DNA of 27,055 bases from Okeania sp. (GTDB taxonomy: Bacteria > Cyanobacteriota > Cyanobacteriia > Cyanobacteriales > Microcoleaceae). The stretch spans positions 1 through 27,055 of the forward strand of contig NZ_JAYKGW010000227.1 of assembly GCF_035285525.1 (NCBI RefSeq). Reading direction: 5' to 3'. Made by a program: the position numbers and the translations under genes. The notes beneath the pieces were generated by a model that did no database searches, was not told where the DNA came from, and was given only the letters and a program-made list of their open reading frames with translations. Within the stretch, counting starts at the first letter, position 1. Every line of letters starts with the position of its first letter. Shown here piece after piece: positions 1 through 27,055 of this stretch.

Positions 1-342
1 CAAGCACTATATCTATGGTTATCGCTTATTTCCTGTTCTCAAAAACCAAGATTGCTCAACACTTACGGCAAGATACTATATATAGAGTTTCAAAACTATT
101 GCACAACAGTTTCAAGCACTATATCTAGATTTGATGCGTAATTCCTATTTATCCTAAAAACCGGGTTTGTTTGCATAAGTTCTAATCATATAACTTAGTT
201 TGGAGGAAGATAGTCACAGGTAACAAGATTTTTCAACTTAATTTAAACTCTATCACTATTTGCCAATTCTATTTGACTTTTTATGTAAACTTTGAGCTGT
301 TGATATATAATCAATATTAGTCAATAGAATAAATAATTTGTT

Positions 343-681
343 ATGGTTAAAATTCAAGCTCAAGGCAAAATTATAACCTGCGATGTTGGTGCAAATCTCC
401 GTCAAGTTTTACTGAAAAATAATGTAGATGTTTATAATGGTAATGCTACAGTTATTAACTGTCGTAGTCTCGGAACTTGTGGCACTTGTGCTGTAGAAAT
501 AGAAGGAAAAGTTTCTCAAGCTCAATGGCGAGAAAAAGCTAGACTTTCTTTGCCTCCTCATTCTCCTAATTCTCAGAAACGTTTATCCTGTCAAGTCAAA
601 GTTTTAGGAGATATAAAGATAACTAAATATAATGGTTTTTGGGGGCAAGGTTCTGACATTGTTTGGTCTCCTGAAAGTTGA
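343..681 (+). CDS. 2Fe-2S ferredoxin-like iron-sulfur protein
   Basis: 112-aa ORF with ATG start. Cys cluster CRSLGTCGTC (C-x5-C-x2-C) plus a distal Cys in RLSCQVKV matches the ligand pattern of plant-type 2Fe-2S domains. Confidence 0.75.
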   Translation: MVKIQAQGKIITCDVGANLRQVLLKNNVDVYNGNATVINCRSLGTCGTCAVEIEGKVSQAQWREKARLSLPPHSPNSQKRLSCQVKVLGDIKITKYNGFWGQGSDIVWSPES

Positions 682-900
682 TTTTAGTTGTGAGATATTA
701 GAACATTTTAGACAACAGGGAACACAAAAGAAGAAAAAAAAGTATTCCTTTGAATTAGATAAATGCTATATTAATTCTATTTGAGTCCTGTACAAAATTC
801 CCAAGCTTTTAAGGAACTAAGAACAAGTAGAAATTTCACTTTTTTATCTACTTTTTAATTTTTCACAACCTATTTAGGATTGCTATTTATCAATTATAAA

Positions 901-928
901 TTATCCATTATCCATTATCCATTATTCA
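901..928. repeat. STRR-type heptamer tandem repeat (TTATCCA x3 plus degenerate TTATTCA)
   Basis: Direct reading of ttatccattatccattatccattattca, ending 20 nt upstream of the ATG at 948. Confidence 0.85.
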
Positions 929-947
929 TCTTCCTTCTTACTTAAAT

Positions 948-2051
948 ATGAATCAATCAAACGAAATATTAATTATTGGTGGCGGTATTATCGGTCTATC
1001 AATAGCAATAGAACTGAAATTACGCGGAGCCAAAGTAACAGTAATTAGCCGAGACTTTCAGCAAACTGCCACCGATGCTGCTGCCGGAATGTTAGCTCCT
1101 CAAGCTGAAGCTATTCCCCCTGGAAAAATGTTAGAATTATGTTTAAAAAGTCGAACATTATATCCAGAATGGGTAAAAAAAATAGAATCAATTAGTGGTT
1201 TAGAAACTGGTTATTGGGATTGTGGAATTTTGGCTCCAGTTTATGCCGCAAAAGAGAGAAAAAATTATGCTTTGCCAAACCTAAATTATCGATGGTTAAA
1301 TCAAGTAGCAATTCATCAATATCAATCAGGATTAAGTCCGGAAGTAATTGGTGGCTGGTTTTACCCTGAAGATGGGCAAGTAGATAATCGTTATTTGTAT
1401 AAGTCGATTATGGCAGCAGCTAAAGAATTAAAAATTGATATTATCCAAGGTTTTGTTAAAGAAATAATTTGCCAAAAAGGGAAAATTAATAATCTTAAAA
1501 CATCAAAAGGTGAATTAGAAGCAGAACATTATATCTTAGCTACAGGTGCATGGTCTCAAGAATTATTACCAATTCCTATATTTCCCACCAAAGGGCAAAT
1601 GTTATCATTAAAAATTCCCTCAGATATAAGTATAGAAAATTTACCTTTACAGCACGTCTTGTTTGGAAAAGAAACTTATATTGTACCGCGCCAAGATGGT
1701 AGAATAATTATTGGTGCGACTTGTGAAAATGTCGGATTTATTGATGGAAATACCGCAGCAGGAATTAAACAGTTATTAGAAAATGCAATTAGATTATATC
1801 CAGTTTTAAGAGATTACGAAATCTTAGAATTTTGGTGGGGTTTTCGTCCTAATACTCCTGACGAAATGCCGATATTAGGAAAAAGTAATTATGATAATTT
1901 GACCTTAGCAACTGGGCATTATCGAAATGGAATTTTATTAGCACCTATAACAGCATTATTAATTGCTGATTTAATTGGGAATAATCAGTCCGACTCTTTG
2001 TTGGCAGCTTTTAATTATTCTAGGTTTATGGAAGTCGAAAGTAAAGTTTGA
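948..2051 (+). CDS. thiO: FAD-dependent glycine oxidase (ThiO-like, thiamine biosynthesis)
   Basis: 367-aa ORF. N-terminal dinucleotide-binding motif IIGGGIIGLSIA (DAO family) and C-terminal TGHYRNGILLAP motif, which I recognise from ThiO proteins. Confidence 0.7.
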   Translation: MNQSNEILIIGGGIIGLSIAIELKLRGAKVTVISRDFQQTATDAAAGMLAPQAEAIPPGKMLELCLKSRTLYPEWVKKIESISGLETGYWDCGILAPVYAAKERKNYALPNLNYRWLNQVAIHQYQSGLSPEVIGGWFYPEDGQVDNRYLYKSIMAAAKELKIDIIQGFVKEIICQKGKINNLKTSKGELEAEHYILATGAWSQELLPIPIFPTKGQMLSLKIPSDISIENLPLQHVLFGKETYIVPRQDGRIIIGATCENVGFIDGNTAAGIKQLLENAIRLYPVLRDYEILEFWWGFRPNTPDEMPILGKSNYDNLTLATGHYRNGILLAPITALLIADLIGNNQSDSLLAAFNYSRFMEVESKV

Positions 2052-2086
2052 TATGATAGGAATTATCAAGCCAAAATTATAGTGTT

Positions 2087-2310
2087 GTAAGCATTCAGCA
2101 TTCAGCAGTCAGCGTTCAGCTATTTATTTTGGTTTAAGAAAAAAGCTTTATGATACGGTTCCCGATCAATCAGAAATTTTATCTAACTACAAAATTCATT
2201 TTTCACTTTCTTTATTCGTTTAAATATCCTCCTTAAAGTTGAGTTTTTTATTGCTGAACTGCGCAGCTCCTCCCCAAGAAGCTAGCTGACAGCTAATAGC
2301 TAAATACTTA
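2087..2310. mobile_element. MITE-like element, GTAAGCATT...family, copy 1
   Basis: Left end is gtaagcattcagcattcagcagtcagc. Right end agctgacagctaatagctaaatactta is its imperfect inverted complement. Internal core ttcgtttaaatatcctccttaaa is shared with the other copies. No ORF. Confidence 0.6.
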
Positions 2311-2354
2311 TATAGTATTATTGTTATGTACAAAATTTTCATCAGTCTTATAGA

Positions 2355-2538
2355 GTAAGTATTTAGCCGTCAGCTATTAGCTGATCAGCTATTGCTTTTA
2401 ACGTAAGTTCAAAGCTGTATTAATTAAGCCAGATTAAATATGGGAACAAAAATTTTTAAAGTTTTAATTCATTTAAACTCTCTCCTTAAAAGCAGGATAT
2501 TATTGCTGTTTGCCTAGTATTCCGCAAGAAATGCTTAC
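2355..2538. mobile_element. MITE-like element, same family, copy 2
   Basis: Starts gtaagtatttagccgtcagc and ends attccgcaagaaatgcttac. Internal attcatttaaactctctccttaaa core. Confidence 0.6.
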
Positions 2539-2573
2539 CTTATAGACAGATATTTCAGCAACAAAGCCATTAA

Positions 2574-2601
2574 TAATTATTAATTATTAATTATTAATTA
2601 T
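2574..2601. repeat. STRR-type heptamer tandem repeat (TAATTAT x4)
   Basis: Direct reading. The same heptamer array recurs at 4600-4632. Confidence 0.85.
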
Positions 2602-3223
2602 TAAAAGCTATCCCTGAGCAGGAACTACTGAAACCCTTGTGGGACTCACCCCTAGCCCCTCCCAGGAGGGGAAGGGGGAGCAGGGGAGAAGGGAGAAAGA
2701 GTCATCGTAGCTAGGTAACACTACTCAAGTTATCAAAAAAATGTACTTTTTCATACACTTTTTCCCCAACAAAAGCCATTTAAAGGCTTACACATAACTT
2801 GTATATCATGTCTAATTATGTTAAAAAAGATGTTTATAAAGCATAGTATCTAAGGGGAGGCTTCAAGGCATGAATTATTGAATGAATAATTATTAACTAT
2901 CAACTATTAATTATTAATTGTTTGGTAATAGACCTTTCCAACAATAACAAATTAAATCAGTCATCGGATATAAATAAATATACTTAACTGAACCATATTT
3001 TTTGCAGTTTTCTAGTCTGAAAAGCCTATCTAATCCTTCCATATTATAGGATTTTTCGTCTTAAATGAACCGTATTGAGATATACAGGGGATTCTAGTTT
3101 GGTGAGGTACATCCACGGAAGCAGGAAGCACGGTTCCCGAAAAATCGCACTGGTAAGATTTACTAATTAATATTTGTACTTAATTATGCCTGGAATATGC
3201 TGTAAATTATCTATTATTTCTGC

Positions 3224-3244
3224 CTATTCCCTATTCCCTATTCC
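3224..3244. repeat. STRR-type heptamer tandem repeat (CTATTCC x3)
   Basis: Direct reading. The array ends 8 nt before the ATG at 3253. Confidence 0.85.
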
Positions 3245-3252
3245 CTAATTAA

Positions 3253-4602
3253 ATGAAAAATATTAAATTTTACAATCCTACTCTAGAAAAACTCAAGCCA
3301 AAAGTTCATAACTGGTTAAAATTTATGATAATTAGACTCAAACAAAAATTCAAAATAACCATTTTAATTTTAGCAACTTTCCTAAGTATTCTATGTATAT
3401 CAATTTTACCTGCACAAACTCAGGAAAAACCTGTAAATATCCAAGTATTAATTCAAGCTCTAGAAGGTACTCAGTGGGAAAAAATTCAAGCAGACTTTAA
3501 CAAAACTCACCCCAATATTAATTTAGAAATTGTTAAAGGTCCTAACAATACTAACCTAGTAGAAGACCTTTATACATCCTCTTTTTTGCTAGGAGATTCT
3601 CCTTACGATCTAGCTTATATGGATATTGTTTGGGTACAAAAATTTGCTGCTGCTGAGTGGTTAAAAGACCTTTCTGAAAAAGTCGATATACAACAATTAA
3701 AAGAACAATATTTACCACGAGATGTTGAAGGAGGAACTTATCAAGGCAAACTCTATCGAATGCCATTGCGCTCTGATGGAGGAATGCTTTATTATCGCAC
3801 AGATTTACTAAAAAAAGCAGGATTTCAATCTCCTAATACTTTTGCCGAACTAATAAAAATATCAAAAAAATTACAACAGCAAAAATTAACAGAATGGGGT
3901 TATGTTTGGCAAGGTAAACAATATGAAGGTTTATCGGCAATGTTTATAGAAATACTCAAAGGTTATGGTGGTTTTTGGGTAAACCCAGAAACAAATCAAG
4001 TAGGTTTAGATCGACCAGAAGCTATCGAGGCAGTCAATTTTTTACGCACAACTATTGATGAAGGAATTTCTCCTCCTGGAGTAACTACTTATGGAGAAGA
4101 AGAAACCCGTCTTTTATTTCAAAGTGGCAATACAGTTTTTCTGCGTAATTGGCCTTATGTATATCCATTAGCATCAACATCAAAAATAGCTGGAAATTTT
4201 AATATTAAACCAATGGTTCATGCTCCAGGAAAAAATAGTGGAGCTTGTTTAGGAGGATGGGGTTTCGGAATAGTTAAAACTACAAAACATCCAGAGGAAG
4301 CATGGGAAGTTATTCAATACTTCAATCAACCAGAAATACAGCGGAAGTTGATTTTAGCAACAGGATTTATTCCAGCTAGAAAGTCTCTTTTTAATGACCC
4401 TATTTTGGTAGAAAAATTTCCTTATTTACCAGATTTATTCTCAGTAGTTAATAATTCTGTCTTACGTCCACCTATTCCTCAATATGCTCAAGCATCAGAT
4501 ATTTTACAACGTTATTTAAGTACTGCCTTAACAGGTTCCGGTACACCAGAGTCAGCAATGAAAACTGCAGCTAAAGAAACTCGTGTTTTGTTAGGAGAAT
4601 AA
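3253..4602 (+). CDS. ABC transporter extracellular solute-binding protein (family 1, carbohydrate type)
   Basis: 449-aa ORF with a hydrophobic signal/anchor (ITILILATFLSILCISILPAQ). Its size and motifs (YRTDLL, WGYVWQGKQYEGL, LRNWPY) are typical of sugar-binding proteins, and it is followed by two MalF/MalG-type permeases. An alternative ATG at 3325 (MIIRLKQKF) would give a more conventional signal peptide. Confidence 0.85.
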   Translation: MKNIKFYNPTLEKLKPKVHNWLKFMIIRLKQKFKITILILATFLSILCISILPAQTQEKPVNIQVLIQALEGTQWEKIQADFNKTHPNINLEIVKGPNNTNLVEDLYTSSFLLGDSPYDLAYMDIVWVQKFAAAEWLKDLSEKVDIQQLKEQYLPRDVEGGTYQGKLYRMPLRSDGGMLYYRTDLLKKAGFQSPNTFAELIKISKKLQQQKLTEWGYVWQGKQYEGLSAMFIEILKGYGGFWVNPETNQVGLDRPEAIEAVNFLRTTIDEGISPPGVTTYGEEETRLLFQSGNTVFLRNWPYVYPLASTSKIAGNFNIKPMVHAPGKNSGACLGGWGFGIVKTTKHPEEAWEVIQYFNQPEIQRKLILATGFIPARKSLFNDPILVEKFPYLPDLFSVVNNSVLRPPIPQYAQASDILQRYLSTALTGSGTPESAMKTAAKETRVLLGE

Positions 4603-4632
4603 TTATTAATTATTAATTATTAATTATTAATT
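4600..4632. repeat. STRR-type heptamer tandem repeat (TAATTAT x4.7)
   Basis: The array begins with the TAA stop codon of the binding-protein gene. Confidence 0.85.
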
Positions 4633-4722
4633 CCCTCTTCTTGTAAAGTCTAGTAGTGAACTGACACAGCTAAAACGGTGCAATAGTAGGGGCAGGTTTT
4701 AGCTATAATTTTAATGCTTACT

Positions 4723-5248
4723 CTAAGATTTACATAAACCTGCCCCTAGAACGTTATTTGAGTAGGTATCGCGGTGATTTGATGGAAAAGGCAGTCCTGC
4801 ATATAATTCAATATCTTTCTCTATAATAGGTAAGATTGAAATATTCATATATTGCAATTCTTTAGATAAATCTTCAATAGGTTGATTAATTTCCAACTTG
4901 CCTCTATTAATTTTAATAGCAATTTCCCAAAGACTAACCATACTAAAATATAAGTCTTCTTTGCTGTCAATAATATTTTTACTTGTAATTATTTAGCATT
5001 TAGCATTCAGCATTCAGCTATCAGAAGAGTGCTTTTAGTTAGTGATAAAAGCAATATTTAATAGAGAAACGAAAAATCTTGCTAAAAAATTCATATCCCC
5101 AGTCTATATTCATTTAAACTTTGTCCTTAAACATAAGCTCTTATGGCTCATATCTGATGGCTAATAACTGAATGCTTACCTTGAATTTAATTGTATTATT
5201 GCCTAGTAAATACCAAATAAAAACATGAATATCCAAAAGATATTTCAT
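4723..5248 (-). pseudogene. vapC: PIN-domain VapC toxin gene, disrupted by a MITE and truncated at its 3' end
   Basis: The N-terminal part MKYLLDIHVFIWYLLGNNTI (5189-5248) runs into the MITE terminus. The gene resumes at 4984 as SKNIIDSKEDLYFSMVSLWEIAIKINRGKLE...HRD. After HRD the reading frame enters a 13-bp inverted repeat (4687-4699 / 4736-4748) that carries an aatgcttac MITE terminus, so the last conserved acidic region is missing. Confidence 0.75.
4985..5179. mobile_element. MITE-like element, same family, copy 3 (inserted in vapC)
   Basis: Starts gtaattatttagcatttagcattcagcattcagc and ends ctgaatgcttac. Internal attcatttaaactttgtccttaaa core. It separates the two halves of one PIN reading frame. 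Confidence 0.7.
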
Positions 5249-5267
5249 ATTATATATAGTCAAATCT

Positions 5268-5468
5268 TCATAATGGTTCATCAAAATCATCTGACATAAT
5301 AATTTTATCTGCCCAACTACCATAACGCCCAACAGTTTCTATCTTTTCCTGATATTGTTGATTATGAGGATATTTTTCTTGTAAATATTCTACATAATGT
5401 AATAGTTCGGTCTTCAAAGATTCAGGTAGATTAATCACAACTTTCCACAAAGCTAGCTCAATATTCAT
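5268..5468 (-). CDS. DUF2281-like antitoxin (partner of the decayed VapC)
   Basis: ATG at 5468 (the track start at 5486 is a TTG). LPESLKTELLHYVEYLQEKY and the C-terminal GSWADKIIMSDDFDEPL are typical of DUF2281-type antitoxins. The stop lies 19 nt upstream of the vapC ATG. Confidence 0.65.
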   Translation of the reverse strand: MNIELALWKVVINLPESLKTELLHYVEYLQEKYPHNQQYQEKIETVGRYGSWADKIIMSDDFDEPL

Positions 5469-5755
5469 AATTTTTATTAGAGACAATTTATTTCAAAATA
5501 ATATCATCTGTAAAAAAACTGTAGGGGTTTGGTTTCCAAATCCCTTTGCGCTTGGGTTTGGAGGCCAAACCACTACTATAAAATCTGACAATCTATATTA
5601 GGATTGCTATACTTAACAAAAATCTATGACAAGAATTACCTAAACAAACCAAGAAACCGGGTTTATTGCCCTGATATTGTTGTTAAAACCACTAAATTTC
5701 GTTCATCAACCCGGTTTCTGTCTAGGTCCAGTATGAAAATTCCCAAAATGCTTCT

Positions 5756-6649
5756 ATGTATAATTCCCTTGAAAAAAGAGAAAAATTAACAGGATGGCTA
5801 TTAATTACACCAGCCATTATCATATTATTATTTGTATTTGCTTATCCAATTACTCGCGCTTTTTGGTTAAGTCTATTTACCCAAAATCTTGGTACAGAAT
5901 TAAAGCCTATTTTTTCTGGTTTAACCAACTACAACCGCATCTTAGCTGATGGTCGTTTTTGGCAAACTTTATCGAACACAACAATATTTACAACCTGCTC
6001 TATTTTCCTAGAATTAATATTAGGAATGAGCATTGCTTTAATCTTAGATAAATCATTCCGAGGTAGAGGTTTGGTTCGTACTATTAATCTGATTCCTTGG
6101 TCATTACCAACCGCAGTTATGGGGTTAGCTTGGGCATGGATTTTTAACGACCAATTTGGCATAGTTAATGACTTACTTTTACGGTTGGGATTAATAGCAG
6201 AAAAAATTACTTGGTTAGGAGATCCCTTCCGAGCAATGTGGGCAATGATTATTGCTGATGTTTGGAAAACAACCCCATTTATTGCTATTATTTTATTGGC
6301 AGGATTACAATCTATTTCTTCTGATTTATATGAAGCTCATGCTATTGATGGAGCTAACCCAATCCAAAGTTTTAAACAAATTACTATCCCCCTATTAATG
6401 CCACAAATAGTAATTGCTTTATTATTCAGATTTGCTCAAGCATTTGGCATTTTTGACTTAGTACAAGTAATGACCGGAGGGGGACCTGCTGGAGCAACAG
6501 AAACAATTTCTATCTATATTTATGCTACTATTAGACGTTATTTAGATTTCGGTTATGGAGCTTCTTTAGTTGTCGTAACATTTCTATTATTAATTCTGGT
6601 GGTAGCGATCGCTAGCATTACTACCCAGAAATTAAAAGTTAAAAATTAA
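5756..6649 (+). CDS. carbohydrate ABC transporter permease (MalF/UgpA-like)
   Basis: 297-aa ORF with about six hydrophobic segments. EAA-type loop YEAHAIDGANPIQSFKQITIPLL. Confidence 0.9.
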   Translation: MYNSLEKREKLTGWLLITPAIIILLFVFAYPITRAFWLSLFTQNLGTELKPIFSGLTNYNRILADGRFWQTLSNTTIFTTCSIFLELILGMSIALILDKSFRGRGLVRTINLIPWSLPTAVMGLAWAWIFNDQFGIVNDLLLRLGLIAEKITWLGDPFRAMWAMIIADVWKTTPFIAIILLAGLQSISSDLYEAHAIDGANPIQSFKQITIPLLMPQIVIALLFRFAQAFGIFDLVQVMTGGGPAGATETISIYIYATIRRYLDFGYGASLVVVTFLLLILVVAIASITTQKLKVKN

Positions 6650-6892
6650 AAGGCAAAAGTATCGGTAAAATTCAAGAACCTAGGGGTTTGGTCTCCAATT
6701 TTTCGGGAACCGTACCCTATACAAACTAAGAACTTTCCCCAATACTGATGGTACACCCTTATTCTCCAAAGCCAGTTGAATAGTTATAAATAACGAGGGA
6801 GGAGTCAGGAGTTAACCCACCCCTAACCCCTCCCAGGAGGGGAAAAAGAAGAAACAAGTTTTTTTATCATTGATTATCCGGACATGATATTA

Positions 6893-6913
6893 CTGATAAC
6901 TGATAACTGATAA
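6893..6913. repeat. STRR-type heptamer tandem repeat (CTGATAA x3)
   Basis: Direct reading. The array ends 9 nt before the ATG at 6923. The same repeat occurs in the gene-proximal orientation at 26112-26128, upstream of the minus-strand gene that ends at 25993. Confidence 0.85.
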
Positions 6914-6922
6914 CTGAAGAAA

Positions 6923-7777
6923 ATGTCTATCTCAAAAAATCAATCATCAATCAAAATAGGCAGAATAATTCTGTGGATAGGTGTAGTTTTAACTGTCATA
7001 TTTTGCCTAGCTCCTGTTTTATGGCAATTACTAACTTCCTTCAAAACTAATGAGGCAATATCAGCAGTTCCTAATGTCTACTTTCCTTCCCTCAACCAAC
7101 TAACTTTTGACCACTATCTCAGTCTCGGTTCGGATTTTCTGCGCTATATTTTTAATAGTGCTTTTGTTTCGATTATTTCCACAATAATTTGTTTAGGAAT
7201 AGGAGCGCCTGCTGCTTATACTTTAGCCCGATTAAAAATACCAGGAGAAAATATTATTATTGCCTCTGTTTTAATAGTCAGTCTGTTTCCTTATGTCTTG
7301 TTATTTTTAGGACTATTAGAAATTATTAGAACTCTTGGTTTAGGTAATAATTATATATCCCTAATTATTCCTTACACAGGCATTAATTTACCTCTAACAA
7401 TTCTAGTTTTAAGAAGCTTTTTTCAACAGTTACCAAAAGACATAGAAGACTCTGCCAAAATAGATGGTTATAACACAATTTCTATGTTGTGGAATATTGT
7501 TTTACCTCTAACAATTCCCGCATTAGTAACTACAGGAATTTTAACCTTTATTTTTGCTTGGAATGAATTTATTTTTGCCCTGACTTTCATTACTCGTTCA
7601 GAAATGTATACTATTCCCGTTGCAGTCGCTCAAATAGGTGGTACTTCTATATTTGAAATTCCTTATGGACCTATTGCTGCAGCCACAGTAACAGGTACAT
7701 TTCCTTTAGTAATTTTAGTATTAATCGCTCAACGGCGAATTGTTCAAGGTATTACAGCAGGTGCTGTTAAAGGTTAA
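6923..7777 (+). CDS. carbohydrate ABC transporter permease (MalG/UgpE-like)
   Basis: 284-aa ORF with multiple TM segments. EAA-type loop EDSAKIDGYNTISMLWNIVLPL. Confidence 0.9.
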   Translation: MSISKNQSSIKIGRIILWIGVVLTVIFCLAPVLWQLLTSFKTNEAISAVPNVYFPSLNQLTFDHYLSLGSDFLRYIFNSAFVSIISTIICLGIGAPAAYTLARLKIPGENIIIASVLIVSLFPYVLLFLGLLEIIRTLGLGNNYISLIIPYTGINLPLTILVLRSFFQQLPKDIEDSAKIDGYNTISMLWNIVLPLTIPALVTTGILTFIFAWNEFIFALTFITRSEMYTIPVAVAQIGGTSIFEIPYGPIAAATVTGTFPLVILVLIAQRRIVQGITAGAVKG

Positions 7778-7784
7778 CCTAGCC

Positions 7785-7816
7785 GTAGGTTGGGTTGAGG
7801 CAACGAAACCCAACAT
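7785..7816. repeat. Dispersed hairpin repeat GTAGGTTGGGTTG...AAACCCAACAT (possible terminator of the permease gene)
   Basis: Stem gttgggtt / aacccaac begins 8 nt after the stop codon. The same opening motif starts the 172-bp units at 10870 and 11042, and a degenerate copy lies at 8607-8626. Confidence 0.45.
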
Positions 7817-7970
7817 AGACTTACGCCAAGAAACCAGATTTCTCGTAGAAACCCGGTTTCTGGGTTCGCCTGCATAGAAATCATCTATTCTTTCCCCCTA
7901 CTCCCTACTCCCTCTTTTCTGTATATACAATGTTAAAATCAGAATATCAAATCATTATGGATATGAAAGT

Positions 7971-8207
7971 ATGAAACATCTAGACTTAGATGAAACCAAT
8001 ATTGACTTAACAGTAATTATTAACGAAATTGCTGCTAATCAGTCTGAAATTGTCATTACCCGCCAAGGTTTGCCAGTTGCTCGTATTATTCCTTATACTA
8101 TTTCTGACGCACCGACAAAAAATTATCCATTACGGGGAATGCCAATCAAAATTGCTGCTGATTTTGATGAACCGATGCCTGAACTTTGGGATGCTTTAGG
8201 AAAATGA
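7971..8207 (+). CDS. Phd/YefM-type antitoxin
   Basis: 78-aa ORF with a C-terminal ADFDEPMPELWDAL tail typical of cyanobacterial prevent-host-death antitoxins. It has a 4-nt ATGA overlap with the downstream PIN gene. Confidence 0.75.
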   Translation: MKHLDLDETNIDLTVIINEIAANQSEIVITRQGLPVARIIPYTISDAPTKNYPLRGMPIKIAADFDEPMPELWDALGK

Positions 8208-8599
8208 TTTTACTTGATACTCATGTTTGGTTATGGCTACTTCATAACCCCAGTCAATTATCGGAATCCGCCAAAATCGCAATTGATAGGGAAGAACCCC
8301 ATAATGGTTTGCTAGTATCGCCAATTTCGGTTTGGGAAATTGCGGTTAAATCAAGTATTGGTAAATTGATACTACCTTTACCCATTGATGAATGGTACAA
8401 TTTTGCTTCAACTCATTCTGGTATTGTAATTGAACCCCTGTCTCCACTGGATGCTATTGCCAGTACATCCTTACCTGAGACTTTCCATAAAGATCCAGCA
8501 GATAGAATTTTAGTAGCGATCGCCAGACGATACGGAATTGTTTTAGTAACTTGTGATGTCAAGATTTTGAACTATCCTCATGTCCAAACACTTTGGTAG
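8204..8599 (+). CDS. vapC: PIN-domain VapC toxin
   Basis: ATG at 8204 (the track start at 8186 is a TTG). Conserved acidic positions occur in LLDTHVW, VWEIAVK, HKDPADRILVA and VTCDVKI. Confidence 0.85.
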   Translation: MILLDTHVWLWLLHNPSQLSESAKIAIDREEPHNGLLVSPISVWEIAVKSSIGKLILPLPIDEWYNFASTHSGIVIEPLSPLDAIASTSLPETFHKDPADRILVAIARRYGIVLVTCDVKILNYPHVQTLW

Positions 8600-8624
8600 T
8601 GTAATAGCTGTAGGTTTGGTTGTT

Positions 8625-8818
8625 ATTGTTAAAGGAGGTAATCAATACCATGTTATCCTTCGCACAAAACCTCATTGAGGTAGGCAATGATTACGAATTT
8701 ATTGAGTTATGGGTAGAGCCAGCGGGAAATTTCTGAACGTGGTATTTGCATCCATTATGATGTTGAGGAATTTGAGGAGGAGTTGAAAAACTTCTCTATT
8801 TTTCTAAATATCCATTAA
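8625..8818 (+). pseudogene. Remnant of a second copy of the 10151-10730 toxin/immunity-like cassette
   Basis: 8625-8721 aligns by eye with 10448-10544 (end of the toxin-like ORF, the AAGGAGG site and the start of the immunity-like ORF). The remnant reads MLSFAQNLIEVGNDYEFIELWVEPAGNF then stops. A downstream piece, HYDVEEFEEELKN, resembles 9214-9250. Confidence 0.5.
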
Positions 8819-8844
8819 AATTAAGTAAATTTAGGATTATAATA

Positions 8845-9084
8845 ATGAGCAATACAATAGTTAGCGATAGAGGACAAATAACAATCCCTGAAGAAATTAG
8901 GAACTACCTTAAACTGAATGCAGGGAGTAAAATAGAATTCGTCATTGATGAACAGGGAGAAGTTAAAATAATTCCTCTAAAATTCTCTGTGGAAGACTTG
9001 TCCGGTATCCTACATCATCTGGGAATTGAACAAGCAACCATTAAGGATATGGAAAATGCAATCCAGGAGGCAGCTAATGATTGA
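8845..9084 (+). CDS. AbrB/MazE/SpoVT-family antitoxin
   Basis: 79-aa ORF with SDRGQITIPEEIRNYLKLNAGSKIEFVIDEQGEVKIIPL, a swapped-hairpin AbrB-type DNA-binding motif. It overlaps the following decayed PIN start. Confidence 0.8.
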   Translation: MSNTIVSDRGQITIPEEIRNYLKLNAGSKIEFVIDEQGEVKIIPLKFSVEDLSGILHHLGIEQATIKDMENAIQEAAND

Positions 9085-9272
9085 AGTTGATACCAATATT
9101 TTAAGTTCGCTATTTGACTAGAGATGATCAATTACAGTGGGAAAAAGCACTAGAGATTATTAGAGAAAATCAGCCATGTTTTGTTTCTAATGTGGATAGC
9201 CGTCTTTTATCTTATGATCTTGAGGAGTTTGAGGAAGACATTAAAACTTTGCAGGAAATGGGTAGGTTATGA
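9077..9272 (+). pseudogene. vapC: Decayed vapC (frameshifted, truncated) fused to a 3' remnant of the immunity-like gene
   Basis: MIEVDTNILSSLFD then a stop at 9119-9121. It continues in another frame as RDDQLQWEKALEIIRENQPCFVSNV (PIN N-terminal region). It then joins gtggatagccgtcttttatct (9192-9212), which matches 10693-10713 with one mismatch. Confidence 0.6.
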
Positions 9273-9379
9273 TTGTTATCAGTCTAATACAAACTTTAGT
9301 AAGCTACAACTCTGGGTAGCGATCGCTAATAATATGTTAAAATCCAAATAAGCCTATTTATTGTATTTGAAAATTAGTT

Positions 9380-9706
9380 ATGTCTAAAACATCTACAATT
9401 ACAGAACACATTGAAATTACTCCAGGAATTTGTGGTGGAAAACCTCGGATTGCTGGCCATCGAATTAGAGTAGAAGATATTGTTATCTGCCATGAAAAAA
9501 TGGGTTTTTCACCAGATGAAATTGTCTCTCAATATCCTAGTATTACTTTAGCTGATGTTTATGCTGCTTTGACTTATTATCACGATCATTTAGAAGAGAT
9601 TAGGCAGCAAATTTTGGAGGATGAAGAATTTGCTAGAGCAATGCAAGCTGAAACTCCTTCTTTAGTGGCAAAAAAATTACGAGAAAGTTATGGCAGAAAA
9701 GATTAA
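9380..9706 (+). CDS. DUF433-domain protein (antitoxin-like)
   Basis: 108-aa ORF with the ITPGICGGKPRIAGHRIRVEDIV signature of DUF433. It overlaps the next gene by 17 nt. Confidence 0.8.
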   Translation: MSKTSTITEHIEITPGICGGKPRIAGHRIRVEDIVICHEKMGFSPDEIVSQYPSITLADVYAALTYYHDHLEEIRQQILEDEEFARAMQAETPSLVAKKLRESYGRKD

Positions 9707-10025
9707 ATTTCATCTAGATGAAAATGCTCCTAATGCAATAGCTGGTGGTTTAAGGCGACGAAATATTGATGTAACTACTACTTCTGAGGCTAGTTTAATT
9801 TCTCTGTCAGATGAAGAACAATTGATATTTGCTACGAATCAAAATCGGGTTATTTTTACTCAGGATAGAGATTTTTTGCGACTGCATTATGCTGGTTTTT
9901 CACATAGTGGAATTGCTTATTGTGTTAAGGGCAGTCGTTCAATAGGTGAAATTTTACGCGGACTAATTCTGATTTGGGAAGTATTGGAACCTGAAGATAT
10001 GATTGGAAAAGTTGAGTTTTTGTAA
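9690..10025 (+). CDS. DUF5615-family PIN-like nuclease (toxin-like partner of DUF433)
   Basis: 111-aa ORF containing KFHLDENAPNAIAGGLRRRNIDV and FTQDRDF. The DUF433/DUF5615 pairing is a recurrent two-gene module. Confidence 0.7.
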   Translation: MAEKIKFHLDENAPNAIAGGLRRRNIDVTTTSEASLISLSDEEQLIFATNQNRVIFTQDRDFLRLHYAGFSHSGIAYCVKGSRSIGEILRGLILIWEVLEPEDMIGKVEFL

Positions 10026-10150
10026 TCTAAAAGGTTTTGCTAGAAAGCGATCGCTTCTAAAATCTGGTTGGTTTAGGAAGGAGTAATTGCCTCTTGATAA
10101 CAACTATTCTTAGCAAAAGATTGTATAATTTAGTAATGATGTAGATTTCC

Positions 10151-10501
10151 GTGAATGGTATTAACCGCGAATTAATTTCCCATCCGAGAACTAGCTTATT
10201 TGATAAACACCTTCCTGGTACGCCTCAAGTAGCAAGACTATTGAGGAAGGAAGGAAAAGCCCATGTTTTTAAAGATCGTGCTACAATGGAATTTGTCGTG
10301 GGGGCTATTATTCAAAGGGGAGAACTAACAGGAGTTGAGGATGAAAATGATGACTACGAACGTTATGGACTTTATTTTGACGAACCGATAGGTTATCAGA
10401 TTAGAGCAGATGGTAGCAGTATTCCACTTTATTATGCTGAAATAAAAATTGTTAAAGGAGGTAATTTATACCATGTTATCCCTCCCACAAAACCTCGTTG
10501 A
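10151..10501 (+). CDS. Hypothetical protein, possible orphan toxin C-terminal domain
   Basis: 116-aa ORF with only a GTG start and no obvious SD, so it may be 5'-truncated. It overlaps a small downstream ORF by 29 nt. I recognised no family. Confidence 0.45.
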   Translation: MNGINRELISHPRTSLFDKHLPGTPQVARLLRKEGKAHVFKDRATMEFVVGAIIQRGELTGVEDENDDYERYGLYFDEPIGYQIRADGSSIPLYYAEIKIVKGGNLYHVIPPTKPR

Positions 10502-10730
10502 GGTAGGCAATGATTGGGAATTTATTGAGTTATGGGTAGAGCCAATTGTTTTTCCGCCTCGCATTTTGATGTTAGCTGGTGGCAAACAAGGAAATTTTTG
10601 TATTTATGATGCTACTGCTAACTACAAACCTTTGTTTGAGAGCGCTATTTATGATGAAGCCCACTCGTGGTTAGTTGAAGATGATTATGAGCGGGTGGAT
10701 GGCCGTCTTTTATCTGGGGAATTTTTTTAG
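10473..10730 (+). CDS. Hypothetical small acidic protein, possible immunity/antitoxin partner
   Basis: ATG at 10473 is preceded by AAGGAGG (10455-10461); the track start at 10449 is a TTG. 85 aa. Its 5' and 3' ends recur as remnants at 8650-8736 and 9192-9212. Confidence 0.5.
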   Translation: MLSLPQNLVEVGNDWEFIELWVEPIVFPPRILMLAGGKQGNFCIYDATANYKPLFESAIYDEAHSWLVEDDYERVDGRLLSGEFF

Positions 10731-10869
10731 CATTGGGGCGATCGCTCCTCAAATCTGGTTTGTTGACGAAGGAGCGATCGCTCTTGTTTAAAAATTGGGA
10801 TGGGATATGAGGGAGCTGTTGCCTTTCGTTAACTAATATGTTATAGTTTATAATTTTCAGAAAATTGAT

Positions 10870-11214
10870 AGCTGTAGGTTGGGTTGTTTGCGTTAGCATT
10901 GCGGAGCATGGAACGTTAGCGGAGCTTATCCGTAGGATCAACCCAACATTAGTAGGGTTTTGTTGGGTTTCACTCCGTTCAACCCAACTACATTTGCGTA
11001 AGTCCTAATAAATCCGTATATCCGTGGCCAAATCACTGTCTAGCTGTAGGTTGGGTTGTTTGCGTTAGCATTGCGGAGCATGGAACGTTAGCGGAGCTTA
11101 TCCGTAGGATCAACCCAACATTAGTAGGGTTTTGTTGGGTTTCACTCCGTTCAACCCAACCTACATTTGCGTCAGTCCTAATAAATCCGTATATCCGTGG
11201 CTAAATCACTGTCT
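10870..11214. repeat. Near-identical tandem duplication of a 172/173-bp structured unit
   Basis: Copy 1 is 10870-11041 and copy 2 is 11042-11214. I see only three differences: one 1-nt indel and two substitutions. Each unit holds a long hairpin (gtaggttgggttg ... caacccaac) and a second hairpin (gttgggtttcactccgttcaacccaac). A third unit starts (agct) and overlaps the TAG stop of the gene ending at 11217. Confidence 0.9.
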
Positions 11215-11216
11215 AG

Positions 11217-12632
11217 CTAAAGCTTCTTAATCCCCCTTAAAGCCATAATTTTCTGAATAATAACAGTGAATCCTGCTCCCATAACACCAAAAAATAAACT
11301 TAAAAATAGGGTTTGAGTCAAAGGATGGAGATGAAAATCAGGCAACAGAGGTTTTTCCGGTTCTTGGGCAATTATATATGGAGCAACTGTGGCACCAACT
11401 GCTCCTGACGTCAAACCTACACCCATAATAGCTATGGTATTTTGGAAAGAGCGATCGCTTTCTGTTTGTTCGATATCTACTCTACCCTGAATAGCTGTCA
11501 TCGCTTTTTCTAGTAATGTAGCTCCATGCTGAAAGTAGCCTAAGTCCGATTGGAGTTGTTCTCTAAATAAGCGATAGTCTTCATCAAAAAATTGAGACAG
11601 GAAACTAAGATTTTCTCCTGGAAGTTGGCTTTGAATATCATTTATTTCTCGTTTATAGTTTTGGGCGTTGATATCAATAGTTAAGCGATAGTTATCTAGC
11701 TCACGAGTAAATTGATTATATGATAAATATTTTTGGGGAATCTCTTTTAAGTATTTTTTGAATTGATTTAATTCTTTTTCAGTTAGCTTTTTATCAACTG
11801 GCATTCCCTGGAAAATTTCCTGAATATAGGATTCAATAGCTAGATACTCCTTGCGAAGTACATCGTGGACTTGACGACTAAGTTTGTAAGCTGTGACTAC
11901 TTTGTTTAAATAACAAAATAGATTCACAAAGGATGAATAATAGTGGGTAAATTTCCTGTCGGTTTCAGTTTCACAGAATATCCAAACCACTACATGGCAG
12001 TAGTCCTTTCCTTGAGTAGGAACACCGTATTCAAAAATAGGACTGCCAAATAATTGACTTTCTCGATAAAAGTCAGGACAAGAATATTCGTTAGGAATAA
12101 ATCCTCTCAAACAATTATCTGCCAGTTCCCTAAGTTTTTGGCGATTTTGTAAAGATTTCCTCGGCAACCACTGTTTTTCCTGTGTGTACCAAACTGTTAA
12201 GAGCAAAGTTTGACCAAGAGAACTCCCTATTTCAGTAGGCATTAAGCATCCTGAAGGATTAAGAAGTTTCAGAAAGTTCGGGTTTAGGGGATTTGTTTTT
12301 TTCCCATTCTCGTCTAACTCGGGACGGCGAATATTGAGAGCGAGGGTGTAGGTATCGTGAATGCGGATGGGAGCAGCAACTCCCGTAATAGGGAGTTGTG
12401 TCCCATCTAGGAAGACTTGACTCTCAAAATGGAGAGCCACATCATCCTCTGTTTTATGTTTGAGCAAGTCAACGCGATATCCTATTTGCTCCTCAATTTC
12501 TAGGGGTTGGGTAAGGCCAAATTTCCGGGACAGAATGGTATTGCATTTGTCCCAGAGTAGGTTAGGGCGATCGCTTTCTTTTAAATGAAAAGCAAATAAA
12601 TGGACATTAGGAGCATAGACTTTTTTAATCAT
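11217..12632 (-). CDS. Candidate membrane effector: soluble N-domain, coiled coil, two C-terminal glycine-zipper TM helices
   Basis: Long ORF. The first ATG is at 12632 (MIKKVYAPNV) and overlaps the upstream stop as ATGATTAA; the track start at 12665 is a TTG. TM1 IAIMGVGLTSGAVGATVAPYII is at 11370-11435 and TM2 LTQTLFLSLFFGVMGAGFTVIIQ is at 11253-11321. A heptad-rich region precedes them. I recognised no family. Confidence 0.8.
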   Translation of the reverse strand: MIKKVYAPNVHLFAFHLKESDRPNLLWDKCNTILSRKFGLTQPLEIEEQIGYRVDLLKHKTEDDVALHFESQVFLDGTQLPITGVAAPIRIHDTYTLALNIRRPELDENGKKTNPLNPNFLKLLNPSGCLMPTEIGSSLGQTLLLTVWYTQEKQWLPRKSLQNRQKLRELADNCLRGFIPNEYSCPDFYRESQLFGSPIFEYGVPTQGKDYCHVVVWIFCETETDRKFTHYYSSFVNLFCYLNKVVTAYKLSRQVHDVLRKEYLAIESYIQEIFQGMPVDKKLTEKELNQFKKYLKEIPQKYLSYNQFTRELDNYRLTIDINAQNYKREINDIQSQLPGENLSFLSQFFDEDYRLFREQLQSDLGYFQHGATLLEKAMTAIQGRVDIEQTESDRSFQNTIAIMGVGLTSGAVGATVAPYIIAQEPEKPLLPDFHLHPLTQTLFLSLFFGVMGAGFTVIIQKIMALRGIKKL

Positions 12633-12999
12633 TGTTCTGATTTTGGTCAGGTTGTGCTGATTCAAATTCAGTTGAGTCGGTTCTTTCGGATAGTTTTTCC
12701 TTAACCTTTTCGCTCAATTCTGGGAAGGTATTGGTGATACGAGCAGATTCATTTGCCTTCGAGGGTGGGACTTTTGTCAACTCTTTAGTATTTTGTAGAT
12801 TCTCTAGTCTTATAAGAGCATCAACTATAGACGGTCTTGTTTTACACCAATCTCCAAGAATGAGGTCGGCATTTTTTGGGGGATCATTCTCTAGGGGAGC
12901 CAAGGTTTGCTGCAAGTCTTGGAGGTCAGCAGTAGAAAACAGTTCAGGCTCGGTTTCTAAAAGAAGGGGGAAATTTTGGAGAAAAGGGTTAGTAATCAT
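12625..12999 (-). CDS. Small acidic hypothetical protein (operon member)
   Basis: 124-aa ORF with ATG start. The N-terminal half is acidic and the tail is low-complexity (SERTDSTEFESAQPDQNQNND). It lies 75 nt downstream of the CHAT gene and is translationally coupled to the next gene. Confidence 0.6.
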   Translation of the reverse strand: MITNPFLQNFPLLLETEPELFSTADLQDLQQTLAPLENDPPKNADLILGDWCKTRPSIVDALIRLENLQNTKELTKVPPSKANESARITNTFPELSEKVKEKLSERTDSTEFESAQPDQNQNND

Positions 13000-13074
13000 T
13001 TTTAATCAAGATTTTAAATTATAAGTTGACTGGTGATGCTTTTGAGTCAAATGGACTGAACAAAAGCTTAAAGC

Positions 13075-16000
13075 TTACTTTCCAACAGTGCAGAAAGCTG
13101 CCCAGTGGTAAGGATCTTGGTAGAGTTGTCTGTCCGAAGGAAGGAAATATAGATATCCTTGAATCCTTTGGGCAAGCTCTTCTTCTAATTTTAACTTACT
13201 TGTCCACTTTTGTAGTTCTGCTACTGTAACATCCCGCAACCATAGTTGAGCTTGCTTGAGAGCCATAGCAACAGTTAGGCCAGACTTGAGGTTTTGATAA
13301 AACTTGATGAGTAAAAAAGCTGCGGATACTTGATTCACTGACCACAAACTGCTGACAACATTTGACGCACCTGCATAGAGGAAAGCACTGGGTAAACCAA
13401 TATATTCATCACTCCAGGATGTTAAGTCAATCAATCCTGTTTCACAAGCAGAGAGGGTTGCGAGGCGACATTGATTGAGGTTGAATCCAAAGATTTCTGC
13501 GAGAGTAAGTCTCCCATCTTTTTGAACATCATCTTTAGCTAGAGAAAGTGCAGAGGCATTGGCTATACCTAAGTTAAAGTTGCCATGACAGGAAAAATGA
13601 ATACAGTGGGATGACTGGAGGTGGGAGTTAGTTTTGACTTTTGCTTTCTTAGCATCTTTTCCAACTAAGACATCGACTGAATCAAAGTTGGAAAGAATTG
13701 CTTGTACTTCTATGTCTGCATAGATTAGATCCTCTGTCGGGTTTTGAACAGCAAACAGTTGGCTGAAGTAGGGACGTTCTCGTTTTTGAGTAAGTTGCAA
13801 TAGTTGGTTACTAGGAGCATAACTTACTCCTCCACTAAAGCGCTCGATAAGCAGATCGCCATTTGCTAGGGGCATAGCATGGAGAGGAAATAGATGTAGG
13901 TAGCGATGAGGAATCAGGATAAGACGGTTACACTTAATTCCTTGTTTGTCAAAGATGTTATCTATTGTTGTTAAGAGGCGATCGATTTCTAGGATATCAG
14001 CCAAATCTTTAAGACTAGAAGCTAAATTATTTCTCCACTGCTTTTTCTGCCGACGATACCCATCTAAATAGTCACCTGCCCAATCAATTAAAGACTTAAG
14101 TTCTTCAGCGGATGATTCTTGAACTATAGGTTGAACGCCATTGTTAGTTACGATAAAAGTTAATATTTTATCTTTAACAAGATACCATTGGATAATGACA
14201 GTCTGTTCGTCAATAAGATTTTGAATATCTCTATAGGAAATTAGTTCTACCCTCTGAGTTAGGTTGAAACTGGGATCTATACGTTGAATTTGATCTAGTA
14301 CCTCATTTAGCTGCTGTTGTGACTCCTGTAATTCTTGCTGTAGTCGCTTCTCTGAATTTTCTGACGCTCGTCTCTGCCTATTTAATAGTTGAAACTCATT
14401 TCCTGATAGTTGCTTTCTATCTATTTGTAACCGTTTTTCCAGTGATGTTATATTTCGCCGTAGCGAGTCTAGCTGAGTAATTATTTCTTGGGGAATATTC
14501 CCTTTTGGATAAAGATCGCTTCTGGCTAGACGCTCCACTAGGTTACGAGTTTTACTGCGCTCCACAATTTCGATGGCTTTATCAACCTGTCCTAGATTAA
14601 TGTATGCTTGCACCTGATTTTCATAAACCTCCATTGCCCCTTCCATAATCTCTTGGCGACGCTCATCAGTGTTTACCCAACTGCGGCTGATTTCGGCCGC
14701 AATCATGGCTGTTTCATAATTTTCAGTTGCTAGTTGCCAATTTCCCTTATCAAAGTATAAGTCACCTAATGTGTAGGCAGTTATAAAATGGTTAGAGGGA
14801 TTTGCTTCAATAGTGTAAATTTGAAGAGCTTTTTGCAAGCTAGCAATAGCAAATTCGATATTTTCTGCTTTGTCTCCTTTGATTCTGTCCCTGTAGGCAG
14901 TGCTGATATTATTTTGAATTCTTGCCCAGTCGTAGGGAAAGTTATTTTTTGTGTAAATTTGGAGAGCCTGTTCATATGCAGCAATAGCGAATTCAATATT
15001 TTCTGCTTTGTCTTCTTTGATTCTCTTTGCGTAAGCAGTGCCGATATTGTTTTGAGTGCTTGCCCAGTCGTAAGGAAAGTTGTTTTGTGTGTGAACATGG
15101 AGCGCTTGTTCGTATGCAGCAATAGCGGATTCAATATTTTCTGCTTTCTCTCCTATGATTCTATGGGAGTAGGCAATACCAAGGTTGTTTTGAGTGCTTG
15201 CCCAGTTGTCAGGAAAGCTGTTTTCAGTGAAAACTTGGAGAGCTTGTTCGTATGCAACAATAGCAGATTCGATATTCTCTGATTTGTTTCCTTTGATTCT
15301 GTCAGTGTAAGCACTGCCAAGATTGTTTTGAGTTTCTGCCCAGTTGTATGGGAAGTCAATTTTGTCATTAACTTGGAGAGCTTGTCCGTATGCAGCAATA
15401 GCAAATTCAATGTTCTCTGCTTTATCTCCTTTGATTCTGTCAGTGTAAGCATTCCCAAGATTGTTTTGAGTTTCTGCCCAGGGGTGGGGGTACTGAGTTT
15501 TAGTGCGAACCTGGAGAGCTTTTTTATATGCACTAATAGCAGATTCAATATTTTCTGCTTTGTCTCCTCTGATTCTTTTTTTGTAAGCACTCCCAAGATT
15601 GTTTTGAGTAGATGCCCATTCAATACGGAACTTAGTTTTGGTGTAAACCTGGAGAGCTTCTTGATGTAAATTAATTGCAAATTCGATGTTCTTTGCTTTG
15701 TTGCCTCTGATTCTGCGACTGTAGGCAACCCCGAGATTGTTCTTAGTCATTGCCCACTGCTTGGGAAACTTGTTTTTGGTGCGAACTTGAAGAGCTTGTT
15801 CGTATGCAGCAATAGCAAATTCAATATTCTCTGCTTTGTTGCCTCTGATTCTGTTTCTGTAGGCCATACCAAAATTGTGCTTAATTTTTGCCCATTTTTC
15901 TGGATACCTCTTTCTGGTAAGGATTGTTTCTGCTATATGATAACCTGCGATTGCAATTTCTACATTAACTGCTCTATTTCCCCGAGTAAATTTCATTATG

Positions 16001-16374
16001 TGGAAGGAAAACTCCCAAATTGCTTCAGCAATGCGTTCGGCAGTTTCCGGTTTAGCTTCTGGTTTAACTTCAGAAAATACAGAAGTTGCCCAGATTTTCA
16101 AGGTATCAATAAAGTCATCATCAAGCTCTTGTAGTAATACCTTGACAGATTGATCCCCCCTCACATCCCCTCTACTCTCAAGAATCCTTTGTAATATTTC
16201 AACCAAAAAATCTAGCTGAGATTTAAGGTGATCTGGTAATTTTTCTCTGGTTTCAGAGCTTGCCTTTAAATTCTTGAAATTCAAGTCTACAGCCAAAAAT
16301 CTGTCCTGTAGAAGTGAAGGTTTTAAAATGATTGCTATAGGTAGGAAAATATCGTGCAAACTTTCTTTTAACAT
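13075..16374 (-). CDS. TPR-repeat CHAT-domain (caspase-like) protease
   Basis: 1099-aa ORF with ATG start. It has nine 46-aa repeats ([32 protein letters not shown]...), a coiled coil (LEKRLQIDRKQL...QQELQESQQQLNEVLDQIQ) and a C-terminal CHAT domain. The His motif is IHFSCHG (His930 codon 13585-13587) and the Cys motif is TLSACETG (Cys977 codon 13444-13446). Confidence 0.95.
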   Translation of the reverse strand: MLKESLHDIFLPIAIILKPSLLQDRFLAVDLNFKNLKASSETREKLPDHLKSQLDFLVEILQRILESRGDVRGDQSVKVLLQELDDDFIDTLKIWATSVFSEVKPEAKPETAERIAEAIWEFSFHIMKFTRGNRAVNVEIAIAGYHIAETILTRKRYPEKWAKIKHNFGMAYRNRIRGNKAENIEFAIAAYEQALQVRTKNKFPKQWAMTKNNLGVAYSRRIRGNKAKNIEFAINLHQEALQVYTKTKFRIEWASTQNNLGSAYKKRIRGDKAENIESAISAYKKALQVRTKTQYPHPWAETQNNLGNAYTDRIKGDKAENIEFAIAAYGQALQVNDKIDFPYNWAETQNNLGSAYTDRIKGNKSENIESAIVAYEQALQVFTENSFPDNWASTQNNLGIAYSHRIIGEKAENIESAIAAYEQALHVHTQNNFPYDWASTQNNIGTAYAKRIKEDKAENIEFAIAAYEQALQIYTKNNFPYDWARIQNNISTAYRDRIKGDKAENIEFAIASLQKALQIYTIEANPSNHFITAYTLGDLYFDKGNWQLATENYETAMIAAEISRSWVNTDERRQEIMEGAMEVYENQVQAYINLGQVDKAIEIVERSKTRNLVERLARSDLYPKGNIPQEIITQLDSLRRNITSLEKRLQIDRKQLSGNEFQLLNRQRRASENSEKRLQQELQESQQQLNEVLDQIQRIDPSFNLTQRVELISYRDIQNLIDEQTVIIQWYLVKDKILTFIVTNNGVQPIVQESSAEELKSLIDWAGDYLDGYRRQKKQWRNNLASSLKDLADILEIDRLLTTIDNIFDKQGIKCNRLILIPHRYLHLFPLHAMPLANGDLLIERFSGGVSYAPSNQLLQLTQKRERPYFSQLFAVQNPTEDLIYADIEVQAILSNFDSVDVLVGKDAKKAKVKTNSHLQSSHCIHFSCHGNFNLGIANASALSLAKDDVQKDGRLTLAEIFGFNLNQCRLATLSACETGLIDLTSWSDEYIGLPSAFLYAGASNVVSSLWSVNQVSAAFLLIKFYQNLKSGLTVAMALKQAQLWLRDVTVAELQKWTSKLKLEEELAQRIQGYLYFLPSDRQLYQDPYHWAAFCTVGK
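14790..15985. repeat. Intragenic 138-bp (46-codon) tandem repeat array, about 9 units
   Basis: The ENIE(F/S)AI motif recurs at residues 137/183/229/275/321/367/413/459/505 of the CHAT protein, exactly 46 aa apart. DNA-level similarity between units generates several stop-free shadow ORFs on both strands. Confidence 0.85.
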
Positions 16375-16389
16375 ATTAATTACTACATA

Positions 16390-16490
16390 AATAATTTTCT
16401 GAATAGAGAAAGCTTCTTTTACAGATCATCGCGAAAACTTTGTTTTAGTGCCTCAATAAATTTCTGAATAGAGAAAGCTTCTTTTACAGA
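16390..16490. repeat. 36-nt direct repeat pair (16390-16425 and 16455-16490, one mismatch) at the junction of the ClpN-TPR and CHAT genes
   Basis: aataa(t/a)tttctgaatagagaaagcttcttttacaga is read twice, 65 nt apart. See the finding at 16374-16490. Confidence 0.9.
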
Positions 16491-17903
16491 ACGTTGACTA
16501 TTGATAAAGTTTTCAAGACTTGTTTCTTGTGTTTTACTAAAAATGTTTGTATAGTATTCGGCTTCGCTAGGTTTTGAGGACATCTCCTGCCAATACCTGA
16601 AAGAAAATTTTCCTGTCTTATCTAGGTTTGAGCGAGCTCTGGACAAGTTCCGTTTAGTGGCTTTGCACTTTTCAGGGGGGTCTTGTTTGTCATAAACAGA
16701 TAAAGCTAATTGATAGGCATGAACAGCTTTTTTCAGATTCTCAGTTTTATTGTCAATTCTTTGAATATAAGCATCGCTAAGATTACATTGAGTTTCTGCC
16801 CAATCAACCGGGTAATCCGCTTTAGTATAAACTTTCAGAGCTTCTAGGAATGCAGCAATAGCAGATTCAATGTTTTGTGCTTTGTCTCCTTTAATTCTGC
16901 TGCTGTAGGCAAGGCCAAGATTATTTTGAGTCATTGCCCAGTCGATAGGAAGGTTGTTTTGGGTACGAACTTCCAAAGATTTTTTGTATGCAGCAATGGC
17001 AAATTCAATATTTTCAGCTTTATCTCCAATGATCCTGTTAGTGTAGTAGCTATGGCCGAGATTGTGTTGAACAATTGCCCAAATTTCAGGATGATAGTTG
17101 GGACTCAAGAATGTGGACATTATTTCATAACCTGCAATGCTAATTTCTACATTAGCTGCTTTATTGCCCAAAGGAAACTCCCTAATGAGGTTACTGAAGC
17201 CGAAAATAAATGTAGCAAAATTTTCCACTACACTCACCTCTGCTTCCGACATAGTAGTTGCAAGATTTCGTAATACGTTAGCAAAGTTAAGATCGAGTTT
17301 ATCCAAATTAGCTTCTAGGAATGGATAAACTACTTCGGGGTTGCCATAGCTTTTTAGGGTAATCTGCAATACCTCCGACAAAAAATCCTGATAATCTTGA
17401 GGTGAGTAATTAGATGAAGTAACAGGTTGTGGATTTTCTTTCCTCTCGAATAGTTCAACAAAGCTCACATGAGTAATTTCATTGAAAATTTCTACTGGTT
17501 GTACCCCCATTTTTTCAAAGATTTTGACTTCTATTCCTTTTGGGAGATCGTTAGTTAAACCTAACAACACTGATAACAAATTTTCCGTGCAGACATTTTG
17601 GGCTTTTGAGCGTCTCGCCTCTTCTAAAGCTAACTCTAGAATTTTTTTAGCTCTTGGACTAAAAGGTATTTCTTCAGTATTTCTGCCTCCAGGCCCTCTA
17701 CCAACAATTTTCTCTACCTGAACACGGGCATCCTTCAGATTTATTCCCAGAGATTTGAGAACCTGTGCAGCTATGCCAGTATCTTCCGCAATCAATCCTA
17801 AAAGAATATGCTCTCCCCCAACAAAATTATGTCCCATACGTTGAGATTCTTGTTGGGCAAGCATAATCGCCTTAATCGCTTTTTCACTAAATCGCTCAAA
17901 CAA
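16419..17903 (-). CDS. ClpC-like N-terminal (Clp R) domain fused to a TPR-like repeat scaffold; no AAA+ module
   Basis: 494-aa [73 protein letters not shown] closely resembles the start of cyanobacterial ClpC as I remember it. It starts with TTG at 17903, 8 nt after a GGAGG (17912-17916). Residues from about 175 onward parallel the N-terminal module of the CHAT protein, followed by four 46-aa repeats. Confidence 0.9.
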
Positions 17904-17965
17904 TTTTCCTGCCTCCCGTTTCGTTATCTCAGTTTCCTAGTTTATATGAAAGTTATTCAACTATT

Positions 17966-18029
17966 ATGACAGCCTAGAAGGCTGTGTTACAATTTTATAG
18001 CTATGACAGCCTAGAAGGCTGTGTTACAA
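17966..18029. repeat. Twin 27-nt hairpin units (ATGACAGCCTAGAAGGCTGTGTTACAA x2)
   Basis: Units are at 17966-17992 and 18003-18029. The stem is ACAGCC/GGCTGT. The same twin recurs at 18463-18527. Confidence 0.85.
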
Positions 18030-18044
18030 AAGTTTTAAATTTAA

Positions 18045-18183
18045 TTAAGCAATAGTTAAAACAGAATATTGAACAATTTTTGGTAATTCAATTATTACAA
18101 AATAACCAGGAGGATAAAGATATTCTTATCCAGTTTCATCAAGTATTATTAAATCACCATCTTTTTTGCATCTTTATCAATCA
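18045..18183 (-). pseudogene. Decayed duplicate of the 77-aa gene at 18543-18776
   Basis: It aligns with 18543-18680. It reads ...KKDGDLIILDETG(stop)EYLYPPGYFVIIELPKIVQYSVLTIA, against DGDLRIVDKSGEDYLYSVDYFVIIELPKIVQDSVLTIA in the intact copy. There is also an upstream frameshift. Confidence 0.6.
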
Positions 18184-18206
18184 GTTAAAATAACTTAAGT
18201 TTCAAT

Positions 18207-18381
18207 TTAAAGACTTGTTTTGTTGGTGAGTAGGTTTAATTGTTGTGGAAATAATTTGTCTGCCACTAGCTGCTTGTTTTTTTCTAAATCTTCAACCATA
18301 GCGTGTAAATTATAATTAAAAGATTTAGCATATTCTTCTCGGTATTTATAAATTTCTGCTAATACTTCATCATGCCACATA
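18207..18381 (-). pseudogene. Possible frameshifted small gene (MWHDEVL / EIYKYREEYAKSFNYNLHAMVEDLEKNKQ...)
   Basis: The ATG at 18381 has an AGGAG 12 nt upstream, but the frame stops after 11 codons. Removing one T near 18360-18361 would give a continuous 57-codon ORF ending at 18207. Confidence 0.35.
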
Positions 18382-18462
18382 ACTTATTTAATCTCCTATT
18401 AGCTTCAGTTGATTTTGTTTATCCATAATTACAGCGGATTGCAGATTAGTATGGTACAGATT

Positions 18463-18527
18463 ATGACAGCCTGGAAGGCTGTGTTACAATTTTATAGCTG
18501 ATGACAGCCTGGAAGGCTGTGTTACAA
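18463..18527. repeat. Twin 27-nt hairpin units (ATGACAGCCTGGAAGGCTGTGTTACAA x2)
   Basis: Units are at 18463-18489 and 18501-18527, directly downstream of the 77-aa gene. They are part of a duplication of roughly 0.5 kb matching 17966-18183. Confidence 0.85.
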
Positions 18528-18542
18528 AAGTTTTAAACTTAA

Positions 18543-18776
18543 TTAAGCAATAGTTAAAACAGAATCTTGCACAATTTTTGGTAATTCAATTATTACAAAA
18601 TAATCAACAGAATAAAGATAATCTTCTCCACTTTTATCAACTATTCTTAAATCGCCATCTTTTGCTGCTTCTTCATCAATTAAAGCTACATAAATTTTAT
18701 GTAATTCCAAAGAAGCAGGATAATCTTTATTATTAATACAAACTGCAAATTTAGTTTCTGATTTCAGATTATTCAT
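18543..18776 (-). CDS. Small conserved hypothetical protein
   Basis: 77-aa ORF with ATG start. A decayed paralog 0.5 kb away implies it is a real gene family. No function recognised. Confidence 0.55.
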   Translation of the reverse strand: MNNLKSETKFAVCINNKDYPASLELHKIYVALIDEEAAKDGDLRIVDKSGEDYLYSVDYFVIIELPKIVQDSVLTIA

Positions 18777-18833
18777 AATTTTTAACCCAAATAAAATTAT
18801 AGATTACTTTTGAATTTTGACTTGAACATAACT

Positions 18834-19604
18834 CTACATTTGCCAAGCTTTCCAAAATGTATAAATAGCCAAAATTACCAACAAACTCTGAAAAGCAAAA
18901 CTGACAAATGAACTAGGCAACTTCGGCAGAAAACGAGTGCTAATTTGAGCGCCGATCAAACCTCCAAAACCTAAAAACAAGCCTCCGAAAAACACAATAT
19001 TGCCATTCAAATAATGACCGAAAGCAGCAGAAATAGAAGTAACAACAATTACACCTAAACTTGTTTGAATAGCAACTTTTATAGGTTCCCCAAGTAAAAG
19101 AATTTGCAGAGGTACCATTATTACTCCACCACCAACCCCAAATAAACCAGCTAATAATCCTCCTGTTCCCCCAGTAATAATTCTAGCCAGAGTAGCATTT
19201 CCCCATTGCTGTTTTTCACCATCTTTTTGTCTAGCTATAACCCGCTTGCGTAACCCGAACAAATAAATATTAATCAACATTAGTAAACCAAAACCCAATA
19301 ATAATAAACTCGAAGATAATTGTTCCGCCAAATAAACCCCTATTTGGGCAGCGAATAATGCTGGCAATGCTAACAAAAGAACTTTTTGAGGTTGAATGAA
19401 ACCCATACGCCAATTTTGCAGAGTACCAGAAGTGGCTGTAATTGTAATCGCTAAAGCGCTAGTTGCGACTGCTTGTATAGGTTCATATCCCAAAGTTACT
19501 AACAGCGGAACCATAACTGTACCACCGCCAATTCCTAAAAATCCAGCGAGAATACCGGAACCAAGACCACCTAATCCTAAAATCAAAAGGTTTGCGGGAA
19601 TCAT
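18834..19604 (-). CDS. TauE/SafE (TSUP) family membrane permease
   Basis: Polytopic ORF with duplicated Gly-rich motifs GFLGIGGGTVMVPLL and GLFGVGGGVIMVPL. The first ATG is at 19604; the track start at 19610 is a TTG. Confidence 0.85.
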   Translation of the reverse strand: MIPANLLILGLGGLGSGILAGFLGIGGGTVMVPLLVTLGYEPIQAVATSALAITITATSGTLQNWRMGFIQPQKVLLLALPALFAAQIGVYLAEQLSSSLLLLGFGLLMLINIYLFGLRKRVIARQKDGEKQQWGNATLARIITGGTGGLLAGLFGVGGGVIMVPLQILLLGEPIKVAIQTSLGVIVVTSISAAFGHYLNGNIVFFGGLFLGFGGLIGAQISTRFLPKLPSSFVSFAFQSLLVILAIYTFWKAWQM

Positions 19605-19810
19605 TATCAAGAGTTATTTTATAGATAAATAGACTTCAGTTTAATATACACGAAAGGATACACAAAATATGAAGTCGGAAGCTAGAATGTTTTCGATCCC
19701 CTTTGTTTTCCAGATTTACTGCAACTTCGGTTTTCCTTCTTTCGTAGGGACGTTGCATGTCCCTACCTTATTTAAGAAATATTCATCAAATTGGTATAAT
19801 ATCAGGCTGC

Positions 19811-20017
19811 ATTAATTAACCACAATGCAAAAAGATGGTATAGATAATCTAGTCATCTTTAGATGACTTAAGCTATTAGCCAAGGATTTTAATCCTTGGG
19901 GAAGTTGGGTTGGCGAATTTGGCGAACTCTGTCATCCGCGTCATCCGCCAAGAAATAAATTTCTTACCTCATAGAAAAAGTCATCTAAAGATGACTGATT
20001 TATTATGGTTAATTAAT
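19811..20017. mobile_element. MITE-like nested-palindrome element
   Basis: 16-nt terminal inverted repeats attaattaaccacaat / attatggttaattaat (one mismatch). Inner inverted pair agtcatctttagatgact (19851-19868) / agtcatctaaagatgact (19979-19996). No ORF. Confidence 0.5.
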
Positions 20018-20184
20018 TAAACTTGATATAAGGTATTAGTGGACTATTCTAAACAGGACTTAAGCACGGAATAATATTATACAATATCTATAGGGGCGAA
20101 TGCCATTCGCCCCTACTCAATATGTTGATTCTGCATCTATCTTTTTAAAATTAATAACACCTACAACCAAAACCATTTCAAATT

Positions 20185-21249
20185 ATGGCAAAACTGCAAT
20201 TAAAAAATCTCAGAAAACAATTTGCTGCTAATGTTATTCCTGTTAAAGATATAAATATCGAAGTTGGTGATGGAGAATTTTTAACTTTATTAGGACCTTC
20301 TGGATGTGGAAAATCAACCCTACTAAGACTTATTGCAGGTTTAGAAACACCCAGTCAAGGTCAAGTCACAATTGGCGATCGCGATGTCACAAATCTAGCA
20401 CCGGGCGATCGTAATATTGCTATGGTGTTTCAAAGTTATGCTCTCTATCCCCACATGACTGTCTTTGAAAATATTGCTGCTTCCCTGAAACTTCGCAAAA
20501 TACCCCCAGATCAAATTCAGCAACGAGTTAATCATGTTGCCCAAAAATTAGATTTAGTAAATTTATTAGCTCGCAAACCCAAGCAAATGTCTGGAGGACA
20601 AAGGCAACGGGTAGCATTAGCTCGTTCATTGGTACGGAACCCGGAGGTATTTTTATTAGATGAACCTCTGAGTAATTTAGATGCGTTATTACGGGAACAG
20701 GTACGGGCGGAGTTAAAACAGTTATTTAATTCTCAACAAAAACCGGTAGTTTATGTTACTCACGATCAAACAGAAGCTATGACTTTATCTAGTAAAGTAG
20801 CAATTTTATCTGATGGTTATTTACAACAAATTGATAGACCCGATGAAATTTATACTCGTCCGGCAAATAAATTTGTGGCAGGTTTTGTTGGTAGTCCGCA
20901 AATGAATTTACTCACTCTTAAATGTGAGGAAAATTATGCTATTTTCGGCGATTTTAAAATACCTTTGCCAGATTTTTCTGTGAGAAAGAAACAAATTACT
21001 CTGGGTATTAGACCGGAAGATATACGTTTTTCTTCCACCGAAAATTTGGGAATTACTATTAGAGGAAAAGTGGTTTTAGTAGAATATTTAGGCAAGGAAA
21101 AATTATTAATTTTACAAGTAGAAAATTCAGCAGAAAATATTAAAGTTATAGCTCCTTATGACCAAACTTGGGATGATTTAATAACTTTAGAATTACCTAC
21201 TAAACACATTCATTGGTTTGATGTAGATTCTGGCGATCGCATTCAATAG
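20185..21249 (+). CDS. ABC transporter ATP-binding protein (MalK/UgpC/MsmK type, sugar importer ATPase)
   Basis: 354-aa ORF with Walker A GPSGCGKST, signature MSGGQRQRVALAR, Walker B FLLDEPLSNLD and H-loop VTHDQ. It has a C-terminal regulatory (TOBE-like) extension. Confidence 0.92.
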   Translation: MAKLQLKNLRKQFAANVIPVKDINIEVGDGEFLTLLGPSGCGKSTLLRLIAGLETPSQGQVTIGDRDVTNLAPGDRNIAMVFQSYALYPHMTVFENIAASLKLRKIPPDQIQQRVNHVAQKLDLVNLLARKPKQMSGGQRQRVALARSLVRNPEVFLLDEPLSNLDALLREQVRAELKQLFNSQQKPVVYVTHDQTEAMTLSSKVAILSDGYLQQIDRPDEIYTRPANKFVAGFVGSPQMNLLTLKCEENYAIFGDFKIPLPDFSVRKKQITLGIRPEDIRFSSTENLGITIRGKVVLVEYLGKEKLLILQVENSAENIKVIAPYDQTWDDLITLELPTKHIHWFDVDSGDRIQ

Positions 21250-21349
21250 GGTTTGCTGAAAAAAGCAGAGTGTGGGGAGTGGGGGAGTAGGGGAGTAATT
21301 TTTTTGCCAACGATGTGCCTAATATCATGTCCGGTAGCATCGGAGCGTG

Positions 21350-22018
21350 TATAACTGAACTTCCCCTTTGACAAAAGGCTACAATTTATGCTGTACAAGA
21401 GATAGATCGAATTATCCACCCCTATTTACTGACTACAATGAGTGTAGAGTTCTGAAATTATTTATAGGGCTTACCCATGGACTCTACTGGTAGGGTGTGT
21501 TTCGCGTTCCGCAAAGCTCCGCTTTATATGTCGGCTCAAGCGTCGAAACGCTACGCGACATGAAAAGCCTACAACGCACAACGCACCAACACTCTATATA
21601 TAGAGCTTTTGCGTAAGTCCTGATCTATAATATCTAACTGCTTTTTTAGGACTTACGCAGGAATGCTATTGGTAGGGTGCGTTTTGCGTTCCGCAAAGCT
21701 CCGCTTTATATATCGGCTCAAGGGCCGAAACGCTGCGCGACATGAAAAGCGCACAACACACAACGCACAAATACTCTATATATACTGCCTTTGCGTAAGT
21801 CCTGTTTTTGTTGTAGTGAGCGCGAGTCAAAATACATGACTATATTTTAGCAGATACTCCCTGTAAGGTTATATTAAGAAATATTACCAAAATACATGGC
21901 TACACAAAAAAAAGGTGGTCGCGGAGCGCGGAACGGAGTTCTATCGCTCTATCATAAGTAAGATTGATAAAAGTTTTAGAGCTTTATAGTACATTTAGCA
22001 GGGGGAAGTTCAGGTATA
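21350..22018. mobile_element. Possible composite non-autonomous element bounded by 17-nt inverted repeats
   Basis: tataactgaacttcccc (21350-21366) against ggggaagttcaggtata (22002-22018), with one mismatch. The interior contains the 182-bp repeats and no long ORF. Confidence 0.35.
21488..21804. repeat. Tandem 182-bp structured repeat, about 1.7 units
   Basis: Units start at 21488 and 21670 (tggtagggtg(t/c)g...). Each has the long hairpin ggtg(t/c)gtt...aacgcac and the core cgttccgcaaagctccgc, and ends in ttgcgtaagtcctg. The hairpin gcgtaagtcct / aggacttacgc lies at the unit junction. Confidence 0.8.
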
Positions 22019-22204
22019 AAATCAAGGTGGAAATGGCATAAAAGCTTCTGCCTTCCTTCCACCAAAGTCTAATTATTCAACCGGAGATGATATAAAATGT
22101 TAACTTTTCGATTTTTCGGGAACCGTGCATTAAGTAGGTCAAAACCAGGTACTTTTTCCCAACCTAAAACTACACTCCCCTACTTCCTGTTCCCTGTTTT
22201 CTAG

Positions 22205-24997
22205 TTAAGAACTCAAGGTATTAGCCATTTCACAATAAAAATTACAACCCAATAATGCAGTTGCTTCTGCCACATCTATAGGTTTAGAAAACAAATATCC
22301 TTGACCATATTCACATCCTAAATTTATCAGTTGAGCTAATTGTTCTTCATTTTCAATCCCTTCTGCTATTACATCCAATCCCATACTATGAGCTAATGTC
22401 ACAATTGCCTGTACAATCTCATGATTTTCCCCATTAGCACCGATATTTGTCACAAAAGATTTATCAATTTTGAGAGTATTCAGAGGAAAACGATGTAAAT
22501 AACTCAGAGATGAATATCCTGTACCAAAATCATCAACACTTAACTGCATTCCCAACTTCTGTAGTTTAGATAAAACTATAGTAGCAGACTCAGCATTATC
22601 CATGACTACACTTTCTGTAATTTCTATTTTTAACCATTTAGGATTAATACCTGTCTTTTGCAAAATACGTTGAATTTGTGAAACTAAGTTAGGTTGGGAA
22701 AACTGTTTTCCAGAAATATTGACAGCTATAGTAAGTTGAATTTGAGGGTAGATTTTCTGCCATTCTTGCAGTTGACGACAAACTTCCCAAAATATCCACT
22801 GACCCAAAGGAATAATCAAACCTGTTTCCTCTGCTATCGGGATAAACTTTGTTGGAGGAACTAGACCACGCTCTGGATGTTGCCAACGCACTAAAGCTTC
22901 AAAACCTACTAAGTTCCCTGTACTTAAAGAAACAATTGGTTGATAGTTGAGTAAAAAAGTGTTTTCAATTAGACACCCCAATTCTTCTATAATCTCCACC
23001 GCTTGGCGTAAGTCACGCTCTAACTGCATCTTTTCTGTAACATAACTGTGCATATAACTGGTAAATACCAAATAGCTACCTGGGTTATTTTCTTTAGCCT
23101 GATCCATAGCAATATTAGCATCTCGGAGCATATCTCCTGCCCATTGATATTCATCGGAACTAATAACAATGCCGATACTAGCAGTAATAAATAGTTGATG
23201 ACCATCTAATTTTAGAGGTTGAGAAATCACGGTTTCGATTAGAGTTGCTAAACCAACAGCATCTTCTAGATCGTGAACTTTTTCCAAAAGAATAACAAAT
23301 TCATCACTGCCGATGCGTGCTACCGTATCTCCCCTTCGTAAACAACTTTTGATTCGTTGAGCAATTTCAATTAAGAGCTTATCTCCCATAGAATGACCAT
23401 GACTTTCATTGATGATCTTAAATCGATCTAAATTAATTGTCAGTATAGCAAACAAGTCAGAGGAATTTTTGTGGTGCAATAATGTTTGCTGTAGTCTATC
23501 CATTAATAAAGCTCTATTTGGCAAGTCTGTAAGACTATCATACAAAGATTGATGTCGCAGTTTCTCCTCTGCTGATTTTTTTTCGGTGACATCATGACAA
23601 TTAACTACAATTCCCTGAACTGATTCATCGTCAAGTAAATTCATTACCACAGCTTCAAATACACACCAAGTACCATCCTTATGACAAACTCGATATTCGT
23701 CTAATCCCCGACGTGCTTTTGAATGTTGTTTTACTCCTTCTATTACCTGTTTCATCCACCATCTATCATTAGGATGAATATAGTCTAATATAGATTTGCC
23801 AATTAATTCCTCTGAAGTGTAACCTAAAATTCGTTTTTGGGAAGGACTAACATATTGATAAATGCCATTACTGTCTAAAATCTGGATAATATCCGTGCTA
23901 TTTTCGATTAAGGATCTAAACCTGCGTTCATTTTCCCGTAATTTTTTTTCTGCTTGCTTACGTTCAGTAATATCAGTGCTAACAGCAACAAACCCAATAA
24001 TTTTATCTGTTACATCTCTGATCACATCGATACGCATCAAAATCTGAATAATTTTACCTCTGCGACTTTGACAAGTAACTTCTCCATTCCATCCACTTCC
24101 ACTCTTCATACTATCAGATATTTGTTGAGCTAGTTTTGTATCTGTGATTAAACTAAGCAACCCACCAATAGCATTTAGTTCATCTACATTTCTATAATCA
24201 AAAAGTTTAGTGAATGCTGGATTTTGAAAAATGTGATTGCCATTAGCATCAGTCATACTAATTGCTTCACTGCTGCTTTCTACCGCTTTACCTGTCAATG
24301 CTAGTTTGTTTTCAGTTTGTCGTAGTTCAGTAATATCAATTCCGACAGTACATGCTGCTTTACCCTGGTTGTATTTTTGAGCAACTATGAGATATTGACC
24401 GGCAGCTCCATTCATTTCATGGACAGTAACTGTAGCTTGACTAGCAAAAAAATTGCTAACAAACATACTAAAATCTGCATTATTTCCAGTCAAAAAGCCA
24501 ATATTTTTACCAATAAACTCTTCAGGAGACATCTTGAATATATCAGCTAAATGGTTATTAACTCCCAAATAACATAAGTCTGAACTAATCCAAGAAACTA
24601 ATCCTGGTATTGCTTCTAAAAGTGTTTGTAATTGCTCATCTACTTCACCATGCAATGACAATGATTCTTGTGATTTATTATGGGAGTTAATAAGTTTAAT
24701 ATTGTGAGGAATTAATATAACTTTTTCTTGATTTATTGGATAGATACTGGCGTTAAATTTTACCTGTTCTTCTCCTATTTGAAATTGATGTTGAACTTCT
24801 ATTTGACGATTTGTTGCTAAACAAATTGAAATTTGATCGCTCAAAATATTTTTCTGAGTATTTTCCAGAAATTTACGGATTTGAACTTTCAGAGACATAT
24901 TCTTTTTAGGGGATAATTCCCCATCTATCGGAATACTTCCTACAAAGCTTCCTGCTCTATCCAACAACCAAATACAACTATTTATTAAAGGAAACAT
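22205..24997 (-). CDS. Multi-PAS GGDEF-EAL signalling protein (c-di-GMP turnover)
   Basis: 930-aa ORF with several PAS-like blocks separated by coiled-coil linkers (ITERKQAEKKLRENE, VTEKKSAEEKLRHQ). The GGDEF domain has an RRGD I-site and a GSDEF active-site variant (23297-23311). EAL domain motifs are EALVRW, DDFGTGYSSL, KIDKSF and EGIENEEQ. Confidence 0.9.
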   Translation of the reverse strand: MFPLINSCIWLLDRAGSFVGSIPIDGELSPKKNMSLKVQIRKFLENTQKNILSDQISICLATNRQIEVQHQFQIGEEQVKFNASIYPINQEKVILIPHNIKLINSHNKSQESLSLHGEVDEQLQTLLEAIPGLVSWISSDLCYLGVNNHLADIFKMSPEEFIGKNIGFLTGNNADFSMFVSNFFASQATVTVHEMNGAAGQYLIVAQKYNQGKAACTVGIDITELRQTENKLALTGKAVESSSEAISMTDANGNHIFQNPAFTKLFDYRNVDELNAIGGLLSLITDTKLAQQISDSMKSGSGWNGEVTCQSRRGKIIQILMRIDVIRDVTDKIIGFVAVSTDITERKQAEKKLRENERRFRSLIENSTDIIQILDSNGIYQYVSPSQKRILGYTSEELIGKSILDYIHPNDRWWMKQVIEGVKQHSKARRGLDEYRVCHKDGTWCVFEAVVMNLLDDESVQGIVVNCHDVTEKKSAEEKLRHQSLYDSLTDLPNRALLMDRLQQTLLHHKNSSDLFAILTINLDRFKIINESHGHSMGDKLLIEIAQRIKSCLRRGDTVARIGSDEFVILLEKVHDLEDAVGLATLIETVISQPLKLDGHQLFITASIGIVISSDEYQWAGDMLRDANIAMDQAKENNPGSYLVFTSYMHSYVTEKMQLERDLRQAVEIIEELGCLIENTFLLNYQPIVSLSTGNLVGFEALVRWQHPERGLVPPTKFIPIAEETGLIIPLGQWIFWEVCRQLQEWQKIYPQIQLTIAVNISGKQFSQPNLVSQIQRILQKTGINPKWLKIEITESVVMDNAESATIVLSKLQKLGMQLSVDDFGTGYSSLSYLHRFPLNTLKIDKSFVTNIGANGENHEIVQAIVTLAHSMGLDVIAEGIENEEQLAQLINLGCEYGQGYLFSKPIDVAEATALLGCNFYCEMANTLSS

Positions 24998-25035
24998 ATC
25001 ATTTATATGAGTATAATTTTCGGTTTAATTGTAAG

Positions 25036-25228
25036 GTAAGCATTCAGCACTCAGTAGTCAGCTATTTATTTTAGTTTGAGATAAAAACTTTATTAGTCTG
25101 AGATAAATTTAATCTTACTATCAAAGCCGACTTTTAAGCTTATATTCATTTAAAGCCATTTTAAGGTTTAGATAGGATTTGCTGATAGCTAATACCTGTT
25201 TGCGCAGCATTCCGCAGGAAATGCTTAC
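25036..25228. mobile_element. MITE-like element, same family, copy 4
   Basis: Starts gtaagcattcagcactcagtagtcagc and ends gcattccgcaggaaatgcttac. Internal attcatttaaagccattttaa core. Confidence 0.7.
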
Positions 25229-25498
25229 ATTGTAAGTAAGTTAATTATAGTTAACAAGACTTAGGCATAAACTGGGTTTATTAACTAAATTTAGTATTTT
25301 GAACAACAACAATCAGGGCAATAAACCCAGATTCTTGGTTGGCTCCCATAAGTCTTGATTCAGATATTCTTTTTACAGATATTCTTTTTATATTATAGCA
25401 GTCTCCATTAGTGGCTCTGACATTTTAAAATTATCATAACTTACACCCTATCTTAATAATTCCTATATCTGACTTCTCAAATCAGTAATAAATAATTT

Positions 25499-25993
25499 TT
25501 ATTCTTGAGTAATTTTTATTACATAAGGATAATATTTATTTCTTTGGTAAGAACCTATCCAAATTTCATAAGTGCCCGAAAACCATTGACCTATAATTCC
25601 TGGATTTTTTCCTTCAAAGTCATCATTACACCAACTACCTCCAGGACCTCTAATTACTAAAGTTGTATCTTCACTACTTTTAACTTCAAGTTTCAGAGAT
25701 TTAAAAAAGCCTTTTAAAATGATTCTATGATCTGGTTCTTTATCAATAAAACCTACACATGGTCCTGTGACAGTATTTTCTCTCCCTATTGTTTCTTTCG
25801 CAGACATTGGTCCTCCACTTAACCCTCTTATAATGATTTGTTTTGGAGGAGATTTTGGCTCCAGGTTAACATTTTCAAATATAGGTGCAGATGGTAAATC
25901 TTGAGATAAAACTGGGGTAACTTTCTCTACCCCTGCTAATGAAAACAATACTCCTAAAAATAACATAGTTTTTTTGTTTTTATATATATTCAT
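25499..25993 (-). CDS. Secreted hypothetical protein
   Basis: 164-aa ORF with ATG start and signal-peptide-like N-terminus KKTMLFLGVLFSLAGVEKV. Two Cys residues (GPCVGF, GSWCNDD). No family recognised. Confidence 0.6.
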   Translation of the reverse strand: MNIYKNKKTMLFLGVLFSLAGVEKVTPVLSQDLPSAPIFENVNLEPKSPPKQIIIRGLSGGPMSAKETIGRENTVTGPCVGFIDKEPDHRIILKGFFKSLKLEVKSSEDTTLVIRGPGGSWCNDDFEGKNPGIIGQWFSGTYEIWIGSYQRNKYYPYVIKITQE

Positions 25994-26317
25994 GTAGGGT
26001 GCTGTTTTCTAATTTGTGAAGTTTGATTTTAAGCTCTATCAAGCATTGCTTAAAAAGAGAGACTTGAGATTTTATTTATTAATCAAAAAAATTATAGGGG
26101 AAATGTCATTTCAGTTATCAGTTATCAGTAGAGAGTGAACCTCCGAACTAAACTCGGAGGCTTGAAATACTGATTTCTCGGGAACGGTGTTAAAATTTTT
26201 TCATCCCCGAACCAGGGGAGGCTTTATACCTCATTTTTTGATAAAATAGCAAAATTTCTATTTCACTTTAAAATGTTTTAATTCCCCTTTTTTTAGTAAA
26301 TAAAATTCTTATTTCAG

Positions 26318-26574
26318 GTAAGCATTTTCTGGGGAATGCGCTCGCATTCAGCTATTAGCAGTCAGTACTTCAGCTATTAATATTAAATCCACTTTTGGAG
26401 GATAAAATAAATATAGGCAAAAACTTCAATCTTGGCAAAGTTTGGAGACCAAAACTCTACAATATTGAATTGTAGAATTTGATATTATTTATTAAATTTA
26501 TCCTCTAAAGCTAAGAGCTAAGAGCTTTCAGCTCAGGTCCGACCTAGGAGACAAAATCACGGTTCAATGCTTAC
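26318..26574. mobile_element. MITE-like element, related family member, copy 5
   Basis: Starts gtaagcattttctggggaatgcgc...cattcagctattagcagtcag and ends ggttcaatgcttac. Its last base is the first base of the complemented TAG stop of the CAAD gene. Confidence 0.55.
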
Positions 26575-27055
26575 TATTTAAGAGATTCTTTACCAATAAT
26601 TTCTCCTTTAATTTGTTGAATTTTATCTAATAATTCTTGCCGATCAGATTTTCGCAACAAATAACGGTAAATAAACCAACAAACATATCCTATCCCAATA
26701 ATTTCAAAGCTAACTGAGAAAATAGAAATTCCTTGTAAGGCTTGAATAAGGCTAATACCTAAGACTAATATTAATAGTGCTAATAGCACTGAACCAACTA
26801 TTTTTCGTTGAGGTTGATGTTCTTCAGCATTTGAGTTTGTAGTAGTTGCTGGTGTTGCAGCTTTACTTTCTGCTACCACTGTCTTAGGATTAGTTGGCGT
26901 TGCAGTTTTAGTTTTTGCTGCTACCTTAACTTGCTCTGCTACCGGAGGAGTAGTTGGCGTCGCAACTTTAGTTTCTGCTACCTTATCTTTATCTACTACC
27001 GGAGGAGTAGTTGGCGTCGCAACTTTAGTTTCTGCTACCTTATCTTTATCTACTA
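26574..27055 (-). CDS. CAAD-domain (CurT/CURT1-like) membrane protein, 5' end outside the window
   Basis: C-terminal two-TM module (VLLALLILVLGISLIQAL and FEIIGIGYVCWFIYRYLL) is followed by RKSDRQELLDKIQQIKGEIIG, typical of CAAD. The reading frame stays open upstream of the track's GTG (26879) to the window edge, through Pro/Thr/Ala/Lys-rich repeats. Confidence 0.7.
   Translation of the reverse strand, partial: VDKDKVAETKVATPTTPPVVDKDKVAETKVATPTTPPVAEQVKVAAKTKTATPTNPKTVVAESKAATPATTTNSNAEEHQPQRKIVGSVLLALLILVLGISLIQALQGISIFSVSFEIIGIGYVCWFIYRYLLRKSDRQELLDKIQQIKGEIIGKESLK
26885..27055. repeat. In-frame 57-nt (19-codon) tandem repeat in the CAAD gene
   Basis: 26944-27000 and 27001-27055 are identical as far as the window goes. 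A diverged unit lies at 26885-26943. The units encode VVDKDKVAETKVATPTTPP. Confidence 0.85.

Follow-up and report, generated by a model that had tools for sequence, protein, structure and literature searches.

The window analysed here is a stretch of 27,055 nt in which four open reading frames, g1 to g4, lie on the minus strand, just as the first-pass annotation had laid them out: g1 (16419-17903; 494 aa, with a TTG start), g2 (13075-16374; 1099 aa), g3 (12625-12999; 124 aa) and g4 (11217-12632; 471 aa counted from the ATG). The tight spacing that it reported was also recovered, with gaps of 44 nt between g1 and g2 and of 75 nt between g2 and g3, and with an 8-nt sequence, ATGATTAA, shared by g3 and g4. 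A GGGAGG Shine-Dalgarno (17912-17917, minus strand) can be read 8 nt upstream of the TTG of g1. Gene order across the window runs from SBP and two permease genes (3253-7777) through PIN, DUF433/DUF5615 and DUF6972 genes to the operon, followed by TauE and a MalK-type ABC ATPase. The operon was correctly placed between ABC-importer genes, with toxin-antitoxin-type genes alongside. The latter, recognized with Pfam on the plus strand (8186-10730), are context outside the module and comprise a PIN gene (8186-8599), DUF433 with DUF5615/PIN_10 (9380-10025), and DUF6972 with a 93-aa ORF (10151-10730). A scan of the window confirmed that it holds neither a CRISPR array nor a cas gene, and no tRNA or Rfam match was found in its 27,055 nt.

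All features of the four genes given below are on the minus strand unless otherwise stated. The product of g2 consists of a helical N-terminal module (15970-16257), nine TPR-like repeats of 46 aa (14695-15969), a coiled-coil linker (13975-14577) and a CHAT domain (13081-13965; Pfam CHAT, 2.4e-54). The repeats are matched by Pfam TPR_12 at 2.8e-25 as well as by TPR_10, and their 46-aa period, already noticed in the first reading, is reflected in eight ENIE-type motifs at 46-residue spacing and in a 138-nt tandem repeat of 7.6 copies. The proposed catalytic residues, His930 (codon 13585-13587) and Cys977 (codon 13444-13446), are found at those positions, and the dyad is unchanged in 63/63 CHAT domains associated with the module, an invariance from which the protease is presumed to be active. 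The sole CHAT structures that g2 matched among PDB sequences were Csx29 chains, down to about 1e-4.

The g3 product is acidic, as described, with 22 D/E against 12 K/R residues. It is devoid of any hydrophobic segment. Conservation is strongest in a short linear motif, K72-E-L-T-K-V77 (12769-12786), with N90-T-F92 (12724-12732) also kept, after a linker of variable length. The best-kept columns are W51, R/K72, E73, K76 and N90; conservation reaches 68/69 at N90, 66/69 at E73 and 59/69 at R/K72, the preceding linker being rich in insertions and deletions. Judged by this pattern of conservation, [RK]-E-[ILV]-x-K-[VIL] could be a protease cleavage site.

The g4 product is built from an α/β N-domain (11943-12632), three long helices (11424-11939), a first transmembrane helix with a glycine-zipper pattern (TM1, 11373-11438), a second one (TM2, 11253-11324) and a basic C-terminal tail. 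The two C-terminal membrane helices announced earlier correspond to hydrophobic segments at about residues 399-420 and 437-460. AlphaFold2 predicts an α/β domain (residues 1-230), a three-helix stalk (232-275, 285-336 and 343-403) and a transmembrane hairpin, with a pLDDT of 81.8 and a pTM of 0.75 for the full protein and a pLDDT of 90.0 for the N-domain by itself. Foldseek searches with these models returned nothing under 1e-3. The top full-length matches were ZntB, CorA and MRS2 (probability 0.6-0.87, TM 0.25 or less, E about 6e-3), which together made up 9/17 of the best matches; the N-domain alone gave no fold match and did not retrieve CorA, and the GMN motif is absent from g4. The modelled architecture is weakly CorA-like. 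The g4 family comprises 424 matches at 90% clustering and 978 representatives at 50% clustering, every named host being cyanobacterial. Neither g3 nor g4 matched a family of Pfam, NCBIfam, PADLOC or PHROGs. When 26 members of the g3 family and 20 of the g4 family were scanned against Pfam at E up to 1, no recurring family emerged, none of the 20 g4 members being matched by a family model; precomputed Pfam annotation was empty for 120/120 of the g4 relatives listed, and both proteins are named 'hypothetical protein' in RefSeq.

Comparison of related loci shows that the conserved unit is a TPR-CHAT protease gene followed by a gene for an acidic protein of ~115 aa (g3) and one for a two-helix membrane protein of ~480 aa (g4). 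Related loci that include at least 4 kb of DNA upstream of g4 number 57. A CHAT gene on the strand of g4 and at most 1.5 kb away is found in 49 of them, g3 is present in 49, and both are present, with order and strand of CHAT-g3-g4 kept, in 47. After one HMM iteration, a g3 homologue was detected between CHAT and g4 in 69/80 loci. The same order recurs in two loci whose g4 scores 2e-36 and 9e-44 against ours (L086, L087), and it is retained at 27% identity on the Planktothrix plasmid p4; conjugative plasmids thus also carry the complete cassette. Many loci share an overlap of 4 or 8 nt between g3 and g4, and in others there is one of 11-19 nt between CHAT and g3. Fusions are also found: in L012 the TPR-CHAT protein bears g3 at its C-terminus, and in L045 g4 is continuous with a second g3 and followed by a second g4. 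Moreover, the three genes diverge together (Spearman, n=41: CHAT-g4 0.74, g3-g4 0.82, CHAT-g3 0.71). An arrangement that recurs in dozens of independent genomes is not due to chance; these observations support CHAT, g3 and g4 as a real, tightly linked unit, of which g2, g3 and g4 are the core components, g4 being the putative effector. The expected co-occurrence of four families holds for g2, g3 and g4, present in dozens of genomes, and fails for g1, which is found in 0/80 loci.

The cassette is patchily distributed (329 loci were counted in 185,579 species-representative genomes), and its hosts are biased to filamentous, differentiating cyanobacteria. Some genomes carry several copies, three in the case of Scytonema NIES-4073; g4 is found on 14 cyanobacterial plasmid records, 13 of them predicted to be conjugative or mobilizable, and decayed or IS-disrupted copies occur at five loci (L019, L024, L059, L062, L081). 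This pattern of copy number, plasmid carriage and decay is the turnover typical of conflict genes. Neighbours of the module include toxin-antitoxin genes and IS elements; since these mobile and toxin-antitoxin genes are mingled with housekeeping genes, the neighbourhoods are not clear defence islands. ABC genes lie near the cassette here and in L084, and their share among the neighbours, 5/148, was judged not unusual for such a common gene family. One lineage (L032-L035, L069) has g4 at a conserved chromosomal site with neither CHAT nor g3, which implies that g4 is not toxic under all conditions and may also serve a separate function.

Several known systems resemble this cassette. Like Craspase, in which type III-E gRAMP-Csx29 cleaves Csx30, it combines TPRs with a CHAT protease bearing a His/Cys dyad and encodes a presumed substrate alongside. 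However, neither gRAMP/Cas7-11 nor a CRISPR array is present here, g3 and g4 bear no relation to Csx30 and Csx31, and g2, whose TPRs form an array of 46-aa repeats N-terminal to CHAT, scores 83.7 bits with the NCBIfam Csx29 model against a cut-off of 300; activation of the cassette cannot be RNA-guided. EACC1 and Pepco are pore formers freed through cleavage by a neighbouring protease (PMC12642450). The EACC1-caspase and Pepco-protease modules (Kaur et al., 2020, PMC7159879; Evans et al., 2025, PMC12642450) likewise pair an adjacent protease with a non-enzymatic, membrane-active protein with glycine-rich transmembrane segments, and are also enriched in multicellular bacteria, including cyanobacteria. 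Yet EACC1 (a single TM) and Pepco (a β-barrel) are proteins of about 115 aa that form the pores themselves, whereas here the membrane protein, of 470 aa and with two helices, is distinct from the small protein, which lacks a hydrophobic segment; no EACC1 or Trypco match was found by Pfam in the scanned g3 and g4 members. Bacterial gasdermins also adjoin a caspase-like or CHAT protease as membrane-permeabilizing effectors that stay inactive until cleaved, as is proposed for g4. Nevertheless, neither PADLOC nor Foldseek matched g4 to a gasdermin, and g4 is an integral membrane protein from the start rather than a soluble pro-toxin. Finally, g4 has the domain order of CorA, ZntB and MRS2: a cytoplasmic α/β domain, a long stalk helix that runs on into TM1, a short loop on the outer side, TM2 and a basic C-terminus. 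The similarity is, however, below significance (TM 0.25 or less), GMN is lacking, and control would lie with a protease and a small protein and not with a nucleotide.

The most economical reading is the protease-gated membrane effector put forward earlier, restricted to three genes. We hold it somewhat more probable than not that g2-g3-g4 form a protease-gated membrane-effector cassette of mostly filamentous cyanobacteria, to which g1, having arisen locally from a ClpN-TPR-CHAT paralogue by loss of the protease half, is external. The g1 product comprises ClpN (17460-17903; Pfam Clp_N, 2e-20), a helical module (17169-17411), four repeats (16614-17168), of which the last is degenerate, and an orphan tail of 64 aa (16422-16613) for which no homologue was found. 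As claimed, the AAA+ module is absent, so g1 cannot be an unfoldase, and the helical module and repeats are shared with g2 (47% identity between g1 173-432 and g2 55-318). ClpN-only proteins such as ClpT and the mycobacterial ClpC2 also have the ClpC/ClpB-type N-domain without AAA+, but in g1 it is joined to a TPR scaffold. Stand-alone ClpN proteins are found in a relative (L092), in the PDB (ClpC2 and a double Clp-N motif protein) and in phages. A 46-nt direct repeat (16380-16425 and 16445-16490, strand not assigned; 89% identical in a repeat search) places a second copy of the leader that immediately precedes g2 within the 3' end of g1, one 10-aa peptide occurring twice in translation across it; this duplication (16380-16490) looks like a rearrangement scar, and g1 like a lineage-specific accessory or truncated paralogue outside the conserved system.

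The first-pass annotation had instead proposed a four-gene system with ClpN as sensor. In this reading g1 would be an obligatory subunit, its ClpC-type N-domain detecting a trigger and handing it on to g2; candidate triggers are misfolded or phospho-arginine-tagged proteins, an adaptor and a ClpC-directed factor. The g1 ORF is intact, 44 nt upstream of g2 behind a strong Shine-Dalgarno, and g1-g4 are identically arranged in an independent read set (L093). Its N-domain is very near that of ClpC1 (structure 5gui, 5.5e-52, aligned end to end), and the ClpN-only ClpC2 proteins among its PDB matches are decoys for ClpC1-targeting antibiotics. ClpN was also recruited to the module in the related contigs L081 and L082, where it forms the N-terminus of the TPR-CHAT protein itself, and to TPR proteins of Trichodesmium (ClpN-TPR(-CHAT) in P0156); such fusions were seen only in a small cyanobacterial group. 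Against this, ClpN is missing as a gene from all 80 related loci, and in the closest relative (L001) a different chimeric ORF occupies the g1 slot. Moreover, the degenerate end of g1, its homologue-less tail and the g2 leader copied into its 3' end argue that ClpN is not the family 'sensor'. We consider an obligatory role for g1 improbable.

A more serious contender, though still a minority one in our estimation, is that the cassette is CATRA, g4 being the CATRA-N/CATRA-C protein and g3 CATASP, in which case it has already been described computationally and is uncharacterised. Pfam includes CATRA-N, CATRA-C and CATASP models, and neither its scans of g3 and g4 members, nor its annotation of the 120 listed g4 relatives, nor NCBIfam or RefSeq names attach such a label to g3 or g4. 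The composition fits the name: both are TPR-joined caspase-fold proteases co-encoded with a small and a larger associated protein, phyletically restricted, with a predicted conflict role, and both are known from computation alone. PMC8195603 and PMC12657218 term CATRA 'ternary', 'caspase-dependent' and 'phyletically restricted', and in PMC12642450 CATASP is counted among protease-associated effector modules; CATRA is, however, reported with variable effector domains such as GT4 (PMC8195603), and the cassette has no variable enzymatic domain. The label 'undescribed' may claim too much. PADLOC models match none of g1-g4. Ternary modules linked to caspases and TPRs (CATRA, whose small protein is CATASP) and pore formers activated by proteases (EACC1, Pepco) are already published (PMC12642450, PMC8195603 and PMC12657218). 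It is also conceivable, if rather doubtful, that the module is a regulatory proteolytic switch in which g4 serves as a membrane tether or sensor and CHAT releases a fragment of g3 or the cytoplasmic part of g4, reprogramming the cell towards arrest or differentiation and not lysis. Its analogues would be Csx29-Csx30-RpoE or CalpL-CalpT-CalpS; those CHAT and Lon modules of type III CRISPR systems that are characterised cleave regulators (refs 11-14 in PMC12642450). A g3 with a linear motif and no hydrophobic segment, the solitary g4 genes and the differentiating hosts are compatible with it; yet neither g3 and g4 nor their neighbours yielded a DNA-binding or sigma-factor-type domain, and plasmids, multiple copies and frequent decay suit conflict genes better than developmental regulators. 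A housekeeping role, with g4 as a CorA-like ion channel whose abundance is set by a dedicated protease, appears very unlikely: the top structural matches and the ABC-importer genes here and in L084 favour it, but structural scores are under significance, GMN is absent, ABC neighbours are not unusually frequent, and the distribution is patchy, with plasmid carriage, IS flanks, decay and several copies.

For the protease-gated membrane-effector cassette, the following mechanism can be envisaged. The cytoplasmic caspase-fold protease g2 would use its long, copy-number-variable TPR-like array and helical N-module as a ligand-binding and regulatory part; g3 would be the acidic partner, its proportion to g4 fixed by translational coupling; and g4 sits in the inner membrane with both termini cytoplasmic, its last stalk helix running into the glycine-rich TM1, then TM2 and the basic tail, a domain order known from oligomeric CorA-type channels. 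We infer that the CHAT dyad is switched on when a trigger, which could be a stress cue or a protein of an invader, is bound by the TPR scaffold. The activated protease would cut g3 at [RK]-E-[ILV]-x-K-[VIL], or else g4, thereby lifting inhibition of g4, which may then permeabilize or depolarize the membrane and halt growth of the affected cell. Should g1 be functional, it could equip the TPR scaffold with a bait resembling the ClpC N-domain.

A precedent for a CorA-type protein as an immune membrane effector is the SAM-AMP-activated CorA-family protein that works in type III CRISPR defence (PMC10600005). The cassette shares the logic of the CATRA, EACC1, Pepco, gasdermin and Craspase modules, and probably acts in cyanobacteria as a protease-gated membrane effector or switch in defence or cell death.

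The four minus-strand ORFs that the first-pass annotation had drawn at 11217-17903, together with their domains and spacing, are borne out by ORF calls and by reading of the sequence, and the observation is real. These are g1 (16419-17903, 494 aa), a ClpN-helical-TPR protein; g2 (13075-16374, 1099 aa), a TPR-CHAT protease; g3 (12625-12999), a 124-aa acidic small protein; and g4 (11217-12632), a 471-aa 2TM membrane protein. Gaps of 44 and 75 nt separate the first three genes, and g3 and g4 overlap by 8 nt (ATGATTAA). The annotation also took all four genes as one protease-triggered conflict system. For the g2-g3-g4 cassette this interpretation is right in outline, given the linkage, order and co-divergence of these genes across cyanobacterial loci. 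The inclusion of the ClpN gene as a component was wrong: a ClpN query finds nothing in the 80 related loci.

These loci are the best 80 of 329 with a g4 relative, obtained by scanning one genome per species, and they were analysed using our own ORF calls and phmmer/HMM searches. Upstream DNA of 4 kb or more is available for 57 loci; of these, 49 have a same-strand CHAT gene ending no more than 1.5 kb upstream, 49 have a g3 homologue, and 47 have both; after one HMM iteration, g3 homologues are found in 69 of the 80. The three cassette genes co-diverge (Spearman 0.74, 0.82 and 0.71; n = 41) and frequently overlap, often by 4 or 8 nt for g3/g4 and by 11-19 nt for CHAT/g3. The order CHAT, small protein, g4 is kept in the divergent loci L086 and L087, and likewise on a conjugative Nostoc plasmid (62% identity) and on the Planktothrix agardhii plasmid p4 (27% identity). 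In one locus, L012, the TPR-CHAT protein carries g3 fused at its C-terminus. In another, L045 (Scytonema sp. NIES-4073; 10001-11866 and 12138-13628), a g3-like domain (aa 499-598) extends g4 beyond TM2, and a second, divergent g4 comes after this fusion, so that the g3-g4 pair stands in tandem behind a single CHAT gene; with a second g3 and then a second g4 arranged in this way, the pair duplicates as a unit. An apparent CHAT-g4 fusion in L019 was rejected as a functional fusion, since only the first 128 of 299 CHAT positions are left, which marks it as a deletion product.

In Pfam, g2 matches TPR_12/TPR_10 and CHAT (2.4e-54), with His930 and Cys977 as its catalytic dyad, and the catalytic His and Cys are unchanged in all 63 CHAT domains associated with the module. 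The 46-aa periodicity of its repeats can be seen at the protein level and corresponds to a 138-nt tandem repeat in the DNA. TPR-CHAT proteins range from about 800 to 2,593 aa among the loci, and their repeat arrays differ greatly in length, as expected for a ligand-binding surface. The proteins start with one to four helical units of ~70 aa (e.g., L038, 5750-9532) that follow the pattern QQAYLNLIQ.LL.CP.GEE..IL.AN..LLD..F and have no match in Pfam; g1 and g2 carry a divergent copy of this N-terminal unit, their "helical module." Two or three tandem TPR-CHAT paralogues are found in several loci (L004, L007, L013).

The small protein g3 is acidic (22 D/E vs. 12 K/R), with no hydrophobic segment in its sequence and no EACC1 or Trypco match in Pfam. 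Neither g3 nor g4 belongs to a family in Pfam, NCBIfam, PADLOC or PHROGs; no Pfam family recurs among 26 g3 and 20 g4 family members at E-values up to 1; PDB sequence searches, with g4 and with a g3 profile, yielded nothing but noise and designed helical bundles; and RefSeq names both "hypothetical protein." The best-conserved positions of g3 are W51, R/K72, E73, K76 and N90, the last four making up the motif [RK]-E-[ILV]-x-K-[VIL]...N-x-[FY] right after an indel-rich linker. Judged by sequence, this short linear motif has the look of a site for docking or cleavage. Separase, which is related to CHAT, cleaves after ExxR, and g2 has a weak Peptidase_C50 match in Pfam (4.3e-7); by analogy, this parallel may bear on the g3 motif as a candidate cleavage site, and we regard it as a lead and not as a result.

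The AlphaFold2 model of g4 (pLDDT 81.8, pTM 0.75; 90.0 and 0.88 for the N-domain alone) consists of an α/β domain (residues 1-230) and three long helices (232-403), and model and hydropathy place hydrophobic helices at ~399-420 and 437-460. TM1 is glycine-rich (GVGLTSGAVGA), a pattern kept across the family. Searches gave 424 matches in 90%-identity clusters and 978 representatives in 50%-identity clusters, 461 of the latter scoring below 1e-30; every named source is a cyanobacterium, every protein name is "hypothetical protein," and the precomputed Pfam column is blank for the g4 relatives listed. Full-length g4 genes with no CHAT or g3 within 10 kb were observed in L032-L035 and L069 (Halomicronema, Oscillatoria princeps, Oscillatoria sp. 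PCC 10802 and relatives); their position is conserved, not far upstream of a gene for a RecQ-like helicase. Of the partner genes, L069 has no more than a TPR fragment. Because g4 stands alone in one lineage, it cannot be unconditionally toxic.

Foldseek searches of g4 and of its N-domain alone against PDB and BFVD returned nothing below 1e-3, and orf-virus chemokine-binding protein, YwmB and SRPBCC/TBP-like folds were rejected for g4 (TM 0.3 or less); no fold is assigned to the N-domain. With full-length g4, CorA, ZntB or MRS2 make up 9 of the 17 best matches (best E 6.4e-3, probability up to 0.87, TM 0.25 or less). Like these proteins, g4 has its α/β domain in the cytoplasm, then a stalk helix that continues into TM1, a short loop on the outer side, TM2 and, last, a basic tail. 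The GMN signature that follows TM1 in CorA is, however, absent from g4, whose loop reads QEPEKPLLPDF, and none of the 20 g4 members has a Pfam CorA match; the modeled likeness to CorA is an architectural resemblance only. A CorA-family membrane effector is known in type III CRISPR signalling (PMC10600005) so that an effector of the kind suggested for g4 has a precedent.

Among named systems, CATRA is the closest by composition according to its descriptions in later papers, which expand the name as "Caspase and TPR repeat-associated" (PMC12657218), describe a caspase-dependent ternary conflict system (PMC8195603) and place CATASP ("CATRA-associated small protein") in a group of related, uncharacterised modules (Evans et al., PMC12642450). 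Its caspase-fold protease and TPR repeats recur in g2 as the CHAT domain with its invariant dyad and the TPR_12/TPR_10 matches. This nearness in composition could mean that the cassette is CATRA under another guise, a possibility that we consider doubtful: Pfam contains models of CATRA-N, CATRA-C and CATASP, and no family model and no public annotation connects g3 or g4 to CATRA. A named CATRA locus was not found beside the plasmid CHAT genes of Streptomyces clavuligerus and Chlorohelix.

Other protease-activated systems fit less well in their components. EACC1 and Pepco are small proteins encoded beside caspase-like or trypsin-like proteases and shown to become pore formers once cleaved (Evans et al., PMC12642450); there the ~115-aa protein is itself membrane-active, through a single Gly-rich TM segment in EACC1 and a β-barrel in Pepco, whereas g3 lacks a hydrophobic segment, and such a module was ruled out by the lack of Pfam EACC1/Trypco matches in the g3 and g4 families. 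A type III-E Craspase was likewise ruled out, as the window holds no gRAMP/Cas7-11 and no CRISPR array. Against the NCBIfam Csx29 model g2 scores 83.7 bits for a cut-off of 300, the match spanning the CHAT region 662-1030 only; no Csx30/Csx31 homologue lies beside g2, and neither g3 nor g4 gives a significant match in PADLOC or NCBIfam. A gasdermin system was discarded for want of a PADLOC match and of any gasdermin among the Foldseek matches of g4 or its N-domain.

The remaining gene, g1, begins with a Clp_N domain (Pfam, 2e-20) that can be aligned over its full length with the structure of the ClpC1 N-domain (5gui, 5.5e-52). In Clp/Hsp100 unfoldases this domain is followed by one or more AAA+ modules, whereas Pfam and NCBIfam detect no AAA+ module in g1 but Clp_N only, from residues 16-68 on; ClpB, ClpA and ClpK models match its N-domain only, far under their cut-offs. 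The public gene call (P0145, 481 aa) begins at an internal ATG 13 codons downstream of a TTG that is preceded, at 8 nt, by GGGAGG. Because of this site and of the homology to the ClpC N-terminus (MFERF...), we favor the TTG at 17903 as the probable start. The helical module and repeats are common to g1 and g2, since residues 173-432 of the former are 47% identical to residues 55-318 of the latter. With g1 as query, a few proteins (P0150, P0172, Trichodesmium P0156, P0215 and P0237) were matched in which ClpN is joined to this helical module and to the repeats. For P0150 and P0172 the context is the same cassette: ClpN-helical-TPR, a break, the coiled coil with CHAT, and homologues of g3 and g4. 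The break is an ISAZ013 transposase in L081 and a frameshift in L082, and as read from these arrangements, the TPR-CHAT protein of both loci simply begins with ClpN as its N-terminal domain.

In the window, the protease half of g1 is missing, its fourth repeat is degenerate, its last 64 residues have no homologue in any locus, and a 46-nt copy of the g2 leader lies inside its 3' end. In the closest relative, L001 (Okeania sp. SIO3B5; g4 87% identical), the position of g1 is taken by a chimeric ORF (1422-2402) in which the helical module and 1.5 repeats are joined to a g4-like last helix and TM hairpin. From these features and the tandem paralogues elsewhere, we conclude that g1 is the truncated product of a tandem TPR-CHAT paralogue and not a defining component. 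It may be expressed, since its ribosome-binding site is good and the independent read set L093 has the four genes in an identical arrangement.

By sequence, the ClpN of g1 looks close enough to ClpC for a recent capture. A stand-alone protein of two ClpN domains, the second 77% identical to that of g1, is encoded in L092 (GCA_013332755.1, JAAUYF010027224.1, 2116-3003); its gene is followed by a DUF433-like ORF and adjoins an SBP_bac_1 gene. ClpN-only proteins in the PDB comprise ClpC2 and a double Clp-N motif protein. Phage proteins with ClpN were also observed, in the mycobacteriophages NC_011273.1 (Myrna gp251) and NC_054714.1 (Phabba), in uncultured phages and in PHROG 35667; phage ClpN domains are 43-46% identical to that of g1, and none comes from a cyanophage. 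Rare ClpN fusions are known from another conflict system (Kaur et al., PMC7159879), and by analogy a bait or decoy role for ClpN in the Okeania/Trichodesmium variants would be an attractive speculation.

No cas gene was found among the ORFs of the window, no CRISPR array by TRF, no tRNA and no Rfam match. Genes of an ABC importer bracket the operon, with SBP and permeases on one side and a MalK-type ATPase gene on the other, and between them lie PIN, DUF433/DUF5615 and DUF6972 genes; linkage to ABC transporters (window, L084, L092) was judged background at 5 of 148 sampled neighbours. The DUF6972 gene and a small partner ORF (10151-10730) are convergent to g4, and DUF6972 occurs twice among these neighbours of other loci. 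Four local tandem duplications were mapped: two copies of a 172-nt unit, 98-100% identical, directly after the g4 stop (10869-11218); a duplication of ~500 nt between g1 and the TauE gene (17963-18680), in which a 40-nt hairpin unit, ATGACAGCCTAGAAGGCTGTGTTACAA, occurs four times; 1.9 copies of a 182-nt unit (21461-21804); and 2.9 copies of a 57-nt unit at the window end (26886-27055). The idea of the operon as a bounded mobile element was rejected, as its left and right flanks share no repeat and each holds only a local tandem duplication.

Gene linkage, co-divergence, conservation of the active site and membrane topology are shown, whereas trigger, substrate and outcome are inferred. In the model that we prefer, g2 would act as a sensor-protease with its repeat array as the ligand-binding surface, while g3 and g4 would pair stoichiometrically at the membrane. 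Once activated, the CHAT dyad would cut g3, or g4 itself, and a membrane lesion or an ion leak via g4 oligomers would follow. A role in conflict is supported by the presence of several copies per genome, by 14 cyanobacterial plasmid records with the cassette (13 predicted to be conjugative or mobilizable), by copies that are decayed, IS-flanked or IS-interrupted, by toxin-antitoxin-type neighbours and by a bias of the hosts towards filamentous cyanobacteria; a bias towards multicellular bacteria has been described for other conflict systems (PMC7159879). Against it stand the mixed neighbourhoods, the stand-alone g4 in one lineage and the lack of a PADLOC match, PADLOC-DB v2 giving none for g1-g3 and for g4 only an insignificant one to Csx20 (0.0076, 14.6 bits). 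The 148 neighbour ORFs, sampled from 66 loci, include (as raw counts) Uma2 (4), DUF4351 (4), PDDEXK_2 (3), PIN (3), TnpB (2) and AbiLi (2), and also ABC ATPases and housekeeping genes. In L083 (Dulcicalothrix desertica PCC 7102; 14841-19555 and 1-1825), the cassette is flanked on both sides by repeated gene pairs of a UvrD-like helicase and a ~343-aa protein, one of them preceded by an 817-aa HSP70-domain protein; these pairs may be another conflict-type system.

Taken to its furthest, a joint reading would make g4 a large, unrecognised family of oligomeric channels of CorA architecture, shut by g3 and opened when TPR-CHAT cuts g3 at a separase-like E-x-x-K site, in an altruistic shutdown of multicellular cyanobacteria; the Okeania/Trichodesmium scaffold would have captured the host ClpC N-domain as a decoy, tripped by a phage factor or natural product attacking the Clp machinery. 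As a whole we hold this reading to be improbable.

The cassette is widespread and has no annotation; in design it belongs to a known kind, that of protease-licensed effectors. It comprises 978 clusters at the 50% identity level, has 329 loci among species-representative genomes and is carried by bloom- and mat-forming cyanobacteria of ecological importance; two of its three proteins are nameless in databases. Specific mutants suggest themselves from the invariance of the dyad and the sharp conservation of the g3 motif, and the ClpN fusions are unusual in that their sequence allows a guess at a bait-like sensor head. If g4 is an effector released by the CHAT protease, the cassette would represent a new arrangement among protease-licensed death effectors, in which a resident 2TM protein is paired with a separate small partner, and would extend the parallel to caspase-driven pyroptosis.

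Follow-up and report, generated by a model that had tools for sequence, protein, structure and literature searches.

Two adjacent genes in a cyanobacterial genome, coding for a small acidic protein and a larger protein with a predicted CorA-like fold, formed a conserved pair that was found beside caspase-like proteases in many genomes. The sequence comparisons and structure predictions presented here suggested that, in a three-gene conflict cassette of cyanobacteria with a role in immunity or programmed cell death, this pair is the effector module that stays constant; this is the reading that we lean toward on balance. We analyzed a 27,055-nt stretch of Okeania sp. DNA (the window), and the features discussed below are as follows.

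11217 to 12632, minus strand: gene for the 471-aa protein, here called B (AF2 model, Foldseek, and homologue searches)
11238 to 11324, minus strand: TM2 of B, about residues 437 to 465 (hydropathy maximum of 2.12; conserved HP(L/F) before it and basic tail QKIMALRGIKKL after it)
11373 to 11444, minus strand: TM1 of B, about residues 397 to 420, IAIMGVGLTSGAVGATVAPYII, rich in small residues (hydropathy and family alignment)
12625 to 12632, minus strand: 8-nt overlap ATGATTAA, holding both the small-ORF stop codon and the B start codon (read from the sequence)
12625 to 12999, minus strand: gene for the 124-aa small protein (ORF; homologous small ORF immediately 5′ of B in 59 of 72 loci)
12736 to 12777, minus strand: linker of the small protein, residues 75 to 88, TKVPPSKANESARI (pLDDT below 50; column conservation in 74 and 44 members)
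13075 to 16374, minus strand: TPR-CHAT protease gene, 1,099 aa (Pfam CHAT, 2.4e-54; TPR_12 and TPR_10)
14813 to 15854, minus strand: tandem repeat with a unit of 138 bp in 7.6 copies (78% matches), encoding the TPR array (Tandem Repeats Finder)
16419 to 17903, minus strand: Clp_N and TPR gene, 494 aa (Pfam Clp_N, 2.2e-20)

The small-protein and B genes are tightly linked

The acidic ORF ran from 12999 to 12625 on the minus strand and closed with ...AAC AAT GAT TAA. Its stop codon lay inside ATGATTAA, which also contained the ATG at 12632 that opened the B ORF (MIKKVYAPNVHLF..., ending at 11217). Thus, the coupling arrangement that a first-pass annotation of this DNA had described was real, based on the sequence and the ORF calls. 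An alternative TTG start at 12665 would yield a B protein of 482 aa; however, the ATG at 12632 was favored because most related loci began 3 to 5 codons ahead of a conserved YAPN motif.

When the junctions of 65 small-B pairs were compared, 26 pairs overlapped, 20 were separated by gaps of 3 to 29 nt, and 19 were separated by gaps of at least 45 nt. The overlap was −4 (ATGA) in 15 of the 26 overlapping pairs, −8 in five, and −17 to −32 in six; four related loci shared the −8 junction of the window. The recurrence of the tight junction in homologous cassettes was more than chance, and the operonic coupling of the two genes was borne out across the 65 pairs. The spread of junction distances indicated that tight linkage was usual in the family without being required. 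The fixed stoichiometry that had been proposed from this arrangement was consistent with the overlap in the window, but about 30% of the homologous cassettes had wide gaps of 45 to 520 nt. Promoter and terminator scans yielded only background-level signals, and an Rfam search of the window yielded no match.

The small protein has a conserved linker that is predicted to be disordered

The small protein was acidic, with a pI of 4.4 and 22 D/E versus 12 K/R residues. In the AF2 model (pLDDT 73), a four-helix N-terminal domain (residues 7 to 72) was predicted to be followed by the linker (residues 75 to 88), a C-terminal helix (residues 91 to 114), and a polar or acidic tail. The linker was predicted to be disordered and yet was conserved in sequence, and it was flanked by the nearly invariant residues E73 and N90. 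This stretch is a candidate protease site or docking motif. The model as a whole was compatible with a cleavable or an adaptor role, without demonstrating either. The first-pass annotation had suggested that the small protein could be an inhibitor, a chaperone, or a cleavable pro-factor.

No Pfam match was found in 44 diverse members of the small-protein family, even at E values of up to 10, and no DNA-binding domain was matched in Pfam. A Foldseek comparison of the model to the PDB yielded no fold match (best E value of 2.6). In each of the two subfamilies described below, the gene immediately preceding B was an ORF of 105 to 160 aa, but the idea that these small proteins are homologous across the subfamilies was rejected (hhalign probability of 0.5%); only the layout was shared. 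Homology between the small protein and the N terminus of the CHAT protein, which would be an EAD-type coupling, was also rejected (hhalign probability of 1.2%). In one case (locus L019), the small protein was fused in frame to the CHAT protein, and one B protein (L056/P0154) carried an additional C-terminal copy of the N-terminal half of the small protein. Both cases would fit a physical association of the cassette proteins.

B is predicted to have a CorA-like fold and two transmembrane helices

The AF2 model of B (pLDDT 86, pTM 0.79) consisted of an alpha/beta domain (about residues 1 to 220), three long helices (residues 232 to 420), the last of which entered TM1, and then TM2 (residues 437 to 465) and a basic tail. 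In a Foldseek comparison to the PDB, the top 21 matches were all CorA, Mrs2, ZntB, or CmaX structures over about 350 aligned columns. The match probabilities were mostly 0.9 to 1.0, the E values were 5.6e-4 to 1e-2, and the TM-scores were low (0.15 to 0.44). The model and these matches agreed with the CorA-like architecture that the first-pass annotation had read from the sequence, including the order of its parts, but its domain sizes (about 260 aa for the alpha/beta domain and about 130 aa for the stalk) were slightly off. The absence of a recognizable family, which it had also noted, was confirmed for both proteins, as Pfam, NCBIfam, and PADLOC scans produced only noise.

The relationship between B and CorA, as judged from the model, was at the level of the fold only and lacked a sequence signal. 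Pfam CorA (PF01544) had no match in 69 B members at E values of up to 1, and a profile search of PDB sequences with B found no relative and no CorA match. When the B alignment was compared to Escherichia coli CorA with hhalign, the probability was 0.3%, and the alignment was confined to the IEQ motif at the end of the stalk and TM1. The GMN motif was found near TM1 in none of 138 superfamily sequences (last 130 residues), GIN was found in two, and the window protein had ...GATVAPYIIAQEP. A Foldseek search of viral structures yielded nothing at E values of up to 1e-3.

Two segments of B were hydrophobic; their Kyte-Doolittle maxima over 19 residues were 1.58 (around residue 399) and 2.12 (around residue 441). 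TM1 was only moderately hydrophobic, and the model was poor in this region (pLDDT below 50 for residues 399 to 433). A conserved stalk-end motif, AIxGRVxIEQxExDR, preceded TM1, and G404 and G406 in TM1 were present in at least 94% of the 138 superfamily members; the window protein contained GxxxG. The strings GVGLTSGAVGATVA, AQEPEKPLLPDFHLHPL, and GVMGAGFTV were all present in B, as had been quoted, and a glycine zipper had been proposed for both TM helices on this basis. This proposal held for TM1, which had a conserved small-residue motif, but not for TM2, where the glycines were not conserved. The C-terminal 15 residues were net positive in 121 of the 138 family members. Invariant or nearly invariant residues were distributed across the N-terminal domain, stalk, and TM1 (D93, Q141, E201, N322, N325, Y326, F348, Q359, D363, G404, and G406).

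A TPR-CHAT protease is the usual partner of the small protein and B

In the 1,099-aa protein, a helical region at the N terminus was followed by TPR-like repeats of 46 aa arranged in an array, and the CHAT domain (about 13081 to 13965) formed the C-terminal part. His930 (13585 to 13587) and Cys977 (13444 to 13446) were the predicted catalytic residues; both were intact and conserved in sequence, and the HG and SACETG motifs were conserved across all cassette CHAT domains. The TPR-CHAT protein was predicted to be the sensor and protease partner of the cassette. In 59 of 72 loci, the genes were arranged on one strand in the order CHAT-small-B, as in the window, and this placement of a CHAT gene directly upstream of the pair supported the link to the neighboring protease that had been suggested previously. 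A Planktothrix plasmid carried the trio at 27% identity, and the order in Pseudanabaena was small-B-CHAT. One locus that resembled a CHAT-B fusion (L026) was rejected as a Rosetta-stone fusion, as it was really a deletion that removed the catalytic half of CHAT.

Residues 173 to 432 of the 494-aa protein located next to the TPR-CHAT gene were 47 to 52% identical to the N-terminal region and TPR repeats of the CHAT protein (BLASTP). Because a Clp_N match was found in 0 of 87 related loci, the Clp_N-TPR gene was specific to the window and was rejected as a core component; it may be a local accessory or a decoy. The window cassette was located with PIN, DUF433/DUF5615, and DUF6972 modules, which are toxin-antitoxin (TA) neighbors, and a split ABC transporter had its genes on either side of this group.

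In a sister subfamily, a small protein and a B-like protein were encoded beside Peptidase_C14-NB-ARC-TPR, C14-iSTAND, or C14-nSTAND1-WD40 proteins. Further partners in this subfamily were a C14 caspase adjoining a pentapeptide-repeat protein and a trypsin-like peptidase. Together with the 59 of 72 CHAT-small-B loci, these partners indicated that the small protein and B were constant and that the protease or sensor partner was variable. Published work describes such a combination, a fixed module with exchangeable sensor-proteases, as the signature of protease-effector defense modules (PMC12642450; PMC7159879).

The B family is large and was seen in cyanobacteria

A total of 424 B homologues were identified, and 1,011 representative clusters were found at E values of up to 1e-3 (about 1,000 clusters at 50% identity). 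We found 346 genomic relatives among species-representative genomes, and the 80 loci that were kept were all from cyanobacteria or unnamed MAGs. Based on these sequence searches, the B family is large and was seen in cyanobacteria only. Relatives of the window proteins include WP_179070098.1 and WP_179070097.1 from Nostoc sp. C052 and WP_254034128.1 and WP_254034127.1 from Planktothrix. A tblastn search of 50,697 phage records found no match. The cassette was present on 14 cyanobacterial plasmids, including conjugative ones, one copy was located between IS630 and IS110, and several genomes carried two copies.

Some B genes were orphans that had neither a protease nor a small-protein gene beside them. 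In five loci (L006 and L043 to L046), the orphan gene was in conserved housekeeping synteny, RecR...B...RecQ; other orphans adjoined M48 peptidase and ribosomal protein genes. The orphan genes in housekeeping synteny suggested that B can work, or can have another role, without CHAT.

DISCUSSION

The small protein and B most likely act as a membrane effector that is licensed by a protease within an NLR-like conflict system; cleavage, pore formation, and toxicity are hypothetical. Membrane insertion, oligomerization, cleavage, and toxicity are steps that we infer, and they could be connected as follows. The two C-terminal helices of B would insert into the membrane and leave the N and C termini in the cytoplasm, a topology predicted from hydropathy and the positive tail. 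B would oligomerize like CorA, and the small-residue-rich TM1 would line a closed pore. The small protein, which the tight or overlapping junction suggests is coproduced with B, would serve at the cytoplasmic face as a latch or an adaptor. A trigger, for example, damage or infection by a phage, would be detected by the TPR array and N-terminal region of the CHAT protein, which would then activate the His930/Cys977 protease. The protease would then cleave the small protein, possibly at the disordered linker, and/or B. Opening of the CorA-like gate would lead to ion leakage and membrane depolarization, and the infected filament cell would arrest or die. Such a system would combine the logic of protease-licensed death effectors (bacterial gasdermin, EACC1, and Pepco) with the fold of the type III CRISPR CorA effector. 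In its strongest form, which we put forward tentatively as possible rather than probable, B is a CorA-superfamily channel turned suicide pore that is licensed by proteolysis instead of a ligand, and the small protein is a cleavable safety catch that is removed by the caspase-like protease. Against a conflict role, the cassette has no PADLOC entry, and we know of no phage defense phenotype for it.

One alternative is that B is a membrane-anchored sensor or scaffold that senses perturbations of the membrane or envelope or tethers the complex to the membrane and, together with the small protein as an adaptor, activates TPR-CHAT, the lethal or regulatory substrates of which are located elsewhere. 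The cytoplasmic domains of CorA are sensor domains, the many invariant polar residues in the N-terminal domain of B suggest a ligand or partner site, and the CHAT-small fusion fits an adaptor role. A role of this kind at the membrane was first suggested for EACC1 (PMC7159879), but the constant nonenzymatic partner proved to be the effector in the comparable modules EACC1 and Pepco (PMC12642450). Moreover, the partner proteins of B already bear large sensor arrays (TPR, WD40, and STAND), and the cassette contains no other conserved effector candidate. We consider a sensor or scaffold role unlikely.

The CorA-like fold of B would also suit a regulated ion channel or transporter with a physiological or stress-related function, for which the small protein is a regulatory subunit and the protease sets the level, with no part in immunity or suicide. 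Such a function would accord with the orphan B genes in housekeeping synteny (recR/recQ, or M48 peptidase and ribosomal protein genes) and with the position of the window cassette among ABC transporter genes. It accords poorly with the lack of a GMN motif and CorA sequence signature in 138 members, with the patchy, multicopy, plasmid- and IS-associated distribution, with the TA neighbors, and with the NLR-like STAND/TPR/WD40-caspase partners, which are typical of conflict systems; hence, we regard it as distinctly improbable. These same TA modules, the overlapping or tightly coupled genes, and the acidic small partner might instead point to a self-contained TA-like pair, in which the small protein is the acidic antitoxin and B the membrane toxin, and which is adjacent to proteases because both reside in variable islands. 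However, a clan-CD or trypsin-like protease is adjacent across subfamilies of about 25% identity and in three gene orders, which far exceeds what island coresidence would yield, and the orphan B genes lack a small partner. A TA-like pair is therefore very unlikely in our estimation.

Death effectors that are gated by proteases and placed behind NLR-like sensors are coming to be seen as a central principle of immunity in bacteria, in direct parallel to eukaryotic pyroptosis. The module described here is abundant, with roughly 1,000 clusters and two subfamilies, is confined to cyanobacteria, and is plasmid borne. Pfam, NCBIfam, PADLOC, and RefSeq contain no annotation for it, and we know of no experimental study of it. 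If B does form a suicide pore, then this would be a third structurally independent form of caspase-triggered membrane death, beside gasdermin and EACC1/Pepco, and the first to use two proteins; filamentous cyanobacteria would employ it behind NLR-like sensors. If B is the executioner, it would represent a new effector fold for caspase-triggered cell death and would tie such death to the type III CRISPR CorA effectors. It would also provide a molecular handle on programmed cell death and phage defense in cyanobacteria that form blooms or filaments, among them Okeania, Trichodesmium, Planktothrix, Nostoc, and Moorena. The three-gene system is tractable for the question of how proteolysis opens a channel gate.

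Comparison with known systems

[quoted passage not shown] As in the window, a TPR-CHAT protease occurs with small accessory proteins, which are its substrates in Craspase. The CHAT region of the window matched the Csx29 model weakly (E value of 1.3e-23; 83.7 bits versus a cutoff of 300). Unlike in Craspase, the window contained no Cas7-11 or sigma factor, and the putative substrates are unrelated. There were no cas genes among the annotated ORFs of the window, no ORF was long enough for Cas7-11, and repeat tools detected no CRISPR array within 10500 to 11300 and 13000 to 18900.

In the case of the gasdermin, EACC1, and Pepco (Trypco) modules, a constant nonenzymatic module, membrane active as proposed for B, is likewise found next to caspase-like or trypsin-like proteases with interchangeable STAND, TPR, or WD40 sensors. 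Such protease-licensed modules are enriched in multicellular bacteria (PMC7159879; PMC12642450). The fold and size of the proteins described here are unrelated to those of gasdermin, EACC1, and Pepco, and the present module consists of two proteins. Neither protein had a Pfam match that would indicate homology to gasdermin, EACC1, or Trypco/Pepco, and the fold matched only the CorA type. Pepco forms a beta-barrel, unlike B. EACC1 is a small protein that is cleaved to 5.7- and 7.1-kDa fragments (PMC12642450) and one conserved TM helix was described for it (PMC7159879). EACC1 was rejected as the identity of either protein, as it is small, has a single TM helix, is encoded 5′ of the caspase gene, and is found mainly in actinobacteria.

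A CorA-family transmembrane protein in type III CRISPR systems is a proven antiphage effector that is activated by SAM-AMP (PMC12255297), which shows that this fold can serve immunity. A nucleotide second messenger from Cas10 triggers this effector, and NrN or a SAM-AMP lyase accompanies it. In contrast, the window has no cas genes or cyclase, and B has a protease partner and an extra small protein.

As for the CorA/Mrs2/ZntB/CmaX proteins themselves (the MIT superfamily, PF01544), B resembles them in its alpha/beta domain, the stalk helix that enters TM1, the short loop, TM2, and the basic tail. It differs from them in that it lacks GMN, a Pfam CorA match, and a significant profile match to E. 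coli CorA; in addition, its TM1 is glycine rich, it is 471 aa long versus about 316 to 350 aa, and it is encoded with caspase-like proteases and on plasmids.

Finally, CATRA and CATASP were reportedly named in silico by Burroughs and Aravind in J Bacteriol in 2020. CATRA is the “Caspase and TPR repeat-associated” protein, CATASP is the “CATRA-associated small protein,” and the distribution is phyletically restricted. CATASP is listed among the protease-associated modules, outside the four modules that were characterized (PMC12642450). No Pfam model of any name matches the small protein or B, and the comparison was made at the level of names; the names fit the anatomy of the window, namely, a caspase-fold and TPR partner, a small protein, and a restricted distribution. 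The adjacency of a caspase fold and TPR was observed here, both in the TPR-CHAT genes directly upstream of the pair and in the Peptidase_C14/TPR/STAND partners of the sister subfamily, and a small ORF adjoins B on its upstream side in both subfamilies. The small protein and B are probably the same system as CATRA/CATASP.

Gene order and coupling of the cassette

Four minus-strand genes were arranged head to tail in the window, running from 17903 to 11217.

17903..16419, minus strand: Clp_N and TPR protein, 494 aa (Pfam Clp_N)
16374..13075, minus strand: TPR-CHAT protein, 1099 aa (Pfam CHAT, 2.4e-54, and TPR families)
12999..12625, minus strand: small protein, 124 aa (no family match)
12632..11217, minus strand: protein B, 471 aa (no family match)

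The last three genes form the cassette, and their order and coupling were observed directly. The first-pass annotation had placed the ATG of B inside the end of the 124-aa ORF, and this was exactly what we found: the ORF ended in ...AAT GAT TAA, and the two genes overlapped by 8 nt (ATGATTAA). The ATG at 12632, rather than an upstream TTG at 12665, was taken as the start of B because homologues supported the ATG; in most related loci, B started 3 to 5 codons ahead of an invariant YAPN(V/I)HLF strand. The small protein and B genes overlapped in 26 of 65 pairs and lay within 30 nt in 46, with wider spacing in the other 19. The earlier statement that B belongs to no recognizable family also held: both B and the small protein gave zero matches in Pfam, NCBIfam, and PADLOC, and by sequence the module carried no annotation in any database consulted.

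A word-indexed search recovered 424 B homologues, and an exhaustive profile search gave 1,011 clusters of relatives (50% identity; E ≤ 1e-3). Species-representative genomes contained 346 relatives, and the 80 loci kept from these were all from cyanobacteria or MAGs, the named ones being mostly filamentous. The closest relative was from Okeania (87% identity), and several genomes had two copies of B. ORFs were called in the fetched loci and searched with the window proteins and an HMM of small-protein homologues. Among the 72 nonredundant loci for which upstream sequence extended to 1.5 kb or more, 59 had a CHAT gene followed by the small-protein gene and then B, all on one strand, which bore out the proposed link to a CHAT protease. 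The remainder included a CHAT-small protein fusion, loci L031 and L026 (L numbers are our handles for related loci elsewhere), and orphan B genes that grouped in one clade.

Every cassette CHAT domain retained the catalytic His and Cys, and the protease active site is intact. The length of the CHAT partner ranged from about 830 to 2,547 aa across loci, and in the window CHAT gene the TPR array (14813-15854) was made up of a 138-bp (46-aa) unit repeated 7.6 times in tandem, with 78% matches at the DNA level. The variable length and the tandem array suggested a diversifying sensor region, in which the TPR repeat number probably varies.

Fusions, decayed cassettes, and orphan B genes

Fusions were rare, with two examples. 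In L019 (1327-4938), the small protein was fused in frame to the CHAT C-terminus, apparently by stop-codon loss. In L056 (8001-9866; P0154), a 621-aa B had an extra small-protein N-terminal half after TM2 (E 6e-7), and a separate small-protein gene was also present. B was split by an insertion with two opposite-strand ORFs in Moorena producens 3L (L031, 2657-9209). A deletion in a Xenococcaceae MAG (L026, 5691-9440) fused B directly to a CHAT domain truncated after its first half, and this CHAT remnant lacked the catalytic His and Cys.

The orphan B clade (about 40% identity; L006 and L043-L046, each with B near 8001-9450) had neither a CHAT gene nor a small protein. Its synteny was conserved: a RecQ-like helicase gene lay downstream, and recR (L006) or an ORF of similar size (L044) lay upstream. 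This suggests that orphan B is a paralogue passed on vertically and that it has its own function. A distant B-like protein of 436 aa in L090 (7001-8311) ended after a single TM helix. Its gene was 216 nt downstream of a TPR and Peptidase_M48 membrane protease gene, with the housekeeping genes rpmI, rplT, and tsaD as neighbors; the arrangement may represent a further protease pairing or have arisen by chance.

Predicted fold of B

An alignment of window B and 68 homologues (69 sequences) was the input to AlphaFold2. The model was confident (pLDDT 86, pTM 0.79), its weak parts being confined to TM1 and the loop between the TM helices.

Layout of the AlphaFold2 model of B
Residues ~1-220: alpha/beta domain
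Residues 232-275 and 285-336: long helices
Residues 343-420: helix continuing into TM1
Residues 437-465: TM2

The best 21 PDB matches of the model in Foldseek were to CorA, Mrs2, ZntB, and CmaX only (E from 5.6e-4 upward, probability mostly 0.9-1.0, about 350 columns aligned). TM-scores were low (0.15-0.44), as would be expected where long helices splay differently. Hydropathy gave two hydrophobic segments, and in 121 of the 138 family members the tail after TM2 carried a net positive charge, which fits a CorA-like, in-in topology. The CorA-like topology proposed in the first-pass annotation was thus upheld by the model layout, the Foldseek matches, the hydropathy, and the basic tail, and the model shows a predicted fold of CorA type in which two hydrophobic helices lie at the C-terminus. 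The GMN motif was found in 0 of 138 family members, none of the 69 B members scanned matched Pfam CorA, and comparison of a B profile with Escherichia coli CorA was not significant. We read B as being built on a CorA-type scaffold, yet falling outside the CorA metal-transporter family as defined.

A glycine zipper had been suggested for both TM helices. In TM1, G404 and G406 were present in at least 94% of 138 superfamily members, and the window protein had a GxxxG; the TM2 glycines were not conserved among superfamily members, and therefore the idea was limited to TM1. In the same 138-sequence sample, Y326 was invariant, and D93, Q141, E201, N322, N325, F348, Q359, and D363 were each present in at least 92%. 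Such strong conservation throughout B points to a defined conformational machine, not a simple membrane anchor.

The small protein

The small protein was acidic (pI 4.4), and its AF2 model had a pLDDT of 73.

Layout of the AF2 model of the small protein
Residues 7-72: four helices
Residues 75-88: low-confidence stretch TKVPPSKANESARI, conserved in sequence
Residues 91-114: C-terminal-side helix, followed by a polar, acidic tail

E73 and N90, on either side of residues 75-88, were nearly invariant. Such a conserved yet apparently disordered linker would be expected of a protease site or docking peptide. The model had no fold match in the PDB, and Pfam searches of 44 diverse members were likewise negative at a threshold as lax as E ≤ 10. 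The small protein was also considered as a relative of the CHAT protein N-terminus, and no similarity was found.

Plasmid copies and a sister subfamily

In tblastn searches, the family was found on 14 cyanobacterial plasmids, mostly conjugative or mobilizable, and had no match in phage. Arrangements in deeper relatives were taken from RefSeq annotation and domain searches.

Arrangements in deeper relatives
Nostoc sp. C052 plasmid: IS630, CHAT, small protein, B, IS110
Planktothrix plasmid (27% identity): CHAT, 130-aa protein, B
Pseudanabaena plasmid: small protein, B, CHAT
Sister subfamily, Fremyella plasmid (L093): 160-aa protein and B-like, divergent from C14 caspase and pentapeptide-repeat protein
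Sister subfamily, Tolypothrix plasmid (L095): 155-aa protein and B-like, divergent from trypsin-like peptidase and caspase-family protein; TPR protein downstream
Sister subfamily, Mastigocoleus (L098): 154-aa protein and B-like, divergent from Peptidase_C14-NB-ARC-TPR and C14-iSTAND
Sister subfamily, Oxynema (L099): 154-aa protein and B-like, divergent from Peptidase_C14-nSTAND1-WD40
Sister subfamily, L100: 158-aa protein and B-like, divergent from nSTAND1-WD40

The sister subfamily was about 25% identical to window B and comprised more than 266 proteins, none with a meaningful Pfam domain; all matches bearing an organism name were cyanobacterial. The small proteins of the two subfamilies had a common layout and no detectable homology. 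The constant unit is therefore the small protein and the CorA-fold protein; what varies is the partner, a caspase-fold (or trypsin-like) protease to which TPR, WD40, or STAND sensor modules are joined. The constant module is mobile.

Surroundings of the cassette

In the Clp_N-TPR protein (16419-17903, minus strand; Clp_N, Pfam 2.2e-20), one region matched the N-terminal helices and TPR repeats of the neighboring CHAT protein at 47-52% identity; the protein had no protease domain. Its gene was absent from all 87 related loci. Possible roles are those of a sensor paralogue acting locally as a decoy, as a regulator, or in substrate recruitment. Upstream of this gene, a 498-nt tandem duplication (17963-18663) contained four copies of a 40-nt hairpin-containing motif (ATGACAGCCTAGAAGGCTGTGTTACAA...), each overlapping a promoter-like hexamer pair. 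The B stop codon was overlapped by a tandem duplication of about 172 nt lying immediately past the gene (10869-11225; 120 nt at 100% identity and 70 nt at 90%) with an inverted repeat, TGTAGGTTGGGTTG / CAACCCAACCTACA; the duplication resembles a small repeat element and may serve as a terminator hairpin. Small genes of toxin-antitoxin-like type clustered at 7971-10730.

8186-8599: PIN-domain protein, with a 78-aa ORF ahead
9380-9706: DUF433, overlapping DUF5615/PIN-like (9690-10025)
10151-10501: DUF6972, overlapping a 93-aa ORF

One part of an apparently split ABC sugar-type transporter, comprising the binding protein and two permeases, occupied 3253-7777, and the ATPase was encoded at 20185-21249. 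Between them lay about 12 kb with the toxin-antitoxin modules, a 258-aa multi-pass membrane protein, and the CHAT cassette; this stretch has the look of an island that inserted into or beside the operon. The Oscillatoria PCC 10802 cassette (L004) likewise adjoined ABC transporter genes. Downstream of the island, a 930-aa PAS-GGDEF-EAL signaling protein of c-di-GMP turnover (22205-24997, minus strand) had nothing to suggest kinship with the cassette.

Proposed mechanism and alternatives

We modestly favor, as a whole, the explanation that the cassette encodes a protease-triggered membrane effector. B would assemble in the membrane into a closed oligomeric channel resembling CorA, with the small protein as a latch or adaptor; both the pore-forming and latch functions are hypotheses. 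Activated CHAT protease would cut the small protein, for which the 75-88 linker is a candidate site, and/or B. The gate would then open, the membrane would depolarize, and cell arrest or death would follow.

The main rival, that B is a membrane sensor or scaffold and not an effector, seems unlikely to us. The best argument for an activity of B's own is the orphan clade in housekeeping synteny. That B is a physiological channel under proteolytic control strikes us as improbable, and we give still less credence to the small protein and B being a stand-alone toxin-antitoxin-like pair.

Comparison with known systems

A constant/variable architecture of this kind has been described for protease-effector modules of prokaryotic conflict systems (PMC7159879). 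Experiments on EACC1 and Pepco, pore formers encoded beside proteases, show that a latent pore former is freed by site-specific cleavage (PMC12642450). The cassette has the architecture of these modules in common, namely a constant module and a variable sensor-protease. Type III CRISPR systems employ a CorA-family protein, activated by SAM-AMP, as an effector against phage (PMC12255297), so the CorA fold is competent for an effector role.

[quoted passage not shown] In one article, CATASP is one of ten listed protease-associated modules and stands outside the four characterized (PMC12642450). We think it rather likely that the cassette is the CATRA/CATASP system, and an earlier in silico description of the module is probable. 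Even so, the CorA-fold assignment and the two subfamilies with swappable CHAT, C14, and trypsin-like partners had apparently not been established before, as far as we checked. The predicted effector family is large and conserved in ecologically important cyanobacteria, and we rate the module as a putative protease-licensed membrane effector of an NLR-like system, with a CorA scaffold and an extra small subunit.

Follow-up and report, generated by a model that had tools for sequence, protein, structure and literature searches.

Two adjacent genes of a cyanobacterium, one encoding a Clp N-domain and the other a CHAT domain, share a 36-nt direct repeat at their border, and removal of one copy together with the spacer (65 nt) joins their reading frames. 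Is the repeat the trace of an event that split a fused gene, or is it a device that switches between split and fused forms? Both readings were proposed in a preliminary description of the locus. The window (the whole stretch of DNA analyzed) comprises 27 kb, with a G+C content of 35%, from Okeania sp., a cyanobacterium, and all genes of the locus are on the minus strand. The genes and the putative start sites concerned are the following.

16419..17903, minus strand: upstream gene (ClpN-TPR), 494 codons, WP_375340363.1; Clp_N, linker, pre-TPR module, 4 TPR units and a 75-residue orphan tail
13075..16374, minus strand: downstream gene (TPR-CHAT), 1099 codons, WP_324238696.1; a 54-residue orphan N-terminal extension, pre-TPR module, 8-9 TPR units, helical linker and CHAT
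16294..16307, minus strand: candidate alternative start of the CHAT gene, an in-frame TTG (16296-16294) with AGGA (16307-16304) 7 nt upstream
11217..12999, minus strand: two further ORFs (124 and 482 codons) immediately downstream, neither with a family match

The gene pair and its relatives

The upstream gene starts with TTG, just preceded by GGGAGG. Its product matches Clp_N (PF02861) at residues 16-68 with 73 bits against a Pfam cut-off of 20.7, and the second repeat of the Clp N-domain is degenerate. The downstream protein matches CHAT (PF12770) with 185.2 bits against a Pfam cut-off of 24. It carries the motifs SCHG at residue 928 and SACE at residue 975, which, from what is known of the family, we take to be a putative catalytic His/Cys dyad. 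The domain orders proposed previously, ClpN-module-TPR x4 and module-TPR x9-CHAT, agree with these results: the upstream protein has four TPR units of 46 residues, and the downstream protein has 8-9 TPR units, the shared pre-TPR module and CHAT. The annotated ATG of the downstream gene at 16374 has no Shine-Dalgarno-like sequence. The two genes are co-oriented, probably co-transcribed paralogues, and no terminator or strong promoter was found between them. The 124- and 482-codon ORFs probably belong to the same operon. The neighbors of the locus are genes for an ABC transporter, TauE, a GGDEF-EAL protein and a toxin-antitoxin system, together with orphan genes; defence-system models (PADLOC) gave no match.

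About 1800 homologs of the downstream protein were found, mostly in filamentous cyanobacteria. The cyanobacterial module-TPR-CHAT proteins have the same N-terminal helical module, 46-residue TPR units and C-terminal CHAT with His and Cys motifs. Unlike these relatives, the Okeania protein has an orphan 54-residue N-terminal extension and is paired with a CHAT-less paralog bearing a Clp N-domain. Type III-E Csx29, the TPR-CHAT 'Craspase' protease, was considered and rejected as an identification (NF041237, 83.7 bits against a cut-off of 300; no cas genes nearby), and is only distantly related to the module-TPR-CHAT proteins. Each of 111 homologs has a single pre-TPR module, located at residue ~10-16 or ~85-95 or following ClpN or AAA domains; two modules in one protein were seen in none of these family members (0/111).

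The upstream protein begins like ClpC and is one of a large set of ClpN proteins lacking AAA domains. Contig JAAUYF010027224.1 carries a ClpNx2 gene, and the second ClpN domain of that gene shares ~86% DNA identity with the ClpN part of the upstream protein. In contrast to stand-alone or repeated ClpN proteins, the Okeania protein has its ClpN joined to a module-TPR array. This combination of ClpN and module was found in one other sequence only, the truncated metagenomic fragment P0128 (50-53% identity). An exhaustive HMMER search with the ClpN-linker-module segment likewise found both parts spanned only by the window protein and P0128, the other matches being multi-ClpN proteins. Searches of protein, GTDB, JGI metagenome and plasmid sequences found no ClpN-containing CHAT protein.

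Structure of the repeat at the gene border

The elements of the border, in the order in which they are transcribed, are listed below.

16455..16490, minus strand: A1, first repeat copy, encoding 12 residues near the C-terminus of the ClpN-TPR protein
16448..16454, minus strand: s1, 7-nt core of unit 1 (GAGGCAC), unalignable with s2
16428..16447, minus strand: L1, distal block of unit 1 (TAAAACAAAGTTTTCGCGAT), encoding LKQSFRD
16426..16427, minus strand: dinucleotide GA joining the two units; nothing corresponds to it after unit 2
16390..16425, minus strand: A2, second repeat copy (35/36), holding the TAA of the upstream gene in a shifted frame and forming the 5' leader of the CHAT gene
16419..16421, minus strand: stop codon TAA of the ClpN-TPR gene, from an out-of-frame reading of A2
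16371..16389, minus strand: s2, 19-nt core of unit 2 (TATGTAGTAATTAATATGT), exceeding s1 by 12 nt and including the annotated CHAT ATG (16374-16372)
16351..16370, minus strand: L2, distal block of unit 2 (TAAAAGAAAGTTTGCACGAT), matching L1 at 17/20 positions and encoding LKESLHD, residues 2-8 of the CHAT protein

A1 and A2 are identical at 35 of 36 positions, with a longest exact run of 30 nt and a start-to-start offset of 65 nt; the coordinates, the one mismatch and the offset given previously were all reproduced on recomputation. When up to 3 mismatches were allowed, A1 and A2 were the sole matches in the window, and 100 shuffled sequences yielded none. The 36-nt repeat is real and far beyond chance. 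Copying of the repeat, or of the segment that we call B, from elsewhere in the window was rejected as a source, no other copy of either being found there even at 8 or fewer mismatches.

The contig belongs to one metagenome-derived genome, and neither protein is known from more than one genome. The locus is present in one further assembly, the Logan assembly of run SRR19514071, which was made independently with different software, though possibly from the same reads, and is identical over 6858 nt, repeat included. The single source and the possible sharing of reads leave room for an assembly or sequencing artefact, such that the duplication or the GA would be absent from the organism. We consider this very improbable: assemblies made with different programs are identical across 6.9 kb; collapse or overlap errors do not yield copies that differ, as these do, at four positions and by an indel; and the whole 140-nt structure would be shorter than a typical short read.

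In the preliminary description the repeat copies were separated by a 29-nt spacer. The repeat was borne out, but most of the spacer is part of a first duplicated unit, since homology resumes in L1 after the core. Unit 1 is 63 nt long (16490-16428) and unit 2 is 75 nt long (16425-16351). They lie on the same strand with only GA between the end of the first at 16428 and the start of the second at 16425. Their two blocks of similarity, 35/36 and 17/20, follow in the same order and flank an unalignable core of 7 versus 19 nt; overall, the units are identical at 52 of 56 aligned positions and differ by 4 substitutions and a 12-nt indel. The L1-L2 match is unique in the window on both strands at 3 or fewer mismatches and is exactly colinear; its expectation from shuffling is 0.00, and its local-alignment P value against random window segments is 0.006. 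Homology beyond the A blocks is visible only when the 12-nt indel is allowed. A simple 65-nt tandem duplication with uniform divergence was rejected, the 29 nt after A1 agreeing with those after A2 at only 12/29 positions without gaps.

Thus, the 36-nt repeat is probably the best-preserved part of an imperfect head-to-tail duplication at the gene border; this judgment covers the tandem-duplication scar as a whole and neither of the ancestral states discussed below. The duplication would have arisen by replication slippage or illegitimate exchange. Further local duplications are found on the contig (172 nt x2, 182 nt x1.9, 57 nt x2.9 and many heptamer arrays), and the event is of an ordinary kind, in an uncommon gene pair. 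One point against reading the border as a tandem-duplication scar is the core: neither the 7-nt nor the 19-nt version is derivable from its partner by simple substitution or deletion, and at least one further complex event is needed. Unit 1, unit 2 and the core indel each have a length divisible by 3, which would be expected if duplication and indel arose inside a translated ORF and would otherwise have a chance of about 1/9. Also in favor of the scar are the missing terminator or strong promoter between the genes and the contrast between the two starts, GGGAGG before the upstream TTG and nothing like a Shine-Dalgarno sequence before the ATG at 16374.

An insertion of A2 alone, 29 nt downstream of A1 and at a boundary already present, was also considered. 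Without A2 the upstream frame runs into ATG TAG TAA with the CHAT ATG 5 nt further on, so that the old boundary would read RDDM-TAG-TAA-ttaat-ATG, a natural-looking junction that leaves the two proteins almost unchanged. Off-frame stops are common at 35% G+C, however, and the appearance of this junction is weak evidence; moreover, the colinear 17/20 homology of L1 and L2 is left unexplained. Such an insertion is accordingly very unlikely.

Reading frames across the joint and the ancestral state

Translation reproduced the peptides and both stop codons described previously. In the upstream frame, A1 encodes 12 residues, which are followed by 11 more and by the TAA at 16421-16419; the ORF passes from unit 1 into unit 2 and, five bases on, reaches this out-of-frame stop. 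In the CHAT frame, A2 encodes 17 residues and runs into the ATG at 16374, the frame being closed only by the TGA at 16428-16426. Deletion of 65 nt in silico gave a single ORF of 1587 codons, in accordance with the size of about 1587 codons expected earlier, and removal of GA alone gave a single ORF of 1608 codons. The frameshift is due to GA alone, which brings the net insertion to 65 nt. The same dinucleotide gives rise to the TGA at which the CHAT frame is closed, and it exposes the TAA, out of frame, where the upstream gene ends. The CHAT gene takes its leader, its ATG and its codons 2-8 from unit 2, and the stretch encoded by codons 2-8 is a paralog of the final residues of the upstream protein (LKESLHD versus LKQSFRD). 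Codon usage in the common frame is coding-like in the tail (+0.19 bits/codon), in A2 (+0.32) and in the N-terminal extension (+0.12), as judged against +0.32 +/- 0.11 for true frames and -0.55 +/- 0.22 for off frames. Continuity of the frame is an automatic outcome of the duplication together with five stop-free codons, and is therefore not independent evidence.

The locus as it stands is predicted to be expressed as two proteins. The two frames are one base apart and the CHAT frame has no stop after 16425, which speaks for a programmed ribosomal frameshift or readthrough yielding a fused protein. But only one codon, CTG (16424-16422), separates the TGA that closes one frame from the TAA that closes the other, and the shift would be confined to it; there is neither a slippery heptamer of the form X XXY YYZ nor a stable downstream structure (fold z-score +1.3); Rfam gave no match at the joint. 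We regard recoding as the least probable of the explanations considered.

With a single unit the upstream and CHAT frames become one frame, and a continuous ORF is thus the simplest reconstruction. The ancestor would have been a single uninterrupted ORF, which either the 65-nt insertion or a subsequent slip of 2 nt at the joint then broke. We lean slightly towards such an ORF as the state of the locus before the duplication. The fused ancestor would have contained two pre-TPR modules, which would be unprecedented among the 111 homologs. Both present ORFs are intact. Under neutral drift over the 4/56 divergence of the units, the probability of remaining open is ~0.001-0.02 for the CHAT ORF and ~0.05-0.19 for the upstream ORF. 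These open frames fit a long-standing functional two-gene state, and a fused ancestor is compatible with them if the frameshift is younger than the duplication.

The alternative within the tandem-duplication reading is an ancestor with two genes in the same frame, separated by a stop codon and ~12 nt within the core. A 75-nt tandem duplication would have copied this boundary, and the stop would later have been lost from both copies, from unit 1 by replacement of the core and from unit 2 by a change of TAG or TAA to TAT. Unit 1 now has GAG as its first core codon and unit 2 has TAT, and a single substitution would turn either into TAG. Such a duplication would have been selectively neutral, and it agrees with the intact state of both ORFs; moreover, the single module in all 111 homologs and the existence of CHAT-less module-TPR proteins make separate genes the family norm. 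The cost is an extra, specific stop-to-sense change in unit 2. In addition, the lengths of units and indel as multiples of 3 would be left to chance (~1/9), and the lack of a Shine-Dalgarno-like sequence at the ATG at 16374 also speaks against it. A two-gene ancestor is a possibility to be taken seriously, though an unlikely one.

Relatives of the junction were sought by several routes. Searches of proteins, GTDB genomes, JGI metagenomes and plasmids returned no ortholog of the locus, fused or split, nor any homolog of its tail, its junction or its N-terminal extension. The peptide patterns and the degenerate DNA pattern used with GTDB both returned nothing; in JGI metagenomes the only match to the DNA pattern was contig JAAUYF010027224.1. 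An exact-sequence cluster look-up gave no ortholog. A search of 5.8 billion proteins with the junction gave zero matches, but it also missed the window's own proteins and its result is unreliable. When 120 family members were compared by tblastn with all frames, TPR similarity extended only to ~16626, with faint alignments of 26-27% in addition. The tail and the N-terminal extension did not match the ~85-residue N-terminal domain of the family, the reconstructed junctions gave nothing with Pfam, and the TPR-unit HMM found no unit spanning the joint and none in the tail or the N-terminal extension. Literature searches returned nothing specific to the architecture or the event. The lack of an ortholog by which to polarize the ancestral state counts against the preferred reconstruction.

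Comparison with genes known to have been split by small tandem duplications shows points of both likeness and difference. As in those cases, adjacent ORFs on the same strand merge into one when a frameshifting head-to-tail insertion, not a multiple of 3 in length, is removed, and the downstream part uses an internal or new ATG. Unlike those cases, no intact single-ORF ortholog was found here, the putative parent would have had two pre-TPR modules, a state unseen in homologs, and selection seems to have maintained both halves. The break does not fall within any recognizable domain or TPR unit.

The repeat as a possible switch

Of the two readings first proposed, the scar of a split fused gene or a switch, the scar was upheld by the 63/75-nt duplication and its GA joint, a fused origin being its simplest form, and the switch was not supported, in view of two diverged copies, irreversibility and the lack of regulatory features. 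Under either ancestral state the repeat is a passive scar and not a device. A programmed or selected switch would consist in deletion between A1 and A2, 30 nt of exact identity 65 nt apart, toggling the locus between the split state and a fused 1587-residue ClpN-TPR-TPR-CHAT protein. It is true that loss of one unit restores a continuous ORF. Slipped-strand deletion between closely spaced short direct repeats occurs at low frequency without RecA, and many genome copies are present in filamentous cyanobacteria. Nevertheless, there are only two units, and their divergence (4 substitutions and a 12-nt indel) indicates an arrangement that has persisted and not cycled. The deletion is also one-way, the distinct sequence of a lost unit not being regenerable. 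No such repeat occurs elsewhere in the window, no homologous locus with a comparable device was found, nor any junction homolog at all, and no RNA structure, promoter or terminator was found at the site. A switch therefore seems most unlikely. Phase-variable contingency loci share with this locus a direct repeat in or near a coding sequence, the loss of which shifts the reading frame. They differ in having a tract of identical short units that changes reversibly, whereas here two long, diverged units (63 and 75 nt) would change irreversibly and have no conserved counterpart elsewhere. Tandem Repeats Finder reported no array at the joint, and hence no tract of the contingency-locus kind. Frame continuity across a repeat should not count as evidence of regulation.

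A one-way genetic fuse is a further reading: slipped-strand deletion between the 30-nt cores, or loss of GA, might produce a ~180 kDa in-frame fusion in a fraction of the polyploid genome copies. We give this little credence. If it were true, cells would differ in the coupling of a Clp-N-domain sensor to a caspase-like protease.

The locus is probably no more than a common type of mutational scar in a cyanobacterial genome rich in repeats. Annotation pipelines cannot flag frameshifts of this kind in orphan regions, and the locus illustrates why. If the ancestor was indeed fused, the locus would be a base-resolved case of bacterial gene splitting, in which a small tandem duplication brought in the frameshift together with a new stop and the region of a new start codon, and both halves survived as genes. 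A Clp N-domain would then once have been joined to a CHAT protease via two TPR arrays, which hints that the present proteins may cooperate.

Extent of the repeat at the gene junction

The Okeania contig (27,055 nt, G+C 35%), from a marine filamentous cyanobacterium, carries two consecutive minus-strand ORFs in head-to-tail order. The upstream ORF contains a Clp N-domain (ClpN; 73 bits). In addition to TPR repeats, the downstream ORF has a CHAT domain, which scores 185 bits and includes SCHG and SACE motifs. A layout of 46-residue TPR units after a helical module is common to both proteins, which are 47% identical across 266 residues. Two orphan ORFs are found downstream of the CHAT gene on the same strand.

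At the joint are two copies of a 36-nt repeat, A1 (16490-16455) and A2 (16425-16390), which agree at 35 of 36 positions with an offset of 65 nt, as the preliminary description had reported. No other match exists within the window, and 100 shuffles produced none; over 6858 nt, repeat region included, the Logan assembly of run SRR19514071 has the same sequence. The frame assignments were likewise reproduced: A1 encodes a 12-residue peptide, followed by 11 residues and a TAA at 16421-16419; A2, read in the CHAT frame, gives 17 residues running straight into the ATG at 16374, the sole closing stop being the TGA at 16428-16426; and a 65-nt deletion yields a single ORF of 1587 codons.

When aligned without gaps, the 29 nt past A1 and the 29 nt past A2 seem unrelated. 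A 12-nt gap restores homology between a distal block in each, L1 and L2: TAAAACAAAGTTTTCGCGAT (16447-16428) and TAAAAGAAAGTTTGCACGAT (16370-16351) match at 17 of 20 positions. A search of both strands of the 27 kb with the L1 20-mer, at up to 3 mismatches, gives a single further match (shuffle expectation 0.00), which is colinear with A2. Because homology resumes in this way, the structure is a head-to-tail duplication, in which an unalignable core segment separates the A and L blocks.

Features of the gene junction
17903-16419, minus: upstream ORF, 494 codons (NCBI WP_375340363.1)
16374-13075, minus: downstream CHAT ORF, 1099 codons (WP_324238696.1)
Unit 1, minus: A1 + GAGGCAC + L1, 63 nt
16427-16426, minus: GA dinucleotide between the units, with no counterpart past unit 2
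Unit 2, minus: A2 + TATGTAGTAATTAATATGT + L2, 75 nt

The two units differ at 4 of 56 positions (7%, 95% CI 2-17%). The duplication was not detected by Tandem Repeats Finder, because of the indel. At the protein level, the 21 residues of unit 1 align in frame with the 25 residues of unit 2; the upstream C-terminus and the CHAT N-terminus are therefore mutual copies.

Reading frames and the ancestral state

Unit 1 together with the GA amounts to 65 nt and shifts the frame by 2. Past unit 1 the upstream ORF reads GA-T CTG TAA, its stop lying 5 bases into unit 2. The GA also completes the TGA by which the CHAT frame is closed; removal of the GA alone gives one ORF of 1608 codons. The frame continuity noticed earlier thus results from the duplication itself. 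It requires just five extra stop-free codons (YVVIN) across the repeat, and is not independent evidence for fusion.

If only one unit is present, the upstream and CHAT frames are the same; the ancestor was therefore either one uninterrupted ORF or two genes in the same frame, split by a stop in the core segment. We lean slightly toward the former, with a single reading frame spanning the locus before the duplication. It requires no stop-loss events, and the units (63 and 75 nt) and the core indel (12 nt) are all multiples of three, as expected inside a translated ORF. In the common frame, codon usage resembles that of coding DNA over the 75-residue orphan tail of the upstream protein, A2 and the 54-residue orphan N-terminal extension of the CHAT protein. 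The upstream TTG has a GGGAGG, and the ATG at 16374 has no Shine-Dalgarno-like sequence.

A pair of same-frame genes with a stop in the core segment seems to us rather unlikely, though several observations agree with it. Both cores open with a codon one step from TAG (GAG and TAT), and duplication of a boundary would have been neutral. In none of 111 homologues is the module present twice; its single copy is at residue ~10-16 or ~85-95, or else follows a ClpN or AAA domain. The joint interrupts neither a domain nor a TPR unit, and both ORFs are intact; the probability of the CHAT ORF staying open under neutral drift for a divergence of 4/56 is about 0.001-0.02. A further possibility, that A2 alone was inserted into a boundary of the form RDDM-TAG-TAA-ttaat-ATG, looks attractive on paper; the L1-L2 homology contradicts it.

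An in-frame TTG with AGGA 7 nt upstream (16294-16307, minus) lies 26 codons into the annotated CHAT ORF. If this is the true CHAT start, the module would fall at about residue 28, nearer its usual position in the family, and the stretch running from A2 to the ATG would be untranslated.

Relatives of the junction and other repeats

No homologue of the tail or the N-terminal extension was present among the top family matches, and neither matched a Pfam family. Related junctions were absent from GTDB representative genomes, JGI metagenomes and plasmids. The upstream and CHAT proteins each form a single-genome cluster. ClpN and the module are combined in one other sequence only, P0128 (50-53% identity), on an adapter-truncated metagenomic fragment (L003, ENA ERZ27294718 k141_117965); it was the sole other ClpN-linker-module-TPR protein found. 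Since its last ~20 residues (CLLYTSPSPRDATLSRMPSSA) resemble translated sequencing adapter, this contig end is artefactual. No CHAT protein containing ClpN was seen in family and HMMER searches.

The ClpN-coding DNA (window 17903-17400) is ~86% identical to the second ClpN of a stand-alone ClpNx2 gene, at 2560-3020 of an outside contig (L002/L004; JAAUYF010027224.1, GCA_013332755.1). This homology runs from the TTG start to ~30 nt beyond the ClpNx2 stop codon and includes a 1-nt indel, an indication that ClpN modules have recently been shuffled in domain-sized pieces. The window also has a DUF433 and PIN-like (DUF5615) pair, a toxin-antitoxin-type module, at 9380-10025 (plus); a DUF433-like ORF likewise follows the ClpNx2 gene (L002 3147-3353).

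The contig carries many other local repeats, so small duplications are nothing unusual in this genome. A 172-nt tandem unit (10869-11218; 2.0 copies, 98% identical), which includes GGGTTG.../...CAACCC inverted motifs, lies directly downstream of a 482-codon ORF. An intergenic 182-nt duplication (21461-21804; 1.9 copies, 87% identical) follows an ABC-transporter ATPase gene. A 57-nt coding repeat (26886-27055; 2.9 copies, 90% identical) reaches the contig end; it probably encodes a repetitive protein that is truncated there. Upstream of the ClpN gene, two direct-repeat blocks of ~95 nt (17963-18062 and 18465-18558, minus), each with two copies of the hairpin motif ACAGCCTTC(C/T)AGGCTGT, lie on either side of ~400 nt that include a 60-codon ORF (about 18380-18200); this may be a small insertion bounded by repeats, or the blocks may belong to a palindromic repeat family of cyanobacteria. 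Window-wide, the heptamer arrays number more than 15 and are mostly intergenic (TTATCCA, ATTATTA, CCTATTC, TAATTAT, ACTGATA and others). Similar short tandem repeat sequences are known from filamentous cyanobacteria.

Examples of heptamer arrays
887-929
2569-2604
3223-3247
4600-4632
6892-6917

Nature of the junction

Nothing suggests that the junction is a device. Neither a terminator nor a strong promoter was found between the two genes, and the joint shows no RNA structure (fold z-score +1.3), no Rfam family and no slippery site, CTG being the sole codon at which a frameshift could bridge the frames. Slipped-strand deletion could in principle occur between the 30-nt identical cores, and would be irreversible. 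Enough time has passed for the copies to diverge, and the arrangement has therefore been stable. The preliminary description, whose observation is confirmed and extended here, offered a scar of a split fused gene or a repeat-mediated switch. This interpretation is partly supported: the junction reads as a scar, for which the split of a fused gene is plausible and unproven, and a switch is unlikely given the irreversibility and the divergence. The feature is not a contingency locus, a programmed frameshift site or a Csx29-type system.

Clp N-domain/TPR proteins are seldom paired with a paralogous TPR-CHAT protease, and the pair is uncharacterised; judging from the module and TPR arrays that they share, the two products may associate. 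The junction itself adds a new case of an ordinary kind: a small tandem duplication that either causes a frameshift at a gene boundary or gives rise to the boundary.

Follow-up and report, generated by a model that had tools for sequence, protein, structure and literature searches.

The window, a 27,055-nucleotide stretch of a contig from the cyanobacterium Okeania sp. (NZ_JAYKGW010000227.1), holds an operon of four closely spaced genes on one strand that includes a catalytically intact CHAT protease. Upstream of the protease gene lies ClpN-TPR, whose product joins a ClpC-type N-domain to a TPR scaffold. The features of the locus are the following.

17904..18833, no strand given: non-coding upstream region, in which a segment of ~200 nt with hairpin repeats is duplicated (repeat search, families D1 and D2)
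17913..17918, minus strand: Shine-Dalgarno-like GGGAGG (direct sequence reading; 8-nt spacer to the TTG start)
16419..17903, minus strand: ClpN-TPR open reading frame, 494 aa, intact
17445..17903, minus strand: ClpC-type N-domain, aa 1-153, two four-helix repeats (Pfam Clp_N, PDB 5gui, AF2 and Foldseek, identity to the ClpC N-terminus)
17679..17903, minus strand: N-domain repeat 1, aa 1-75, well conserved (73% identity to the ClpC N-terminus)
17403..17444, minus strand: flexible connector, aa 154-167 (pLDDT below 50 at residues 155-161; end of blastn homology to locus L089)
17169..17402, minus strand: pre-TPR helical module, aa 168-245 (tblastn matches; alignment to the adjacent CHAT protein)
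16614..17168, minus strand: four TPR-like units of 46 aa each, aa 246-430 (identity to the CHAT protein, AF2 helix pairs, 46-aa period)
16419..16613, minus strand: helical tail, aa 431-494, and stop codon (AF2 pLDDT 42-59; weak alignment to P0028)
13075..16374, minus strand: TPR-CHAT protease, 1099 aa (Pfam CHAT, E 2e-54)
12625..12999, minus strand: small acidic protein, 124 aa, conserved partner (58% identity to its L001 counterpart; seen in many loci)
11217..12665, minus strand: membrane protein, 482 aa, or 471 aa from the ATG at 12632 (homologues, AF2, Foldseek, hydropathy)

The start codon of ClpN-TPR is a TTG at 17903-17901. The first-pass annotation had proposed a TTG start with a well-placed GGAGG, and the GGGAGG at 17918-17913 with its 8-nt spacer confirms it; the low, controlled expression that it read from this start would be conjecture. 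The N-terminus restored by this start, MFERF, is canonical for ClpC. The public gene call of the protein (P0001) begins at Met14, by which helix 1 is lost. In the upstream region, where the repeat search covered positions 17850-18900, the duplicated hairpin-bearing segment may be regulatory. Promoter and terminator scans gave counts at the level of shuffled sequence, and the Rfam and tRNA scans were empty.

The head of ClpN-TPR matches Pfam Clp_N (PF02861) with an E-value of 2.2e-20 and 73 bits versus a gathering cut-off of 20.7, and its top solved relative is the N-terminal domain (NTD) of Arabidopsis ClpC1 (5gui, E 7.7e-52). NCBIfam ClpB, ClpA and ClpK matches span only residues 5-172 and are far under their cut-offs, and the Pfam search of ClpN-TPR found no AAA+ family, i.e. 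no D1/D2 modules, after the N-domain. The proposal that these modules are replaced by the TPR scaffold common to the CHAT protease holds, with 47% identity between the two scaffolds. The AF2 model has a pLDDT of 82.9 and eight helices across residues 7-153. In Foldseek it aligns with the whole 148-residue chain of 5gui at TM 0.90, rmsd 1.8 Å and 55% identity, and with Mtb ClpC1 NTDs at TM 0.82-0.91, a fold match to a predicted model in which the pLDDT of repeat 2 is 67-84. The model points to a complete ClpC-NTD fold, a pseudo-twofold arrangement of two four-helix repeats. Compared with the N-terminus of P0242, a cyanobacterial-type ClpC, repeat 1 is 73% identical and repeat 2, diverged in sequence but with its fold predicted to be retained, 37%. 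The first-pass annotation had described the domain as almost a copy of the ClpC N-terminus, with a degenerate second repeat, at 17469-17903. The ClpC type stands, and the wording is slightly generous for a repeat 1 at 73% identity. "Degenerate" applies to the sequence of repeat 2 and not to its fold, which is predicted to be intact (TM 0.90 for the model). The 3' limit has to be moved slightly, from 17469 to nt 17445 (about aa 153).

The ClpC NTD is the docking site for adaptors, pArg-substrates and antibacterial cyclic peptides (PMC12583610), and NblA, the gene of which is carried by cyanophages, binds ClpC (PMC12695635). On both points, Clp N-domains as adaptor and substrate docking sites and the ClpC-NblA link with its cyanophage genes, these reports agree with the first-pass annotation. 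The cyclomarin-binding contacts in Mtb ClpC1 are F2, F80, K85 and E89 (PMC5347014). Our alignment shows these residues of the cyclic-peptide/adaptor groove kept in ClpN-TPR as F2, F81, K86 and E90; the adaptor-binding surface, the loss of which had been raised as a point against the idea, thus has its groove residues present. We take T31, T81 and T105 to be positions of the pArg pockets (B. subtilis/S. aureus numbering). Roles in these pockets of the ClpC NTD have been assigned to E32, E106 and T7 (PMC12583610). The pocket glutamates E32/E106 are kept in ClpN-TPR as E31/E107, and T106 is also kept. Substitutions are T7 to S6, T31 to G30 and T81 to S82, such that the first GTE motif has Gly for Thr and both Thr7-type positions are Ser.

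Mycobacterial ClpC2 and ClpC3 are similar to ClpN-TPR in that each fuses a ClpC N-domain copy lacking AAA+ modules to a different functional module. ClpC2, a paralogue of the ClpC1 NTD, senses and sponges cyclomarin, rufomycin and pArg and converts their binding into a response (PMC10030653, PMC13345244), and its structure (8ad9) matches the ClpN-TPR head with E 2e-10 and a Foldseek TM of 0.77. However, ClpC2 has an N-terminal DNA-binding region followed by a C-terminal NTD-like domain and regulates its own transcription, whereas in the cyanobacterial protein Clp_N is N-terminal and precedes TPRs in a CHAT-protease operon, with no HTH found by Pfam.

Beyond the connector, residues ~168-430 of ClpN-TPR are 47% identical to residues 55-318 of the TPR-CHAT protein encoded downstream (47-52% for the TPR units), the start of which lies 44 nt past the ClpN-TPR stop. 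The same pre-TPR module opens most TPR-CHAT proteins of the cassette, as found by tblastn at most loci. A simple split of one gene into ClpN-TPR and TPR-CHAT is ruled out because each of the two genes carries its own pre-TPR module. The tail of ClpN-TPR aligns weakly with the post-TPR helical region ahead of CHAT in relatives, and may be the site of a lost CHAT domain. Pfam labels such as PG_binding, Glyoxalase and YycE, among others, that would give TPR relatives "variable N-terminal domains" were discarded as spurious repeat matches.

The TPR-CHAT protease has an intact His930/Cys977 dyad in the motifs HFSCHG and LSACETG. Its NCBIfam match to Csx29 (E 1e-23) reaches 83.7 bits, far under the cut-off of 300, and no cas genes, gRAMP/Cas7-11 included, are found among the window ORFs, so that a type III-E Csx29 system is rejected. 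Type III-E Craspase is nevertheless similar in that a TPR-CHAT protein (Csx29) is encoded with mid-sized and small non-enzymatic proteins (Csx30/Csx31), as candidate substrates. It differs in its input, which is a guide RNA there and a protein domain here, and, within the searches made, the partners at our locus show no relationship to Csx30/31. For the 124-aa and the 482-aa protein, no family was found in Pfam, NCBIfam, PADLOC or a PDB profile search. In the latter an alpha/beta N-domain is accompanied by three long helices and, at the C-terminus, two hydrophobic segments (AF2 pLDDT 85.9), with hydropathy peaks at 410-432 and 449-477. Its 410 homologues carry no Pfam domains and all named ones are cyanobacterial. 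Foldseek gave weak CorA/ZntB-like matches (E 4e-3 to 7e-3, TM at most 0.25). Membership in CorA/ZntB/Mrs2 is not supported, with no CorA match in Pfam or PDB sequences and no GMN motif after TM1, where the sequence is IMGVGLTSGAVG; only the layout is similar. With an alpha/beta domain in the cytoplasm, long helices and two TM segments at the C-terminus, its predicted layout would resemble that of the CorA-type effectors of type III CRISPR systems, and the neighbourhood of a caspase-like protease gene and a gene for a membrane-acting protein recalls bacterial gasdermin and other protease-activated membrane effectors. Unlike these, the 482-aa protein has no gasdermin or CorA Pfam match, and its cleavage is a proposal. 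It is presumed to be the effector of the cassette.

TPR-CHAT, the small protein and the ~480-aa two-TM protein form a core cassette that is present in about 70 of 80 cyanobacterial species-representative loci, and Clp_N occurs in none of these ~70. Close paralogues have an ~80-aa helical head exactly at the Clp_N position. Clp_N occupies a variable N-terminal "head" slot of a conserved chassis, replacing the common short helical head. Clp_N heads were found in three of 83 loci, which represent only two sources because one of them (L002) is identical to the window. The coupling of Clp_N to CHAT takes three forms. At L001 and L003 it is a direct ClpN-TPR-CHAT fusion, with the same small and membrane genes behind it, and both fusions are disrupted (in L001 by an IS element, in L003 by in-frame stops). 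At the present locus it is the scaffold common to ClpN-TPR and TPR-CHAT. At an unrelated locus, L084, the gene order is Trypco2 / CHAT-EAD1 / ClpN-EAD1, and the two EAD1 copies match each other with E 2e-17. This threefold recurrence lends indirect support to a functional Clp_N-CHAT link, as do the head position on the conserved chassis, the purifying selection on the head and the kept groove residues and pocket glutamates. The layout of ClpN, pre-TPR and TPR recurs at 40-53% identity in P0006, P0028, P0012, P0093 and P0071, one of which is from Trichodesmium. In an exhaustive HMMER census, the ranking was dominated by multi-ClpN repeat proteins; among the top 150 representatives, Clp_N is combined with this scaffold only in P0001 and P0093, and with CHAT in none. 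Stand-alone single- or multi-ClpN proteins abound (1274 representatives at E<=1e-30), and the gene contexts of multi-ClpN proteins at L092-L094 were uninformative.

Proteins with ATPase-less ClpN have been placed in predicted conflict systems of multicellular bacteria by Kaur, Burroughs, Iyer and Aravind (2020, eLife), together with caspase-superfamily proteases and shared adaptor modules. ClpN repeats occur there in variants of the MoxR-vWA ternary systems, in which the vWA protein usually has an N-terminal beta-propeller; we infer that ClpN takes a sensor slot in these vWA proteins. According to the "EAD principle" of the same authors, EAD1 mainly recruits effectors to the core system, and L084 fits their scheme. 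The window differs from the systems of Kaur et al. 2020 by the absence of NTPase, vWA and EAD, by a coupling through the pre-TPR/TPR scaffold or direct fusion, and by its small and two-TM partner proteins, which are not described there.

The head has a dN/dS of 0.27 versus its L089 orthologue, with 0.42 in the diverged half and 0.22 in the flanking SBP gene, and is under purifying selection. Homology to the stand-alone 2xClpN gene of L089, a locus of a close relative, ends in blastn at window position 17438, and the 5' leader is common to both genes. A neighbour-joining tree of the heads is star-like, each head being nearest to canonical ClpC; repeated capture and slow evolution of ClpC are not told apart by this pattern. 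A word-indexed search that used just the head as query yielded for the most part short fragments and pieces of plant ClpC, and the genome's own clpC was not among them.

Our tentative proposal, to which we give somewhat less than an even chance, is that ClpN-TPR is an accessory subunit whose head mimics ClpC and serves as the input or bait of a conflict cassette made of the TPR-CHAT protease and a membrane effector. The ClpC-like head would offer the docking surfaces of the ClpC NTD, a hydrophobic groove and polar pockets, and would capture a would-be ClpC ligand. Candidates would be adaptor-like proteins, peptides and unfolded segments that come from phages or competitors or arise under stress. 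Occupancy of the head would be relayed via the pre-TPR/TPR scaffold, probably by hetero-association with TPR-CHAT, and this signal would switch on the CHAT protease. The protease would then act on the small and/or the membrane protein, which would lead to membrane damage and growth arrest. In favour of this reading are the complete ClpC-NTD fold with its kept surface residues, the tight operon with an intact CHAT, the conserved core cassette, the head swap, the three modes of coupling, the ClpN repeats of the vWA systems, the selection on the head, and the precedents of ClpC2 and of phage ClpC adaptors. A possible defence role is read from the architecture. Against it, a search of PADLOC-DB 2.0 with the four operon proteins gave nothing significant, the sole match being a chance-level Csx20 (E 0.008). 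A search of IMG/VR for a phage origin of the cassette found nothing. Several points count against this reading of the head. The tail of ClpN-TPR looks like the truncation of a former ClpN-TPR-CHAT gene. The TPR part is not closest to the adjacent CHAT protein (47% versus up to 58% for paralogues elsewhere). In the pArg pockets, Gly stands for the Thr of the first GTE motif and Ser for Thr at both Thr7-type positions. Clp_N heads are rare (3/83 loci), both directly fused copies are disrupted, and EAD1-linked domains are usually effectors rather than sensors.

In a more specific form of the proposal, which we judge unlikely, the head is a true integrated decoy that would mimic the adaptor-docking domain of ClpC, an essential unfoldase, and trap ClpC hijackers, i.e. 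phage adaptors of the NblA-like or Gp53-like kind or the ClpC-NTD-directed cyclic peptides of competitors, the trapping firing TPR-CHAT and in turn the CorA-like membrane effector. The idea is plausible by analogy, with precedents in mycobacterial ClpC2 and phage ClpC adaptors. Gp53 of phage SPO1 is an adaptor-like modulator of ClpCP, and cyanophage NblA proteins are relevant too. As in plant NLR integrated decoys (e.g. RRS1-WRKY), a copy of a host hub domain sits on an immune-type scaffold with the executing partner next door, the immune role being a conjecture for our locus; unlike these, the ClpN-TPR locus has no NLR/STAND NTPase. The decoy concept has already been raised for the bacterial sensor bNACHT11 (PMC11702601), for which no host-domain copy was identified, whereas the copied domain in ClpN-TPR is obvious.

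The head could instead be an output. Set free after firing, for example by CHAT cleavage at the connector (aa ~154-167), it would titrate ClpC adaptors or substrates, or bind ClpC, with deregulated ClpCP proteolysis and cell arrest as the result. The low-confidence connector between head and scaffold and the abundance of stand-alone ClpN proteins are in line with this, as is L084, where ClpN-EAD1 adjoins CHAT-EAD1 and EAD1 mainly recruits effectors (Kaur et al. 2020). The ClpT proteins of plants are an example of free Clp_N domains with the ability to act on the Clp machinery. However, a conserved candidate effector, the membrane protein, is already found in the ~70 Clp_N-free loci, a stoichiometric titrating domain would be a weak effector, and ClpN in the vWA-protein variants of Kaur et al. 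2020 is read as being in a sensor-type position. We consider an effector role of the head improbable. To a brake we assign a similarly low probability: ClpN-TPR, as a protease-less paralogue, would hold back TPR-CHAT via the common scaffold, and its head would tie the stability or occupancy of the brake to the state of Clp, disturbed proteostasis then freeing the protease. The pre-TPR/TPR module shared by the two proteins, one of them without a catalytic domain, is consistent with this, and so are related loci at which tandem scaffold modules, or ORFs made up of the scaffold alone, precede a single CHAT. In resting-state ClpC the NTD touches the M-domains via its pArg pockets, so that docking of a free head on ClpC is conceivable in principle. 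Against this, most cassettes work without any such partner, many of the scaffold-only ORFs in relatives, e.g. at L005, resemble frameshift splits, and nothing points to a toxin-antitoxin-like dependency. Slightly less probable still is a recombination by-product without a dedicated role in the operon, in which the head of a ClpN gene was joined to a truncated TPR-CHAT paralogue: the L089 homology that stops exactly at the domain boundary and includes the 5' leader, a further chimera in L004 (TPR N-terminus fused to an effector C-terminus), the IS insertions and in-frame stops of L001 and L003 and the poorly modelled tail speak for it, but the ORF is intact with a head dN/dS of 0.27, the layout recurs in several distinct proteins, including the one from Trichodesmium, and an independent ClpN-CHAT pairing exists via EAD1.

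Little is known of how the immune and cell-death systems of bacteria perceive what triggers them, and we know of no case in which the "integrated decoy" sensing proposed for bacteria has been tied to a recognisable copy of a host domain. In ClpN-TPR the domain that was copied is unmistakably the docking domain of ClpC, a known hijack target of phages and antibiotics, and its linkage to caspase-like proteases is a repeated one. If true, the decoy reading of the accessory subunit would make it the prokaryotic equivalent of plant NLR-ID immunity, but one that does without an NTPase. This work also defines a widespread, uncharacterised cyanobacterial cassette in which a TPR-CHAT protease is encoded with a small protein and a member of a new family of two-TM proteins. 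The cassette may be relevant to programmed cell death in filamentous bloom formers such as Okeania and Trichodesmium.

Four closely spaced genes lie on the minus strand of the 27-kb window, which comes from the marine filamentous cyanobacterium Okeania sp.:

16419-17903, minus strand, ClpN-TPR, 494 aa
13075-16374, minus strand, TPR-CHAT protease, 1099 aa
12625-12999, minus strand, small protein gene, 124 aa
11217-12665, minus strand, membrane protein gene, 482 aa (471 aa with the ATG at 12632 as start, overlapping the small gene's end)

Reading of the sequence confirmed the earlier proposal of a TTG start with a well-placed GGAGG for ClpN-TPR: the TTG is located 8 nt after GGGAGG, and translation from it yields MFERF, the canonical N-terminus of ClpC. 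Helix 1 would be missing from a public gene call that starts at Met14. In the 930-nt gap upstream of this gene, a segment of ~200 nt is present in two copies (17963-18165 and 18460-18663, 91-98% identity), each containing two hairpin repeats, ATGACAGCCTRGAAGGCTGTGTTACAA. This duplication might represent an operator array, or else a small mobile repeat. Within the TPR-coding regions (14781-16134 and 16875-17273) there are several ORFs of 110-190 aa across both strands; they were rejected as genes because the 138-nt (46-codon) repeat period generates them.

Residues 1-153 of ClpN-TPR, here called the head, constitute a ClpC-type N-domain (Pfam Clp_N, E 2e-20). Among solved structures it is closest to the Arabidopsis ClpC1 NTD (5gui, E 8e-52), with ClpC NTDs from mycobacteria and Bacillus coming next. 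In the AlphaFold model (pLDDT 82.9) the head has eight helices and aligns over the full length of the 5gui chain (TM 0.90, rmsd 1.8 A). Identity to a cyanobacterial-type ClpC N-terminus is 73% for repeat 1 versus 37% for repeat 2. The first-pass annotation was thus right about the domain type and about a second repeat degenerate in sequence, but the fold of this diverged repeat is predicted to be kept. The head is followed by a flexible connector, a helical pre-TPR module and four TPR-like units of 46 residues, and no AAA+ module was detected after it with Pfam or NCBIfam. Pre-TPR module and TPR units together form a scaffold that shares 47% identity with residues 55-318 of the TPR-CHAT protease, whose His930/Cys977 dyad is intact; the view that the AAA+ modules are replaced by a scaffold common to the CHAT protease therefore holds. 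The C-terminal tail is poorly modelled and aligns weakly to the pre-CHAT region of relatives, so the probable ancestor of this gene is a ClpN-TPR-CHAT gene whose protease was lost.

Cyclomarin A contacts F2, F80, K85 and E89 in ClpC1 of M. tuberculosis (PMC5347014), and all four are retained in the head (F2, F81, K86, E90). Each of the two pArg pockets also retains its glutamate: E32 and E106 (PMC12583610) correspond to E31 and E107. By contrast, T31 is replaced by Gly, and both Thr7-type positions are Ser. With these groove residues and glutamates kept, the predicted ClpC-type docking surface does not appear to be lost, a loss that had been named beforehand as telling against a decoy. Ligand docking on the conserved surfaces is a candidate property of the head. 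The best-supported reading, which we hold tentatively, is that the head would serve as an input module mimicking the ClpC docking domain, that the input would pass to the TPR-CHAT protease via their common scaffold, and that the protease would then act upon the small and/or membrane protein. Three precedents make this reading credible. Mycobacterial ClpC2, a paralogue of the ClpC1 NTD, senses and sponges cyclomarin and pArg (PMC10030653, PMC13345244); adaptors enter via the ClpC NTD, which antibacterial peptides hijack (PMC12583610); and phages provide the third, with an adaptor-like ClpCP modulator encoded by SPO1 and NblA, which binds ClpC, encoded by cyanophages (PMC12695635). The strict version, in which the head is a decoy for a phage factor, appears doubtful.

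Clp_N joins CHAT/caspase proteases in three ways: by direct fusion, by a shared TPR scaffold and by a shared EAD1 domain. The pattern is hard to square with coincidence. In loci L001 and L003, a single gene encodes head, scaffold and CHAT, followed by homologues of the small (58% identity) and membrane (61% identity) proteins. Both fused genes, from one metagenomic organism, are disrupted between TPR and CHAT:

L001, 12453-13703, IS element with an ISAZ013-type transposase
L003, 12545-12770, stretch of ~40 codons with four in-frame stops

This could reflect counter-selection of an active system or an assembly error. In an unrelated locus (L084, 4073-7437), Trypco2, CHAT-EAD1 and ClpN-EAD1 are encoded by three adjacent genes, and the two EAD1 adaptor domains are related (E 2e-17). 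Trypco2 has been described as a partner of trypsin-like peptidases, whereas here it lies beside a CHAT protease. A 2xClpN-EAD1 protein was also found. Kaur et al. (2020) remarked in passing on rare variants of ternary conflict systems in which the vWA protein, usually equipped with an N-terminal beta-propeller, carries fused ClpN repeats. The head could instead be an effector perturbing ClpCP; this fits the EAD1 logic (Kaur et al. 2020) but we consider it unlikely. That ClpN-TPR acts as a brake, having the scaffold without the protease, is likewise improbable.

The head is rare in its setting. None of the 80 species-representative loci contains Clp_N; among the loci examined it occurs only in L002 (twin of the window), L001 and L003. 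Close paralogues in Okeania and Moorena have a helical head of ~80 aa (MDEQRIEAYLNLI...) at the exact Clp_N position, so Clp_N is a swapped head on a constant chassis. This conserved module (M[DN]EQR.[EQ]AYL.LI..LL.C..GEE..IL..N.[ED]L.D) is the usual TPR-CHAT head; it is seen at the N-termini of P0002, P0026, P0063, P0087 and L024-L050, sometimes repeated, up to four times (L040). Accession PF27904 is attached to several, though not all, such proteins in the protein index, and our guess is that it corresponds to this head. The ClpN, pre-TPR and TPR architecture was found again in several distinct proteins: a Trichodesmium protein with two near-canonical ClpN domains, P0093, P0071 (with an added DUF3110), and P0006 and P0028. 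Proteins made only of Clp_N repeats, without ATPase, form a very large population (1274 representatives at E<=1e-30), reaching as many as 14 repeat halves and a length of 1762 aa.

A close relative (L089), whose copy of the flanking SBP gene is 88% identical at the nucleotide level, has a stand-alone 2xClpN gene. The second ClpN domain of this gene matches the head at 84% of nucleotides and 78% of amino acids; the match extends over the 5' leader and the divergent second repeat and ends at residue ~155. Comparing this domain with the head gives an overall dN/dS of 0.27, with 0.20 in residues 1-97 and 0.42 in residues 98-148; their dS, 0.45, is close to the value for the SBP gene, whose dN/dS is 0.22. 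The head is under purifying selection. That the ClpN-TPR gene is a recombination by-product is quite improbable given this selection and the recurrence of the architecture. The tandem 2xClpN gene of this relative (L089, 2116-3003, GCA_013332755.1) adjoins its SBP gene and has a DUF433 gene after it, and homology to the window stops at the ClpN/scaffold junction. In Dapis (L005) the complete cassette occupies the interval between SBP and DUF433, so L089 may be what a deletion left behind.

The gene order TPR-CHAT, small ORF and 482-aa family protein is found in ~70 of the 80 loci from the scan of species-representative genomes, in Okeania, Dapis, Moorena, Coleofasciculus, Calothrix, Nostoc, Scytonema, Microcoleus and others. 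The 482-aa family comprises 410 proteins, none with a Pfam domain, and all named members are cyanobacterial. The model (pLDDT 85.9) has an alpha/beta domain followed by three long helices, with C-terminal hydrophobic segments at 410-432 and 449-477. ZntB, CorA and Mrs2 are the best structural matches, yet weak (E 4e-3 to 7e-3, TM <=0.25); the predicted layout is CorA-like, and we do not claim membership of the CorA family. The cassette was not found in viral contigs (IMG/VR) and none of the four operon proteins matched PADLOC, so it is a widespread, uncharacterised, chromosomal cassette. From its architecture of caspase-like protease, repeat array and membrane protein, we infer a conflict or cell-death system. 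Cassette loci are prone to recombination: some have tandem CHAT genes or giant proteins containing as many as four scaffold modules, and IS insertions and in-frame stops occur. In Okeania sp. SIO3B5 (L004, 1422-2402), one chimeric ORF starts with ~190 aa from the N-terminus of the adjacent TPR-CHAT protein and runs directly into the last helix and both TM segments of the presumed effector, the membrane-protein family; this is either a deletion scar or a Rosetta-stone-like connection of scaffold and membrane protein. In the window, the CHAT operon and toxin-antitoxin-like genes lie between a sugar ABC transporter's permease genes and its ATPase gene, an arrangement like an inserted variable island:

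8186-17903, operon and toxin-antitoxin-like modules (flanks 5756-7777 and 20185-21249)
8186-8599, PIN toxin-antitoxin-like module
9380-10025, DUF433+DUF5615 toxin-antitoxin-like module
10151-10501, DUF6972 toxin-antitoxin-like module

Conflict systems with ClpN domains are already known, as are ClpC-NTD paralogues that serve as sensors. What is new is the cassette itself, the coupling of ClpN to this TPR-CHAT/membrane-protein cassette, the head swap and the three coupling modes. The decoy case is tempered by the rarity of the Clp_N head, by the broken fused copies and by a function deduced from sequence and models. Integrated-decoy sensing in bacteria has so far been only a hypothesis, put forward for bNACHT11 (PMC11702601), and ClpN-TPR constitutes a clean, testable candidate for it.
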